Below are positions 1 to 64,000 of a DNA stretch of 64,000 nucleotides, one piece after another. The translations under genes were made by a program, and so were the position numbers. This DNA comes from Botryllus schlosseri (lineage: Eukaryota), in assembly GCA_051294905.1 (NCBI GenBank), contig CM119371.1, positions 40,054,001 through 40,118,000 on the forward strand, in the 5' to 3' direction. Under the pieces are notes generated by a model, which was not told where the DNA came from, ran no database searches, and saw only the letters and a list, made by a program, of their open reading frames with translations. The number at the start of each line of letters is the position of its first letter. The stretch's first letter is position 1.

Positions 1-972
1 TTCCAGTCAAAGTCTTGATAAATCAATTTTTATAACTCTGTTTGGTGATATCGAATGGTTCGCTTTCATAATATACTAATATTACTCATTTTAAGCAGTT
101 TCTGGTCACACTTTCAAGTACCAGTACCACGAAATCCCAATAGTGTGGTTAGGCTACAGTACTTTACTATTCTTCAACATTACAATGAAATGTCTGTCTT
201 GGCCGGCTGAGTCTCGATTCATATGACTTGGTTCGAGTGATGCGCAATGACTCGAGTTCAAGTCGAATCAATACACTACCAAAAATAAGACAAATTTGGT
301 CTTATGGTCTCAAAGTGACTTTTTATGACAAATGTCTTAAAGACAAATCTGTCTCAATAAGAATCTTTCGTCTCAAAATTAAGACCATTTTCGCTTGAAA
401 CCAAGAGACAAATTGCATGTCTTATAAAGCAGAATCAGTATTAATTTCAAGACCAAATAATCTTGACAATTCAATATGGCCTTGAAAAGTTTGATCAGTC
501 CTAATTTTAAGATCGAATAATCTTGACAATTTAGTAGGGCCTATGTCATACAAAGCTGGAACAGTCTCAATTTCAAGACCTAATAATCTTGACAATTCAA
601 TATGGCCCTAATTTCAAGACCGAATAATCTTGATATGATTGAATATGGTACCGTATCAAATAGCTGAATCAGTCTTCATTTTAAGACCAACTAATCTTGA
701 CGATTCAATATGTTCTTGAAAAGCTGAATCAGTCTCGATTTCAAGACCTCACTTCATCAGTAAGACTGAATTTGCTGAAAATGAGACCAAATCCGGTAGT
801 GTCCTAAATTTGAGCCCAAAATTGTAAATTATTTTTTGTAGTGATACCGGTACACAGATTGACCTCAGTCTAGTCATTTCCGTATTTTGAGAAAAAAATA
901 CTCTCCAGTCACGTCGAGTCATCATAAAATCGTGACTCGAGTCGAGCCATGACTCGAGTCATTACAACCCTG
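1..972 (-). mobile_element. hAT-like MITE of the GACTCGAGTC-rich family (TIR CAGGGTTGTAA), cut by the window edge and interrupted by a CACTA element
   Basis: Ends in ...ttacaaccctg at 972, has GACTCGAGTC subterminal repeats, and is the reverse complement of copies at 17029 and 26898. Confidence 0.75.
274..843. mobile_element. Non-autonomous CACTA element (570 bp)
   Basis: Termini CACTACCAAAAA / TTTTTTGTAGTG, 3-bp TSD ATA (271-273, 844-846), many AAGAC/GTCTT subterminal repeats. Confidence 0.8.
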
Positions 973-1221
973 ATTGAAAACTTGTGCTGTTTAATTTGCA
1001 TTTGAACATAGCAATTATTGCAGTCACCAATCACCATTCAGCAGAGCCAGTGTCCCATAAATCAGGTTGCAACCACTCTATACTTCACTCTTTCTGTACT
1101 ATCTCTCATGACGTCAATCCATTACAATGGACAAACGAAACTCAGACAACGGAATCACAGTTGAAATCGACACTCAGACTATAGGTTAGTAATCTGCTCA
1201 CACCTCAGAGCTCAGACTATA

Positions 1222-1789
1222 GATTACTAACCTACGGATAGATACGCAGGTCCCGCCGTTACGCTCCGGCAAGCAGTTACACTTGTTGCTGAGCAATCTA
1301 AAAGCAGCATAATCGATGGTGTTATAGTTCGCGACCTGAGGGCTGAAATTTAATGAAACTGGTCTTAATCGAGAGCTACTGCCGCACTGATTCCAAAAAT
1401 ACAAATTAAAATCTTGACGGGGATACGGAACCACCTCAAAACAACCCTCAAAATCCGAAAATCGGCATTGTTGTAACAATGGCACCTACCGCAACACGAT
1501 AAACGTAACAATTGCAATTTCATCAAGCGATTGTTCAGAACAATGCCGATTTTCATATTTCAAGGGATGTTTTGACGTGGTTCCCTTTCCCCGACAAGAT
1601 TTTAATTTGTATTCTCAGAATCAGTTTGACAGTAGCTCTCAATTAAGACCAGTTTCATTAAATTTCAGCGCTCGGGTCGCAAGTTATAACACCACCAAAT
1701 ATGCTGCTTTTAGATTGCTCAGCAACAAGTGTAACTGCTTGCCGGAGCGTAACGGCGGGACCTGCGTATCTATCCGTAGGTTAGTAATC
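1222..1789. mobile_element. Palindromic (foldback) MITE with ~220-bp inverted arms
   Basis: gattactaacctacggatag... mirrors ...ctatccgtaggttagtaatc; ORFs 1198-1485(-) and 1577-1813(+) are mirror translations; related partial copy from ~2149. Confidence 0.8.
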
Positions 1790-3148
1790 AGCCCCACACA
1801 AGAGCATCACTAACGCACTGATCAACACTCCTAGGCGTTGACTTTCAAATTGTTTAATGGTCTCTCGTTTAAATAATATAGAAAAGCACCATAATTAGTG
1901 CTGGTCAAAATCGTGTACCTGAGTGATTTGATTCTGAATCACGTATTATGCTTCGAGTCGAGTCGAGTATTCGAGTATCGAATGTAACATTCGATAATTC
2001 GAGTATCAATCATTATGACGTCACAATAGAATGTACTATGTCAAAGTTCAAATATGTATCTTTCATTTTAGATAAATTAGATAACATTAGTTATCTATAC
2101 TTTTATGGCACCACAAAAAACATAATGCCTGTTATCTATTATAGATAACTAACCTACGGTGCAGCACAATGACCATAACAACGGTCCGTGCGTGGTTGCG
2201 ATTGTTTAGAACAATGCCGATTTCCAGACTTTGAAGGCTATTTCGAGGTGGTTCCATTGCCTTGATGAAAGCATAGTGTCCTATATGGTGTCGACACAAG
2301 CAAATCGCACGGTTCAATGAAATTGTAAACGTCACAGTTTCCATTTGGCTACAGGCAATTTGACGGTGATTTTTGACCGGCTTGCCGAGCATTACATTTG
2401 ATGAATTGGGTATCAATCGAAAGCTGACGCTGTACTGCTTGCGAAAATATAAATTTTATTCCACTCATGGCCCTGGAACCCCCACAATCAGCCCCAAATT
2501 ATTCATTGTCGAGTAGATTGGCAGTGTGACGCAACAATGCTGTCTGGCGAAACGAGAGACTAGCTCAAGAGCAAGGATGCGGCCGAGCGGCGAGAGTGGG
2601 ATCAGCTGACGTCGCGGCAATAGCGATGTGCAACTATAGAGATTGAGCACCATAAACATGTTAGCTTCGAACACGCTTCTACTATGTGTAGACTGCTACC
2701 AGGCATAACTAAAAGTGTCATCTGTCTGTATTTGATTATCAATTTGAAGACTTCGTTCTATTGGCCTGTAATTAAGTCTTACATCTGGTTACAACTATCC
2801 GCACCAAAAGTTACAGTTACCTGACAATAGCCGAAAAAATCAGCCATAATATCCGAATTCTATATTCGACTGCCATAAAATTGTCTAATAAGACTCTCTT
2901 TCTCTCTCTAATAATATACACCAATCGAGTCTCCTCACATCCCGATAAAGCGACGGAAATGTCAAGCTCAAATGATTAATTACTGTTTATTTCACACCAA
3001 TTCTACACATTATATAACATGAAAATGCACTACACGAGGAAAATACAGTCGCCGATAATTCAGCCTCTTCACGCCACGCCCAAGGTGAAAGTACTTGGAA
3101 GTCATTCATCAAACCCTGGGTTGTGGGTATTATCAGTGTTGTCTCACA

Positions 3149-3404
3149 TAGGGTTACCATACGTGTCCTCAGGGAGGGCGCCTAAATATCTGGTTAAATA
3201 TATGTTAAAAATGTACTGAAATATAACGGATAAAGTGGGTGAATCAGGAGTCGAATCGACCTGATGACCTTTTTTTAGACGACCAACTTCTAACATTAAA
3301 TAAATTTACCAATGTTTTCGGATATTTCTCCTGTATTGTAAGTACCGTACATAAATTTTTACGATAGTGTCCTCTTTTCAGATTCCCAAAATATGGCAAC
3401 CGTA
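3149..3404 (+). mobile_element. Decayed hAT-like MITE (TAGGGTTACCATA family)
   Basis: Termini tagggttaccatacg / atatggcaaccgta match copies at 34624, 35584 and 51907. Confidence 0.6.
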
Positions 3405-3515
3405 TTTCGCATCAATCACAAGACGTGTAATAATGGTCAACAACAACAAGTTATAGGGTGCCGATCAGTTAATCATAATAATTCTGTTATAAGTGAATAA
3501 TGAATCCTATTTTAA

Positions 3516-3652
3516 CAGTATATTCCTATTGAAAGAACCCGAATACTTTCGGCTGACACTCGTCAGGGGTGATTGTCAGCAACTAGTACAGAATTGGAAA
3601 GAATAAATATACTATTCAATTGTATCTTGAAATTCTGTACCTCCAAGAAGCT
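3516..3652. mobile_element. Diverged remnant of the Penelope-like hammerhead-containing repeat
   Basis: 3516-3603 aligns with 27137-27224; 3607-3652 is the reverse complement of ~27099-27144; hammerhead motif on the minus strand at 3537-3570. Confidence 0.6.
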
Positions 3653-4736
3653 CTTTGAATCACATTTATTCAGTTATCAGAAATTCCGATTATTATACAT
3701 TTAGAAATTGTCTCTTTATCGGTAAACTTCAGTAGGCCCTATGGTAGGTCATTGAGAATTACACAGTCGCATTTTAATTAAAAAAAAACGGCCACTGAGG
3801 GGTACAAGCCGATGATAGTTTGGTTTGTGCATGTAGAATCACCAAGGTCGCAGAAAATGCAAACAACTGAACATCGATATGGACGCATTAATAATCATTC
3901 GTTTCAAGTACAGGGACCGTCATTCAACAACAGGATAACATCAGGGTTTTTGGCGAGAATTATCGATGAAATAATTTAGCAATGGAAGTTATAAACCCGG
4001 TTATATTAATATTCACTTTTTCTGCTGACGTCAACTGCACTAAAGACAAAGAAATTGATCACAAGATGATGACGGAACATATAAGATAACACATAATTGA
4101 TATTACATTGGGGTTCTTACACTAGATACATTCATGTTCAACAAAAAATTTTTTTTTCATTATTTTAGATATTTTTTTTTATTTTTATTGTATTTTGTTT
4201 GTATCACAATTCAAAATGTTAAAATACTATACACACGATACATTTAGGATCGATAACATTTTTTTATCATGTTTTTTGTACTTTTATCATATTCAATTAA
4301 TAAAAGATATAAAAATTCTTGATCACTTACACACCTTGAGAATTTAGTATATGTATACATACATGTAGCTACCTTCTACAATCATCGTGGAAGTTCGCAT
4401 GAAATGTAAATCGGCCTTGAGATTGTAACATCACGAATATACATGACAACAAGTGTAAGAACTGGTCGATATATTGATTAGAGTTGGTCAACAATACTGA
4501 TTTGACAAATAAATCCCAGCATAATTATACTTCGTCATTCTCCGACCTGATGATGTAGAAACAGAACATTGGTTGCAACAACGAAATATACACTATAACG
4601 ACAATTCATCATATAAGACACTTCATTGTAACTTGCGTATCAATCATGTTAAAAGCAGAACATCCTACGTAATACCGGATAGTAGTGGAATAACTTTTCT
4701 GTTTAAATCCATTTAATCAGTAATAACACCGTAAAA

Positions 4737-5411
4737 CAGTGGTTCCCGACCTTTTTCGTCTCGTGCCCCCCTTGGCCGATATTATTAACTAAAATTCCTC
4801 CCCTATGACTAAAAAATGTGTTTTTTTAACGCGCAACCATTTGTTGAGCAATTGAGCAATTAATCGCCAAACATATTCAGATACGTCCGAACTATGGCGA
4901 ATGCGCACTAGACTTTGGTGAAGTAGCCTAAAGTCACGACGAAAAATAAATCACCAAGTCCGCTTGCTATGGACTTGGGTTGACTCGATGAATTTGGTAC
5001 GGTATGTCTTTCACGTTCGCTCATATGTTGGCTTAAAAAGTTGAATAATCTCACTAGCGGCCTTGTGCTGAATTCGGCCTGACGTTTTCTTGCTTAGTAG
5101 CAATTTGATCGAGAGGCTGTCGCGGACCCAACGAAATCGTCTCGTGAGCCTCACTTTATCAGGGGGTGTAATATCTACGGAAGACGCCTAGCTTGGAATC
5201 CGCCAAAGAAACATACAATTGTAAAAAACTAATTTCTACTTTACAGTTCTGACTTCTGTACCATAAAAATCTAAAAACCTTGTGAACCCAGTGTATCTTC
5301 CGATACAATGCCAAAGCCCGATTTCCCCTAAAAAATTAAGCTAGATTCCCCCCTAAAAATTCCAAAATCCCCCAAGTGGGAATTCCCCCCCCCCCCGGTT
5401 AAGAACCACTG
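4737..5411. mobile_element. hAT-like MITE
   Basis: TIR cagtggttc / gaaccactg, TSD ccgtaaaa / ccgtagaa. Confidence 0.75.
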
Positions 5412-6309
5412 CCGTAGAATATCCACCTGATGGAAAAGCGAGAATCGAAACGATATTTGCGGATATGAATGTTGTTTTTGTTGTGTTGTTAAACTTGCGC
5501 AACTTTTTCCGCTTACCTAACTGTGAAATGCACGATATAAATCGAATCATTACATTGTAATGTGTCAATTGTGTCAATCGAATGCAAGATCGTCAGCTTG
5601 AATTCTGAAATGCAACGCAGTCATTCCGCTCGCAAATCTCAATTTTGTTGTTGACGAATATTGCTGGCTCTTGTACATGATTACCGTTGCTGCATCTGCC
5701 GTCTCTTCTCTTGTTGTATCGACTCCCTTTTCTCATACTCTCTGAAAAACAAGTACCTCTGAATAAATCGATATCCTAGTTAATCAAACAAGTTTGCCAA
5801 CTATTCGGATGATCAGACGGAGATGTACCGTTCGCTCGTTTACGTCATTACAGCGTGTAAAATAGAATTTGACTTTTTGTAAACGACCTGGGCTCATAGT
5901 CGGATGCATTGCAAGGATTTAATCTACAGACGGACTATGGATTTCTGTTTTTGCAAGACGATTCTCAAGCATCTTCAGCTCACAATCCAATATACAGCGA
6001 CATATCAATCCAGTACACGCCTTTCTTGAAAATAAACTTGCAGACAACACTTCGTATGTCAGGGAGCGGGACGATATACATTCTAGTGGACTTTGTTGAC
6101 ACTTTACATTTCCAGTAGGTAAATTACAGTGCCGTTAAAATGTCTATTATCAATGACACTTGGAAAGATAGCTCAACACTTTGTTTGATAGAAAGTGTCT
6201 TCTTAGTGCCACTGGGATCATCTTTATGAGTGGAAATGTCATAAAAAATAGGGTCGAGCATTTCTGTATCAAGGTAACCCTAAATAGGTGACGATAAGCG
6301 TACTGGTAG

Positions 6310-6726
6310 CACACTTGGATAATTGGATAATTCTAGTCGTCTAATTAGACTAAATAGAGTGAAATGCGGGTAATCTAATTCGAATCTGATTTGTGAAATG
6401 ATTCGTTGCCGTCATTCCCATTCTAATCTAATTTCCGGTTTTCCTGTAAATGCTACAGAGAGAACAGTATAGTGCGAAAATATTCAAGCTTGCTGTACAG
6501 ACATATTCTAATATCATGCTCATGAGCAGGCACCATGATTTGAGATGCAAGACATGATGAAATGTTCAAGTTTTCGCGAATGCAGTCATTCTAATTCCAA
6601 TCTAATTTGAAAAAAGCTGTGTAGCTATCATTTTAATCTAATTCAATTTGGAAATAACTGTATAACTCTAGTTCTAATTCTGCTACAATTTGAAAAAGCT
6701 GGAAATTTTATAGTTGTCCAAATCTG
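6310..6726 (+). mobile_element. hAT-like MITE with TCTAAT subterminal repeats (progenitor family of the 10.9-15.0 kb satellite)
   Basis: TIR cacacttggataat / tagttgtccaaatctg, TSD actggtag / actggtat. Confidence 0.7.
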
Positions 6727-7529
6727 ACTGGTATTAATCACAAAATCGCGTCTACCTGCACGTCAATTTTTGACGACACGTTGATCCATACGATACGTAC
6801 AAAAATTAGTAAGTTGTCACTTGCGATTACCTAAGAAAGTATGACACAACCTGTCCAAATAATGGTATTTTATATTCCCATACTTGAGTAATTTTCAACC
6901 TTCATTTACAATACCCAAGAAAAAAATGGACGGGATCACTCCAACTTTTGCACGAGTCGAATCAATGACTATTTCGATAGTTTCTGCAAACGATACGACC
7001 ACATATTCCGACCATCTACTCTATTTTTTACTTCAAGCAGCTAATCAAGTCGGACGGATTATTTTTATACTTTTGTTGTGTTAATAATGCAAGCATCTCG
7101 TCAAATGTCAAGATTTAAATCCAATATTTTTCGCGAGAAAATGCGATCTATGTCATTCGAATGCAGAAAGTAATCATGCATTGACGTGACGCATGAATGT
7201 CGAAGCTCAAATTCAGTGTCATAGATTGGCAGAGGTTGTCAGTAACCAAGTACTTCTACTTTTTCCAATTATAAAAGTCATTTGGCCCGATTTCACTACT
7301 TACTGGGATGCATGGCATTGCTATTATATTCTTGCAGAATAAACAATGTTTTTCAACGACGCTTCGTTTGATGCACCGTGTGACATCGATCGTTATGACG
7401 ACACTATACGACACCACAATAATATTTATTCAAAAATTACAGTGCATGAGAATGAATCGAGCATGGAATGGAAGGATTAATCCCAACACTCATTTCTAGA
7501 ACGGGTCAGACTTCGCAACATCGACTCAC

Positions 7530-7581
7530 CTGTACAAAAATGCACGGTCGAGTAGCTGCCAGGCATCTCTTTCTCGATCCA
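7530..7581 (-). other. Candidate small internal exon of an unidentified gene
   Basis: Strong acceptor ctttctcatttcag and donor gtgagt around an open 52-nt segment; no recognisable homology. Confidence 0.3.
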
Positions 7582-8826
7582 CTGAAATGAGAAAGAATTT
7601 AGAGAATATATAATACTTGTTATTAAATGATGTAGCGCTGGTAAAAATCAAAATCCTATAACTGATTAGAATTTCAAATCCGAATCCAAAATTAATTTTG
7701 TATCGGTGGTCAGTAACGAACTACTTCTACTTAATCAGGGTACACAAGTAGTGTTGCCTACTTGCACCGCTTCATCAAGTCGTTACAATTTTAAAATACT
7801 TCCATTTTTACTTGTTCCAACAGTTTTTTGACAAAACTACTTACTTCGTAAAATTTGGATTTTGAAGAGTAGCAAGTAGTTCCGGGATGATTTTTCGTCT
7901 TTTTTGTTCGGTGAAAGTGTCATAGGAGTCGCGTGCAACAGCCCATGTATCGTGGTAACTTGACATATATTTTACAATATTTCGCTCACTTGCCGTGTAT
8001 TTAGTCATTTTGCATTAGTCGTGATGATATCTCAAGATTGCATTTTGAAAAGTAAATATCTTTCGTTAACCGCTAAAAGTAAGCGACCCGGCAACTAAAT
8101 CTACTTTAGAAACGACTCACTTGAACGCACTTACGATCATTCAGGAACTCGCGTCAGCAACTTTCAGAACCAATGGGTGTCAGTATGACCACCAGATGTC
8201 GCAAAAGATCCATATAGAGCACAGTATTTTCTCCTATGGTTACGAAAATATTCGAGTCCCCAAATTTTTTTGACTCAACACCCCCTCATTAAGCACTATG
8301 TATCTTTATCACAACCCCAAAAGCTAGGTTGTCATCAGCTGCGAAGTACTTCTACTTTTTCCTGGTACTCAACTAGTTTATAGCGACTGGTGTACTTACT
8401 CAAGAAGTTTCAATTGAATACTATTTCTACATCAGTTTTTTAATGCGAGGAAACTCAATTTTGCATTCTTGATATTGTCAATTGAAAAGTAGTTTTTAGA
8501 CGCGCTTCAACGACGTCATACTTCAAAATTGACAAGACTTCATAAACAAGTTCACGATCAGCGACGTATGGGAAATCATGCGTAAAACAATGATTCGTAT
8601 TAAATATTAAATATAGGATATCGAATTACACTGCTATTCACTACTACCGAGCGTTATCAGGTAACCGTGATAATGACGCTACGTCACACCATAGCATGTC
8701 ATCACCACAAGATTTCAAGTTGCGTTAGTAACGCATCGGGCATGTAACGTGAAATGAGCATTTCATGCAAAATGATCGCAAAACTTATATATATACGTAA
8801 TATAACACCTCTACCTAATAGTATAA

Positions 8827-10539
8827 CTAACCAAACCATGACTCACATTTTAAAACTTCCAACTCAGCATCGATATCATTTGCTATCTTCTGCGCTTTCT
8901 TCAAATCGTCTCCTTTCCACATATCGGCTTCATTCCGGTATATCAATGTTACTTTCTTCAAATTAGAGTTGTTGACGAGAGACGAAACGTCATCGACTGA
9001 AGCACGACCTCCAAAGTAGAATATGCATCTGATGCATTCGATCTGCGACGGGAGAATATTACTAATAATATTGTATATTATAACGATGCTTCTTGCTATT
9101 GCTAGCCTCTTCACCAGGGGCTATGATTTGTTACATGGCACTTTAGATCAGGGGTGGCCAACCTTTTTGCTGTTCACGGCCACATTTCGATTACTCATGT
9201 CGCCTACGGTTGCATTCCAGGACGGAGTCGTAATGAACTAACTTGATGCCAAATATCCATATTAAACTGCCCACGTCCATTTTCGGTGAACTCCGGAATA
9301 CTCTATTTATACATATGGGCACACTCATTTCTGGAACCAATTGTGGTCGCACGAGCAGTGAATTTTTTTTCAGATTCGGGGATGAATTTTTTCATTAATA
9401 TTAGTAGTTTCACATATTACTGCCAAACATTTCATTTTTCTTTTCTCAGCCCATGTGATCAGATTCACCGGTTGAGTTCATGGAGGTGGGCGTTTCCGAA
9501 AATCTCAGGCAAATCATAATTGATGATTGATCTTCTGGTGGGCCGATTGTTAGTAGGCACTTTGTTGCATCCTAACTGTTGTTATTCCACCTCCCGTCAG
9601 GATTGTCAGTATATAGTGGAAATATATTGAATTCGCCCAATAGTACCGGAATCAATTTTCTTTCGTGAGGAGCACACGATTCCAAGTTGGTATTTGTATA
9701 TGGGACCTTCATTTTCATATGCTGTTCACATCTGTACTGCGGGGCTTCGATTGCAAAGCACGCTCTTATATTAAAATCGCGCAAAAAAAATTTCCATATT
9801 GATCACTATCGGTAGTCAATTTGTAAATTGAATATGCATGTTGAAGGTCACCAAAAAATTATAATTGAATTACGTGTCGAAGGCCGCACAAATTCCATTC
9901 TACGGCCTCAGGTTGGCCATCCCTGCTTTAGATAAACTTATTGATAAGAAGCACCAACTCCGCAACTGGGGTGGATATCTAGGACAAGAAAAATAACTTA
10001 ATTCATGTGAAGGAGATTGGAGCTGACCGACAGGAATAAATAATAAACGTGCGTTGCTGGAATATGTACGTTGATTATCTGCAAATAACACCGGATCATA
10101 ATTATTACCTTCTTTTGCTTGCAAGCTTCAACAATATTTCTGAATTCATCTTCTTCCCGGAAGTCGAACATTGCATGGATACTGCCAAAAGCGGAAATTT
10201 CTCTGGCACGGTTCAAATGTCTGTTGTAATCATCGACAGAAATGTGGCCATTCACAGCAATTTCCAAGACATCCATCTTAAATGCGAAAGACATTATGTT
10301 AAATCTTGAAACAAGATTCGGTAATTTGATTAAAGACAGTTATTCCCGGAAGTTAAGATTGACGCCTTAAGAATGATCAATTCCGATTCTCAAGATATAA
10401 TGATAGGAAAATATAAATGCGTTTGAAAGCATTCTGAAAATCGAATGAGGAATCGTACTTGATACTTTTTCCGGGAAGTTTCAATTACCGACCAATCGAT
10501 ATCTTCTTCCTCCGTGCAATCGAGCAATATCTTGCTTAT
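8827..10539 (-). pseudogene. Decayed coding exon, possibly the last exon of the NACHT gene, split by a hAT MITE
   Basis: Acceptor ttgtgttcag, then protein-like frames (ISKILLDCTEEEDIDW..., MDVLEIAVNGHISVDDY..., ...LKKVTLIYRNEADMWKGDDLKKAQ...) broken by stops, frameshifts and the 9149-9925 insertion. Confidence 0.45.
9149..9925. mobile_element. hAT MITE
   Basis: TIR caggggtggccaacc / ggttggccatccctg; perfect 8-bp TSD CTTTAGAT. Confidence 0.9.
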
Positions 10540-10863
10540 CTGAACACAATATTGACTTCATGAGATAAGATGACATCATCGTGACGTGATCATGTATTGA
10601 AATCGATATTCATGTATTTACAGTTTATTAGTGATTTGTTTCAATATTTGATTGTACACAATGCATACACTTCATTGGTTTTAGTCGCATTCCTGAGCAT
10701 GAACTCTCGTTAAAATCAACTCGTGAATATTCTTTGTATTGTATAAAGTAGTGGTGGTCAAAGTAGTCGTCGGTGATACTCAAGTAAAAGTATTCAAGTA
10801 CATTTCTACTCAAGTAATATTAGTGATATACTAGTAAGTAAAAAACAGAGTACTTCAGGGCAA

Positions 10864-13800
10864 AGAATTAAAACTGGAGTTGTACAGTTTTTTAAAATTA
10901 GATTAGAATTAGAATTGGAGCTACACAGTTTTTTTTCAAATAAGATTAGAATTAGAGCTATTCAGTTTTTTTTAAATAAAATCATAATTAGAGCTACACA
11001 GTACAAATAACATTAGGATTAGAATTAGAGCTACACAGATTTTTTTTCCAAATAAGATTAGAATCAGAGCTATTCATTTTTAAAAAAATAAAATTATAAT
11101 TAGAGCTACACAGTTTTTTCCAAATAAGATTAGAATCAGAGCTATTCAGTTTTTTTTAAATAAAATTAAAATTAGAGCTACACAGTTTTTTCCAAATAAG
11201 ATTAGAATAGGAGCTATTTAGTTTTTTTAAATAAAATTATAATTAGAGCTACACAGTACAAATAACATTAGGATTAGAATTAGAGCTACACAGTTTTTTT
11301 TTCCAAATAAGATTAGAATCAAAGCTATTCGGTTTTTTTCAAATAAAATTATAATTAGAGCTACACAGTACAAATAACATTAGGATTAGAATTAGAGCTA
11401 CACAGTTTTTTCCAAATAAGATGAGAATCAGAGCTATTCAGTTTTTTAAAATAAAATTATAATTAGAGCTACACAGTTTTTCCAAATAAGATTAGAATCA
11501 GAGCTATTCAGTTTTTTTTAAATAAAATTATAATTAGGGCTACACAGTTTTTCCAAATAAGATTAGAATCAGAGCTATTCAGTTTTTTTTAAATAAAATT
11601 ATAATTAGAGCTACACAGTACAAATAACATTAGGATTAGAATTAGAGCTACACAGTTTTTTTTTTCCAAATAAGATTAGAATCAGAGCTATTCAGTTTTT
11701 TAAAATAAAATTATAATTAGAGCTACACAGTTTTTCCAAATAAGATTAGAATCAGAGCTATTCAGTTTTTTTTAAATAAAATTATAATTAGAGCTACACA
11801 GTACAAATAACATTAGGATTAGAATTAGAGCTACACAGTTTTTTTTTCCAAATAAGATTAGAATCAAAGCTATTCGGTTTTTTTCAAATAAAATTATAAT
11901 TAGAGCTACACAGTACAAATAACATTAGGATTAGAATTAGAGCTACACAGTTTTTTTTCCAAATAAGATTAGAATCAGAGCTATTGAGTGTTTTTAAATA
12001 AAATTATAATTAGGGCTACACAGTTTTTTCCAAATAAGATGAGAATCAGAGCTATTCAGGTTTTTAAAATAAAATTATAATTAGAGCTACACAGTTTTTC
12101 CAAATAAGATTAGAATCAGAGCTATTCAGTTTTTTTTAAATAAAATTATAATTAGAGCTACACAGTACAAATAACATTAGGATTAGAATTAGAGCTACAC
12201 AGTTTTTTTTTCCAAATAAGATTAGAATCAAAGCTATTCGGTTTTTTTCAAATAAAATTATAATTAGAGCTACACAGTACAAATAACATTAGGATTAGAA
12301 TTAGAGCTACACAGTTTTTTTTCCAAATAAGATTAGAATCAGAGCTATTGAGTGTTTTTAAATAAAATTATAATTAGGGCTACACAGTTTTTTCCAAATA
12401 AGATGAGAATCAGAGCTATTCAGGTTTTTAAAATAAAATTATAATTAGAGCTACACAGTACAAATAACATTAGGATTAGAATTAGAGCTACACAGTTTTT
12501 TTTCCAAATAAGATTAGAATCAGAGCTATTCATTTTTTTTAAAATAAAATTATAATTAGAGCTACACAGTTTTTTCCAAATAAGATTAGAATCAGAGCTA
12601 TTCAGTTTTTAAAATAAAATTATAATTAGAGCTACACAGTTTTTTCCAATAAGATTAGAATCAGAGCTATTCATTTTTTTAAAATAAAATTATAATTAGA
12701 GCTACACAGTTTTTCCAAATAAGATTAGAATCAGAGCTATTCAGTTTGTTTTAAATAAAATTATAATTAGGGCTACACAGTTTTTTCCAAATAAGATGAG
12801 AATCAGAGCTATTCAGTTTTTTAAAATAAAATTATAATTAGAGCTACACAGTTTTTCCAAATAAGATTAGAATCAGAGCTATTCAGTTTTTTTTAAATAA
12901 AATTATAATTAGGGCTACACAGTTTTTCCAAATAAGATTAGAATCAGAGCTATTCAGTTTTTTTTAAATAAAATTATAATTAGAGCTACACAGTACAAAT
13001 AACATTAGGATTAGAATTAGAGCTACACAGTTTTTTTTCCAAATAAGATTAGAATCAGAGCTATTGAGTGTTTTTAAATAAAATTATAATTAGGGCTACA
13101 CAGTTTTTTCCAAATAAGATTAGAATCAGAGCTATTCAGTTTTTTTTAAATAAAATTATAATTAGGGCTACACAGTTTTTTCCAAATAAGATGAGAATCA
13201 GAGCTATTCAGTTTTTTAAAATAAAATTATAATTAGAGCTACACAGTTTTTCCAAATAAGATTAGAATCAGAGCTATTCAGTTTTTTTTAAATAAAATTA
13301 TAATTAGGGCTACACAGTTTTTTCCAAATAAGATGAGAATCAGAGCTATTCAGTTTTTTAAAATAAAATTATAATTAGAGCTACACAGTTTTTCCAAATA
13401 AGATTAGAATCAGAGCTATTCAGTTTTTTTTAAATAAAATTATAATTAGAGCTACACAGTACAAATAACATTAGGATTATAATTAGAGCTACACAGATTT
13501 TTTTTCCAAATAAGATTAGAATCAGAGCTACACAGTTTTTTCCAAATAAGATTAGAATCAGAGCTACACAGTTTTTTCCAAATAAGATTAGAATCAGAGC
13601 TATTCAGTTTTTTTTAAATAAAATTATAATTAGAGCTACACAGTACAAATAACATTAGGATTAGAATTAGAGCTACACAGTTTTTTTTTTCCAAATAAGA
13701 TTAGAATCAGAGCTATTGAGTGTTTTTAAATAAAATTATAATTAGGGCTACACAGTTTTTTCCAAATAAGATGAGAATCAGAGCTATTCATTTTTTTAAA

Positions 13801-15046
13801 ATAAAATTATAATTAGAGCTACACAGTTTTTCCAAATAAGATTAGAATCAGAGCTATTCAGTTTTTTTTAAATAAAATTATAATTAGGGCTACACAGTTT
13901 TTTCCAAATAAGATGAGAATCAGAGCTATTCAGTTTTTTAAAATAAAATTATAATTAGAGCTACACAGTTTTTCCAAATAAGATTAGAATCAGAGCTATT
14001 CAGTTTTTTTTAAATAAAATTATAATTAGAGCTACACAGTACAAATAACATTAGGATTAGAATTAGAGCTACACATATTTTTTTTCCAAATAAGATTAGA
14101 ATCAGAGCTACACAGTTTTTTCCAAATAAGATTAGAATCAGAGCTACACAGTTTTTTCCAAATAAGATTAGAATCAGAGCTATTCAGTTTTTTTTTAAAT
14201 AAAATTATAATTAGAGCTACACAGTACAAATAACATTAGGATTAGAATTAGAGCTACACAGTTTTTTTTTTCCAAATAAGATTAGAATCAGAGCTATTGA
14301 GTGTTTTTAAATAAAATTATAATTAGGGCTACACAGTTTTTTCCAAATAAGATGAGAATCAGAGCTATTCAGTTTTTTAAAATAAAATTATAATTAGAGC
14401 TACACAGTTTTTCCAAATAAGATTAGAATCAGAGCTATTCAGTTTTTTTTAAATAAAATTATAATTAGAGCTACACAGTACAAATAACATTAGGATTAGA
14501 ATTAGAGCTACACATATTTTTTTTCCAAATAAGATTAGAATCAGAGCTACACAGTTTTTTCCAAATAAGATTAGAATCAGAGCTATTCAGTTTTTTTTTA
14601 ATAAAATTATAATTAGAGCTACACAGTACAAATAACATTAGGATTAGAATTTGAGCTACACAGTTTTTTTTTTCAAATAAGATTAGAATAGGAGCTATTC
14701 AGTTTTTTAAATAAAATTATAATTAGAGTTACACAGTTTTTTCCTAATAAGATTAGAATTAGAACTACACAGTTTTTTTCCATATCAGATTATAATTAGA
14801 GCTACAAAGTTTTTTTCAAATAAAATTATAATTAGAGCTACACAGTTTTTTTTCAAATAAGATTAGAATTAGAGTTACAGTTTTTTCCCAAACAAAATGA
14901 TATTTAGAGTTACAGTTTTTTTTTCCAAAAAAGATTAGGATTAGAATAAAAGCTACATAGTTTTTTTTTCAAATAAAATTATAATTAGAGATACATCGTT
15001 TTTTTTTTTTAAATTAGATTAGAATTAGAATTAGAGCTACACAGTA
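10864..15046. repeat. Tandem satellite of ~33-38-bp monomers in three variants forming higher-order repeats
   Basis: Units gagctacacagt(n)ccaaataagattagaatca, gagctattcagt(n)aaataaaattataatta and gagctacacagtacaaataacattaggattagaatta recur over ~4.2 kb. Confidence 0.97.
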
Positions 15047-16120
15047 GAGGTGTTCAAAAATGACCTTTTTTCAAATTCTATTGGCTATTTGATGAAACTG
15101 ATAGTTTACCTAATTGAAGCCTGCACACCAAGTTTGGCCAATTATTTTTTCATTGATATAAAAATCTTTAAAAAAATTCAAAATTTTCTGTCCATCTCAT
15201 GAGATTGTTCGGTTTTCTACAGAAACCATGTTCACCAAATTTGGCTCAATTCCAACCAGCGGAAGCGGAGTTATAGAGTATAAGTATATTGCCTGGACGC
15301 GCAATGGCTCAGACACTGACAAGACCGAGATGCTTAGGAAACGGCCCAGGGCGTCCTAGAGCGTTGTCAGGTATCGTGCGTAGCTCATATTGTTTAAAAT
15401 AAAATGAAGTTAAGTTTACGATCATGATATTTCTTGTTATATTTGTACTACTTCAATATAATATTACTTCCGATGTGGCAACCATGCACATCGCCCATGT
15501 TAGTGAGCACAGCGTTTTACTAACATAAGGTTTTAAAATGCGGTTTCTCAACTGTGTGGCCTATTTTGTCTCGATATTGCATTCTTGCGGCCCGCGGCCT
15601 CTACGAATTTTGAAAAGTGGCAGCGACCCGTTTTGAGTTGTCGACTTCTGCACTATACAGTTCTCCTGAATGGCCGTACGGTGCACGCAATGCGATGGCG
15701 ACTTGGCACCGGATCTCCCTGCAAAATGCCGCGGACAAATAGACATTTTCAGGAAAACAATAAACTGGATTAGAATTAGAATTAGAGCATAGAAGCATTA
15801 CACAAATTAGAGTAGAATTAGATTACTGGCATTTCGCTCTAAATTAGTGAGATTAGACAACTAGAATTATCTAGTTGTCCAAGTCTGATGGTGAGTTACG
15901 ATGTACTTCTACTTCTTAAAAGTACGAGGTTACTATCACAATTTTACACAAAAAGTAATGATTCAACCTACTTGTGACGTCATTCATCATTTTGCGTTAG
16001 TCGCGGACACGCATCTCGCAATTTAAAAGGCATCCAGCACCGATGAACTGGCGAATATTTGCGAACCGTCGACTAAAGATACTTTTGAAAACTATTTATT
16101 TCGAGTACCGTACTTATAAC

Positions 16121-16580
16121 TAGGGCTGGGCACAATGATTAGAGAACTGAAATCTGAATCGAGTATCAATTTCAATGATTCGAGTCGAGTAGTAAAACAC
16201 ATTTTTTCGAACGCTGAAATTATACGCTCCTCGCCACTGAAAGTTAATTTATCAATGAGAATGATAGTTTCGATACTAATTTTCACTGTTGAAGCCTTGA
16301 AACCTGGATTGGCCGGTTCGTAGCCCATTTCCGAATTCATGATCATCCCACAACATTGTCACCAAGTGCAATGCAATCGGTATGGTCAAAAAATACCTAA
16401 GTATCTTTCATGTGATGGATAACAGGCATTATATTCTTTGCGGTCGCCTAAAAGGTACAGATTTCAACTTTGACATAGTAGATTTTGTTATGACGTCATA
16501 GCGAGTGATACTCGATTACTCGAAGCGCATTACGTGATTCAGAATCGAATAACTCAGATACTCGATCTTGCCCAGGCCAA
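16121..16580 (+). mobile_element. hAT MITE (TAGGGCTGGGCA family)
   Basis: TIR tagggctgggca / tgcccaggccaa, TSD cttataac / cttataag; homologous to 33322-36014. Confidence 0.8.
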
Positions 16581-16763
16581 CTTATAAGATCTCACATTTT
16601 CCACTTTCACTTGAAGTAGTTTTATTAAGTCTTTTAAAGAGCCAGTTCTGATTGTAATCGCGTATAAATTCAACAAGTTGCTTCTACTTCTACTTGATTA
16701 GCAAGGCTGAGTACCTCGACCAGCTCTGCGTACACTCGATACTCGACTCGCAATATTGGAGAC

Positions 16764-18778
16764 TAGGGGTGTGCATTTCATCGGCTTTGTTGTTAAATCG
16801 TCAGGTTACCTAAAAAAACGATGCGCACCAAATTTGACCCAATTCCAACCAGTAGGGGCCGAGGTCACTCAAATTGAAATTTCGGTCATTTCTGAAATAA
16901 TGGTATTTACGGTGACCAATTTCGTCACACCGACATGACCCAAAATCGTGTTCCAGGTATGTCTGAAGTGGCAGGGATGTATTTTCCACTTGTTTTAATC
17001 TTGACAAGGGCATTTGGTTGGGTTTGGACAGGGTTGTATTGTAATGACTCGAGTCATGATTGGACTCGAGTCACAATTTTCTGATGACTCGACTTGACTC
17101 TTGTCATTTTGTCAAAATACGGAAATGAGTCGACTCGACTCGAGTAAATTTGTGTATTGACGCGACATGGACTAGAGTCATTGCGCATGACTCGAGCCAA
17201 GTCATATTACTCGAGACTCAGGCGGCCAAGACCGACATTTCATAGTAATTTCCAAGAATAGTCAAGTAACCACACTATTGGGATTTCGTCTTGGTACTGG
17301 TAGCCTTTCGGTACCTGAAAAAAGGGAGGAAAATTAGTATATTATAAATGCGAACCATTTGACTTGCGACCGGATTCCTTCTGACTTGGTTACAACCCTG
17401 GTTTCGGATGAAGACATCGCTAGTAAAAGAAAAAGATATGACACGGATTGCCTGAAAATTGGTCCACTTCATTGAAATCGACATGTTGAAACGATGGTGA
17501 GATAATTTTCAAATAGAGTACTTTACACACTGAAATTAATGACCACGAAAAGGAAATGAACTGACAAGAAGGTAAAATACAGGTAAATATATTCTCAAGT
17601 GATAGTCAAGTATATTCTGTCGGACCAATTTAGATTTCAAGACATCCATCCCAGTTATGCAAGGCGTACCGATGACTCTCTGCTTGATACAAAATTTTTA
17701 CTCATAGCAAAGTCGCCATTCCCAAAATCTCATCCACAAAGACATCAGTTGCATTCCTCAGCAGCTCCGTGTTCAGATATTTCTCTGCTACTTGACATTG
17801 ACTAATACAGGGCGTTAAAAATGGTGCTGATTGCAATTCAGAATGGGCTATGCCACTGAATCGTATTTATGAGTTGAAAAAAAAATTCTGATACTTCACA
17901 TAACGTTGATACCAGAATTTCTTATGTGCTCGAAACTTTGCGAGATTCAAGGAAACCAAATGGTAACCCAATGAGCTTATAAAGCACATTAGTCATTTAC
18001 TGGTCTTTCAATATCACCCGGGCCCCCTTGTCATACAGTAATGAAAAGCATTGGTGTTTTACCGCGATATATGGACACAATTCGATGGTAGTAACCGATA
18101 TGGAGGATGACATGAAGAGAGGACGATAACTTTTGATAGGGAGAAGATCTGTCCCGATGCCCATTAGTCCTATAAGTCACCTGTGTTATAGTACTATAGA
18201 AGTGCTGCAGAGCAAATAATAAAATATCATATAATATCAAATCGTATCGTGAAGAAATCTACAATGGACCGACAAAGATTATAGATATTGACTATCACTT
18301 GAGAAATATATTTGCCAGTGTTTTACATGCTTATTGTCAGTTCTTGTCTTTTTCGTGGCCGTTAATTTCAGTGTGTAAAGTACTCTATTTGAAAATTTTC
18401 TCACCATCGTTTTAAGGTCTCTATTTCAATAAAGTGGACCAATTTCCACGTAATACGTGCCACATCGTTTTTTCGTTTACTGGCGATGTCTTCATCTAAA
18501 TCCGACCATAGGCCCTTGTCAAGATCAAAACAAGTGGAAAATACATCCATGCTACTTCAGACATACCTTGAATACGATTTTTGGTCATGTCGGTGTGACG
18601 AAATTGGTCAGCGGAGATATCATTATTTAAAAAAATGACCAGAATTTCAATTTGAGTTACTTCGGCTTCTACTATTTGGAATTGAGTCAAATTTGGTATG
18701 AAACGTTTGTTTAGGTAACCTGACGATTTGACAACGAAGCCGATGAAATTTGAAAAAAAATATTTTTGAACGCCCCTA
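16764..18778. mobile_element. Foldback element (TAGGGGTGTTCAA family) with ~500-bp diverged inverted arms
   Basis: 16776-17020 mirrors 18500-18750 and 17408-17640 mirrors 18250-18497; termini taggggtg / cgccccta. Confidence 0.8.
17029..17400 (+). mobile_element. hAT MITE (CAGGGTTGTAA family) nested in the foldback left arm
   Basis: TIR cagggttgta / tacaaccctg; degenerate TSD ggtttgga / gtttcgga; the opposite arm shows the empty site. Confidence 0.85.
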
Positions 18779-19232
18779 TCGAGACGCAAGATGAGGGAGC
18801 ATTGACAAAACAAATTTTGATTGAAAAATATGTCTTGATGAACTGTGCATCGTATATTTACTGAAAATATTAAATTAAATATTTTATATGTTTTTCCCAA
18901 TAAATATAGTAAAACTTGAGATTCCGAAACACCATATCAACTCTACTTGAATTGCAACAGAAAGTCATTCCGTGCAGATCTGAAAAGAAATAGCGCATAT
19001 GCACACGAAACACCCCGAATTATGCTTGATTCAGGCAAGCACAAGAAATCATTCTATTCCTGATATCTGTTATATAGTCAGACAATGATGACTTGATTAC
19101 CTCCTTCCGGATAAAGTATGGATGAAAGTAGATGAAGAAAATATAAAAGAATCGGTTACCACGATTCAATGTTCAAGTTTGAACCAAACTTGAATCTATA
19201 TATTTATGAGAAGAAAAATATCAGTAACTGAC

Positions 19233-19388
19233 CTTTTCCAATTTGCAATCTGATAACTGCCGCAAATCATCCAGCTTGGCCAACAGTTGTCGTTGTTCGT
19301 CAAATTTGATAATTTCTGCATCGAAAAGTATCCCGAGAAATACCACGTCAGCTACGTAATCAATACGGTCGAAAGACAGAACAGATTT
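19233..19388 (-). CDS. Candidate phase 0-0 exon (KSVLSFDRIDYVADVVFLGILFDAEIIKFDEQRQLLAKLDDLRQLSDCKLEK), likely part of the NACHT gene
   Basis: Acceptor cattttcacag, donor gtcagt, 156 nt open. Confidence 0.5.
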
Positions 19389-20531
19389 CTGTGAAAATGT
19401 TGTCAGTTACATCACATCCTACGTAGGCCTACGAGTCATTCTCAGAGATACGATCAATCATGAGAGAATATTGTCACTTCATATAGCCGCTGCGGGTGAG
19501 GCGATTGCAACTCATTATCAGAACATAGCTTGCAAAACGAGTCGTCTGAAATTGCGCACATGAACCACGCAACCGCTACATGAATTATATTGACTGAGAC
19601 GTTAATAGAAATATCAGATCCATCCATATCTATTTTGCGCAAAGTGTCACCAAATTCTTGACTCTCTTTAAAAACAATCACTGAATTTCTCCGTCATGGT
19701 CTTTCTCTCTCTCTTATTGGAAGTTCATAATACTTCTACTATACGAACTGTAAATGGCGAAAAGTTAAGTTAGTGGATCACGAAATATGACAACGTACAA
19801 GTAGAAGTAGAGCCACAGAAAATTTGATTTACTTGAGTGAGTACTACAAGTAGAGGTAAATACTTGAGTACTTTGAAAAAGTTGAAGTTCCACCTCTGGA
19901 TTTGAATTAATAGAATACTCCCAATCAACCTATCATTGTATCGCATGGTTATTTAAATTGAATAAAGTCGACTAAAGTTTGATAGGTGATTTGAATTTAG
20001 TGATATTAAATATCCGATTCCAAATCGTAGCCTTCTCTCGGGTATGACCTGATGATGATATTGTCAAGTGCTGCCTACGCCATAATAACGCTCATAATTA
20101 CGTCATAAGCTACAGCCTGGCTACACTACACCGTGAATCCATTGCTGTATGTGACTATTATGTTGCTTTACAGCAGGGGTGGGCAAACTACAGCCCGCGG
20201 GCCGCATGCGGCACGCTACGCCGTTCTGTGCGGCCCGCAAGAGTCTCAAGAAACATTTCAAAAATTTTGATAAAATGCGTACTAAAAATCGAACTGATGC
20301 AGGGACTTGACTAACCTTTTCCTAGTATATTTCACCATGATAATTCTAAGACAGTGGTTTTCAAACCCCCCTGGAAGGCGTGAAAGCATCTGAAGGAGGG
20401 CGCGAAGCTGAGCACAACTGGGAAAAATGTTTGCTCTCCGTGCGATTTACATCCTATTCCTAGGTATTGATATGTATTTAGTATGAATTACAGAAGCGTA
20501 GAAGCGTGTTTGAAACTAACATGGTTATGAT

Positions 20532-21540
20532 TAGGGCCATTTAAAGTCATTAAAGTCATATTTTTTTCTATGCATCAGTAAGTCGTGAAATCAATTTTAA
20601 CGCAAAAATCGCATCCATATGGGGTATATTAAGAAAGTTATAAAGTCATATAAAGTCATATTTTCCTGGTTAGGTCATATTTGAGTTATAAAGTCATATT
20701 GTTGTATACTTTCAATAAAAAGTGCCAATAGAAGCAATTACGCACTAAGAAAGTAAGGCAATTTCTGATTGAACGAAGGCAAACTGTAAGGTTAGCCTAC
20801 ATGACATTACAGTCGCTGACCGATGAGGTCACACATTGTATTATGAGGTCACACATTGCATTGTGTTGCCACACAATCTGTTTTACTTCTGTGCACTGGA
20901 GTGGGACGTCATTTGAAGTTCAGAGACTTCCACAAGCGAAAGAAATAGTCAACTCGTGGGAAGCTGAAGGAGTTATTGTAAAGAGCGTCAAAGATTCATT
21001 GAATGATCCAAAGTTGACAAGTCAGTTAACAGAAATATGCCTCCACTACAACAAAATTTCAAACTTGATACTGAAAATGAGGCTCATGTTGATCTAAATG
21101 CCCTCGATTTCGGAAAGGATCCACTTGAGCTCAAAAATTACATTAAGAAGCGATTAGACAAAAACGATGTGAAACAAATTATGGAGCTACAATACAAAGA
21201 CAAGACATTTCACCAGCGCCGTATGCAAAACTGCAGAAGTGTCAACCAACATCAGCGTCTGTGGAGCGCTCATTTTCCTTACTCAAGTCATTTTACGTCC
21301 AAATCGTAACTTTAAAGACTCCAACATTCCACACTACATGAAACTGTACTACAAAAGTGGTTTAAAATAAAAATGGATGTGTAATAATGTTATGTTGTTC
21401 ATGTTTTACTCGTCAGTTCCATGAGTGACGTTGGTTTTATGTAAAAATACGCGATTTTCGCATAAAGTCATATAAAGTCATATTTTACCAGAAATAAAGT
21501 CATATAATTGATTTTTTAAGGTCATATAAAAATGGCCCTA
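20532..21540 (+). mobile_element. Internally deleted hAT element
   Basis: TIR tagggccattt / aaatggcccta, perfect TSD GTTATGAT, AAAGTCATA subterminal repeats. Confidence 0.9.
20890..21370 (+). pseudogene. C-terminal hAT transposase remnant (resembles the CGGBP1-related group)
   Basis: Frameshifted translation gives ...LNDPKLTSQL...LDFGKDPLELKNYIKKRL...KLQKCQPTSASVERSFSLLKS..RPNRNFKDSN, the hAT dimerization motif. Confidence 0.75.
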
Positions 21541-22395
21541 GTTATGATGCTGTCAGCATTGTATGTCCTGGAACTGAGCCGAAAGTTGAATTACTAGGAA
21601 TCGGGCCAACCGACTTTCATCTCTATAGTTTTGACAAATTGGTGATTGAGGTCCGCCAGCCTATCAAATCTCGCCACTATATCTTTCTGACGCGTGTACG
21701 ATATCATCAAAGCAATATTTGGATTGTTTTGAATAAGCACATATATTGTCTCCATGTCCTCACTATATTGCGTTTTGGTCTATAATCCAAATTTTATCTA
21801 GTGCGGCCTGCGATTGAATTCAGATGTTGAATGCGGCCCGCGAGCTCAAAAGCTTGCCCACCCCTGCTTTAGCAGCTTTGTAATGAAGTCGGTGAAATAA
21901 ACAGACATCTGATCATCAGCATGAGCCCCGTTAATATAAAATACTAAATTTTATTTTGTCTATGGCTCTGGAACCCCCAAAATTGCAGTTTTGCATTGTG
22001 ACGGAGTTTGGCATTGTGACATTGCTGCTTGGTTCCCTGTTCCTGATCTGCAGTATCGTTTTGTCAGACAACATTGTTGCGTCACAATGCCAAACAACAA
22101 CACAATGTAAAATATGAAGCAGATTTTGGGGGGTTCCAGTGCCATGGGCAAAATAGAATTTATATTTCCGTAATCGGTACAGCAGTTGCTTTCTATTGGT
22201 ACCCGTTTAATCAAATTTTCCACTCGGCAAGTCGGTCAAAATTGACCTTAGATTGCCTTTGGCCAAAGGGAATGTATGACGTATCCCCAATGCAGTGAGC
22301 CGTTCAATCTCACTGTGTCCACACCATATATAGGTCACTATGGTGAATTGAACAAAGATCTGGTCATCATGATGTCATGATGTCATCATTCCAAC

Positions 22396-22494
22396 CTTAA
22401 TGGTAAAGTGACCGCTAACATCGTCAGTTATCTCGATGACATCTTCTCCGTTCTTCAAATCAAAACCCGATCCTTCTGAAGACAGCTTGACAAC
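22396..22494 (-). CDS. Candidate phase 0-0 exon (VVKLSSEGSGFDLKNGEDVIEITDDVSGHFTIK)
   Basis: Acceptor aattttcag, weak donor gttgga, 99 nt open. Confidence 0.4.
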
Positions 22495-22767
22495 CTGAAA
22501 ATTGTTAAGAAACTCGATTATTCCATCATCCACCGACACGGTACACTGATTTAACGAGAGAAATCGAGGAAAATTCTGCATAATAAGCCAAAAATCACAC
22601 CGGTTAATACAGTCGACTTGTAACTAAACTGTAAGCACCACTAACGGTATTCCAGCATTTACACTAATTCACGAGACATTTTTGAGGGATTTTCGTCTTA
22701 ATAATCGGCGCGCGAAATAGGACAGTTTGTGATTGTGAGCATGTATATAGGTAATTATATATATATA

Positions 22768-23360
22768 AAGGTAGTTCAAAAATAACTTTTTTTTTGGATC
22801 CCCAGGATTCACTGATTACATTGTTAGGTTGCCTAAAAAAAAAACCTGCGCACTAAATTTGGCTCAATTCCTACCAGTAGAGGGCGAGGCAGAGCCAGTT
22901 GAAAATAATTATTTTTAATAACATTTACTGTAATCCTCATGAAATTGTTGAGTTGTCTACGCAAACGATGCGAAACAAATTTGACGTAACTCCAACCCAT
23001 TGAAGCCAAGTTATTTGAGTTTTTCATTAATAATTTTCGATTTTCCCACCGACAATGCAATTTTTGCAAATTTAAAACTTTCAACTGCAATAACTTCGCT
23101 TCTGCCGGTTGGAATGGAGCAAAAATTGTCATGCTTTGTTCTTTTAGGCAACTGAACAATTTTATGCAGGTGGCAGTAAAAGTTGAAAAATTTATTTTTC
23201 AATTTTGGTATAATAAATTCAGGATTTCAATTGGCTCTGCGTCGGCTTATACTGGTTGTAGTCGAGCCAAATTTGGTGCGCAGCGATTATTTAACGAACC
23301 TAACAATTTAATCAGTGAATCTCAGAAATCTGGAAAACAAGTTATTTTTGAACAATCCTA
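22768..23360. mobile_element. Palindromic MITE (TAGGGGTGTTCAA family, diverged)
   Basis: gttcaaaaataac mirrors gttatttttgaac; internal inverted arms. Confidence 0.7.
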
Positions 23361-25209
23361 ATGTACAAATGTTTATTGTATAATATTGTATGCATGAGCA
23401 GACCTGATATGGCATGATAGTGACTTCTACTATACTTTTACACTGTTATTATCGGCAAACAATTTGCGGATGCGATGTCAGAGCTCACTCTAGAATTGCC
23501 GTGCTCCCAGTAATGTTGCTTGTTACTAAGGTAGTCGGTGACCAAGTACTTCTACTTTTTGAAGTACACAAGTCGTTTTCGACTACTTCCAGTACTTACT
23601 CTAATATTTTGCTACTTCCACTTCTACTTCATATTAGTTTGCAACTTACATACTTTTCACTATTTACAGTTTGTGAATTAAATGATTATATTATTCCAAT
23701 AGAGAGAGAGAATGAGACTAAAAAAATTTAGTGACGTTTTTTGTCGAGTATGAAAAATAATTCACATATCACAAAAGTTAAAAAAGTTCGGAATGTTCGT
23801 TGTGCTTCGAGCGAAATAGATATGGAGCGACAAAAATGTTTTCATGGAACTGTTGGTCAGTATCATTTAGGTAGGTTCATTTCATAACATACTTTCGCCT
23901 GTATGACACGTTTCATCACAGTCAATATGGCTCAGAAAAAATATTTTTTCTGAGCCAATCTCATCGTAATCTTGCATTCTAGCCGCACAGCGAGTGCTCA
24001 AACAGGGAAAAGGTGGTCCTTGACTTTTTAGCGCTAGACCGTTGAGCGTCAACCACCGTTGAAACCGCCTGAAACCTGTTTTAAATACTGTAGTTGAATT
24101 TCTCTCCATGCACGGTATCATTACAGTTGGTTTTTTAATTAATCTTAGTTCTTTTGTCCGAGACACACACGCATAGAAGTGTAATATTACGAAGTAAATT
24201 GAAACGTGAATGGCATTATACAATCTACCCTATTGTTGTTTCATGTAACAATCATCGCACAAATCAGTAATACGGTTTCTGATACAACTCCGTATCGCTT
24301 TTCGCCTCAACTACGGGTTTTATAATACTGCAGAGGGCATAATTCCATGACATTATCTGAAATCGAGCTCTGGGGTAAACAAAAGTTGAGAGCCGCTTCT
24401 CTGCAGCAAAACGATCATTTGCATCCCACGATGCGGTCTAATTCTTATGTTAGGAAACTTTGCACTGAGCAGCAAGAATCCATCTCTCTGTGCCATTCGA
24501 AGGGCCCAGTTTCGGCTTTATTTATGACTGCTTCTCACAACTACTTACTCCTTCGCTTACATGAGTACATTTTAGCTTCGCTACTCCTAATTCTACTTGA
24601 GGTAGTTATAGGATGCTTAAAAAACGGATACGTTTACTCATACTGAAGTAAATTTTAGCTTCGCTACTTCTACTCCTACTTGACTAGATTACTTGACTGC
24701 ATTGGTCACCTCTGCTTGTTACTCGCACAGTGCATTTCGCAGTGGCATGTGGCATTGGAACACGCAACTGGGACATAATTTGTAAAAAATATTGATGCCC
24801 AGATTATGAATTCATTCGAGTTGCCAATAAAGTTGAACGCCGAATAACTGACAGGTTTCGAGAACGCCAATATCGAACTTCAATCAATTGTGTATTTAGT
24901 AGCAAGCTGATTTCTGTTTTAGGTCTCGACATGTGCTAAGCGCTCGAATTGCTACTCTATGTGACTCACCATTTCACTGAATTCAGTTGCATAGCACGAT
25001 ATTAATGAGTCGTGTGAATATGAAAACATCAAATCCATGATAAATGTACGTCTTGTGGATGAATGCAGATGGCATGCAGCGGAATGCCGTCTCTAGCGAC
25101 TATGACGTCACAGATCATGAGTGATTATGACGTCACAAGTCGCCGCACACCCACATAAAAGTACGCCTACACTTGTTTGTACGCAACTACATCTTAGAAT
25201 CTAACTCAC

Positions 25210-25314
25210 TTCCCAATCCAAATTTCCCGATAGCGACTCAATCCGATGATGTCCAAGTAATGAGCGTAGTGCTGTTGCTGAGAATTTGTTGAATTTCAAT
25301 ATCACTTCCTTCAC
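25210..25314 (-). CDS. Candidate LRR-like phase 0-0 exon (VKEVILKFNKFSATALRSLLGHHRIESLSGNLDWE)
   Basis: Acceptor atttctatcttttcag, donor gtgagt, 105 nt open, LxxLxLxxN-like pattern. Confidence 0.55.
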
Positions 25315-27157
25315 CTGAAAAGATAGAAATATGTTATGAAGTGTTGACTAAAACCAAGTCTGAAAGTCAGTTTGACATCAAGTCATTAGCGTCAAAAAAC
25401 AAAGTAACTGAGCCGCAATCTATTCGCTTTACGATTGAAGGATCTTCGATGTAGCCGACATTACAAAGTGATATCTTAAAGGTGGTGATATCAGCGACTG
25501 TCAGTGAATAAAATATCCATTGCGAGTGTTTGCGACTAATGTCATGTAGTGATATCATGCCATTCATTACCATTATATTTGGAATAATTTAAAAATTCAT
25601 ATTCGCTATGCCTTTAAATTCCAAGAATAGGAGTCGATTCCAGATTTACATAATTGTGCGTGTGAGCAGCAATCCCTTACATATTGAACGATATGAAAAA
25701 ATGGGTCATATTGGAGATTACTGAAGAAATTTCGACCAACATTCATGAGAAAATGATTTGACAGGAGTAATATTATTATTATACAAATACCCGTATGTGT
25801 TCCGAAAATATTCAAATAATTCTGCGAAGATGGAAAGCCAATATTTACATTTAAATCATTTTATAAAGACACCAGAAAGATTATAAACAAAATTTCTACG
25901 ACCAAAGACGGAAAAATATAGATTCCTCCATGAAGGCAAACTAAAGACACTCAATTTCATCAAATTCACTGTTCTGACGCACAAGGACTGAGCAGGCGAT
26001 GATCACTTTCGTTGATGCGTTACAAGACTATTAATAATACCAGGGGCAGCGTTCAGCCCGCCAATTGTTCCGCTCAGGTCCGGATTCAGTTGCACATGTA
26101 AAAAGTTGGCAAGAAACCCAACCTGCCATGTCAGTGGTTCTCAAACTTTTTGGACACGCCCTCCTTGATGGTAGTGAAAAATTCCGCGCCACCTTATCGC
26201 CATATCAAAAAAAAAAAATTAAAAAGTGCAACAAGAATACTTGCAATCCCAACGCATAGTCTGGTGGTATGTAACGTTATGACTCTTGAGATACCTTTAA
26301 AATATCAAATTGGGACTAAAGACCAGGGATGGCTGCTAACCTTTCCAGCCAAAGCGTCACAGGAGATTTACGAACCATTGCGCGGGCCACTTGAAAATTG
26401 ATGACCTGTTAGTAGTCGTCCAATAAGAGCGAACCGCATTAGGTAACGGTGAAAACAAGACTTATATTACAACGCACCAAAATCGATAGCAATTATGTCA
26501 TTAAAACCTAGTAATAGCCTCGCGAAGCGAGTAATTTTTTCTAAGTTATGAATGAATTCCGTCAATAATAATGGTACTTGCATTTATTGCTTGTCGCCTC
26601 TGTATACCGCTGGGCTCATTTGGCAAGGATTGGATTATTCAGGACGTGGACATATCAATATTGAAGATTTTAGCGAACATGCGTCCATCATTTTGTACCA
26701 AGGTGTCATCGCCGACAATCTTTCTGCGAGTGTAGACATGTAGAGTTGTAGACGCATGTCGGACGACAATCTTTCTGCGGGTGTAGACATGTAGACGCAT
26801 GTCGGACGACACTTTTTCTCATAATTGTGCATATAGCTACACTCAATTAACTGTAAATTGGGCGTATTATGAAATTTCAGGAGGGGTACCAAGATACCAG
26901 GGTTGTAATGACTCGACTCGAGTCACGATTTTCTGATGACTCGACTCGAGTCATTTTCTCAAAATACAGAAATGACTCGACTCGAGTCTATCTGTGTATT
27001 GACTCGAGTCATTACACATGACTCGAACCAAGTCATATGACTCGAGAAGCAGACGGCCAAGACCAACATTTCATTGTAATTTCCAAGAATAGTTGAACAG
27101 CTTCTTTGAGGTACAGAACTTCAATATACAATTGAATAGTATATTCATATTAAATGA

Positions 27158-27191
27158 ACCCGAATATTTTCGGCTGACACTCGTCAGGGGT
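27158..27191 (-). ncRNA. Minimal type I hammerhead ribozyme motif
   Basis: ACCC-CUGACGA-G(UGUCAGC)C-GAAA-AUAU-UC-GGGU on the minus strand. Confidence 0.55.
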
Positions 27192-27348
27192 AATCGTCAG
27201 CAACTAGTAGAGAATTCGAAAGAATCAGCGTATATCAACAATCGTAACACAAAATATGACGACATTTCATGCTGGTGACGTCATATTTTGTGTTACGATT
27301 GTTGATATACGCTGATTCTTTCGAATTCTCTACTAGTTGCTGACGATT

Positions 27349-27382
27349 ACCCCTGACGAGTGTCAGCCGAAAATATTCGGGT
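27349..27382 (+). ncRNA. Minimal type I hammerhead ribozyme motif
   Basis: Stem I ACCC/GGGU, core CUGACGA and GAAA, 1-bp stem II, palindromic stem III AAUAUU, UUC cleavage triplet ending at 27378. Confidence 0.55.
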
Positions 27383-28875
27383 TCATTTAATATGAATATA
27401 CTATTCAAGAATAGTTGAGTAACCACACTATTGGGATTTCGTCTTGGTATTGGTACTTGAAAATGGGAGGAAAATTAGTATATTATATCTACGAACCATT
27501 CGATATCACCAAACAGAGTTATAAAAAGTGGGCTCATCAAGACTTTACCTGGAAACTGAGCAGTCAACACAATGACTTGGATTCGGACTCGAGTCATAAT
27601 ACCATGACTCAGACTCGACCCTCTGCTCGCTGACTTGACTCGGTGGTGAATTGAAAATGACTCGACTTGACTCGAGTCAAAACTATAAAAGTGAGATTGT
27701 CTTTTGACTCGGAGCCTTGCGACTTTGTTACAAGGCTGCAAGATACTAAAAGCAAGTAATAGAGAGACAATAAAACACACTAAGCGCTAAGACAAATATC
27801 TACTTCGTGGTCATAAGAGAACATCTACGATAAATGTGGCAGAACACTACCTACGCCAATGCGTTGGAATTTATATTTTAGTTAGCAACATCTCGTATTC
27901 CGCAGTCAGGCTAATCAAGTTTCCGGTTAGCCTTGCAAGTTCAAAATAAATTTCTTGGGTAATTTATTTTTTGATATTATAACTAATATTGAGAATTACC
28001 TCGCAGGTCATTCAAAACCTTCTCGCGGGTCAAATGTTGGCCGTCCCTGGTCCCTGCTATAGACGGGTCAATGATTATCAGCTAGCTAAATCGAGCGAAG
28101 CAAGAAAAAATTCCAGTTGATGTCAAAAATAATCATATTCAATGGTAGCACGAATAGCATGTACACATTTCAGCGATTTTGGTGTCGAATACCTTCTGTT
28201 TACCCACTTCTGGCCATAAGCGAAATCAAAAACCCATGGCGCGGCTCTGTTCTAAGCCATTTTGATTTAAATCCTCATTTCTAAAATCATGGCATATGGC
28301 ATGAGCCTATGAGGACATATTTTATTTCTCCATATCGTTGAGTCTTACTACGCTCTTTGTACAGTAGGGGTGTTCAAAGATAACATTTTTCTTCAAATTT
28401 CACTGGCTACTTGATAAATTGAAAGGTTGGCTAAAAAACTCAGCATAACAGATTTGGTTCAATTCCAACCAGTTTTTTACAAGGCTGCAAGATACTAAAA
28501 GCAAGCAATAGAGAGACAATAAAACACACTAAGCGCTAAGACAAATATCTACTTCGTGTGTCATAAAAGAACATCTACGATAAATGTGGCAGGACACTAC
28601 ATACGCCAATGCGTTGGAATTGATATTTTAGTTAGCATTCTTAGCAACATCTCATATTCCGCAGTCAGTCTAATCAAGTTTCTGGTTGGCCTTGCAAGTT
28701 CAAAATACATTTCTTGGGTAATTTATTTTTTGACATTATAACTCAAATTGAGAATTACCTCGCGGCTCATTCAAAACCTGCTATTGACGGACCAATGATT
28801 ATCAGCTAGCTAAATCGAGCGAAGCAAGAAAAAATTCCAGTTGATGTCAAAAATAATCACTTTCAATGGTAGCAC

Positions 28876-30932
28876 CAGGGTTGTAATGACTCGAGTCATG
28901 ACAAGTCGAGTCACGATTTTTTTGTGACTCGACTTGACTCGAGTCATTTTCTTGAAATGGGAAAATGACTCGACTCGAGTCAATATTTTGATTGACTCGA
29001 CTTGTACTCGAGTCATTTCGCATGACTCGACTCAAGTCATTGACTCGGCTTATTTTATATGACTTGAAGGTGAAGAAAGTTGCGAATCACAATGGTTAGA
29101 TCAACGCATGTGACGAATTCTGTCGACATCGCTATTTGTCACCACTGCTTTCGTTGCACTCGTCTGATATCAGATATGCGACGCCGTAAAAGCAAAAGAC
29201 AATAGTACATAGTAGCAAAGAGCAATGCATTGTACAAAATCATCCAGTGATGAAGAGGTAATAGTCCGCCATCAAAGTACTCAATACATTTCAATTATAC
29301 AAGCAAACAATCGAAGCAAAGTCCAATTAGCGCCACTTGGAAGAGACTGATAAGCTCATGTGTAGATATGAAGGCGATGATTCTTTGCATTTTTGGCCGA
29401 CTAGAATGGATGAGTATCTAATGCTCTTCAGTGTGGTTCAAAATTGCTTTTCAATTCCTGCATCTAATGCGCCAGAGGAACGTGTATCCAGTGTACGTGG
29501 ATTATTCTAAGGCCATGCCGCCTCAACATATATGAGAATCTCCTTTCCACTTTAGTATTTTTCAAGTGTAACTCATTGATTTGATCTGCTGTCTGTGAAG
29601 AAACACAATGCCCTCCGTCCGTTTGACGTTTTGTTAGGTATGTGCATTTTGCACGTGATAATAATGAATGGCTAATATTGTGTGATGTTTGTACAATAGG
29701 GCCGATCAAAAATACCTTCTTTTTTATTCTACTGGGTGGCTACTTGATAAAACTGCTACGTTACATAAAAAGAACACAGAATCTGGCCTAATTTGAAAAA
29801 GTGGAATCAACGAAGTTGAGAGGAGAAAATTTTGGATTTGAAAATACATGGAGTATTTTTAGTGAGAAATGATTTCATATAATATAATAACATACTAGCA
29901 GTAAGTTGACTATTTTTTCATATCCAAAATATTCCACCCTAATAACTCCGCTTCTTCTAGTTGGAATTGAGCCAAATTTTCTATGAATCATATTTTTACA
30001 CAATCTAACAATATCATGAGGTAGCCGGTATATTTCGAAAGTCTCTATTTGTAATTAATCCAAAATATTTTCTCTTAGCATTGCTTTCTACTGGTTGGAA
30101 TTAAGCCAAATTTAAGTTCTTTCAGATAATCTAACAATTTTAAGAAGTAGCCTCTTTTTTGAGATTCTGTCTTCATTTTTGGGATTTTTTTTTTGGTAAA
30201 TGTAGGGCAAATTCGACTAAGACAACAGTAAATCAGCACTAAAGTAACGCTCCGGCGACTATTTCGGCAGCTGAGCAGGAAAGTTGACCTTTTTTCTGGT
30301 CAACCACCCGATATGATGTGAAAGCAAAACTGTACCTCTACATAAGCGTTTATCTGTTGATTCTTTACCAGCTTGTATCTAGCTAGACGTGAATTCGTAG
30401 GTTCTCTATCAGATAGTATGTAGACGTGAATTCGTTTATTCTCTATAAGCTATTTGTGAGCGGTCGTCGATGTGCTCGTAATAAAAACTGAATGCTTTTA
30501 TTAGTGAAATATCAGACTGACAAGACAGATATTTGATTTAAAGTTCTAAGATTAGTAACGTTATCGTATTGGCGGCCTGTCTCGTCTATCTGTAGCATCG
30601 GTATATGAGGCCAGGAACTGCCTGTTATCTGCCTAACTAACTAAACTTGTGCCAAGACTATGATAGGGACAAAATAAGCATGCTTGGCAAGCAAGGAATT
30701 CGATATCACCCAAGCAGGATTGAAATTTGAAAACATAAGTTGAACATGACTTCAATACTGTGACTTGGACTCGACTCGAGTCATAACACTATGACTCGGA
30801 CTTGACCCTTAAAACGGTGACTTGGACTCGGACTCGAGACGGTGATGAATTGAAAATGACTCGACTCGAGTCAAAACCACAAAAGTCAGATTGACTCGTG
30901 ACTCGGAACCATGTGACTTGGTTACAACCCTG
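28876..30932 (+). mobile_element. 2.06-kb hAT element of the CAGGGTTGTAA family
   Basis: TIR cagggttgtaa / ttacaaccctg, perfect TSD GGTAGCAC, empty site at 28144-28151. Confidence 0.92.
29376..29577 (+). pseudogene. hAT transposase C-terminal dimerization-domain remnant
   Basis: DDSLHFWPTRMDEYLMLFSVVQNCFSIPASNAPEERVSS, then after a frameshift ILRPCRLNIYENLLSTLVFFKCN. Confidence 0.8.
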
Positions 30933-31172
30933 GGTAGCACGTATAGCATATACACATTTTAGCGATTTTGGTGTCGAATACCTTCTGTTCACCCACTTCT
31001 GGCCATAAGCGAAATCAAAAACCCATGACACGGCTACGTTCTAAGCCATCTTGATTTAAATCCTCATTTCTAAAATTCAAAAGGCATGTTAAAATCATGG
31101 CATATGGCATAAACCTATGAGGACATATTTCATTTCTCCATATCGTTGAGTCTTACTACGCTCTTTGTACAG

Positions 31173-31802
31173 TAGGGGTGTTCAAAGATAACATTTTTCT
31201 TCAAATTTCACTCTTTACTTGATAAATTGTAAGGTTGGCTAAAAAACTCAGCATACGAAATTTGGTTTAATTCCAACTAGTAGCCGCATTGCTACAAGAG
31301 AAGAAATATTTGGATTTATTATGTAAAAATTAAATAATTTTTTTTTCAAAATTTTGTGTTCACCCCCTAAAATTGTTAGGCTGTGAACAGAAACGATAGG
31401 CCTACTCACCAAATTTCGCTCCATTGCAACCAGTGGAAGCGGATTTATTGCAGTTCAAAAATTTGGATATGAATAAAATAGTAATCCGACCAATGTAAAT
31501 ATTATCTTATTCAAATTCAAATTTTTCAACTACAATACCGTTGCTCACACTGGTTGCAATTGAGCAAAATTTGTTGAGCATCGTTTCTGTACACAACCTA
31601 ACAACATCATGGGGTGAACAGAAATTTTTTTTTTATATATTTCTAGATAATAGCCTAAATATATAACTTTCTTCTCTTGTGGCAATGCAGCTACTGGTTG
31701 GAATGGAACGAAATTTGGTGTGCAGCCGTTAATTAGGTAACATAACAATGTTATCAACTATCCAGTATGATTTGAGAAAAGAGTCATTTTTTAACACCCC
31801 TA
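31173..31802. mobile_element. Palindromic MITE (TAGGGGTGTTCAA family)
   Basis: TIR taggggtgtt / aacaccccta, TSD ttgtacag / ctgtacag; partial relatives at 15045, 28365 and 32056. Confidence 0.85.
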
Positions 31803-33867
31803 CTGTACAGATGCTTGACAGACAAGCCATAAAACTATTAGCTATGATACACGCAATCACCAGTCACTCCTACATGTCAAAATGTTCGCATTAGATGTCG
31901 CTTCTGCATTTGACGTGGGCATACGAATCAAATTCCTTCATCCTTGCAACGATATAACATAGGAGTTGTACAAGCCATAGTCGTTAAACCAGGGTATGGT
32001 GAGTATGATGCAGTTATCCTGTATTGTTAGTAGGCCTAAACGGCATACTTGCAATAGGAGTATTCAAAAATGACTATTTTTCAAATTGTACTGGCTACTT
32101 GATAAAATTGTTACGTTGCCTAGTTGAAGGCTGCACACCAAATTTGGTTTAATTCCAAGCAGTAGCCGTATTGGTACAAGAGAACAAAGTTTTGAATTTA
32201 TTGTTTAAAAATGAATAAAAAATTTTTCAAGATTTTCTGTTCACCCGATGATATTGTTAGGTTGTCTATAAACGGTGCTCAGCAAATTTGGCTCAATTTC
32301 AACCAGTCGAAGCGAAGTTATTGCAGTCGAGAAATTTGGATTTGAATGTAATAGTATTTACGGTGGCCAGTTTGAGAATTAGCCACCTTAAATATTATTT
32401 TATTCAAATCCAAATTTTTCGACTGCAATAACTCCGCTTCCACTGTCGAGCCGTGTTACTTGCTAGTGCATTACTCACACGGCGTGTTGTGCGACAATTA
32501 CGTTGTCAAATATTGATGTAACAACAAATTTTCAGCAGCACAAATTCTCACAGTATTCGATACATTTGAACGGGAACCTGGTGTATTCCAATTAATAAAT
32601 GGCAACAGTTTTCCTAATGGTGTCGAAATTAATCATGGTAAGTACGGGGAAGCGGCGTATTGAAATTTGTAACGGTTTTTGTTATATTGATCAAGGCTTT
32701 TGTACAGTTCGACCGAGCCCCGGCTGGTATCATGATTATGCGATATTGCATTTTAATAGCTTTTTGAAAGTTGCCATCTATTGTGAATCGAGGGACGATA
32801 TGATGCAATGAAGCTCGGCACTCAACTAAATAGCGAGCTTCAGCGGCAGAGAGGCTTGACGATGTCCCCCTGGACTATAATCTTGCCCGCCAATCTGATT
32901 TGACCCTGTCGAAATATACTTATCCCTATCTGCATCGTAACCGCTGAGGTTAACGAATTCTAGAATCGTGCCAGGAAAATCCATCGTTTGGGCCGCGAAG
33001 ACGGAGACACCCTAAACATCCTAAAGTTGAATCTTCATGTCGAAATTATGTGCCTTGTATTGGATAAACCACAAGCAACAACAATGACTCCATTATGTTA
33101 ACTTACAGCTTTGGCGCTCTACGAGCCATCGATGATTTTCAGTCGGATTGGATTTGGAATTTCAATGAAGTTGTGGAACTAGGGCACCGGCTGAAGATTA
33201 GATAATAGACATATTTCGATTACATTAGCCTCAATCATGAATTACATTACATTTACGCGGCTAATCAGAGTCTCCGCCGTCAGTAATTAAGCGCTCTTGA
33301 ATACTACTATTACATAGTGCCTAGGGCCGGGCACAGTGATTAGGGTCCTACTCGAATCTGAATCGAGTATTAATTTTAATGATTCGAGTCGAGTAGTAAA
33401 AGCCAATATTTTCAGGTACTAAAATTATACGCTTCTCGCCACTGAATGAAATTTAATTTATCAACGAGAATTACAGTTTCGATACTAATTTTCACTGTTG
33501 AAGCCTTGAAACCTGGATTGGCGGTATCGTAGCATACGAAATATATAATACATAGTTACGAAGGCACATTCCGAAATAATGATTATCCCACAACATTGTC
33601 ACCAAGTGGAATGAAATGGCAATGGCCGAAAAAATACCAAAACATCATTTATGACAGTGGTCGCGGTAACGTTTTTCGACCGAAGAGCCATGTTGGCCAA
33701 ATATTTTTAATTGTCACTCCCAATGAGCCATTCATGTCAGTAAATTTTTTCGTCATAATTGAAAGTTCGTGACGTGTATTGGTAGCACTAATATATGGGA
33801 TTCGTAGTGTGGGCCTTCTGCCCACTTGGGTAGTGCAGACGAACACGGTCACTACAGCAGTACATAC

Positions 33868-34299
33868 CAGAGACGAGCGGATTTGAAATTTCTATGTCCT
33901 ATTCTATTCCAATCCAAATCCGAACCTGCAAATCCTAATCCATATCCTAATCCATAACTTTTCCGTATTCAAGTCCATGTCCAATCCTAATCCGATTCTA
34001 ACTGGAAATTCAGAAAAAATGATAATTTATACATGGAAGGAATTGGAAAATTTTTATCCACTGCCAACAATTCCCTTGATTCAAGATAACTTAGTAACCA
34101 TAAGTACATTAATACCTGATCTGAATAAAGTTTGTCGCCTTTCGCCACACGACAAATAGATCTCCCAGAAAATAGGTAAATCCAGTCCAAATCCTATTCC
34201 GTTCAGAAAAAAATCTTTAATCCTAAACCAATCCAAATCCGCCGAAATCTCACAAATCCTGTTTTTTAAAATCCTAATCCTAATCCATGCTCATATCTG
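33868..34299. mobile_element. hAT MITE with AATCC subterminal repeats
   Basis: TIR cagagacgagc / gctcatatctg, perfect TSD GTACATAC. Confidence 0.85.
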
Positions 34300-34623
34300 G
34301 TACATACTTATCGTTTGATATTTTACAGTTTGTATCATACCGTTGTAAACGGCTTATTGTCTGCTCTTTGTGAATCACAAACGGTTAAAGAAAACAAATA
34401 GGTAGACATGGTGTTATCGTCAACGAGCCGCAATAGCCTATCTGAAGAAAGACTTCTTCGTCATTGCATCATTCTTATATTACGAAGCGCATGATGAAAA
34501 CATATGATGTAGACAACATTGCCAGAATGAAGCAACACGGTGTCACCAGCAGTGTATTCACAACTTGAGTGTTGTCAGCGAACAACTGCTACTGTTGAGC
34601 GTCATTGGCAAGCTTCTTAGTAA

Positions 34624-34970
34624 TAGGCTTACCATATTTTGGAAATCTAAACAGAGGACACTTTTTCAGAAATTTGCAACTTGCAAGAACAGGTGAATTT
34701 TTCCCACTTTGTGATCGGTTGACTAAAAAAAAGGTCATTATTTCGCTCAGAGCTAAAATCACCGTTTTTCAGTCCGAAATACCCGCCGGAGCTTCACTTT
34801 TGTGCTAATTTACGGCATAACACTCGCAATTTGCTCTAAATCTGACCTAAATTTTCAGAAAAGAGGACAAAATCTCAAAAAAGAGGACAAAAGGGCGTCC
34901 TCCGAGGACACTTTCAAAAAAGTCAAAAAAGAGGACAAATCCTCTTAAAAGAGGACGTATGGTAAGCCTA
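34624..34970 (-). mobile_element. hAT MITE (TAGGCTTACCATA family)
   Basis: Perfect TIR, perfect TSD CTTAGTAA, GAGGAC repeats; close relative of 51907-52278. Confidence 0.92.
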
Positions 34971-35583
34971 CTTAGTAAGGACATGCACTTTCTACCCAAG
35001 AATGTAGGAAAGTAGCTCTCGTTGTACTGCAAGAAAATTTAATTATTTCCACCACAATATGTATCGTATCCATTGGAATTTTTCATACGGCCAGATTTCG
35101 TTCAAATATTGATTTTTTCATGTAAAACGTTTCCTGTTTCACAGATAAAAACGTTTTTTCAGGCCAAACTACTTCGTTAGGAAAGTCAGTTCCTACCAGA
35201 CATGAAGATAAGTTGTACAATTTTAATATTATGTGGGAAAACACCTAATTTGCATACGTATGGTCAAAATTCAGTTTGTTTAGGTCAAAAAAAGTCAGCA
35301 TTAATATTTTTTAGGTCAAAATTTACCTTTTTTTAGGTCAAGAAAAAACCGCCCTAGTTATACCCAAAAGAGCCATATATGGCTCGCGAGCCATAAGTTT
35401 CCGATCGTTGATTTACAAGATAGATAACAGGCGTTATATTAGCTCAGTGGTGGCATAAACGCTACATATTTGGCTTCAGACGTAATACATGATGTTACGA
35501 CGTCATAGTGGGTGATACTCGATCCCTCCACTCGACTCGAACACTGAGCTATATAAACACTCGAAGACTCAAATCATATTACG

Positions 35584-35960
35584 TAGGGTTACCATACGTC
35601 CTCCTTTAGCGGGATTTGTCCTCCTTTTTCAGGTTTTAGAAAATGTCCTCCGAGGACGCCCAATTGTCCTCCTTTTTGAGATTTTGTCCTCTTTTTTGAG
35701 AATTTTGGTCAATTTGACTGTGAAATTGGAGTGCGATGCCGTAATCAGCACCGAAGTAAAGCGCCGGCAGCTATTTTGGAAGCCGTGCCGGAAAAATAAC
35801 GACTTTTAGACAACCACCTATAGACGTGAAGGAAAAAACTGTATTTTGGGCGCTGGGCGAGAAAGTTGATCATTTTTTTTTATTCAACCGACCACGAAGT
35901 GAAGTTTGAACATTTTGAAAAACTGTCCTCCTTTCCCGATTCCAAGATATGGTAACCCTA
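35584..35960 (+). mobile_element. hAT MITE (TAGGGTTACCATA family)
   Basis: Perfect TIR, perfect TSD ATATTACG. Confidence 0.92.
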
Positions 35961-36018
35961 ATATTACGTGATTCCAAATCGAATCCCTGCGGTACTCGAT
36001 TTTGCCCAGCCCTAATAG

Positions 36019-36909
36019 CAGAGTTGGTCAGTAACGAAATACTTTTACTTTTTTGAAGTACTCAAGTAGTTTTCCTCTACTTCTGGTACTTACTCAAGTG
36101 GATCTGATTTTTTCTACTTCTACTTCTACTTCGTGATATTTTGTGATTTACTTACTTACTTTTCACTATTTTCAGTTTGTCAAGTAGAAGTAGTTTTATC
36201 ATATCGTAATCTAGCAGCAGCCCACTAGGAGTCTTACTAATCTGGAAAATCCAGTTTTTTTTAACGCTACTCCTGTTTTAGCAGATCACCTTTGAAGCTT
36301 GATGGACCAAAGACATGGAATATATTTTCTGCTTTTTAGACGCGATATTTGTATTTGACTTTCAATTGCGAGTATCATACTCCGAGTTCTAATTACTTGC
36401 AGATCGTAAACTGATCGCGCAAAGTGATGAAATCGTATCCAATAAAACTTCTACGTATTGCTCTTTGCCTAAACTAGGGACCTCAAATATGGTGTAGGGC
36501 GCCATACCATGGTATTCTGTAAAACGGGGTCTTCTATTAAACAAAGGGTTAGTATCGCATTTTCATATCAATCTAGGCATATAGTTTGAATCCCATGATG
36601 TGAAAAAATGCTTATTCTGTCGAAAATTGATACCTCCTGGGATGCATCAATACTAATCCAGCTCTCTGCATCCTCCGCATCGCTCGATTCGCAGCTTTCG
36701 ACAGTCGATGCGAACGAATTAAGACTGTTTTCGAAACTACTTTCTTACTTGAGTAGATTCAAAGTCAGCCAATTCTAATTCTGCATCAAGTAGTCTTAGA
36801 TGGCTTATTGAAGAAGTACTTCTACTCGTACTTGAGTAGATTTTTTTCTTGGCTTCTTCTACTTCTACTTCTACCTGAGTAGCTTTCTTGACTACTTTGA
36901 CCACCTCTG
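36019..36909 (+). mobile_element. hAT MITE with TACTT/AAGTA repeats (CAGAG[G/T]TGGTCA family)
   Basis: TIR cagagttggtca / tgaccacctctg, TSD cctaatag / ccaaatag; related ends near 7230, 7705, 16727, 19898, 23529 and 24714. Confidence 0.8.
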
Positions 36910-37119
36910 CCAAATAGTACCGTTATAGTATTTCAATACATTTGACGGCCACCTAACTAGGAGGCGGTATAAACTCACTTGAACTCTTGTAGTTCGAGAA
37001 ATGACAGGACGCATCGAATGGAACACGCGATGGTAATATAGTCATGTCGGCAATCTCAATAATGGATGACATTGGCCAAGAACTTATAGTGTAGCGTTCA
37101 ACAAATTGCCGTTAACCAG

Positions 37120-37680
37120 TGGTGTTCTTTCGTCAAAATAGAAATTGAATTATCCAAAAACTTTGTGGTTCTGGATTTGGGCAAGCTGAAAATTATCTAG
37201 TTTTCCAAGTCTGGCTAAAGCAGGGGCGGGAAACTCCAGTCGGAGTGACAGATACAAGATAATTAGGAATCTGGCAGACCGGATTCCAGAATAGATACAT
37301 TATTCGCAGATTTATCCACCTATAGTAGGAATATATCGTATTTAATGTAACTTTAATGGTTATTGCAAGACCAAAATCAGTATTCAAAGAATTTATGATT
37401 GTAATATACTTCATTATCTGTTGGAGTCAATGAGACATCTTGGGCCGATCAAAATAATCAGCAAGTTCTTTGAACTCTGGCTGCATGTCGGACTTAGAAA
37501 CCATCAGTTAGATTGGAACGCAGCTTTGCCTTGTTCCTATTCATGGTCGAAATTGTTTGTCTGCAAATGTTGGCCGTCGTAGACCGGAATAGAACAAGTG
37601 GTTTTATGGCCACCTTTCTGACGTTGAAAAACTTGGATTCATTCAGTGATGCAGAAACGCACAACTTGAAGAAAACAAAG
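37120..37680 (-). pseudogene. Decayed coding-like segment with an LRR-like motif (NLRIMYLFWNPV)
   Basis: Non-repetitive, protein-like frames broken by stops, same strand as the NACHT exon. Confidence 0.3.
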
Positions 37681-38163
37681 AGCTATAGAATAACCTACAG
37701 TCACTATAGTTTGACGTATACTAAGCAAGTAGTGTGAGATTGCGACAGACTGTGGCCGCGGGCCGCATTATCATGCAACACCGGAAGCGGCGGGCCGCTC
37801 AAAATCCCGTCGCTGGCCATATGTTGCCCAACCTGTTTTGTTCAGTTCGTAATTATCATGTGATGGAGCAATTCAAGTGATTCTTTGGTGTCTTTAGCCA
37901 AAAAACATACCTCCATAACCAAGCAGCTGCGTAACATAAGAAAAAGCAGACCACGATATTTGCATTTGTCAGAAATTTTGATATGTCATACATATTTCTG
38001 TTATGGTTGTAGGATCCACAAATGAAAACATTCTAGCGCAGGGAATCTCTCTTTTGGGGTGGGGTGGGGTGGGGGTGGGGGGGGGGGGGGCGTTGAAGCA
38101 TCTGAGGAGAGGCACGAAGCCGTCTGACATAAATGATGTTTCTTCAACTCGGAATGAGTTTAA

Positions 38164-41100
38164 TAGGGATGGTGTGAACCTCATGACGTCACGTGACTTC
38201 ATATTGCTAATTCCAACTCTACATTTAAGGGATTTGATATAGTAATGTACACCTAGCCACGACTCGGGCCACAATGCCTCAATGCTGCAGTACATACTGA
38301 CTTATTATACGTCGCCAAGTGTACAAATGGGGAAATCAAATGATATAATAATTTCATAAAATCAATATTTTCCGTCGCTTTGCCAACCATTTTGACGATG
38401 ACTTGCAAGGGATTATAAGCTTACGCCTTATCGGTCTAGGCAGGGCAATGTATACCGCGTCTGAGAGTTGCTACGTTGATATTGAGCAGAGTGCGAATCG
38501 GGTTTTTATACTTGCTACAGATATTACCCCATTAACAAGTTATACCGCAGTAACCAATACCCCAATCACAGGGATTTTGTTATTATGATACAGTAAGTAT
38601 ATGAAATCCAGATGGACTCCCAGACGTCGAGTTACGGGGTGGCGGGGTGGCGCAGCTACCCCATGACACATTTATGGGGTGGCGGCCACCCCATACAATT
38701 AGATCAAACGCCCGCCGTCTGCGATTTTAAATCATCAGCGCTGTCAATCAACGAGTTCGTGATAATAGCGCGTAATTGCCAACTATTTAGCATCAACAGA
38801 TACGCGTGCGAATAATTGATTACGCTAAATCGTCGGCGACGACGAACTATAACGCCCAATAAGTTGTAATCCGTGATTAGTATTCAGACAATCGAAGCAA
38901 CCTCGCTTACGACTTACGACGTCGATTTCGACACGCTTGCGCTGAGAAACACCATCTTCGCTCTCGACCAGAGGAGCGAATGCCCGTTCTCTTCCCCTAA
39001 TTAAATTGTATTTGCGCCAATATTCCTTTAAAAAATACTTCGTTATAATGCGCAAACGATTGTCGCGATGTCAGAGCTGGAAGTTCCAAGTTGGAACCCC
39101 ATTGTGCTGTACGCAAGTTGAGGAATTACTTATTAGATGCGCGCTTTCTCGTTTGCTATCATCTGTAGGCTACTAATTCTTGTCTGCTTCATACAATCGT
39201 ATTCCTTAGGTGTCACTTGTCAGTGTTTCATTTGTTATTAATACTGCGCATTGTGCAGTTCGCGGCGTTGAATTACATTGTCGATATTGATGCAACACGA
39301 GCTTCTCGATGGCGCAAATTCTGAATTTATCCAATTAGTTTGAACGGGAACCTTCTATGTTCCAGTAAACTTCATTGCTGGCCGGAGTCTATCTAGCGCA
39401 ACCTCATCGCGGATCGAATTTCAAACCTTTGGGATATGTATTTCTATTGATGAGGTCACGGCATGCGCCCGTAATTTTACGATCATATTCGACAGGCTGA
39501 TATTAACCAGCGCGTTGTCGGCATTAAAACCCCAGGTGCGTAGCCCTAGCCAGGTAGTTTCTCATTTATAACTAGAAATCCCGTCCTTTTGAAATGTCAA
39601 TTCACGAATTCGTATTATCGATGCTGCGTACTGCAAATTAGCGAGAAACATTTTTATGCGAAATTGGTCATCGATATCTCATGTGCACTATCCACGGCGG
39701 TTTGATTTAGCTCATCCGCATGTAGGCTTGCTACCGTCCGCAGATACACTTTCGCCAAACTGTAACAATCCCTGAGTGCAATATTGTTTGTGTTTATGTA
39801 TCTTTTTCATTAAAACTTATGCCCGCGTCGGAACAAATTGTGCTCGTTGCCATTTCCGAACCTGGGTATCTAGGTATGACTAGCACACCCTGTAACTGTA
39901 ATTATCGCAGGTTAGCGGCATGTCTGCAATTTTGTTATCAGCGCATCTTGCCGGCCGATTGAACAGTCCAATGAAATTATTCACTACTAGGTATTTCACA
40001 CAGCGTACTGAGGCTGATTTCAGCAAACTAACGATCCTTATTAGACGTACGAATTCGACCGCATCGTTAGAAACGAAGATTCGAAACACAATCGCGATTT
40101 GACGATCAAATATACGTTCACCTTCTACAAATTAAGGTGCATTATTTGCATTGATGAGGGCTGCAAGCTGCGTTTGAAGTATTTTGTAGGGATGGTGTGA
40201 ACGTGAGGTTCACGTTCGCGTTCTGTGTGTGAACCTGGGGAAATTTGAGGTTCGCGTTCACAACAGAACGTTGGTAGGTTCTGCACTGTGAACCTTTGTC
40301 ACATATTGCAATTTTCACTTCATTATAACATCTTTGGTTCAAATTAATTGACTTTCAAATGCGAGCATGGAGCATGGAGCTGGCAGCATAAACATTCAAC
40401 ACTAAACGAGCATGCCCTTGACAATCTCAAATATTTACTTGTATTGTAACCAGAGTTTGCTCGAAATATCCAGCTTTCCGTTTGTGCATATTTATTGTCT
40501 CTGTGCTGTGAGCTTGACCCGCAATCACATGATATCAAGAGCGAAATGCACGGTATCTTGTCAGCAAATGATTCTTATTCAACCAATCAATGAGATTGAT
40601 ATCATCTTCTGATGTACAAATCTAGCAGGCGTACGGGGTCAATCTTGAATACATATGTAAACTGTATTATAAAAACCAAATCCGTGCGACCGGGGTGTTG
40701 GCTATACTGCTGTATAACTTGTTAATCGGTAGCAAGTATAGAAACCGATTTTACACTCTGCTCAATATCCATGTGGCAATACTCAGACGCCGAATACACT
40801 GTCCGATCAGGTCGAAATTGTTGGCAAAGCGACGCAAGATACTGATTTTATGAGATTATTATGTCATTTGATTGCCCCAGTTGATACATTTGGCGATGTT
40901 TTAAACGTCAATATGTACTTAAGTACTGAGCTATTATGTGGCCCCGAGTCGTCGCTCGGTATCGTATAAAGTAGATTAATATGGGCAATCACCTAATTGA
41001 AATATCGGGTTGAAATTAGCAATATGACGTCACGTGACGTCATGAGGTTCACGTTCGTGTTCACACAGAACCTTTCAAAAAGGTTCACGTTCACACGAAC

Positions 41101-42140
41101 CTGAACCTTGCAGAGGTTCACACCACCCCTAGTATTTTGTGAACCATTTTTGTGATAAATATTCTCGGAGCGCAAAGTTGAACAGTGTTTAATTGTGTGT
41201 GCCTGCTAGTTATTCCAGTGCCCATAATATTAATCCAATTATGCTTTGCGAACGTAAATCGGGAAATGCAGCAATGTAGTAAAAATCAATGTTTTAAATA
41301 GCAACCAATTGTCGCGATGCGAGCTATGCTCAATACTAAGTAAAAACCCTTTGTGATGGCGGTAAGGGATAAGTACTGATTGGCCGCGCTCGCTTGTAAT
41401 CATAATTCTTGTCTGTCTTTCGTGCTCTAGAATTGTCGCGCCGTGTTACTGCTCAGTCCAGCGACGAATGCCGAGCGCGCGGCAATCAATGACATAATTT
41501 TGCAGTCGCAATAATTTCGCAATGGTCGAGGCCCGCGTAACACTGATAATACGACTTGTTGAATTGCAACTGAATATTAGCGTCAGAATGGTCATTTCCA
41601 AAGGACGGGGTTTTGCATTTCCAAAGGGGTGTCGACACCCGGCTACGCGCCTGTCGCCACCCCATGCAAAAATAAAAGTCGGCGCCTATGGGACCCCGTA
41701 CGCATGCTAGATCTTTTACATCGGACAACGATATCAACTTCATTGGTTGGTTGAATAAGCATCATTCGCTGACTACGTGTAGTGTATTTCGCTCTTGATG
41801 CTGTGTGATTACGGGTCAAGCTCACAGCTGAGTGACACTAAGTATTCACAAACGGAGAGCTGGATATTTCAAGCAAACTTTTGTAGCAAAGAAATTAAAA
41901 TTCTTGAGATTGTCAAGGTGCATGCTTGTGCACTGTTGATTTTTATGGTGTAAGCGCGATGTATAGACTGACCCGCAGTTGAAATGCAATAAATTGTGAC
42001 CAAGGATGTCATAATGACGTGAAAATTGTAATATATCAAAAAGGTTAACAGTGCACAACCGGATATATCAAGGTTCGTTTGTGAACGTGAACCTCTAAAT
42101 TTCAGAGGTTCACATATAGAACGCGAACACGAACCTCACA
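38164..42140 (-). mobile_element. Large outer copy of the TAGGGATGGTGTGAAC family carrying ~3 kb of cargo
   Basis: 38164-38520 is the reverse complement of 40730-41050 and 41690-42140 is the reverse complement of 40200-40640; right terminus lost. Confidence 0.6.
40187..41131 (+). mobile_element. hAT MITE (GTTCAC/GTGAAC subterminal repeats)
   Basis: TIR tagggatggtgtgaac / gttcacaccaccccta, perfect TSD GTATTTTG. Confidence 0.9.
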
Positions 42141-43373
42141 AATCATAAACTGGAAATATTTTTTGCGTTCCGCGCCACTTACTTCCAGCTAGAATTTATT
42201 GTCTCTCTGTTCTTTCGCATATTTGACGTCACGTTAACGTTCATGATCCACACAAAACTGTAGTTGGCCTAATATACGAATACGACATATTCTCTTTATG
42301 GTTAGGGTTCTGGTAAAAATCCTTTTGCCTCTGCTTAAATTCACTTTTAATCGAAGCAATAATTAAAATCATGATTTTACTAATAATAAAACAATAACAG
42401 AACATGGAATAAATGAGGACCATACCAATTAATATAATGGAGCATATCGAATCAACTGAATAATTCGCAGCTCGGAGTCACCATCCCATAGTTCAAGTAG
42501 TTCAATCTCACTGGCAGAAATGGGTCGCCAGAATTGCCGTTAACCTGTTCCCAGATACGTTGAGTAGGGCAGGTGCAGGGTAGCAGGTCTGAAGGTTCTG
42601 AGTCACAAGTCAGTCTCACTTTCATAGTTTTGAGTCGAGTCATTTTCAAATTACCACCGAGTCAAGTCCTAGTCGGAGTCAGGATGTAGGACTGGCATTA
42701 TTTTTTGTGTACATATTTCATTTTTCTAGGTCAATTATACAGTTGTTACTTAAATGATGTGTGATACTCGAATACTCGACTAGACGCCGAATGCGCGATT
42801 CAGAATCGAATCCCTCAGGTAATTGATTTCGATCAGCCCTAATGTTGAGTATAGTCTGAATTATCTATAACACTAGCATATGTAGCATGAGTATCATTGA
42901 TGATATCTGGAGTAGTTTCTGGATGCGAAAAACTATGTCCTGTTTATGTACAAATGCATATGGTTATAAAATAATAAACCACATTCACACAACTCCCCAG
43001 AAAATAAAACAGCCGCAAAAATATATAAAGTCAGCGCGGAGGAATTAAATCAAATATCAAGGGTGAATGCCTGACATAAAATCGACCTAAATTAAATCCA
43101 CCCTATACATTTAATATCGGAGTGGACGGGGCAATATTGAATATTTTCCAAATACAAAACATTTCTTATAGTGCAACACGCTGTAGATTTTTCCATGGTA
43201 ATGTAGGCCTAAGTAGGCCTACATTGCAGAAGGGGGTTCTTAAATCCCGAAAACTTGAATAAAAATTGACATTACGGATGGCCCCCATTTTCCAGCTGGT
43301 GACCTCTCAATTTTTGCACACAAGGGGCTAAAAATGCACATTACCAAACTAAATTTAATATAATATATCTGAC

Positions 43374-44768
43374 CTTTGTACAAATCGTTTTGTGATTTTG
43401 AGAAGACGACGCCTGCCACGAATCGTCGCACAACGGACCATCGTTCTTCATGGAGATGTTCTTCATCGAAGCGAGAGAACTCGTTGAGATTCATTTCTGT
43501 TATAAAAATCGCTGCCAGGTATTCTTGAAGGCTTTGATGACAGAAAAACAATGTGAAATTTCCTTCCATCAAATGTTGGCTTAGTAGGTTGCTCCCCGGA
43601 ACTTTAGTCATCAAATCTTGGACTTCATCTGCCGAGATTCCAAGTTTCTTCAAGTCCCTCTTTTTGAACACGACCCGTCCTTCTCTCATGCCTCGAAATG
43701 CCAATTTCTTCAGTTTGTTGACGATCGATAAAATTTGTTCCCGATTTCGAATGTTTTCGACGCTTTGTAAAGATGATATGATCCTGCAGTATAGTTCTGT
43801 CACCGTTGTTGGAGGAGGTTTATCTGGATCCCTTCCCATCACAACTGCCGTAAGAATCAGAAAAACGGGCACAGAGATTAAATTGATCAATCTTGGTGAC
43901 ATAGTCTCAATTTTCTGCCAGAGGTCCTCACCATTCTCTTGGAGTAAAAATGCAAATAACCTATGCGCGTCATCATACGTAAGGCCATTCAGCGTGATGA
44001 TGGTTTCGGGTCGCGCCATCGCCGGTAACTCTGAAACCTTGAACTCGCGCGAAGCTATGTAGACATTAACGTGACGCAGGATATTCCGGGATAAAATGTT
44101 GTACATGACTGTCCCGCAGCTTGCTTTTTCGTGCTTTTTCATTTTGCGTGGATTTTTCTCAAAATGCCACCTTGCTTGATCAAGTCCGTCGAATATGAGG
44201 AGTGCATCGGATTGATGTTGATCCAGCCATTTGAATGCCTGATCCTCTTCAAATTCACTTTCGAAGAGCCCTCCAAATAAAAATTTGGATGGTTTAATCT
44301 TGCCCTTCACTTCAACGTCTTTCAATTCAATATAATGGACCATTATTTTACCGAAAGAGGGCAGATCTTCAAAATGCTCAATTTCGCAAGATGCGCCGAG
44401 AGCTCTTCGAGCTATTCTGCGTGTAAGTGTGGATTTTCCCGATCCTGCAGATGCCACAATAGCGGTTATACCCACAGTTGCTGATAAGCCTGATTTTTTC
44501 TTTTGCCACATGGATGCCACTACGTCCTCGATCCCGACATCTTTCGCTTCAATCGTGTCTTTCCGAAAAAATCCAACTTCCTGTGTCAGCTGGTTATGGC
44601 CATGGCGACCTTTGTAATAATCATCAACGTCAACGCGACGCATCTGTGGGTAAACTTCAAAGTCAGGTTGCTGAAGCTTTTCATGTCGAAAGTCATCAAG
44701 GATACCAATGGCCGTCACATCCATAGTATTTTCGTTGCAAATTTGTATGAGTTTTGTGTAGCTTATAT
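43374..44768 (-). CDS. NACHT-domain (NLR-like) protein, large internal phase 1-1 exon
   Basis: Walker A ASAGSGKST, Walker B LLIFDGLDQ, sensor IASR, ISVPVFL, winged-helix FCHQSLQEYLAA; acceptor ccttcttttcag at 44769, donor gtcaga at 43373; open throughout. Confidence 0.93.
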
Positions 44769-46121
44769 CTGAAAAGAAGGTAATATTTCAAATCTACTAC
44801 TACGAACCAGAGCCATCCTTTCTTGTATCGCAATTCGACTGCGCATCAACTTTCAAATGCGACTAGCAATGAGGTCCGGCAGATTTGCAATGATTCGAGT
44901 CATAACTTGAGTTAATGTATGTATCGACTCGACTTGTATTCGAGTCATTGCGCAAGAATCGACACATGTTACATGACTTATTCGAGTCAGATATATCAGT
45001 CAGTGTTGGGATGACTCGAGTCACCTTTTTCGTGTGACTTGACTTGACTCTAGTCACTTTGCAATAGTGACTTGACTCGAAGTTTCAAAAATCCGGATTG
45101 AATCGTGACTCGAAGCAAAATTTACGAGTCAATTTCAGATCATTAAGTAATCGATATCGACTAAGTCGCTGTATCTTGTATAAGTTCAAATTGTGCGAAC
45201 GATACGTCGGTGTGATCTGTGAGAGCAGCCAATTACTCAATGGTTGTACGTTTTACCGAGCCTCAGTAGTAGGGTTTGGTCAAATTGTTGCCCGCCAATC
45301 AGAGAGCGCCACGTCATCCTAATTGCCACGCCCATTTTCATCCCCTAAGGGTACATTCATCTGATACGTCATCTGTGCCACATCATCAAGCGCCACGCCT
45401 ATAGTGCCACATTATCCATCCATTGCTATATCATCACTGCATTGATTGCCGCATCTTGATACTTTTCTCAGATATTGTATTATGTGTATTTAGGACTAAT
45501 ATCATCCGTCCATATTTTTTAAACTTGATTTTATGTGTATAAGTTACGGTTTCTGCAGTTTCCACATTTTAGGACTTATGATTGCCGCGTCAAAACTTAC
45601 CTTGGCTAGAATCGACAGATATTGTATTATGTGTATTTAGGACTATGTATTTAAATTCCTACATGAATGCGAAAACTATGATGTCTATGCAAGGCTATAT
45701 TCTCCGGATAATATTATTATTATGAAAATTCTACACATCATCACTAATTACTTAATATAAAATGCGATTTTGAGCGCTGCGACTTGATAATATCAATCCC
45801 TACGCTTCTGATGCATGATTTTTTGTGATAAGGACCTAGGTAACATTCAGAGTCTGCAACGATTGTTTGGATATACATTATAGCAATACCCCACCAAACT
45901 ATAGGCGGTTATATTACTCTATTGGTCAGAGATAACTCATCCGTCCATATTTTTAAATTTGATTTTATGTCTACAAGTTACGGTCTCTGCAGCCTCCACA
46001 TTTTACGACTTATTTTCATTAGACGCAGGCAAGCGATTCTCCAGCTCGGAGCTACGAAAACAAATCACTTGCATGTGCGCGTTCCGAATAGTCTTGTAGA
46101 ATTTTCTAAAGTCGTAACAGC

Positions 46122-46251
46122 TTAGTAGCATATACGCGAATCCCAAGGCGAAAATTATCAAACGAACTATAGCCGCCGGCGTGCGAAGCTTCAGTAGAAT
46201 ATACGCAAATCCCAAGGCGAAAATAATCGAACGAAGTTTAGCCGCAGGCGC
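46122..46251 (+). repeat. Two tandem copies of a ~70-bp unit
   Basis: agtagcatatacgcgaatcccaaggcgaaaa...agccgc repeated. Confidence 0.8.
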
Positions 46252-46627
46252 GAGATTCGCCGGGCTCTAATTATACAAACACTCTCTCTGCCTGTACGCG
46301 AACCCTAGCGTTATAACGACATGGTCTGATTAGCGCATTCTGAAACCATAAATTTATTCAACTTCATTGAGATAGCCATGATTTAAAGATGGTAATCGAG
46401 TGTGACAATAGCACTCGTCAAGGTTATACAAACATAACCTTAAACTAATCTTTACTTCATAACATATAAGGTTATAAAAGTAAGCAGATTTGTATGAAAG
46501 CACGCTACATAGAAGTGAAAGTAGTCTGGAAACATAACTACTTACTGAAAAATCGTTACGTAGAAGTGGGGTTAGTCTACAAATATAACCACTAGCTTAC
46601 TTTGAAATCTCTACTTGTACTTGTATT

Positions 46628-47214
46628 GGAGCAGAATTGTGACCGATACATTAATGATTTTAATACTCTGTATTTTAAATTACCCACACCTTTGAGTCGA
46701 AATGTTCTTAAGTAACTCATGTTTTCAATATCACCTAAACGCAAAGTTCCAAAATTTCCATGTTGATCAAATACCACAAACTTTGCTTGCTTTCAGACTT
46801 AGTAACAAAGCGCATAACAGATTTCACCTAAATAAGTCGGTACTCCGAAAATTTTGTAAATTAGAGCTTTTCGGTGATGGACTTAAGTTCCAATGCACAA
46901 GTGTTCACGTAGGTTCGAATGGAGCAGAATTGTGACCGATGCATTAATGATTTTAATACGTACGTATTTTAAATTACCCACGCCTATGAGTCGAAATTTT
47001 CTTAAGTAACTCATGTTTTCAATATCACCTAAACGCAAAGTTCCAATATTTCCATGTTGATCAAATACCACAAATTTTGCTTGCTTTCAGACTTGGTAAC
47101 AAAGCGCATAACAGAATTCACCTAAAAAAGTCGGTACTCCGAAAATTTTGTAAATTAGAGCTTTTTGGTGATGGACTTAAGTTCCAATGAACAAGTGTTC
47201 ACGTAGGTTCGAAT
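46628..47214 (+). repeat. Tandem duplication of a ~294-bp unit, mirrored from 63468 to 64000
   Basis: ggagcagaattgtgaccgat at 46628 and 46921; both units end gttcacgtaggttcgaat. Confidence 0.9.
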
Positions 47215-50200
47215 CCCACACCCAGAACGTTTTACGAGAATTAACATTTTTAGATTCAAATAGAGCATATTGAGTATTAGAGGCGTTTACACTATGGAGT
47301 TCGTAAGCTTTGCTTGAGTTTTTTAAATTAAGGTAGAAGTAGCCATTTCCGAGTAAGTAAAACGTTAGTATTTTAGGTTCATTTCTGCTTAATACAATAA
47401 TCATCGTGGTGTTGAAGCAGTCCAATATCATTTACACTTGAAAGAATTTGTTGCGTGCAGCTAAAAACCTAATTGAGTACTCTGAAGAAGTACAAGTAGC
47501 ACAGTTTGTGGTGTTTGTATGACATCAAAATTTACGTACTTTTCGCTTACCTTATGTTAATAGTGTTCCTCGTCTATCTACTTTATAAGATTTAGTGTAG
47601 AAATTCAGTAGAAATGTAAACACGCTTGAATATGAGTAAAACTCATTACACTATTACACTACAGCATTACACTATGACTGATTATTTCAATTAGCAAGCA
47701 TAATAGATCATCACCTAATGAATGCAAGGACGAGTTCGCAAGTGGAAAATAAGTCAGATCGCTCGAAATAATAGTCCCGAGTTGCGTAAAGATAATGTTC
47801 TCCCCGTAGCTGAGATCAAGGTTTGCAATTTCGCCTATGGGAATGAGGTATTAGAAAATACCAATTCGAGAGGTTCTCTACTAGATAGTGCCTATAGCTT
47901 TCAATACCACAAACTTTGCTTGCTTTCAGAGCCGGCAACTAAATTCAAGACAGACTTTACGCAAAACTTGCTATTCTGAAAATTTTGTCAAGGTAATGGT
48001 TTAAAAACTTATACTTGAGCACTACGAAATGTACAAGTACTTTATCTTTACACGACGTTTTTTGTAAAATGAATACTAATTTTATTGAAAAAATAAAAAA
48101 GAGCGAAAAATTACATTTTATCCCGAAACGCAACAAGAAAAATCGTATGAATTTGTAAACTACTTATTCATGACATAATAATAATTCTACTTGTACACTT
48201 TTTCACATTTTATAACACTTTGAGTAGTACTTAACAGTTTCAGTTTTAAATAAAATACGGAATATAAACTAATCGAAAAATTCGGTAACCAATTTCGCGT
48301 AGGCTATGCATACAAATGAGGAAAGTTACATCAACGCGTGTTAAACTAGTTGTATCGAGATATCGAATGATTTTTTCCTTCATCAAAACAACTAGAATGT
48401 GTAACTACATTTAAAAAACGTATCTAAATGAGCTCCAGGGCATTGTGATTATGCAGCCTACCAAATTTCATCACACATTTCATGATGGAGCAACTTTAAA
48501 ACTAACGCAGTTCTATAGCAACTTTTACCTAAATCTGTCTTCGGTAGAGTGTAAATATACATAGTCAGCTTTAATAACAGAATTACCATGCTAATATGTG
48601 ACTCCCCACCTTGAAACTTGATACGTAGTTGTAGGACATTGTGATGATGCGGCATACCAAATTTCCTCACGCATTTCATAACGGAGCAACTTTAAAACTA
48701 ACGCGGCTCTACATCGACTTTTTGCCTACAGCTGTTTTGCGGGGAGGGGCGTATAGCACGTACCTATACATAGTCAACTTTAACAACGGAATTACCGTGC
48801 TTAACATTGAATCCCAACTCTAAACTTGATACGTAGTTGTGGGACATTATGGCAATGCACCATGCTAAATTTCATCACACATCCAATGATGGAACACCTT
48901 TAAAACTAACGCAGTCGAATACCGACTTTTACGCATATCTGTTTTGCGTGAACATAGCATATACCTAAACATAGTCAATTTTAATAGCAGAATTGCCGTG
49001 TTAAACATTGAATTCTCACCATGAAAGTTGGTACGCGGTTATAGGAGGCTATAACAATGCGCCATACCAAATCCCATCACACATTTCATGATGGAACAAC
49101 TTTAAAACTAACGCGGCTCTACATCGACTTTTTGCGTACATCTGTTTTGTGGGAGCGTATAGCACGTACCCATACATAGCCAACTTTAATAACGGAATTA
49201 CCATGCTTAACATTGAATCCCAACTCGATACTTGATACGTAGTTGTAGGACATTATGGCAATGCACCATGCTGAATTTCATCACACATCTAATGATGGAA
49301 CACCTTTAACACTAACGCAGTTCTATACCAACTTCGCAGGAATCTGTTTGCGGGAGCGTAGCACGTACCTATGCGTGATCAACTTTAGTGATGGAATTAC
49401 AGATGTAATTAAGTTTCAACACTTTTACAACGATTCGTCTTGCTTCCTATAACATCCCACTCGACGCCCTCTTTATTAGGCTGTAATCTCAGCCTGAGCT
49501 ATGTCTTGAAGCCTACGGGACTCTGCAAATTGTTTCGATTTATTCTCTCCGTTTCAATTCAAGATAAGGAAGCCCATTTCACTCAAAATATCGATGCCTA
49601 CGGTACTCTACAAAATTTTCTGATTAATTCTTCCTATGCTTATTTATCATAAGAAAGATGATTTGACACCTAAAGTACGAAATACTTGTTCGCTTGAGCT
49701 AAGCCGCAGCGCTCGGAGTGGAATTTACTAACGCAGTCGAATACCGACTTTTACGCATATCTGTTTTGCGTGAACATAGCATATACCTATACTTAGTCAA
49801 TTTTAATAGCAGAATCACAATGCTAAACATTGAATTCCCACCTTGACAGTTGATACGCGGTTACAGGACATGACAACAATGCACCATACCAAATTCCGTC
49901 GCACATTTCATGATGGAACAACTTTAAAACTAACGCGGCTCTACACCGACTTTTTGCGTACATATGTTTTGTGGGAGCGTATGATAACACGTACCCATAC
50001 ATAGTCAATTTTAATAACGGAAATACCATGCTTAACATTGAATCCCAACTCGAAACTTGATACGTAGTTGTAGGACATTATGGCAATGCACCATATCAAA
50101 TTTCGTCACACATTTCATGATGTAACACCTTTAAAACTAACGCAGTTCTCTACAGACTTTTGCGTAAATCTGTTTTTCGGTAGCGTAGCACGTACCTATA

Positions 50201-51906
50201 CATAGTAAGCTTCAATAACGGAAGTACCATGCTAATAATCAAATCCCCACCCTGAAACTTTGTACGCATGCAGTTGTAGGACATAATGAAAATACACCAT
50301 ACCAAATTTCGTCAGACATTTCATGATGTAGCACCTTTAAAACCAACGCAGTTCTATACCGACTTTTGACTAAATCTATTTGTCCGTAGCGTAGCACGTA
50401 CCTATACAGTATACATAGTCAACTTTAATAACGGAATTACCATGTTGATAATTGACTCCCCACCTTGAAACTCGGTACACTGTAAAAAATAAAGGTGGAT
50501 TTTAGGGTGGAATTAGGGAGGAAATATTGTTTCCACTCATGATCAAGGGAGGGTGACTATAATACACCTCCTGAAAGGTGATATCCTCCTTTCCACCCCT
50601 GTTTGACAGTGGATGATGAATCCGCCTATACGCGTGAGGTGCGCATACGGGGTTGTTGTCGCGAAATTTAATGCGTGCGCCCAAGGTGGCTGGTTAAACA
50701 CACATATGAAGGCCGGAAGGACATTGGTATGTAATATGTGACCCTCATATCGGTGCACAGAGACAGCGAGATAATAGTTATAAGCCAACCGCGCAACCGT
50801 GCACATAATCATTGAATGAAAATCTCTATCTTCATTGCGGGGAGCAGATATTTGTTCAATGTTCAGTTTGAAAGTGTTGGAATCAACAATTATTCAATCG
50901 CCCGTTGGTCGTCCGCTGTACTAGTAGTTCGTCCGTTACTATATAGGTTACTACGTATGTTAGTTATATGCCGTTACCGTATATAGTTAGAAGTTTGTTG
51001 TTGCCATTGTTACGGTGCGAGTTACTAGGTCTGTGATTTTTACTGTGACGTCAGAATGATACAGACGGTGAATGAAATCGTCAGACTGATGCCTGCTTCT
51101 GATTGGTTGTTGTATCACTAAAAAGTTCGGGTGGTAAAAAGATGGCGCCGACAACACAGTTGTCTTCGACAAATTTTGTAGTAAGAGAAGCGAGTTTTTG
51201 TGAGTCCATGGAGTATACGAGAGGGAGATAGTTGGCTTTGGATTATGGATTGGCGTTGTGATGCTTGTATTAGAAATGCGTTATCGTGTTGGACATACTT
51301 GCCCAGCCTGTCAAGTCTTCGGCTGTGAAATTGGATCGTGCAATCACATTGCCACGGCATGCAACAGCTACAGATGCCATTTAGATTCTCATCACATGAC
51401 GGTGCAGGCCAGATACCAGCTATTCATGAGCATTTGCTAATCAATCTGTCTGTTTAGGTAGCCATGAAATTGTTAGTTAAGCTATCAAATTATTGTCCGC
51501 TGATTACTGTCGACGACGCTTCTGAGATAAGAAGAGAGGTTTCGGAAATACACAAAGGTGAACTCCATGATCGTGACTTCAAAATCCAGTGTTATGACAG
51601 AAGATTAGGCCAGTATCTAGATCTGGAGTATGCGGATGTCGGAGATGATGACGTCTTCAAAGAGGACATTGCAATATGTCAAGTAATTGTAAGTAAGCAC
51701 ACACTGAATTCACATCATTTACTTGCTGCTAGCTGAACATTTTTTAGTAGTCCAATTCTAGTGCGATAGTCGTTACATTTCTATTGTCGAATTTATCCAG
51801 CGTATAATCCACTGGTAGCCGTGGCCCGTCGGTATACAGTTTTGTAGGACCGAATTCTGCAGTACGCTTCTTGTTTTGTAATGCCACCCCTGGTCTGCTC
51901 ATATAC

Positions 51907-52278
51907 TAGGCTTACCATACGTCCTCTTTTGAGAGGATTTGTCCTCTTTTTTGACTTTTTTGAAAGTGTCCTCGGAGGACGCCCTTTTGTCCTCTTTTTT
52001 GAGATTTTGTCCTCTTTTTTGAAAATTTAGGTCAGATTTAGAGCAAATTGCGAGTGATATGCCGCAAATTAGCACAGAAGTGAAGCTCCGGGGGGTATTT
52101 CGGAGTGAAAAACGGTGATTTGAGCTCTGAGCGAAAAGGTGATTTTTTTTTTTTTTTAGTCATCCACCTGGAAATGTGGAGAGAAAAACGGTATTTTGAG
52201 AATTCTACTCCGGTTTTGCAAGTTTTAAATTTCTGAAAAAGTGTCCTCTTTTTAGATTTCCAAAATATGTTAAGCCTA
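51907..52278 (+). mobile_element. hAT MITE in intron 1 of the accessory gene
   Basis: TIR taggcttaccata / tatgttaagccta, TSD tcatatac / ccatatac. Confidence 0.88.
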
Positions 52279-52909
52279 CCATATACCTGCTTTTGATTGC
52301 GTTTGCGTAATATTGATAGTATATTGACTCTTGCTGGTGCGAGACAACATTGTTGTGTTTAAGAACTACGATTGGTTGTGTGTCGCACGTCCAACAGCTT
52401 TCAAAAATGCTTCATGAAGACTAAGTTTCGGTGTCACTGTACTGAATGTCCTATCAAGTTAATTTGAATTATTCCACGCCCGCAAAAGTAAAGTATATGC
52501 ATATTGCATATTGTATATCCACACAAGTGCATGCCATCTCACAGTTTGAAAAGCAATGCTGCAAAGCCAATTTTGGTTCCGTCAGTATTCCTTGCTCCCA
52601 TAAGTACACATCTCTTTACCCAGGTAAATATTGCATTGCCGAGAAAATGAGTGATCCATTGGATGTGCTGTCGGAAATCGCCCTCAATTCGACGCCAGGT
52701 ACTCATGACAGAAACGACAGTTCTGGTGAGTTATACTAAATTTTGAACTGAGCTGTTGGTTTTAACAGAACTTACGATCTCGTCAATTATGCAATCAAGT
52801 AATTAATTGTGATCCATTATTTGCCATATGTGCTCATTAGTCATGTTCAATTGTACAGCAATCAACATCCGGACTTGCCATGAGTTTTTGTGCCGTTTTT
52901 GATCTATGC

Positions 52910-53112
52910 CAGGGGGATCAACCTGTAGCCTTAGAAGCCGATATGAATAAATAGGTGAGCTCGGAGTATAAAATAAATGGACATAATCGACAATTTAATG
53001 CGGATATTTGGCTTCAAGTTGGTGCATTACGACTGTGCGCTGGAATGCGGCCGCATGCTGTTTTAATATTAGGAAATCAGGCCGTGAATAGCAAAAAGGT
53101 TGGTCAACCCTG
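52910..53112. mobile_element. Small hAT MITE in intron 2 of the accessory gene
   Basis: cagggggatcaacct / aggttggtcaaccctg, TSD atctatgc / atctacac. Confidence 0.65.
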
Positions 53113-56100
53113 ATCTACACCAATGCCTCCATAGCAAACAACACACTTATGCTCTGTAAGTTAGTTGTATTTTGTATTACAGAATCTGACGATCTGGACT
53201 GGATGGTTACATTGGTTAGTCTACCTGCCATTTTCCTCAAAAATAAACTTCTTCCTGTCTGATCAGGTACGAATATTTATCGATATTATCAAGCAGTTGT
53301 TTGATTTGAAGTATACATAATTCGGGACTGTCAGAACGATTCGACAGTCCTAGTCGAACTTTGCATTTTATAGCAACTATGTAATTGTAGTTTAAACACA
53401 TTTTTTCAACGGTATACATCCCATTGCTATTAAATCGTTTTTAGTCTGGCAGCCTTTCATAACTAATCATTTGGCTGGGAATTCGACAGCAGAGCAGTCA
53501 TATTTTTTACAGCTGCAACCGATGAAATAAGATCAGATAAGGGCATTTGAATATTTACTCCTTCTCAAACGCCCTGCTGTTGACAAGCCCGTGCACCCTT
53601 TTCATCGCAGTCGCAGTGAAGCAGTGGTGTACAAATGGCGTTTCGCAAAGCAATTTCTGGGTGTCCACACACTCAATTGGCAACATGAATGATAACCTAA
53701 TTTTTAGGCCCAGATTCAGATCATCACGCCGTATATTTAGGCGATTACAAGTATATAAGTGGTGATCTGCAAGCTATGTTAGTGTTATATACTTCAAGTG
53801 GACATCTTGAGTAGTACAGCTTTTTCAAAAAGTAGAACTAAACGCATAATTTTAGCTGTATTTCGAAGGTGGCCACTTTTCAACTCGATAGATGCATATT
53901 CGCAACTTACTCAATATGAGTAATAACATGACAGTTGCAGTAAAACAGAGTTACAAATTTAAAAACTTTTGAGGGTGTCCAGCCCGCAGGACTGGACGGT
54001 CAAAAAGAGGTCGGCATGGTGACGATAAAAAGTTGGTGTCAGCGTGAGCTGCTGACTAACACCTGGTTGTCAAGTCCATCTAATGTTCATATACCCGAGC
54101 CAGAGGCGTTAAACGCAGTTAACAAGGCTATACTGAAGTAGAAGTAGGAAGACATAATTTTACTCGGTACGAGTTATGTTGTAAACCAGCTACAAGTAGA
54201 AGTAGTTTGACAGTCTTTTGATACTACTCAAGTGAGCATGTATTTTTGAATAGTTATAATACACTGCCAATATGTATGTTTGACCTGTTTCACAATACCA
54301 AACCTTTCTTCAGATGCCCAGATCAGCCTACCTTACAATTTGTTCTGCTGTGGAAAAGAAGAAGTGGGCCATCTACTTTGATGGGGAGACAGTCCGAGAT
54401 ATCAACAGCTTCCATGAGGAATTTGCAGTGATGCTTTCAGTCTACTGGATATTCGACATACAGTTTTCGACAAACATCAGAAATTCCCTCACTTTCATGT
54501 CAGTTCTAGCACACTGTTGAAAGAGATGAGTTCTGCTGTTCGCACCAAACTTGGTAAAATCTGGGACTAATTTGAAAATAAAGTTTTGGAATAAAGGCGA
54601 TGTTGTGATTTATGTCAACGTGGATTATGAAGATTTAATTTAGATGTTGTGCGCATCGAAGTCGTTTGACGAAGATATCCGGATAGGACGAGGTGGTATC
54701 TGGATAGGCTGATGAGGTGGTTTACCGATAGCATAGGGGAGGAAAATTTTCCACCTAAAATAGGTGGGGGAGCCCACCACCCTTTACGAGTGGAGAAAAT
54801 ACCACCTCCTTTGGGTGATTTTTGAAACACCTCTGTAAGGTGGCCACAGTTTTTACAGTGTACGCAGTTGTAACACAATGCACCATGTCAAATTCGGTTA
54901 CGCATTTCATGATTGAACAACTTTAAAACTAGCGCAGTTCGACACCGACTTTTGCGGGAGAGTAGCATGTACCTATGCATAATCAACTTTAATAACGAAA
55001 TTACCATGCTAAACATTGAATGCGCAACTTGAAAATTGGTTCACAGGTGTAGGACATTATGACAATGGAACATATCAAATTTCATCACACATTTCATGAT
55101 GGAACACCTTTAAAACTAACGCAGTTCTATACCGATTTCACGTGAATCTGTTTGCGGGAGCGTAGCACGTACCTATGCGTAGTCAACTTTAATGACGGAA
55201 TTACAGATGTAATTAAGTTTCAACACTTTTACAATGATTCGTCTTGCTTCCTATAACATCCCACTCGAAGCCCTCGTTATTAGGTTATGATCTCAGCCTG
55301 AGCTATGTCTTGAAGCCTACGGGAATCTGCAAATTGTTTCGATTTATTCTGTCAGTTTCAATTTAAGATAAGGGAACCCATTTCACTCAATGTATCGATG
55401 CCTACGGTACTCTACAAAATTTTCTGATTAATTCTCCCTATGTTAATTTATCATAAGAAAGATGATTTGAATCCTAAAGTACGAAATACTTGTTCGCTTG
55501 AGCTGAGCCGCAGCGCTTGGAGTGGAATTTTACGAGGTATGTGGACTCATTTCGAAGGGCTCTATGCCATAGGAGCATACTTTACGCTCCAATTTGACTC
55601 CCATACATTCCATATAGTTACTAACAAAACCATTGAGTACCAGCCTGGAAATTTCGCGTAGCACTAGATGGCATGTATACAATTTCATGACATCCGACAG
55701 TACGACGGAGACTATCAAAATATCGACAGAAGCCCTCTATTCTTTTCTGAAATAATCAAGGTTTTATCAGGACTTCCCTTCATATAAACTCCAGCAGAAT
55801 CACTAATAACCTCTCAAGTTTACTCAATTTACTCTAATTTGACACTCGAGTACTTAATCCCTATTTTCCGCAAGTATGATACAGGCTATCGCTCGATACT
55901 CAACGATTCGTAATTTTGCTGGAATACAAGTACAATTAGGGATTAAAAAGTAACTAATATAGGTGGTTATGTTTGTAGATTATTTACACTTCTATACTTA
56001 CCGGTTTTTCAGGAGAAACTACCTACTTTTAGGACTTTATATTTTAAAGTAGCTTGAGGTTACGTTTGTATCACTTTGACAAGTGCTATCATCAAAAACT

Positions 56101-59100
56101 GCTTTTGCTAAACTCTTACACTTTCACTAAACTTCTACACTGAATCTTGTAAAGTAGATAGAAGAGGAAAACTACTATCATAAGGTAAGTGAGAAGCACG
56201 CAAATTTTGATCGCATACAAATGCCACAAACCGCGCTAACTTTCAGAGTTGTTAAGTATAGAAGTAGTCGTACTTCTTGAGAATACCCAAGTAGGTTTTT
56301 TGCCTACATGCACCAAATACTCTCAAGTCCTTATTGGAGTACATCAACTTCATGATAGCTACAGTATAAAACAGAAATAGACCTAGAGTACTAACGTTTT
56401 ACTTACTCGGAAATGACTGCTTCTACCTTATTTCAAAGGATTCCTCGTTCGGAGCGAAATTTTATGGGGTTTTGGATAATATCCAAGATGTAGGCTCACT
56501 TTGAAGGGTACTTCGTAAAACTTAAATATTGCGCAGTGAGAGTTCGCAAATTCTCGAAGTATTTTTGTTATTTTTATTGCGATAAGTCATTCTGCGGCGC
56601 GAAAATGCGTCGTCGGATATAGAGGAAACTAGCAGCACTCATCAAGACCACTGAAAACAGTACATTTCAACATTTAGTAGCAGTAAATTTCTAGTAAAGT
56701 ACAAGAAGTGATGATTTCCGAGAGAGTTAAAAAGTAAGTATTGAAGGTATAGTTTGCTCTAAAACCGTAAAACTCTGAAATAGAAGTAGATGCAGTGTAG
56801 ATAGTTAATCACTTCATTCAGTATAGCGCAATCAGGCCAAACCTATACTTGAGTACTCCAAAGTGTACAAGTACTGTGCTATGTACTCCCTCCACGTAAA
56901 AAGTGACTAGAGTTTAGAGTACTTTATCGGTACTTGACAGTTTCAGTTTTAGATAAAATTCAGTTAAGACTTTAAATTTTAAAGTAGTTTGAGCTTACGT
57001 TTGTATCACCTTGACAAGTAACATTATCAGACATGAAAATGATATTATAACCTAATACAGAAGTGAACACACGTCAATGTGCTTCGGAATTCACGAGAAA
57101 TTGCTTACTAAGAGAAGTATATTCTTGTATACACAATAGTGGAGAGAATCTTTAAAATGTAGTAAGCAGGCCGATGGGTATTCGTTGAGTTGTATAAGCA
57201 TAAAAAAACATTCCCGCGCGCTCCTAAACCTAACACTTCCTAACCCACCACCACCTAATACTAAGACGCGCGCGGGAATGTTTTTTTATGCTTATACAAC
57301 TCAACGAATACCCATCGGCCTGCTTACTACATTTTAAAGATTCTCTCCACTATTGTGTATACAAGAATATACTTCTCTTAGTAAGCAATTTCTCGTGAAT
57401 TCCGAAGCACATTGACGTGTGTTCACTTCTGTATTAGGTTATAATATCATTTTCATGTCTGATAATGTTACTTGTCAAGGTGATACAAACGTAAGCTCAA
57501 ACTACTTTAAAATTTAAAGTCTTAACTGAATTTTATCTAAAACTGAAACTGTCAAGTACCGATAAAGTACTCTAAACTCTAGTCACTTTTTACGTGGAGG
57601 GAGTACATAGCACAGTACTTGTACACTTTGGAGTACTCAAGTATAGGTTTGGCCTGATTGCGCTATACTGAATGAAGTGATTAACTATCTACACTGCATC
57701 TACTTCTATTTCAGAGTTTTACGGTTTTAGAGCAAACTATACCTTCAATACTTACTTTTTAACTCTCTCGGAAATCATCACTTCTTGTACTTTACTAGAA
57801 ATTTACTGCTACTAAATGTTGAAATGTACTGTTTTCAGTGGTCTTGATGAGTGCTGCTAGTTTCCTCTATATCCGACGACGCATTTTCGCGCCGCAGAAT
57901 GACTTATCGCAATAAAAATAACAAAAATACTTCGAGAATTTGCGAACTCTCACTGCGCAATATTTAAGTTTTACGAAGTACCCTTCAAAGTGAGCCTACA
58001 TCTTGGATATTATCCAAAACCCCATAAAATTTCGCTCCGAACGAGGAATCCTTTGAAATAAGGTAGAAGCAGTCATTTCCGAGTAAGTAAAACGTTAGTA
58101 CTCTAGGTCTATTTCTGTTTTATACTGTAGCTATCATGAAGTTGATGTACTCCAATAAGGACTTGAGAGTATTTGGTGCATGTAGGCAAAAAACCTACTT
58201 GGGTATTCTCAAGAAGTACGACTACTTCTATACTTAACAACTCTGAAAGTTAGCGCGGTTTGTGGCATTTGTATGCGATCAAAATTTGCGTGCTTCTCAC
58301 TTACCTTATGATAGTAGTTTTCCTCTTCTATCTACTTTACAAGATTCAGTGTAGAAGTTTAGTGAAAGTGTAAGAGTTTAGCAAAAGCAGTTTTTGATGA
58401 TAGCACTTGTCAAAGTGATACAAACGTAACCTCAAGCTACTTTAAAATATAAAGTCCTAAAAGTAGGTAGTTTCTCCTGAAAAACCGGTAAGTATAGAAG
58501 TGTAAATAATCTACAAACATAACCACCTATATTAGTTACTTTTTAATCCCTAATTGTACTTGTATTCCAGCAAAATTACGAATCGTTGAGTATCGAGCGA
58601 TAGCCTGTATCATACTTGCGGAAAATAGGGATTAAGTACTCGAGTGTCAAATTAGAGTAAATTGAGTAAACTTGAGAGGTTATTAGTGATTCTGCTGGAG
58701 TTTATATGAAGGGAAGTCCTGATAAAACCTTGATTATTTCAGAAAAGAATAGAGGGCTTCTGTCGATATTTTGATAGTCTCCGTCGTACTGTCGGATGTC
58801 ATGAAATTGTATACATGCCATCTAGTGCTACGCGAAATTTCCAGGCTGGTACTCAATGGTTCTGTTAGTAACTATATGGAATGTATGGGAGTCAAATTGG
58901 AGCGTAAAGTATGCTCCTATGGCATAGAGCCCTTCGAAATGAGTCCACATACCTCGTAAAATTCCACTCCAAGCGCTGCGGCTCAGCTCAAGCGAACAAG
59001 TATTTCGTACTTTAGGATTCAAATCATCTTTCTTATGATAAATTAACATAGGGAGAATTAATCAGAAAATTTTGTAGAGTACCGTAGGCATCGATACATT

Positions 59101-59279
59101 GAGTGAAATGGGTTCCCTTATCTTAAATTGAAACTGACAGAATAAATCGAAACAATTTGCAGATTCCCGTAGGCTTCAAGACATAGCTCAGGCTGAGATC
59201 ATAACCTAATAACGAGGGCTTCGAGTGGGATGTTATAGGAAGCAAGACGAATCATTGTAAAAGTGTTGAAACTTAATTA

Positions 59280-62236
59280 CATCTGTAATTCCGTCATTAA
59301 AGTTGACTACGCATAGGTACGTGCTACGCTCCCGCAAACAGATTCACGTGAAATCGGTATAGAACTGCGTTAGTTTTAAAGGTGTTCCATCATGAAATGT
59401 GTGATGAAATTTGATATGTTCCATTGTCATAATGTCCTACACCTGTGAACCAATTTTCAAGTTGCGCATTCAATGTTTAGCATGGTAATTTCGTTATTAA
59501 AGTTGATTATGCATAGGTACATGCTACTCTCCCGCAAAAGTCGGTGTCGAACTGCGCTAGTTTTAAAGTTGTTCAATCATGAAATGCGTAACCGAATTTG
59601 ACATGGTGCATTGTGTTACAACTGCGTACCGAGTTTCAAGGTGGGGAGTCAATTATCAACATGGTAATTCCGTTATTAAAGTTGACTATGTATACTGTAT
59701 AGGTACGTGCTACGCTACGGACAAATAGATTTAGTCAAAAGTCGGTATAGAACTGCGTTGGTTTTAAAGGTGCTACATCATGAAATGTCTGACGAAATTT
59801 GGTATGGTGTATTTTCATTATGTCCTACAACTGCATGCGTACAAAGTTTCAGGGTGGGGATTTGATTATTAGCATGGTACTTCCGTTATTGAAGCTTACT
59901 ATGTATAGGTACGTGCTACGCTACCGAAAAACAGATTTACGCAAAAGTCTGTAGAGAACTGCGTTAGTTTTAAAGGTGTTACATCATGAAATGTGTGACG
60001 AAATTTGATATGGTGCATTGCCATAATGTCCTACAACTACGTATCAAGTTTCGAGTTGGGATTCAATGTTAAGCATGGTATTTCCGTTATTAAAATTGAC
60101 TATGTATGGGTACGTGTTATCATACGCTCCCACAAAACATATGTACGCAAAAAGTCGGTGTAGAGCCGCGTTAGTTTTAAAGTTGTTCCATCATGAAATG
60201 TGCGACGGAATTTGGTATGGTGCATTGTTGTCATGTCCTGTAACCGCGTATCAACTGTCAAGGTGGGAATTCAATGTTTAGCATTGTGATTCTGCTATTA
60301 AAATTGACTAAGTATAGGTATATGCTATGTTCACGCAAAACAGATATGCGTAAAAGTCGGTATTCGACTGCGTTAGTAAATTCCACTCCGAGCGCTGCGG
60401 CTTAGCTCAAGCGAACAAGTATTTCGTACTTTAGGTGTCAAATCATCTTTCTTATGATAAATAAGCATAGGAAGAATTAATCAGAAAATTTTGTAGAGTA
60501 CCGTAGGCATCGATATTTTGAGTGAAATGGGCTTCCTTATCTTGAATTGAAACGGAGAGAATAAATCGAAACAATTTGCAGAGTCCCGTAGGCTTCAAGA
60601 CATAGCTCAGGCTGAGATTACAGCCTAATAAAGAGGGCGTCGAGTGGGATGTTATAGGAAGCAAGACGAATCGTTGTAAAAGTGTTGAAACTTAATTACA
60701 TCTGTAATTCCATCACTAAAGTTGATCACGCATAGGTACGTGCTACGCTCCCGCAAACAGATTCCTGCGAAGTTGGTATAGAACTGCGTTAGTGTTAAAG
60801 GTGTTCCATCATGAAATGTGTGATGAAATTTGATATGTTCCATTATCATACTGTCCTACACCTGTGAACCAATCTTCAAGTTGCGCATTCAATGTTTAGC
60901 TCGGTAATTCCGTTATTAAAGTTGAGTATGCATCGGTACGTGCTACGCTCCAGCTAAAGTCGGTATGGAACTGCGTTAGTTTTAAAGTTGTTCAATCATG
61001 AAATGCGTAACAAAATTTGACATGGTGCATTGTCATAATGTCTTACAACTGCGTACCGAGTTTCAAGGTGGGGAGTCGATTATTAACATGCTAATTCCGT
61101 TATTGAAGTTGACTATGTATAGGTACGTGCTACGCTACGGAAAAACAGATTTAGCCAAAAGTTTGTATAGAACTGCGTTGGTTTTAAAGGTGTTACATCA
61201 TGAAATGTCTGACGAAATTTGGTATGATGCATTTTTATTATGTCCTACAACTGCGTACCAACGTTCAAGGTGAGAATTTAATGTTTAGCATGCTAATTCT
61301 GTTATTAAAATTGACTATGTATGGGTATATGCTATGTTCACGAAAAACAGATATGCGTAAAAGTCGGTATTCGACTGCGATAGTTTCAAAGGTGTTCCAT
61401 CATTAGATGTGTGATGAAATTCAGCATGGTGCATTGCCATAATGTCCTACAACTACGTATCAAGTATCGAGTTGGGATTCAATGTTAAGCATGGTAATTC
61501 CGTTATTAAAGTTGGCTATGTATGGGTACGTGCTATACGCTCCCACAAAACAGATGTACGCAAAAAGTCGATGTAGAGCCGCGTTAGTTTTAAAGTTGTT
61601 CCATCATGAAATGTGTGATGGGATTTGGTATGGCGCATTGTTATAGCCTCCTATAACCGCGTACCAACTTTCATGGTGAGAATTCAATGTTTAACACGGC
61701 AATTCTGCTATTAAAATTGACTATGTTTAGGTATATGCTATGTTCACGCAAAACAGATATGCGTAAAAGTCGGTATTCGACTGCGTTAGTTTTAAAGGTG
61801 TTCCATCATTGGATGTGTGATGAAATTTAGCATGGTGCATTGCCATAATGTCCCACAACTACGTATCAAGTTTAGAGTTGGGATTCAATGTTAAGCACGG
61901 TAATTCCGTTGTTAAAGTTGACTATGTATAGGTACGTGCTATACGCCCCTCCCCGCAAAACAGCTGTAGGCAAAAAGTCGATGTAGAGCCGCGTTAGTTT
62001 TAAAGTTGCTCCGTTATGAAATGCGTGAGGAAATTTGGTATGCCGCATCATCACAATGTCCTACAACTACGTATCAAGTTTCAAGGTGGGGAGTCACATA
62101 TTAGCATGGTAATTCTGTTATTAAAGCTGACTATGTATATTTACACTCTACCGAAGACAGATTTAGGTAAAAGTTGCTATAGAACTGCGTTAGTTTTAAA
62201 GTTGCTCCATCATGAAATGTGTGATGAAATTTGGTA
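59280..62236 (-). repeat. ~148-bp satellite in the right arm (mirror image, four extra units, no transposon)
   Basis: Reverse complement of 48460-55210 plus a 591-bp segment at ~60812-61402. Confidence 0.9.
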
Positions 62237-64000
62237 GGCTGCATAATCACAATGCCCTGGAGCTCATTTAGATACGTTTTTTAAATGTAGTTACACATTC
62301 TAGTTGTTTTGATGAAGGAAAAAATCATTCGATATCTCGATACAACTAGTTTAACACGCGTTGATGTAACTTTCCTCATTTGTATGCATAGCCTACGCGA
62401 AATTGGTTACCGAATTTTTCGATTAGTTTATATTCCGTATTTTATTTAAAACTGAAACTGTTAAGTACTACTCAAAGTGTTATAAAATGTGAAAAAGTGT
62501 ACAAGTAGAATTATTATTATGTCATGAATAAGTAGTTTACAAATTCATACGATTTTTCTTGTTGCGTTTCGGGATAAAATGTAATTTTTCGCTCTTTTTT
62601 ATTTTTTCAATAAAATTAGTATTCATTTTACAAAAAACGTCGTGTAAAGATAAAGTACTTGTACATTTCGTAGTGCTCAAGTATAAGTTTTTAAACCACT
62701 ACCTTGACAAAATTTTCAGAATAGCAAGTTTTGCGTAAAGTCTGTCTTGAATTTAGTTGCCGGCTCTGAAAGCAAGCAAAGTTTGTGGTATTGAAAGCTA
62801 TAGGCACTATCTAGTAGAGAACCTCTCGAATTGGTATTTTCTAATACCTCATTCCCATAGGCGAAATTGCAAACCTTGATCTCAGCTACGGGGAGAACAT
62901 TATCTTTACGCAACTCGGGACTATTATTTCGAGCGATCTGACTTATTTTCCACTTGCGAACTCGTCCTTGCATTCATTAGGTGATGATCTATTATGCTTG
63001 CTAATTGAAATAATCAATCATAGTGTAATGCTTATGTGAGTTTTACTCATATTCAAGCGTGTTTACATTTCTACTGAATTTCTACACTAAATCTTATAAA
63101 GTAGATAGACGAGGAACACTATTAACATAAGGTAAGCGAAAAGTACGTAAATTTTGATGTCATACAAACACCACAAACTGTGCTACTTGTACTTCTTCAG
63201 AGTACTCAATTAGGTTTTTAGCTGCACGCAACAAATTCTTTCAAGTGTAAATGATATTGGACTGCTTCAACACCACGATGATTATTGTATTAAGCAGAAA
63301 TGAACCTAAAATACTAACGTTTTACTTACTCGGAAATGGCTACTTCTACCTTAATTTAAAAAACTCAAGCAAAGCTTACGAACTCCATAGTGTAAACGCC
63401 TCTAATACTCAATATGCTCTATTTGAATCTAAAAATGTTAATTCTCGTAAAACGTACTGGGTGTGGGATTCGAACCTACGTGAACACTTGTTCATTGGAA
63501 CTTAAGTCCATCACCAAAAAGCTCTAATTTACAAAATTTTCGGAGTACCGACTTTTTTAGGTGAATTCTGTTATGCGCTTTGTTACCAAGTCTGAAAGCA
63601 AGCAAAATTTGTGGTATTTGATCAACATGGAAATATTGGAACTTTGCGTTTAGGTGATATTGAAAACATGAGTTACTTAAGAAAATTTCGACTCATAGGC
63701 GTGGGTAATTTAAAATACGTACGTATTAAAATCATTAATGCATCGGTCACAATTCTGCTCCATTCGAACCTACGTGAACACTTGTGCATTGGAACTTAAG
63801 TCCATCACCGAAAAGCTCTAATTTACAAAATTTTCGGAGTACCGACTTATTTAGGTGAAATCTGTTATGCGCTTTGTTACTAAGTCTGAAAGCAAGCAAA
63901 GTTTGTGGTATTTGATCAACATGGAAATTTTGGAACTTTGCGTTTAGGTGATATTGAAAACATGAGTTACTTAAGAACATTTCGACTCATAGGTGTGGGT

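Follow-up and report, generated by a model that had tools for sequence, protein, structure and literature searches.

A probable Penelope-like retroelement insertion made of two inverted element ends in Botryllus schlosseri, with a minimal hammerhead motif on both strands

The locus that we analysed lies in a 64,000 nt stretch of Botryllus schlosseri DNA (contig CM119371.1, positions 40,054,001–40,118,000; hereafter the window, in whose coordinates all positions are given) and consists of a short insertion within a host repeat. The host, at 26898–27738, is a non-autonomous DNA transposon of approximately 520 nt without coding capacity, which has short TIRs (terminal inverted repeats) of 11 bp (9 of 11 positions match) and an exact 8 bp TSD (target-site duplication; 26890–26897 and 27739–27746), and which has paralogues at 17029–17400 and elsewhere in the window. 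From the 8 bp TSD and the CAG ends we take it to be a hAT-like MITE, and these borders agree with a preliminary description of this DNA, in which the insertion was placed inside a MITE. The same description put the insertion inside a probable NLR intron, a claim that we found unsupported because no further exon of the candidate gene could be detected. A NACHT/winged-helix exon is present at 43240–44787 on the minus strand, 16 kb from the insertion, and has 18 homologues, of which the five named ones are Styela clava proteins (best identity 36–37%); searches by tblastn with five of the 18 homologues and with two small HMMs found no LRR or other exon of the NACHT gene on the far side of the insertion (best other HMM match, E 0.14).

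The insertion contains two perfect inverted arms of 130 nt each (27132–27261 and 27279–27408), separated by a spacer of 17 nt, and is flanked by an exact 13 nt direct repeat (27084–27096 and 27406–27418). A 35 nt extension, at 27097–27131, is present on the left side only, as had been described. The right arm and the right copy of the direct repeat share 3 nt (27406–27408), so we give the length of the TSD as 9–13 nt, a refinement of the 13 bp originally proposed; the 9 nt core of the duplication alone has a chance probability of approximately 7e-4 when ±5 nt of slack is allowed. The paralogous host repeats near 17250 and 190 hold the target site once only, i.e. as an empty site. In addition, we compared four runs (X1, X4, X23 and X21) with positions 27030–27278 (left flank, tail, left arm and spacer) at a lax 85% likeness, and in run X4 102 contigs pass from the left flank directly into the right flank. 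The site thus being single in the paralogues and in these contigs, we conclude that the direct repeat is a TSD.

The spacer could also be assigned, because family members that run past 27261 read into its reverse complement (160 loose-end records in X1 and 144 reads in X23) and the spacer is therefore part of the right piece. The insertion is thus composed of a 149 nt piece in sense orientation (27260–27408, plus strand), which has no tail and contains the spacer at 27262–27278, and a 165 nt antisense piece (27097–27261, sense on the minus strand), in which the left arm is continuous with the tail; the two are joined over a 2 nt microhomology at 27260–27261. Both pieces are 5′-truncated and stand head to head, and the piece with the tail extends 35 nt deeper into the element. 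The earlier term ‘perfect palindrome’ accordingly holds for the arms, but not for the insertion as a whole, as the 17 nt between them are the upstream continuation of the right arm. In total the insertion measures 322 nt, comprises element ends only, without an ORF, and has a predicted hairpin energy of −239.7 kcal/mol.

Arms that are 100% identical might raise the suspicion that the assembly had folded one arm back on itself, the more so as the depth over the spacer is very low and none of the contig pieces listed spans the whole of 27030–27278. We nevertheless regard such an artefact as extremely unlikely, since both copies of the duplication carry private letters of this host copy, and since neither the asymmetry of tail and spacer nor the structure of a second family member resembles a foldback artefact. 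This second, older copy, at 3511–3655 on the minus strand, is 89–91% identical with the first and has a 94 nt arm with the hammerhead motif on the minus strand, head to head with approximately 17 nt of arm plus the same tail (3603–3655). Its arm end lies 0–6 nt and its tail end 1–2 nt from the corresponding ends of the 27084–27418 copy, whereas its truncation differs; only a degenerate TSD (10 of 12 positions) could be seen.

The second copy also bears on the reading of the insertion as a foldback or MITE-type DNA transposon, in which the arms would be long TIRs and the hammerhead-like motif a product of chance. Long perfect inverted arms with a TSD would suit such an element, as would the failure of Rfam to match a hammerhead (see below), but the tail occurs on one side only, the spacer is contiguous element sequence, the arms are unequal and variable in length (94 compared with 17 nt in the second copy) and the strict motif did not occur in 100 simulated controls. 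We consider this reading very improbable, and by the second copy it is already largely refuted.

Both copies belong to a family of very high copy number. Matches to the probe were found in 68508 of 23782245 contigs in X1 and in 26329 of 3825060 in X4, counts that include contigs of the 67 nt host flank and are not copy numbers. The tail end of the family adjoins many different AT-rich flanks, which start at 27093–27099 (agreement 0.40–0.45 in the DNA runs), and the 5′ ends differ between copies; at the arm end (27132) the depth shows no step. Among the 15 of 216 joints listed, seven are opposite-strand joints and six are go-back (tandem-like) joints, at varied points; these positions are approximate, because several joints pile up at two indel clip points, 27151 and 27224. 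Inverted or partial-tandem arrangements of 5′-truncated copies are therefore present in the two window copies and in the family joints. Family sequences also occur in RNA, with 3357 of 12895792 reads in X23, equally from both strands, and 10495 of 22200192 in X21, approximately 2:1 in favour of the hammerhead-sense strand, assuming the customary mate convention. Between 78 and 98% of these RNA reads continue into unlike sequence, as expected of passengers in host transcripts.

Within the right arm lies a type I hammerhead motif (27349–27382, plus strand), in agreement with the preliminary description. Stem I is formed by 27349–27352 and 27379–27382, the core heptamer occupies 27353–27359, stem II consists of the single base pair G27360–C27368, and the 3′ part (27369–27378) is made up of GAA (27369–27371), a 6 nt palindrome representing stem III (27372–27377) and C17 at 27378, the cleavage position originally named. 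The mirror motif in the left arm (27158–27191, minus strand; C17 at 27162) also matches the descriptor that we used; the inversion by itself accounts for the motif being on both strands. Across the 64 kb window the descriptor, which was composed after the motif had been seen, matches at three sites (27353 plus, 27187 minus and 3566 minus), compared with no strict match in 100 simulated 64 kb windows and 0.34 loose matches per window. The conserved core, G10.1–C11.1, the 4 bp stem I and the 6 nt stem III palindrome are all present in both window copies, and the core is the best-covered part of the family. Changes in core and stems occur at 2–15%, three of the four at CpG, and include G12>A at 2.6–6.7% and G1.1>A at 4.8–15% of summed contig depth.

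A search with the covariance models of Rfam, which had been suggested as a check, returned 26 matches at E≤10, none of them to a hammerhead family, and nothing reached the gathering score in the whole window. The top match, MIR6217 (101.8 bits; gathering score, 110), we take to be a generic match to a long hairpin. We also considered whether an upstream CUGACGA might be the core instead, in which case the CUGAC/GUCAG hairpin would be its stem II; this was rejected, as it lacks a stem I and a G10.1–C11.1 pair and the second copy no longer has its G8. RNA ends were not seen to accumulate at the cut site in X23 or X21, both of which are fragmented cDNA libraries poorly suited to reveal such a pile.

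The competing CUGAC/GUCAG hairpin between core and loop II, of which the preliminary description had warned, is real and forms the predicted minimum-energy fold. The active nested fold does not emerge from the prediction: stem I has a probability of 0.04 in the 27 kb copy and 0.001 in the 3.5 kb copy, as calculated by a folding program that cannot model pseudoknots. The other caveat raised earlier, that stem II has a single base pair, is correct as far as it goes, but is softened by a candidate 7 bp pairing that had been overlooked: a segment 5′ of the motif (27339–27345, plus strand), a near-duplicate of the core heptamer, is complementary to all seven nucleotides of loop II (27361–27367) and is thus a candidate pseudoknot strand. 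The resulting helix would have six Watson–Crick pairs and one G-U pair in the 27 kb copy and seven Watson–Crick pairs in the 3.5 kb copy, a complementarity for which the chance is 0.005 at a random 26 nt site. Loop II is also complementary to the catalytic core over 5 nt; the duplex energies are −9.6 kcal/mol with the 5′ segment and −4.7 kcal/mol with the core, and the upstream helix has a predicted occupancy of 0.37 in the 27 kb copy and 0.99 in the 3.5 kb copy. Since the 5′ segment nearly duplicates the core, its pairing with loop II may be a by-product of that duplication. Changes in the 5′ segment are rare in DNA (0.15–0.3% at 27200 and 1.2–1.9% at 27201, of summed depth), and in RNA they reach 7–9% in X23 and 42–47% on one orientation in X21; no covariation or compensating substitution in loop II was seen among the 40 of 141 variants listed.

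On these predictions we tentatively suggest, while thinking it rather doubtful, that the family carries a switchable hammerhead, in which the partner of loop II would be the catalytic CUGAC in the off state and the duplicated CUGAC-containing segment 14 nt upstream in the on state, the latter pairing forming a pseudoknot between stem I and stem II.

Downstream of the hammerhead the family shows signs of coding. An ATG at 27148 on the minus strand, 14 nt past the cut site, starts a frame of 17 codons that has no stop before the tail ends, and we propose, from an excess of silent changes, that 27098–27148 (minus strand) represents the first 17 codons of the parent ORF, corresponding to residues 17–33 of P0019, with the tail as codons 7–17. 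From the ATG onwards the short arm and tail differ between the window copies at four positions, all of them silent, and six of the seven family variants in 27097–27148 are silent too. In the union of both sets, which have two positions in common, eight of nine counted changes are silent (binomial p 0.0015 if the null allows transitions only and 2e-5 if it allows all changes, both before correction for six frames); the family variants here are those among the 40 of 141 listed. The count excludes the ATG position itself, which reads AGG in the long arm of the 3.5 kb copy and would make the figure eight of ten. By this pattern of substitution the tail behaves as the start of a putative coding frame. 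A frame running through the hammerhead itself, in which eight of nine changes between the window copies are silent, was also considered and was dropped, because many members carry an additional base behind 27151 and the frame is thereby interrupted upstream of the ATG.

We then looked for relatives and for the parent element. No continuation of the ORF past the tail was found among the 24 of 1023 loose ends listed. The exact 22 nt core pattern has no match in metagenome and viral contigs, and a degenerate hammerhead pattern matches 14 metagenome loci and no viral one, none of them homologous with the family (best blastn E 0.09), so that they could not supply a set for covariation analysis; the stem III palindrome is present in five of the 14 and an upstream pairing of at least 6 bp in none. 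Peptide searches, weak tests with such short queries, returned one candidate and nothing at E≤10 for the 41-residue window frame, and no match at E≤0.001 for 33 residues. The linkage to an ORF with RT (reverse transcriptase) and GIY-YIG domains, proposed as a check in the preliminary description, was accordingly not recovered by DNA patterns in metagenome and viral contigs or by the short-peptide searches. As no parent element was found, we base membership in the PLEs (Penelope-like elements) on anatomy and not on an RT.

This anatomy matches published Penelope-like insertions in its inverted ends, TSD and tail, and the structure is already described in print. In Pen2a/Pen2 of Adineta vaga (PMC3846280) inverted pLTRs are accompanied by an 8–10 bp TSD and by a 31 bp tail, with which the pLTR covers 22 instead of 12 codons, and a tail of 30–40 bp is described as general in endonuclease-bearing PLEs (PMC8557442). 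The present insertion shares with Pen2a/Pen2 the head-to-head 5′-truncated ends, the short TSD, the 30–40 nt tail at one end and the position of pLTR plus tail over the first codons, but consists of ends only (322 nt, no ORF) and has a TSD of up to 13 nt rather than 8–10 nt. In Poseidon of Anolis carolinensis (PAc; PMC11167929) the tail equals the distance between two RT start sites and targets are AT-rich; as there, we see two 3′ ends approximately 35 nt apart in the start of the ORF, AT-rich targets, a hammerhead adjoining the start codon and no RNA-seq ends at the cut site. However, PAc is cut 26 nt downstream of the start codon, compared with 14 nt upstream of the inferred ATG here, and RT starts approximately 111–118 nt into its ORF, whereas the ends here lie at approximately +17 and +52.

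Only the shape of the small hammerhead motif looks slightly unusual. With the minimal type I hammerheads of PLEs, especially the Drosophila virilis type, whose short helix III is palindromic (PMC4209133), it shares the CUGANGA and GAAA core, G10.1–C11.1, the 4 bp helix I and a palindromic 15.1–16.1 segment suited to dimers. That source reports opposite-strand hammerhead pairs 100–700 bp apart and weak cleavage of dimers; in its Figure S3, as judged by eye, stem II has 3–8 bp in all 56 representatives. Unlike these, the present motif has a helix II of 1 bp, no extra base after A9 and a loop II complementary to both the 5′ segment and the core. Moreover, two reviews (PMC6155905 and PMC7761336), as well as PMC4209133, describe PLE hammerheads as devoid of tertiary contacts. 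Pseudoknots are predicted in approximately 40% of hammerheads in PMC3088659, in which a metagenomic ribozyme with a 1 bp stem II cleaved rapidly; the motif described here resembles that ribozyme in its 1 bp stem II and in the predicted Watson–Crick helix linking the peripheries of stems I and II, but is of type I rather than the type II consensus, lacks a stable stem III, resides in a PLE end and has a helix that is predicted, whereas the metagenomic ribozyme was assayed. No description of a pseudoknotted PLE hammerhead with a 1 bp stem II was found in the literature on Penelope and PLE hammerheads, pseudoknots and ascidian Penelope elements. Luense et al. 2017 reportedly describes a very large number of variants linked to PLEs and cleaving as dimers, and reportedly treats a contact between the 5′ segment and loop II as common in hammerheads; that work or its supplements may already contain the form considered here. 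The supplement of PMC8557442 contains no ascidian genus name and no core motif.

Taken together, the anatomy, the second copy, the family-wide ends, the coding signal of the tail and the perfect arms and direct repeat make it highly probable that the insertion is a recent, dead copy of an endonuclease-bearing PLE, reduced to its ends, in keeping with the young Penelope-like insertion originally suggested. It might instead be a short non-autonomous element derived from a PLE, SINE-like or retrozyme-like, with its own template and mobilized in trans, in which the coding signal of the tail would be a relic. The tens of thousands of short contigs and the missing parent would be explained in this way, the go-back joints could be short tandem arrays, and animal retrozymes reportedly derive from pLTRs (10.64898/2026.07.22.740005). 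We think this improbable, as the excess of silent changes among common variants implies coding masters, the 5′ ends vary between copies and no tandem array of the unit occurs within the 64 kb window. Whereas retrozymes are defined by head-to-tail tandem units that each contain a hammerhead, both window copies are head to head. At the go-back joints found elsewhere in the family, such arrays may occur.

If the insertion is indeed a truncated PLE copy, as we prefer, the element protein would have made a staggered cut in AT-rich DNA, as the PLE literature suggests (PMC11167929), and reverse transcription would have been primed from both cut strands at two internal RNA sites, approximately 17 and 52 nt into the ORF, whose spacing would set the length of the tail, as in the same source. 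Both cDNAs may then have halted early, at 165 and 149 nt, and been joined over the 2 nt microhomology. We infer priming of both strands in a single event; PMC3846280 favours self-priming on the antisense template instead. The near-hairpin at the junction is compatible with such self-priming. In the parent element the hammerhead would be situated immediately 5′ of the start codon, and cleavage after the position equivalent to C27378 would require a dimer formed through the 6 nt palindrome, with probable help from the helix between loop II and the 5′ segment or from the protein. In the 27 kb copy, a read-through transcript of either strand would yield the antisense arm first and fold into the 130 bp hairpin, and as this would sequester the motif, the ribozyme of this copy should be silent.

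Apart from the possible pseudoknot or off-state, the insertion is ordinary. As a record of a Penelope-type integration it is nevertheless a clean textbook example, in which the two internal start points, the duplicated target and the junction can all still be read, and it marks a very abundant and probably still active family. PLE hammerheads show low activity in vitro and were dispensable for insertion in the one reconstituted system; a variant that contained its own pseudoknot or off-state would offer a cheap bench test of their role. If the switch that we tentatively propose is real, cleavage would depend on inclusion of the 5′ segment in the transcript, on single-base variants and on dimerization through the stem III palindrome; the motif might cleave faster than the sluggish PLE motifs assayed so far, and would provide a testable handle on when PLE hammerheads cut.

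At the right junction of the Penelope-like insertion, where the right arm meets the right copy of its target site duplication, the target is similar to the element's own end (27400-27413). Approximately 7 nt are common to the cut site and the start of the antisense arm, since the arm end and the target make up the two halves of a short inverted repeat that spans the junction. This likeness between the target and the element's own end may reflect a target preference, as judged from one clear site only. Within the element, a pyrimidine-rich run with TAG at its end (27316-27338, + strand) lies directly 5' of the candidate pseudoknot segment, which is complementary to hammerhead loop II. The run resembles a 3' splice or trans-splice acceptor, and Drosophila virilis Penelope contains an intron whose end is at helix I (PMC4209133).

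Other repeats were also observed in the window. A local duplication of 430 bp (27724-28151 and 28473-28875; 85%) begins with the last 15 nt of the hAT-like host MITE plus its target site duplication. An AT-rich tandem array of 4.2 kb (GC 0.24-0.31) occupies 10866-15046, and a 570 bp element with long inverted ends (1222-1789; 85% self-complementary) is unrelated to the Penelope-like insertion.

One long exon of an NLR-like gene, encoding NACHT and winged-helix domains, was found at 43240-44787 on the minus strand; no LRR exons were detected within the window. Directly upstream, a 4.8 kb palindrome (54860-59629; 99.3% identity) is enclosed by a 2.65 kb inverted duplication (46682-49334 and 61361-64000; 99.1%) that continues beyond the window end. 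This nested arrangement is either a recent inverted duplication or an assembly artefact.

Among the metagenome contigs matching a degenerate hammerhead pattern, two repeat-rich contigs carry related hammerhead-like motifs, L001 at 3730-3759(-) and L005 at 3253-3282(+), with an identical palindromic stem III and a stem I of 5-7 bp; no RT was found near either motif in these two contigs. A third contig, L014 (3,010 nt), has a 127-nt terminal direct repeat; it represents a circle or a tandem unit of 2,883 nt, with a GC of 0.30. Its type I hammerhead, with a palindromic stem III (1945-1976(-)), directly follows a frame that matches RT (RVT_1, E 3e-9); a second ORF, in a different frame, comes after the hammerhead, and no GIY-YIG motif was seen in the 3,010-nt contig. 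L014 looks like an endonuclease-less Penelope-type unit.

Follow-up and report, generated by a model that had tools for sequence, protein, structure and literature searches.

A gene-less giant palindrome in Botryllus schlosseri, probably a satellite of Polinton/Maverick elements

Polinton/Maverick elements carry polymerase, integrase, ATPase, protease and capsid genes, belong to a 15-20 kb size class and end in terminal inverted repeats, as excerpts of three papers describe them (PMC8097293, PMC3014272, PMC4196379). These repeats are given as 100-1,000 bp long (PMC4196379), with 584 bp in Anolis and 744 bp in C. elegans (10.1101/2024.01.15.575659). In the excerpted text of PMC8097293, the left terminus of Mavericks reads 5'-(AGT)2 or (AG)3, the former being the commonest end motif in vertebrates. 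A single-stranded, racket-like replication intermediate is part of the published Polinton model (PMC4196379, in excerpt). Variations on this plan are described for butterfly Polintons, which have gene-bearing terminal inverted repeats of ~2 kb, and for Polintons that are mobile without polB; other transposons occur as passengers, and within the part of the preprint available, the elements retain a long unique middle as well as core genes (bioRxiv 10.1101/2025.02.07.637071). Fold-back transposons, such as Drosophila FB and Tetris, offer another comparison, with non-coding modular arms and internal tandem repeats of ~200 bp (PMC4079207, in excerpt).

Here, we analyse a palindromic element within a 64,000-nt stretch of DNA (the window); our literature search found no description of such an element. 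It resembles Polintons in its inferred 5'-(AGT)2 end, its predicted terminal inverted repeats and its predicted size class, but it is without their genes, and its repeat is predicted to take up the whole element, at ~8.1 kb per arm. With the butterfly and polB-less elements it shares expanded inverted repeats and a transposon passenger, and it would share mobility without a polymerase of its own; in contrast to both, the palindrome is non-coding and its middle measures 46 nt. Compared with FB and Tetris, the arms are much larger, there is nearly no middle domain and the inferred end is of Maverick rather than Mutator type. Snap-back or copy-back defective viral genomes are self-complementary, have two identical origins, lack genes and depend on a helper. 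The palindrome is likewise self-complementary and gene-less, but it is chromosomal, inherited and multi-copy.

We consider it probable that the locus holds a gene-less, whole-palindrome Polinton satellite of ~16 kb, later hit by a CACTA element and likely replicating via a fold-back intermediate. Published Polinton inverted repeats are far shorter (0.1-2 kb), which counts against this reading. A more specific version, to which we tentatively give a little under an even chance, holds that an endogenous DNA virus has a snap-back satellite in the germ line, a self-complementary, gene-less giant hairpin of 16 kb that would use Polinton polymerase and integrase, have its arms re-templated in each cycle and sit at about a hundred chromosomal sites despite its 46-nt spacer.

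Architecture and gene content of the arms

The initial annotation had proposed a giant near-perfect palindrome around a 46-nt spacer, and a global alignment of both arms confirms it: the span is at least 17 kb, with positions 46,682-57,221 mirrored by 57,268-64,000 (Table 1). The alignment falls into four gap-free blocks: 57,221-54,864 against 57,268-59,625 (2,358 nt, 1 mismatch), 50,478-49,308 against 59,626-60,796 (1,171 nt, 0 mismatches), 49,307-47,659 against 61,388-63,036 (1,649 nt, 5 mismatches, three of which adjoin a 13-nt indel) and 47,645-46,682 against 63,037-64,000 (964 nt, 2 mismatches). Altogether, the arms mismatch at 8 of 6,142 aligned nt, and 5 of these mismatches are isolated SNPs (0.08%). 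Three gaps separate the arms, namely 4,385 nt and 13 nt on the left only and 591 nt on the right only. All three indels had been read from the letters beforehand, as had the scarcity of SNPs, and the reported TNK/TNR and KTF/KTY differences are found in the mirrored frames. The arm start placed at 46,682 has to be revised, being only the point where the mirror exits the window; contigs put the left end at ~45,265. Inversion is demonstrated over 6.1 kb, and arm symmetry out to the termini is a prediction, as is the size of the whole element (~16 kb, made of two 8.1-kb arms and a 46-nt loop).

Table 1. Features of the palindromic locus, in window coordinates
Feature	Position	Strand	Remarks
Candidate left half of 6-bp target-site duplication	45259..45264	+	AGCCTC; partner would fall beyond the window
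Left arm	45265..57221	+	11,957 nt with the CACTA insertion counted in; from arm alignment and contigs
Inferred left terminus	45265..45470	+	AGTAGT at its start, then clustered short repeated motifs
Tandem duplication, 294 bp	46627..47214	+	95% identity; mirrored in right arm
Left-only insertion, 13 nt	47646..47658	+	templated repeats of neighbouring 8-mer
Satellite arrays, ~202-bp unit	48437..55530	+	~330-bp tail closes each block; split by the CACTA element
CMC/EnSpm (CACTA)-type element	50478..54860	+	left arm only; CACTG...CAGTG ends
MITE nested in CACTA element	51906..52278		very abundant; 13-bp terminal inverted repeats
Spacer	57222..57267		46 nt, behind CG-alternating clamp
Right arm	57268..64000	-	exits window; predicted end near 65,417 if colinear
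Three satellite units, right arm only	60797..61387	-	591 nt

Old internal duplications, some direct and some inverted (71-95% identity), make the left arm a patchwork. The 591-nt satellite piece is missing there through a deletion between units that share 16 nt of microhomology; we rejected a new duplication in the right arm, the best paralogue being only 86% identical. The 13-nt insertion resembles an end-joining scar and may be one.

The arms had been called non-coding, and they are without a recognisable gene in Pfam, PHROGs and Rfam. Their longest stop-to-stop frame has 93 codons. None of the 44 arm frames, all of them outside the 591-nt right-only piece, rose above the Pfam cut-off, none of 32 matched PHROGs, and Rfam gave no match in the arms. 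The Polinton core genes (pPolB, integrase, ATPase, protease, capsid) are thus absent from the frames compared with Pfam (44) and PHROGs (32), and we therefore class the element as a likely dependant of Polintons rather than as a Polinton. A match of one satellite frame to AGMP_C in Pfam was sub-threshold (E 0.009) and was rejected.

At the apex, the stem folds with z = -14.9, a level reached by 0 of 200 shuffles. The spacer, which we take to be unlike a sequencing hairpin adapter, carries four CCTAA motifs (telomere-like TTAGG on the minus strand). With apex and terminus patterns, metagenome contigs (L001) gave a single match of 20 nt and viral contigs gave 38 matches of 15 nt, none BLAST-similar to the window; two 20-nt terminus and apex patterns had 0 matches in viral contigs, and a single pattern match in a bacterial MAG (L040) was judged to be chance.

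Left end and repeat family

The left end was mapped with 31-mers on contigs from four public runs (X1, X6, X16 and X17); metagenome runs, marine ones among them, whose share of words was small did not enter the contig analysis. Arm-level depth persists leftward to 45,763 in X6 and to 45,405 in X17, and a low-depth X1 contig with zero differences covers 45,116-45,292, ending 28 nt past 45,265. Given the word length, that stop places the start of the repeat at ~45,263-45,268. The sequence AGTAGT, the left-end motif of Polinton/Maverick elements, starts at 45,265 and so coincides with this boundary; with 28 occurrences on the plus strand, the chance of finding it is ~0.2% per 4-nt slot. It may mark a Polinton-type end, but a six-letter motif sought with Polinton ends in mind is weak evidence alone. 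The terminus cluster (45,265-45,470) holds GCCAC five times (expected 0.2 per 206 nt), CCACGCC and ACGTCA twice each and CCAAT once. Because the likely left end resembles Maverick/Polinton ends, the element likely spreads via Polinton/Maverick enzymes.

All arm bins have much higher coverage than the NLR flank in each of the four runs. In X6, long arm contigs have depths of 28.6 and 31.5 and the CACTA element 5.0-7.6; in X16, the CACTA element reaches ~1,800-1,900 against ~50 for flank-type contigs. Together, these ratios point to something of the order of 100 elements, a rough figure drawn from depth, which is not a copy number. One of the two origins first suggested for the palindrome, a very large fold-back non-autonomous element, gains support from an arm that is multi-copy in four runs and gene-less. 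The other, a local inverted duplication of recent date, is unlikely, since the arm behaves as a single repeat family as far as a discrete end that has a Maverick-type motif. In such a one-off event, a repeat-rich piece of chromosome would have been duplicated by fold-back priming or sister fusion, with a small apex palindrome as seed. The GC-clamped short hairpin and telomere-like motifs at the apex would suit this origin, as would the patchwork arm; however, the arm is multi-copy over all of its 8 kb, with similar depth throughout, in the contigs it halts at a discrete end ~540 nt before the NLR reading frame, and no host gene is duplicated. We regard this one-off event as highly improbable.

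The architecture also bears on a cut-and-paste fold-back transposon of Mutator/FB-like type, non-autonomous and moved by a DDE transposase, its arms kept alike via gene conversion or hairpin repair. The long, modular build of the arms, their internal tandem repeats and the lack of an ORF are what the excerpted account of fold-back elements such as Tetris leads one to expect (PMC4079207). Yet the inferred end opens with a Maverick motif, and elements of the Tetris type come with duplications of 8-10 bp and with a middle domain, in whose place the palindrome has 46 nt. We find a cut-and-paste transposon of this type unlikely. By k-mer enrichment, the non-satellite arm contained no strict FB-type short repeat, only AGTA-rich words, and no Mutator-type transposase or remnant was found among the arm frames above the Pfam cut-off.

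Lock-step arms and a possible fold-back cycle

The window copy differs from contigs of its family by ~1-5%. Among the best-supported 40 of 824 rows, 20 of the 21 window-versus-family differences for which both arms are visible are common to both arms, and hence the arms evolve in lock-step. Long contigs from other samples differ from it at 20 of 384, 14 of 314 and 9 of 241 nt, in stretches where the two arms of the window copy differ by 1, 1 and 0 nt, respectively.

In the Polinton-satellite reading that we prefer, the left end would lie at 45,265, where AGTAGT would serve as Polinton-type origin and integrase site. A displaced single strand would fold into one long hairpin, and the open end of this hairpin would provide a duplex origin for the protein-primed polymerase of a helper. 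During such cycles, the arms might be reset to identity: either mismatch repair would act while the strand is folded, or one arm would be synthesised anew, with priming at the GC-clamped apex. The helper integrase would insert the duplex with the 6-bp target-site duplication that is typical of Polintons, whose right terminus reads (ACT)2-3', and later drift would have produced the five SNPs, the scar, the satellite deletion and the CACTA insertion. For all four differences that can be polarised without bias (CACTA, deletion, scar and the SNP at 46,692), it is the left arm that has the derived state (two-sided chance 0.125). The hairpin-satellite model does not predict this slight asymmetry.

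Lock-step could also arise from gene conversion in the chromosome. The element class would then be the same, but arm identity would be made not at mobilisation but later, in the inserted copy, through gene conversion between the arms or through cruciform repair. The CACTA copy differs by 0.4-0.8% from its family contigs against 0.08% between the arms, which would fit local homogenisation that continued after the CACTA insertion, and some shared variants have very low X1 depth (~20-36 against 14 for a flank contig), as if private to the locus. The CACTA differences may, however, be subfamily variants (at 53,775, ~430 X1 depth units have the window's base), and large one-arm changes are still present instead of erased. 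The X1 private-allele depth remainders, which range from 0 to ~900, include contig ends and are unreliable, being too noisy to tell one haplotype from two. That the identity was made in the chromosome seems to us quite unlikely.

A further possibility is a real family at a mis-assembled locus, whose right arm would come from the other haplotype or a sister copy through a path flip near the apex. All four runs consist of contigs rather than of reads that cross the apex and carry the variants of both arms; a right arm that is in truth the left arm of an allele would likewise show shared non-family variants, and the confinement of all four unbiased polarised changes to one arm suits such a join. 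On the other hand, a path flip presupposes a real long palindrome, the right arm has a clean CACTA empty site, the spacer is motif-rich genomic sequence, and poly-A length variants 20 nt from it are present in contigs of X1, X16 and X17. We hold mis-assembly to be very unlikely. The initial annotation had cited the insertion and its clean target-site duplication against a read artefact, an argument that stands for simple fold-back reads and does not extend to a join of haplotypes or sister copies.

A published model has Polintons replicate via a folded single strand, and the literature passages at our disposal contain no test of it. Two origins joined as a hairpin with lock-step arms, if true, would be a natural read-out of this model, which would become testable through population and long-read data alone. 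An animal genome would also be seen to tolerate near-perfect 16-kb palindromes with very short spacers in numbers of the order of 100. Long palindromes of this kind are usually held to be unstable. They could seed rearrangements, and assemblers easily collapse or discard them.

The CACTA insertion and its nested MITE

CMC/EnSpm (CACTA) elements have CACT(A/G) termini and 2-3-bp duplications. The inserted element has such termini and a TA duplication (50,476-77 and 54,861-62), accounts for the 4,385-nt gap in the arm alignment and faces an empty site with a single TA on the right. Present in one arm, the insertion dates arm divergence in the window copy. The element has contigs of its own, one beginning exactly at 50,478. 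A transposase was sought in 34 of its 39 frames, with 0 of 34 above the Pfam cut-off; a holin match (E 0.007) was sub-threshold and rejected. One exon-like frame is similar to unnamed eukaryotic clusters (score 0.96), another gives a lead only (Atlas score 0.87), and a homologue search with the last exon-like frame returned no match. The cargo may be SAMD3-like. The nested MITE has an 8-bp duplication with one mismatch (hAT-like), and loose contig ends lie at 51,907 and 52,278.

Geometry of the palindrome and differences between its arms

The palindrome at the right of the window is very probably a real, multi-copy and gene-less giant element. Its most likely reading, which we consider fairly probable, is that of a fold-back satellite dependent on Polintons (Mavericks, virus-like transposons). 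Self-BLAST and a global arm alignment bore out what the initial annotation had described, that is, a near-perfect palindrome with a 46-nt spacer, few SNPs and indels of 13, 591 and 4,385 nt. In particular, the arms show 8 mismatches over 6,142 aligned nt, three of which belong to the 13-nt indel, and isolated SNPs number 5 (0.08%). Three gaps interrupt the alignment: segments of 4,385 and 13 nt are present in the left arm alone, and one of 591 nt in the right arm alone. At the apex, or centre, the stem folds with a z of -14.9 (0 of 200 shuffles as good) and a CG-alternating clamp closes the loop, which carries four CCTAA motifs. The spacer is the window's sole cluster of at least three CCTAA/TTAGG motifs inside 46 nt (chance about 3e-7), and the seven GG runs on its minus strand might form a putative two-tier G-quadruplex.

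Coordinates of the palindrome, its parts and other repeats and frames in the window
Feature	Coordinates	Strand	Observation
Left arm, mirrored part	46,682-57,221	+	mirror of right arm
Spacer	57,222-57,267		46 nt
Right arm	57,268-64,000	-	reaches window edge
CACTA-type insertion	50,478-54,860		left arm; CACTG...CAGTG ends, TA duplication
Exon-like frames	51,458-54,520	+	within CACTA element
Abundant short repeat	45,013-45,137		a little left of element; GACTCGAGTC motifs
NLR-like frame	43,240-44,787	-	NACHT and NOD2 winged helix, 494 aa
Tandem array	10,866-15,046		AT-rich, 4.1 kb, 36/71-bp unit
Many MITE-like palindromes of smaller size, with older inverted repeats	1,222-1,789; 22,752-23,375; 27,132-27,408; 31,166-31,809; 38,174-42,139		27,132-27,408: 133-nt arms, 99% complementary, 11 nt between

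The right arm holds the empty site of the 4,385-nt insertion, with a single TA. The earlier argument from an arm-specific insertion with a clean target-site duplication thus holds, and a pure fold-back read artefact is ruled out. The insertion is a separate element, which we read as non-autonomous and of the CMC/EnSpm type. It has its own contigs, one of which begins exactly at 50,478, and none of the 34 frames submitted (39 in all) matched a transposase in Pfam. The exon-like frames suggest a spliced accessory gene, and the last of them resembles unnamed eukaryotic protein clusters (score 0.96).

The 591-nt piece comprises three satellite units and was lost from the left arm, because its best paralogue is only 86% identical and its borders share a 16-nt microhomology. 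The 13-nt insertion is built from templated repeats of the adjacent 8-mer and resembles an end-joining scar. At the SNP at 46,692 the derived state, judged by a tandem paralogue, lies in the left arm; all four changes that can be polarised without bias are derived on this arm, an excess that is not significant (0.125).

Copy number, coding content and the left end

Depth along 43,000-57,297 was compared in contigs, not reads, from four public runs: X1 (possibly the source sample) and X16, X6 and X17 (other samples and studies). All four runs cover the arm bins deeply, and part of the right arm is present in 21 of the 24 runs listed. In X16, arm bins reach about 18,700-105,000 vs 800-1,700 for the NLR gene family, and most CACTA bins without the nested MITE reach 2,100-3,200 (one such bin, 10,500). 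Long X6 contigs have arm depths of 28.6 and 31.5 vs 5.0-7.6 for CACTA. In X16, most CACTA contigs have depths of 1,794-1,937 vs about 49-50 for flank-type contigs, which are about 10% diverged and assumed to be at single-copy depth. Since depth is no copy number, only the magnitude counts: these values suggest some 37 CACTA copies and some 180 arms, with elements numbering in the order of 100. Contig joints in other samples within 46,000-57,000 (e.g. 48,169 to 46,471, 55,074 to 56,233 and 48,022 to 56,268) suggest that some members of the family have their modules in another order or lack parts of them. Runs under three further organism labels (B, C and E) hold 0.21-0.35 of the arm words; in C and E 30 of 30 bins are covered at low depth. 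A related species, a wrong label on the run or DNA of the host could each lie behind this.

Contigs running past either end of the compared stretch, both ends counted together, number 37 in X1, 6 in X16, 3 in X17 and 0 in X6, and may cross the spacer. A mis-assembly in which the path at this locus switched to a sister copy or to the second haplotype is very unlikely, and would itself presuppose a real long palindrome.

The arm has no recognisable genes, though it may hold small or spliced genes of unfamiliar families. Its longest stop-to-stop frame, leaving aside the CACTA element in the left arm, has 93 codons. None of 44 arm frames of at least 45 codons exceeded the Pfam cut-off (one match was sub-threshold), none of 32 submitted matched PHROGs and Rfam gave no match in 45,000-64,000. 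The arm is a patchwork in which a tandem duplication of 294 bp (95%) and blocks of 202-bp satellite (75-80%) stand beside older duplications, both direct and inverted (71-93% identity).

The initial annotation had placed the palindrome's start at 46,682, which stands only as the point where the mirror exits the window; as an arm end it fails, since contigs extend the arm leftward. An X6 contig covers 45,763-46,184 at inner-arm depth, an X17 contig covers 45,405-45,702, and a zero-difference X1 contig (depth 14.2) spans 45,116-45,292 and then stops. From this stop and from 31-letter words, we infer that the repeat starts at about 45,263-45,268. AGTAGT opens the sequence at 45,265 (28 plus-strand occurrences; chance about 0.2% for a match in a 4-nt slot), and within 206 nt GCCAC follows five times (expected 0.2), along with further short motifs that recur. 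Among vertebrate Mavericks, the most frequent end type is 5'-(AGT)2//(ACT)2-3' with 6-bp duplications (PMC8097293). Only the presumed left end lies inside the window; a right end and a matching target-site duplication would fall beyond its edge. If the arms are colinear, the right end is predicted near 65,417, with an ancestral arm of about 8,150 nt, an element of about 16.3 kb and a present copy, including the CACTA insertion, of 20.2 kb.

Lock-step arms and a candidate mode of copying

Comparison of the left arm with the contigs gives 824 differences; of the 40 best supported, 21 fall where both arms are visible, and 20 of these are identical in the right arm (47,226 is left-only). Relative to the window, long contigs from other samples carry 20 differences over 384 nt, 14 over 314 nt (a stretch that overlaps the first) and 9 over 241 nt, vs 1, 1 and 0 between the arms over the same stretches; further outward, contigs differ by 13 in 422, 4 in 229 and 2 in 268. 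This copy thus differs by about 1-5% from the main variants of its family but by 0.08% from itself; one arm gets copied onto the other. The main alternative to the hairpin route described below is that gene conversion inside the chromosome keeps the arms in lock-step. A distance of 0.4-0.8% between the CACTA copy and its family, against 0.08% between the arms, would fit such conversion, but the CACTA differences may be subfamily variants.

A published model, set out in PMC4196379, has Polintons replicate via a single strand outside the chromosome, which takes on a racket-like shape and serves as template for a protein-primed polymerase. Were inverted repeat to make up the whole element, the strand would close into a single hairpin with its open end as a duplex origin, and the helper would have to supply solely polymerase and integrase. 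Hairpin copying alone would not equalise the arms; their identity would require either that mismatches be repaired within the folded strand or that one arm be re-synthesised from a primer at the apex, the site of the CG-alternating clamp.

We do not class the palindrome as a Polinton, because the core genes were searched for and not found; it would work like a Polinton dependant. In the accessible parts of the sources, Polinton terminal inverted repeats (TIRs) measure 100-1,000 bp (PMC4196379), 584 bp (PMC3014272) or 744 bp (10.1101/2024.01.15.575659), and TIRs of about 2 kb with genes, as well as mobile Polintons lacking polB, are described (10.1101/2025.02.07.637071). Fold-back elements such as Tetris share modular non-coding arms with the palindrome but have 8-10-bp duplications (PMC4079207). 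The string 'palindrom' is absent from the consulted text of a giant-transposon review (PMC6431247). Full-text searches of a literature with few subscription papers or Repbase reports brought up no account of a Polinton dependant that lacks genes and is palindromic throughout, and supplements of the bioRxiv preprints could list such elements.

Flanking gene and neighbouring repeats

About 540 nt separate the ATG of the NLR-like frame from the left end of the element, which lies on its upstream side. The frame's best named relative (1 of 12 matches is named) comes from the ascidian Clavelina lepadiformis, at 29%, which marks the window as animal DNA and points to a host resembling ascidians. The short repeat between the frame and the element is very abundant and has loose ends at both borders.

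Follow-up and report, generated by a model that had tools for sequence, protein, structure and literature searches.

A CCTAA-rich stem-loop on the axis of a multi-copy palindromic element in Botryllus schlosseri: the probable turning point of an ancestral strand fold-back

The stem-loop at positions 57205-57284 of a 64,000-nucleotide stretch of Botryllus schlosseri DNA (hereafter the window) lies on the axis of a giant palindrome, the arms of which are 99.9% identical over at least 6.1 kb and carry no genes. The palindrome is probably a roughly 15-kb mirror-image mobile element present in many copies, and the loop at its centre is probably an inherited turning point, the spot where a strand of an ancestor doubled back on itself. 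The apex offers a clue, open to test, as to how the element arose and is copied, and any present function of its sequence is putative.

The 80-mer is built exactly as the initial annotation had described it, with a GC-rich stem closing a 46-nt loop that holds four CCTAA motifs and a single G. The stem has 17 bp (57205-57221 paired with 57268-57284, both halves given on the plus strand) and includes the two 13-mers singled out in that annotation, which map to 57209-57221 and 57268-57280; its left half ends in a self-complementary (GC)n run. The loop (57222-57267; A17 C19 G1 T9) is non-palindromic, C-rich on the plus strand and G-rich on the minus strand, where the GG/GGG tracts noticed earlier were counted as seven G-runs, six GG and one GGG. 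The 17-bp stem is predicted on either strand with the loop essentially open (folding z -9.2 and -7.0), and no fold is predicted for the loop alone. When the loop was shuffled 200,000 times, four CCTAA motifs turned up once; within the window, the loop is the sole 46-nt segment with four of them, and the loop motif occurs a single time within the 64-kb window when up to three mismatches are allowed. The 12 bp of stem adjoining the loop rank 7 in duplex stability among 2,346 arm windows (top 0.3%). No Rfam family was matched in 45000-64000.

The term 'telomere-like', applied to the loop in the initial annotation, is a loose label. Local alignment of the loop to telomere-type arrays exceeds that of shuffles (P 0.0005-0.003) and the four CCTAA motifs go beyond chance, but CCCTAA is absent, TAACCC occurs once, and the loop aligns to arrays of four distinct units with nearly the same scores (17-18). 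Similarly, the GG tracts from which a two-tier G-quadruplex was envisaged are present, but the potential is ordinary: the G4Hunter-type mean of the loop is 0.78 and its best 25 nt reach 1.08, 12 regions of the window, apex included, score as high in such a scan, and the two-tier GG pattern makes up 29 clusters across the window. The usual threshold of this scoring scheme is 1.2. With one GGG, the loop has neither the four G3 tracts nor the score of at least 1.2 expected of a canonical G-quadruplex.

Alignment of the left arm (46682-57221) against the right arm (57268-64000), with a 4,383-bp insertion set aside, covered 6,142 bp and revealed 8 mismatches, three of which lie at the edge of a 13-bp indel, leaving five clean substitutions. 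In addition, the alignment has a 591-bp gap within a 202-bp tandem array. The innermost 1,594 bp form a perfect mirror, and the inner left arm as a whole (54861-57221, plus strand, 2,360 bp) shows one mismatch to the right arm. The outer left arm (45265-50477, plus strand) mirrors 59628-64000 over its portion 46682-50477, and 45265-46681 is unpartnered inside the window; the right arm (plus strand) leaves the window, with its end predicted near 65,400. The insertion, a later event found in the left arm only (50478-54860), has 11-bp CACTG-type inverted ends and a duplicated TA, and from its end motif we take it to be CACTA/EnSpm-like. Inside it, a 370-bp repeat (51907-52278) recurs at 34624-34970, and short frames are present.

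The likely left terminus of the element is at 45265-45464 (plus strand), where AGTAGTAG, containing a Maverick-type (AGT)2 motif, opens a GCCAC-rich stretch. This is the sole such 8-mer on the plus strand of the window, and the 200 nt after it contain GCCAC five times against 0.12 expected. Since AGTAGT occurs 28 times on the plus strand of the window, it is the position that points to 45265 as the left end. Counted from there, the arm is predicted to be about 7.6 kb long, with the right end near 65,400 and a total length of 15.2-15.8 kb.

The longest stop-free frames in the arms reach 77-95 codons (95 in the right arm) compared with a shuffle median of 99, and no recombinase or nuclease frame was found in the arms. 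Tandem 202-bp arrays are located at 48437-50478, 54860-55204 and 59285-62258, with units about 75% alike. Both arms carry a higher-order duplication of 1.4 kb (58959-60377 and 60378-61790 in the right arm, with 131 differences in 1,405 bp), and the right arm also contains 294-bp repeats. In the outer left arm, tandem pairs of 69 bp and 294 bp were seen at 46119-46250 and 46627-47214, respectively. Modules of 46400-48260 and 55900-58580 (outer and inner arm regions) are 71-93% alike in opposite orientation, which may mean that an old inverted duplication underlies each arm.

Sequencing runs with part of 55600-58900 come from eight studies (20 of 24 runs listed), and no RNA run is listed as holding any of it. 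Four runs were compared over 57132-58031, namely X1, X2, X9 and the RNA run X23; X1 is probably the source sample and hence not independent. The comparison covers 40 of 131 variant rows, 12 of 28 indel rows, 20 of 319 loose ends and 24 of 9,239 pieces. In the contig sets of X1, X2 and X9, which belong to different studies, all 30 of 30 bins are covered, the loop included. The apex loop is not unique to this locus and is multi-copy across samples. A single X9 contig with a loop shorter by 2 nt has a depth of 3,357, and five of the eight listed X9 pieces have depths of 42-65, which places this one variant at roughly 50-80 times the low-copy depth, an order of magnitude since depth is no copy number. 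The shorter loop accounts for 24%, 55% and 73% of the depth at 57247 in X1, X9 and X2, respectively, and its letters create one more CCTAA. The lengths of clamp and loop differ among copies, with GC-run and A/T-run variants affecting the right stem half (57267, 57281). Both stem halves are contained in a pair of X1 contigs, about 90% identical to each other, that begin at 57178-57181 and end at 57286, with fewer than 31 letters to the right. In one X2 contig, the sequence turns to other letters outside the stem, 19 nt from its GC end. These were considered as a second arm type, which was rejected, as they match the repeat at 36168-36187; the contig is more likely an insertion junction. That stretch, which abuts the apex stem in this one contig, belongs to an ACTTCT-rich repeat at 36010-36900.

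The multi-copy loop in other samples and the diverged copies that keep both stem halves agree with the initial suggestion of a mobile-element part recurring at palindrome centres. They argue against the other suggestion made there, an eroded telomere trapped by fusion at this locus, which we rejected: the loop is multi-copy in three contig sets, the tandem perfect telomere units of a fusion junction are missing (no CCCTAA, one TAACCC), and the arms reach a likely transposon-type end. The ratio of loop-bin depth to median arm depth is 0.18 in X1, 0.35 in X9 and 1.13 in X2, compared with 0.5 expected if every copy had the apex loop. Therefore, judging from X1 and X9, many arm-bearing copies may have other centres. 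In the RNA run X23, of which about 6 in 100 reads were sampled, 39 reads were placed, 37 of them partly, and none on the loop, which is uninformative either way.

One class of contigs departs from this pattern. In X9, eight contigs share a loose end (median 14 letters) that crosses the shorter loop, reaches GCGC and from there departs from the stem sequence. This continuation is one loose-end consensus among 20 of 319 loose ends, with its end given by the longest contigs alone, and it is not telomeric. By its sequence, the class looks like the unfolded parent of the element, or it may be a damaged copy. The initial annotation had held that occurrence of the loop elsewhere without a conserved stem would count against its reading; the diverged copies retain both halves, but this contig class lacks the stem and to that extent goes against it. 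A CCAAT-type motif at 45294-45301, near the likely left end of the element, resembles the last 9 or so letters of the X9 continuation, a likeness that may be chance.

Searches of other collections returned nothing akin to the element. In the viral contig collection, the end motif gave no match, the loop patterns gave none, and the stem pattern was found at four loci, each pairing over a single additional base and lacking CCTAA between the stem halves, which were taken as chance. The loop patterns were likewise absent from the metagenome contigs, where a looser pattern yielded 21 loci (L005-L025), none with a stem of more than 10 bp. Most of these lie on GC-rich contigs (58-71% GC) in which short telomere-type arrays occur interstitially, and they have no relation to the element. 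No phage match was obtained.

We propose, and rate somewhat better than an even chance, that this gene-less palindrome is a Maverick/Polinton-dependent element, that its apex was inherited as the junction left by a fold-back, and that the apex acts as a passive hairpin turn. A (GC)n run reads the same as its reverse complement, and a pair of these runs with 46 nt between them therefore already constitutes an inverted repeat. At such a pair, a single strand of a parent element would have snapped back, and its extension would have used one arm as the template of the other. Inverted duplications in yeast are reported to centre on natural inverted repeats of 3-15 bp, and a 5-bp repeat with a 35-bp spacer was used in wild-type cells (PMC10622511). 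A GC clamp on the axis is thus expected from the founding fold-back priming alone and requires no present function.

At present, according to this model, protein-primed strand displacement from either end would free a strand, which would zip into a full hairpin up to the GC clamp. The hairpin would restore a double-stranded end for the polymerase of a helper, this end would be reopened, and the integrase of the helper would insert the duplex, with no cut needed at the apex. The helper gene, the free DNA and the hairpin are postulated parts of the model. The loop might have been kept long by selection, as a long loop would resist host hairpin nucleases; Mre11 is described as cutting loops of more than 12 nt less well (PMC10622511). 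The scheme is the panhandle model of protein-primed replication, for which direct evidence is described as still lacking (PMC11886824).

The element is not an autonomous Maverick, as it has neither the genes nor a unique core; it probably belongs among the non-autonomous Maverick derivatives. The (AGT)2 motif is described as the commonest Maverick end motif in vertebrates (PMC8097293), and AGTAGTAG at 45265, a boundary placed by position, agrees with the 5'-(AGT)2 or (AG)3 left end of Maverick/Polinton elements. Similar to these, as they are described in PMC8097293 and bioRxiv 10.1101/2023.08.22.554363, the element has (AGT)2 at its likely left end and a predicted size inside 13-25 kb. It differs from them in that genes for pPolB, integrase and the capsid module are missing from the arms, the stop-free frames of which are too short at the lengths given above, and in that, in place of a unique core flanked by terminal inverted repeats of 100-1,500 bp, it has 46 unique nucleotides between arms of about 7.6 kb, mirrored over at least 6.1 kb.

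Like the fold-back inverted duplications that form at short inverted repeats (PMC10622511), the element is a long palindrome that has a short inverted repeat at its centre, the two halves of which stand a few tens of bases apart. It differs from these, and from the palindromes of Tetrahymena rDNA and Streptomyces linear plasmids, in being a dispersed, heritable mobile family and not a one-off rearrangement or a programmed amplification. By analogy, the element may work like a fold-back, helper-dependent derivative of a protein-primed replicon. Symmetrical adenovirus minichromosomes and a yeast hairpin plasmid linked to pGKL1 are hairpin or inverted-dimer derivatives of such replicons, the plasmid reportedly described by Kikuchi in 1985 (cited in PMC4443254). 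These resemble the element in having an end duplicated by fold-back, a gene-less, helper-dependent palindrome and a small loop, but they are extrachromosomal, whereas the element here is known as an integrated one in many copies. A possible link to Crypton/CryptonV elements found no support in the literature consulted. Among the papers listed in the literature search, which did not extend to Repbase, none dealt with palindromic non-autonomous Mavericks or ascidian foldbacks. In the main text of the nematode Polinton preprint (bioRxiv 10.1101/2023.08.22.554363), the words palindrome, hairpin and non-autonomous do not occur.

The private changes of this copy bear on how its arms are kept alike. 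At 22 places, drawn from 40 of 131 variant rows, most of the depth in X1 and X9 differs from the window. The window allele is absent from X9 at 10 of the 22, and all 10 are mirrored in both arms. The private change is at least 1.5%, compared with 0.08% between the arms, a difference of about 36-fold per arm. Therefore, the common ancestor of the two arms is far younger than that of this copy and its family. A distant population may be the origin of X9. The mirrored alleles fit hairpin copying and chromosomal gene conversion between the arms equally well. The 88 nt of 57204-57291 are free of variants in the same 40 of 131 rows, an outcome with a probability of 0.27 at the arm rate, so no excess conservation of the apex is demonstrated. 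The comparison of loop orientations (flip/flop) advised in the initial annotation is meaningless across copies, because identical arms leave the loop without a reference direction; to score an inversion of the loop, a single locus is required at which a marker, such as the 4.4-kb insertion, tells the arms apart.

Among the alternatives, a dedicated cis-site at the apex is unlikely. A protein would bind the CCTAA repeats or the open G-rich loop and nick, resolve or prime there, and the element would cycle between a hairpin monomer and an inverted dimer. Four CCTAA motifs in 46 nt are far from chance, the letters of the shorter variant add another, the clamp belongs to the most stable 0.3% of the arm, and the listed variants avoid the apex; but the last observation has the probability just given and covers 40 of 131 variant rows, the lengths of loop and clamp vary, and the arms have no recombinase or nuclease frame. 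Known protelomerase sites, moreover, are near-perfect palindromes across their axis. The apex shares with these sites and with telomere fusion junctions a skewed, TTAGG-like stretch on a palindrome axis, and differs in having no perfect unit, many dispersed copies, an asymmetric 46-nt spacer and no resolvase gene. With clamp and loop lengths variable and one contig class continuing past the loop without the stem, the hairpin origin or resolution site of the initial annotation is not demonstrated.

It is equally doubtful that the element is a foldback cut-and-paste transposon (Mutator/FB-like or of another DDE type), in which an internal deletion between GC microhomologies would have left the loop behind as a neutral remnant and chromosomal gene conversion would keep the arms alike. 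Long modular arms with tandem sub-repeats are the design of FB elements, and the element has such long inverted arms of tandem sub-repeats. FB, TU and FB-like Mutator foldbacks also share with it a small centre. The insertion and the indels found in one arm only show that the copy has sat in place, which speaks for this reading. However, the likely terminus is of AGTAGT type, a Maverick-like end motif, and the arms are several times longer than usual in foldbacks.

A bolder form of the Maverick reading has a similarly low chance of being right. In it, the element would be a Maverick satellite cut down to two ends and the 46-nt turn, travelling as a terminal-protein-linked hairpin of half length, covalently closed at the loop, that alternates with the integrated inverted dimer, and the CCTAA-rich loop would mimic telomere DNA so that host telomere-binding proteins shield the tip. 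If true, such a hairpin-travelling satellite would supply, from nature and in an animal, the panhandle or hairpin intermediate that models of protein-primed replication have long put forward, and free Maverick DNA could readily be probed with it.

Less likely again is that telomere repeats were captured once in the founder, when a broken linear element was healed by or fused with telomere DNA, folded back, decayed and spread. The alignment of the loop to telomere-type arrays is better than that of shuffles, which speaks for it, but the alignment does not single out one of the four units, CCCTAA is absent, the degenerate form is common to many copies, and the stemless X9 contigs do not run into telomeric letters. 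That the palindrome arose by a single fusion of chromosomes at this place, or as a fold-back error of the assembly, is highly improbable: the perfectly mirrored inner 1,594 bp would suit it, but independent studies contain the loop in many copies, there are contigs that span both stem halves, and one arm differs from the other by five substitutions, two indels and the 4.4-kb insertion, which carries a target duplication of its own; these one-sided differences rule out a fold-back of reads or assembly.

To our knowledge, no one has yet watched a Maverick copy itself in an animal. The element, present in many copies and made up of arms except for one non-palindromic tag of 46 nt, offers a specific probe for hairpin intermediates, and mirrored private alleles offer a means to separate fold-back copying from gene conversion.

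The window around the element is repeat-rich animal DNA of mostly 34-42% GC. Its only long frame (43240-44787, minus strand) encodes a protein with NACHT and NOD2-type winged-helix domains and lies about 480 bp to the left of the likely element end. Eleven of the 12 homologues of this frame are unnamed (41-52% identity), and the named one, from the tunicate Clavelina, is 29% identical. A satellite of 36/71-bp units occupies 10908-15029, with about 113 units and 24% GC. In addition, smaller imperfect palindromes with a self-match of 65-85% are found at 1222-1789, 22774-23353 and 31166-31809, and these are probably miniature inverted-repeat elements.
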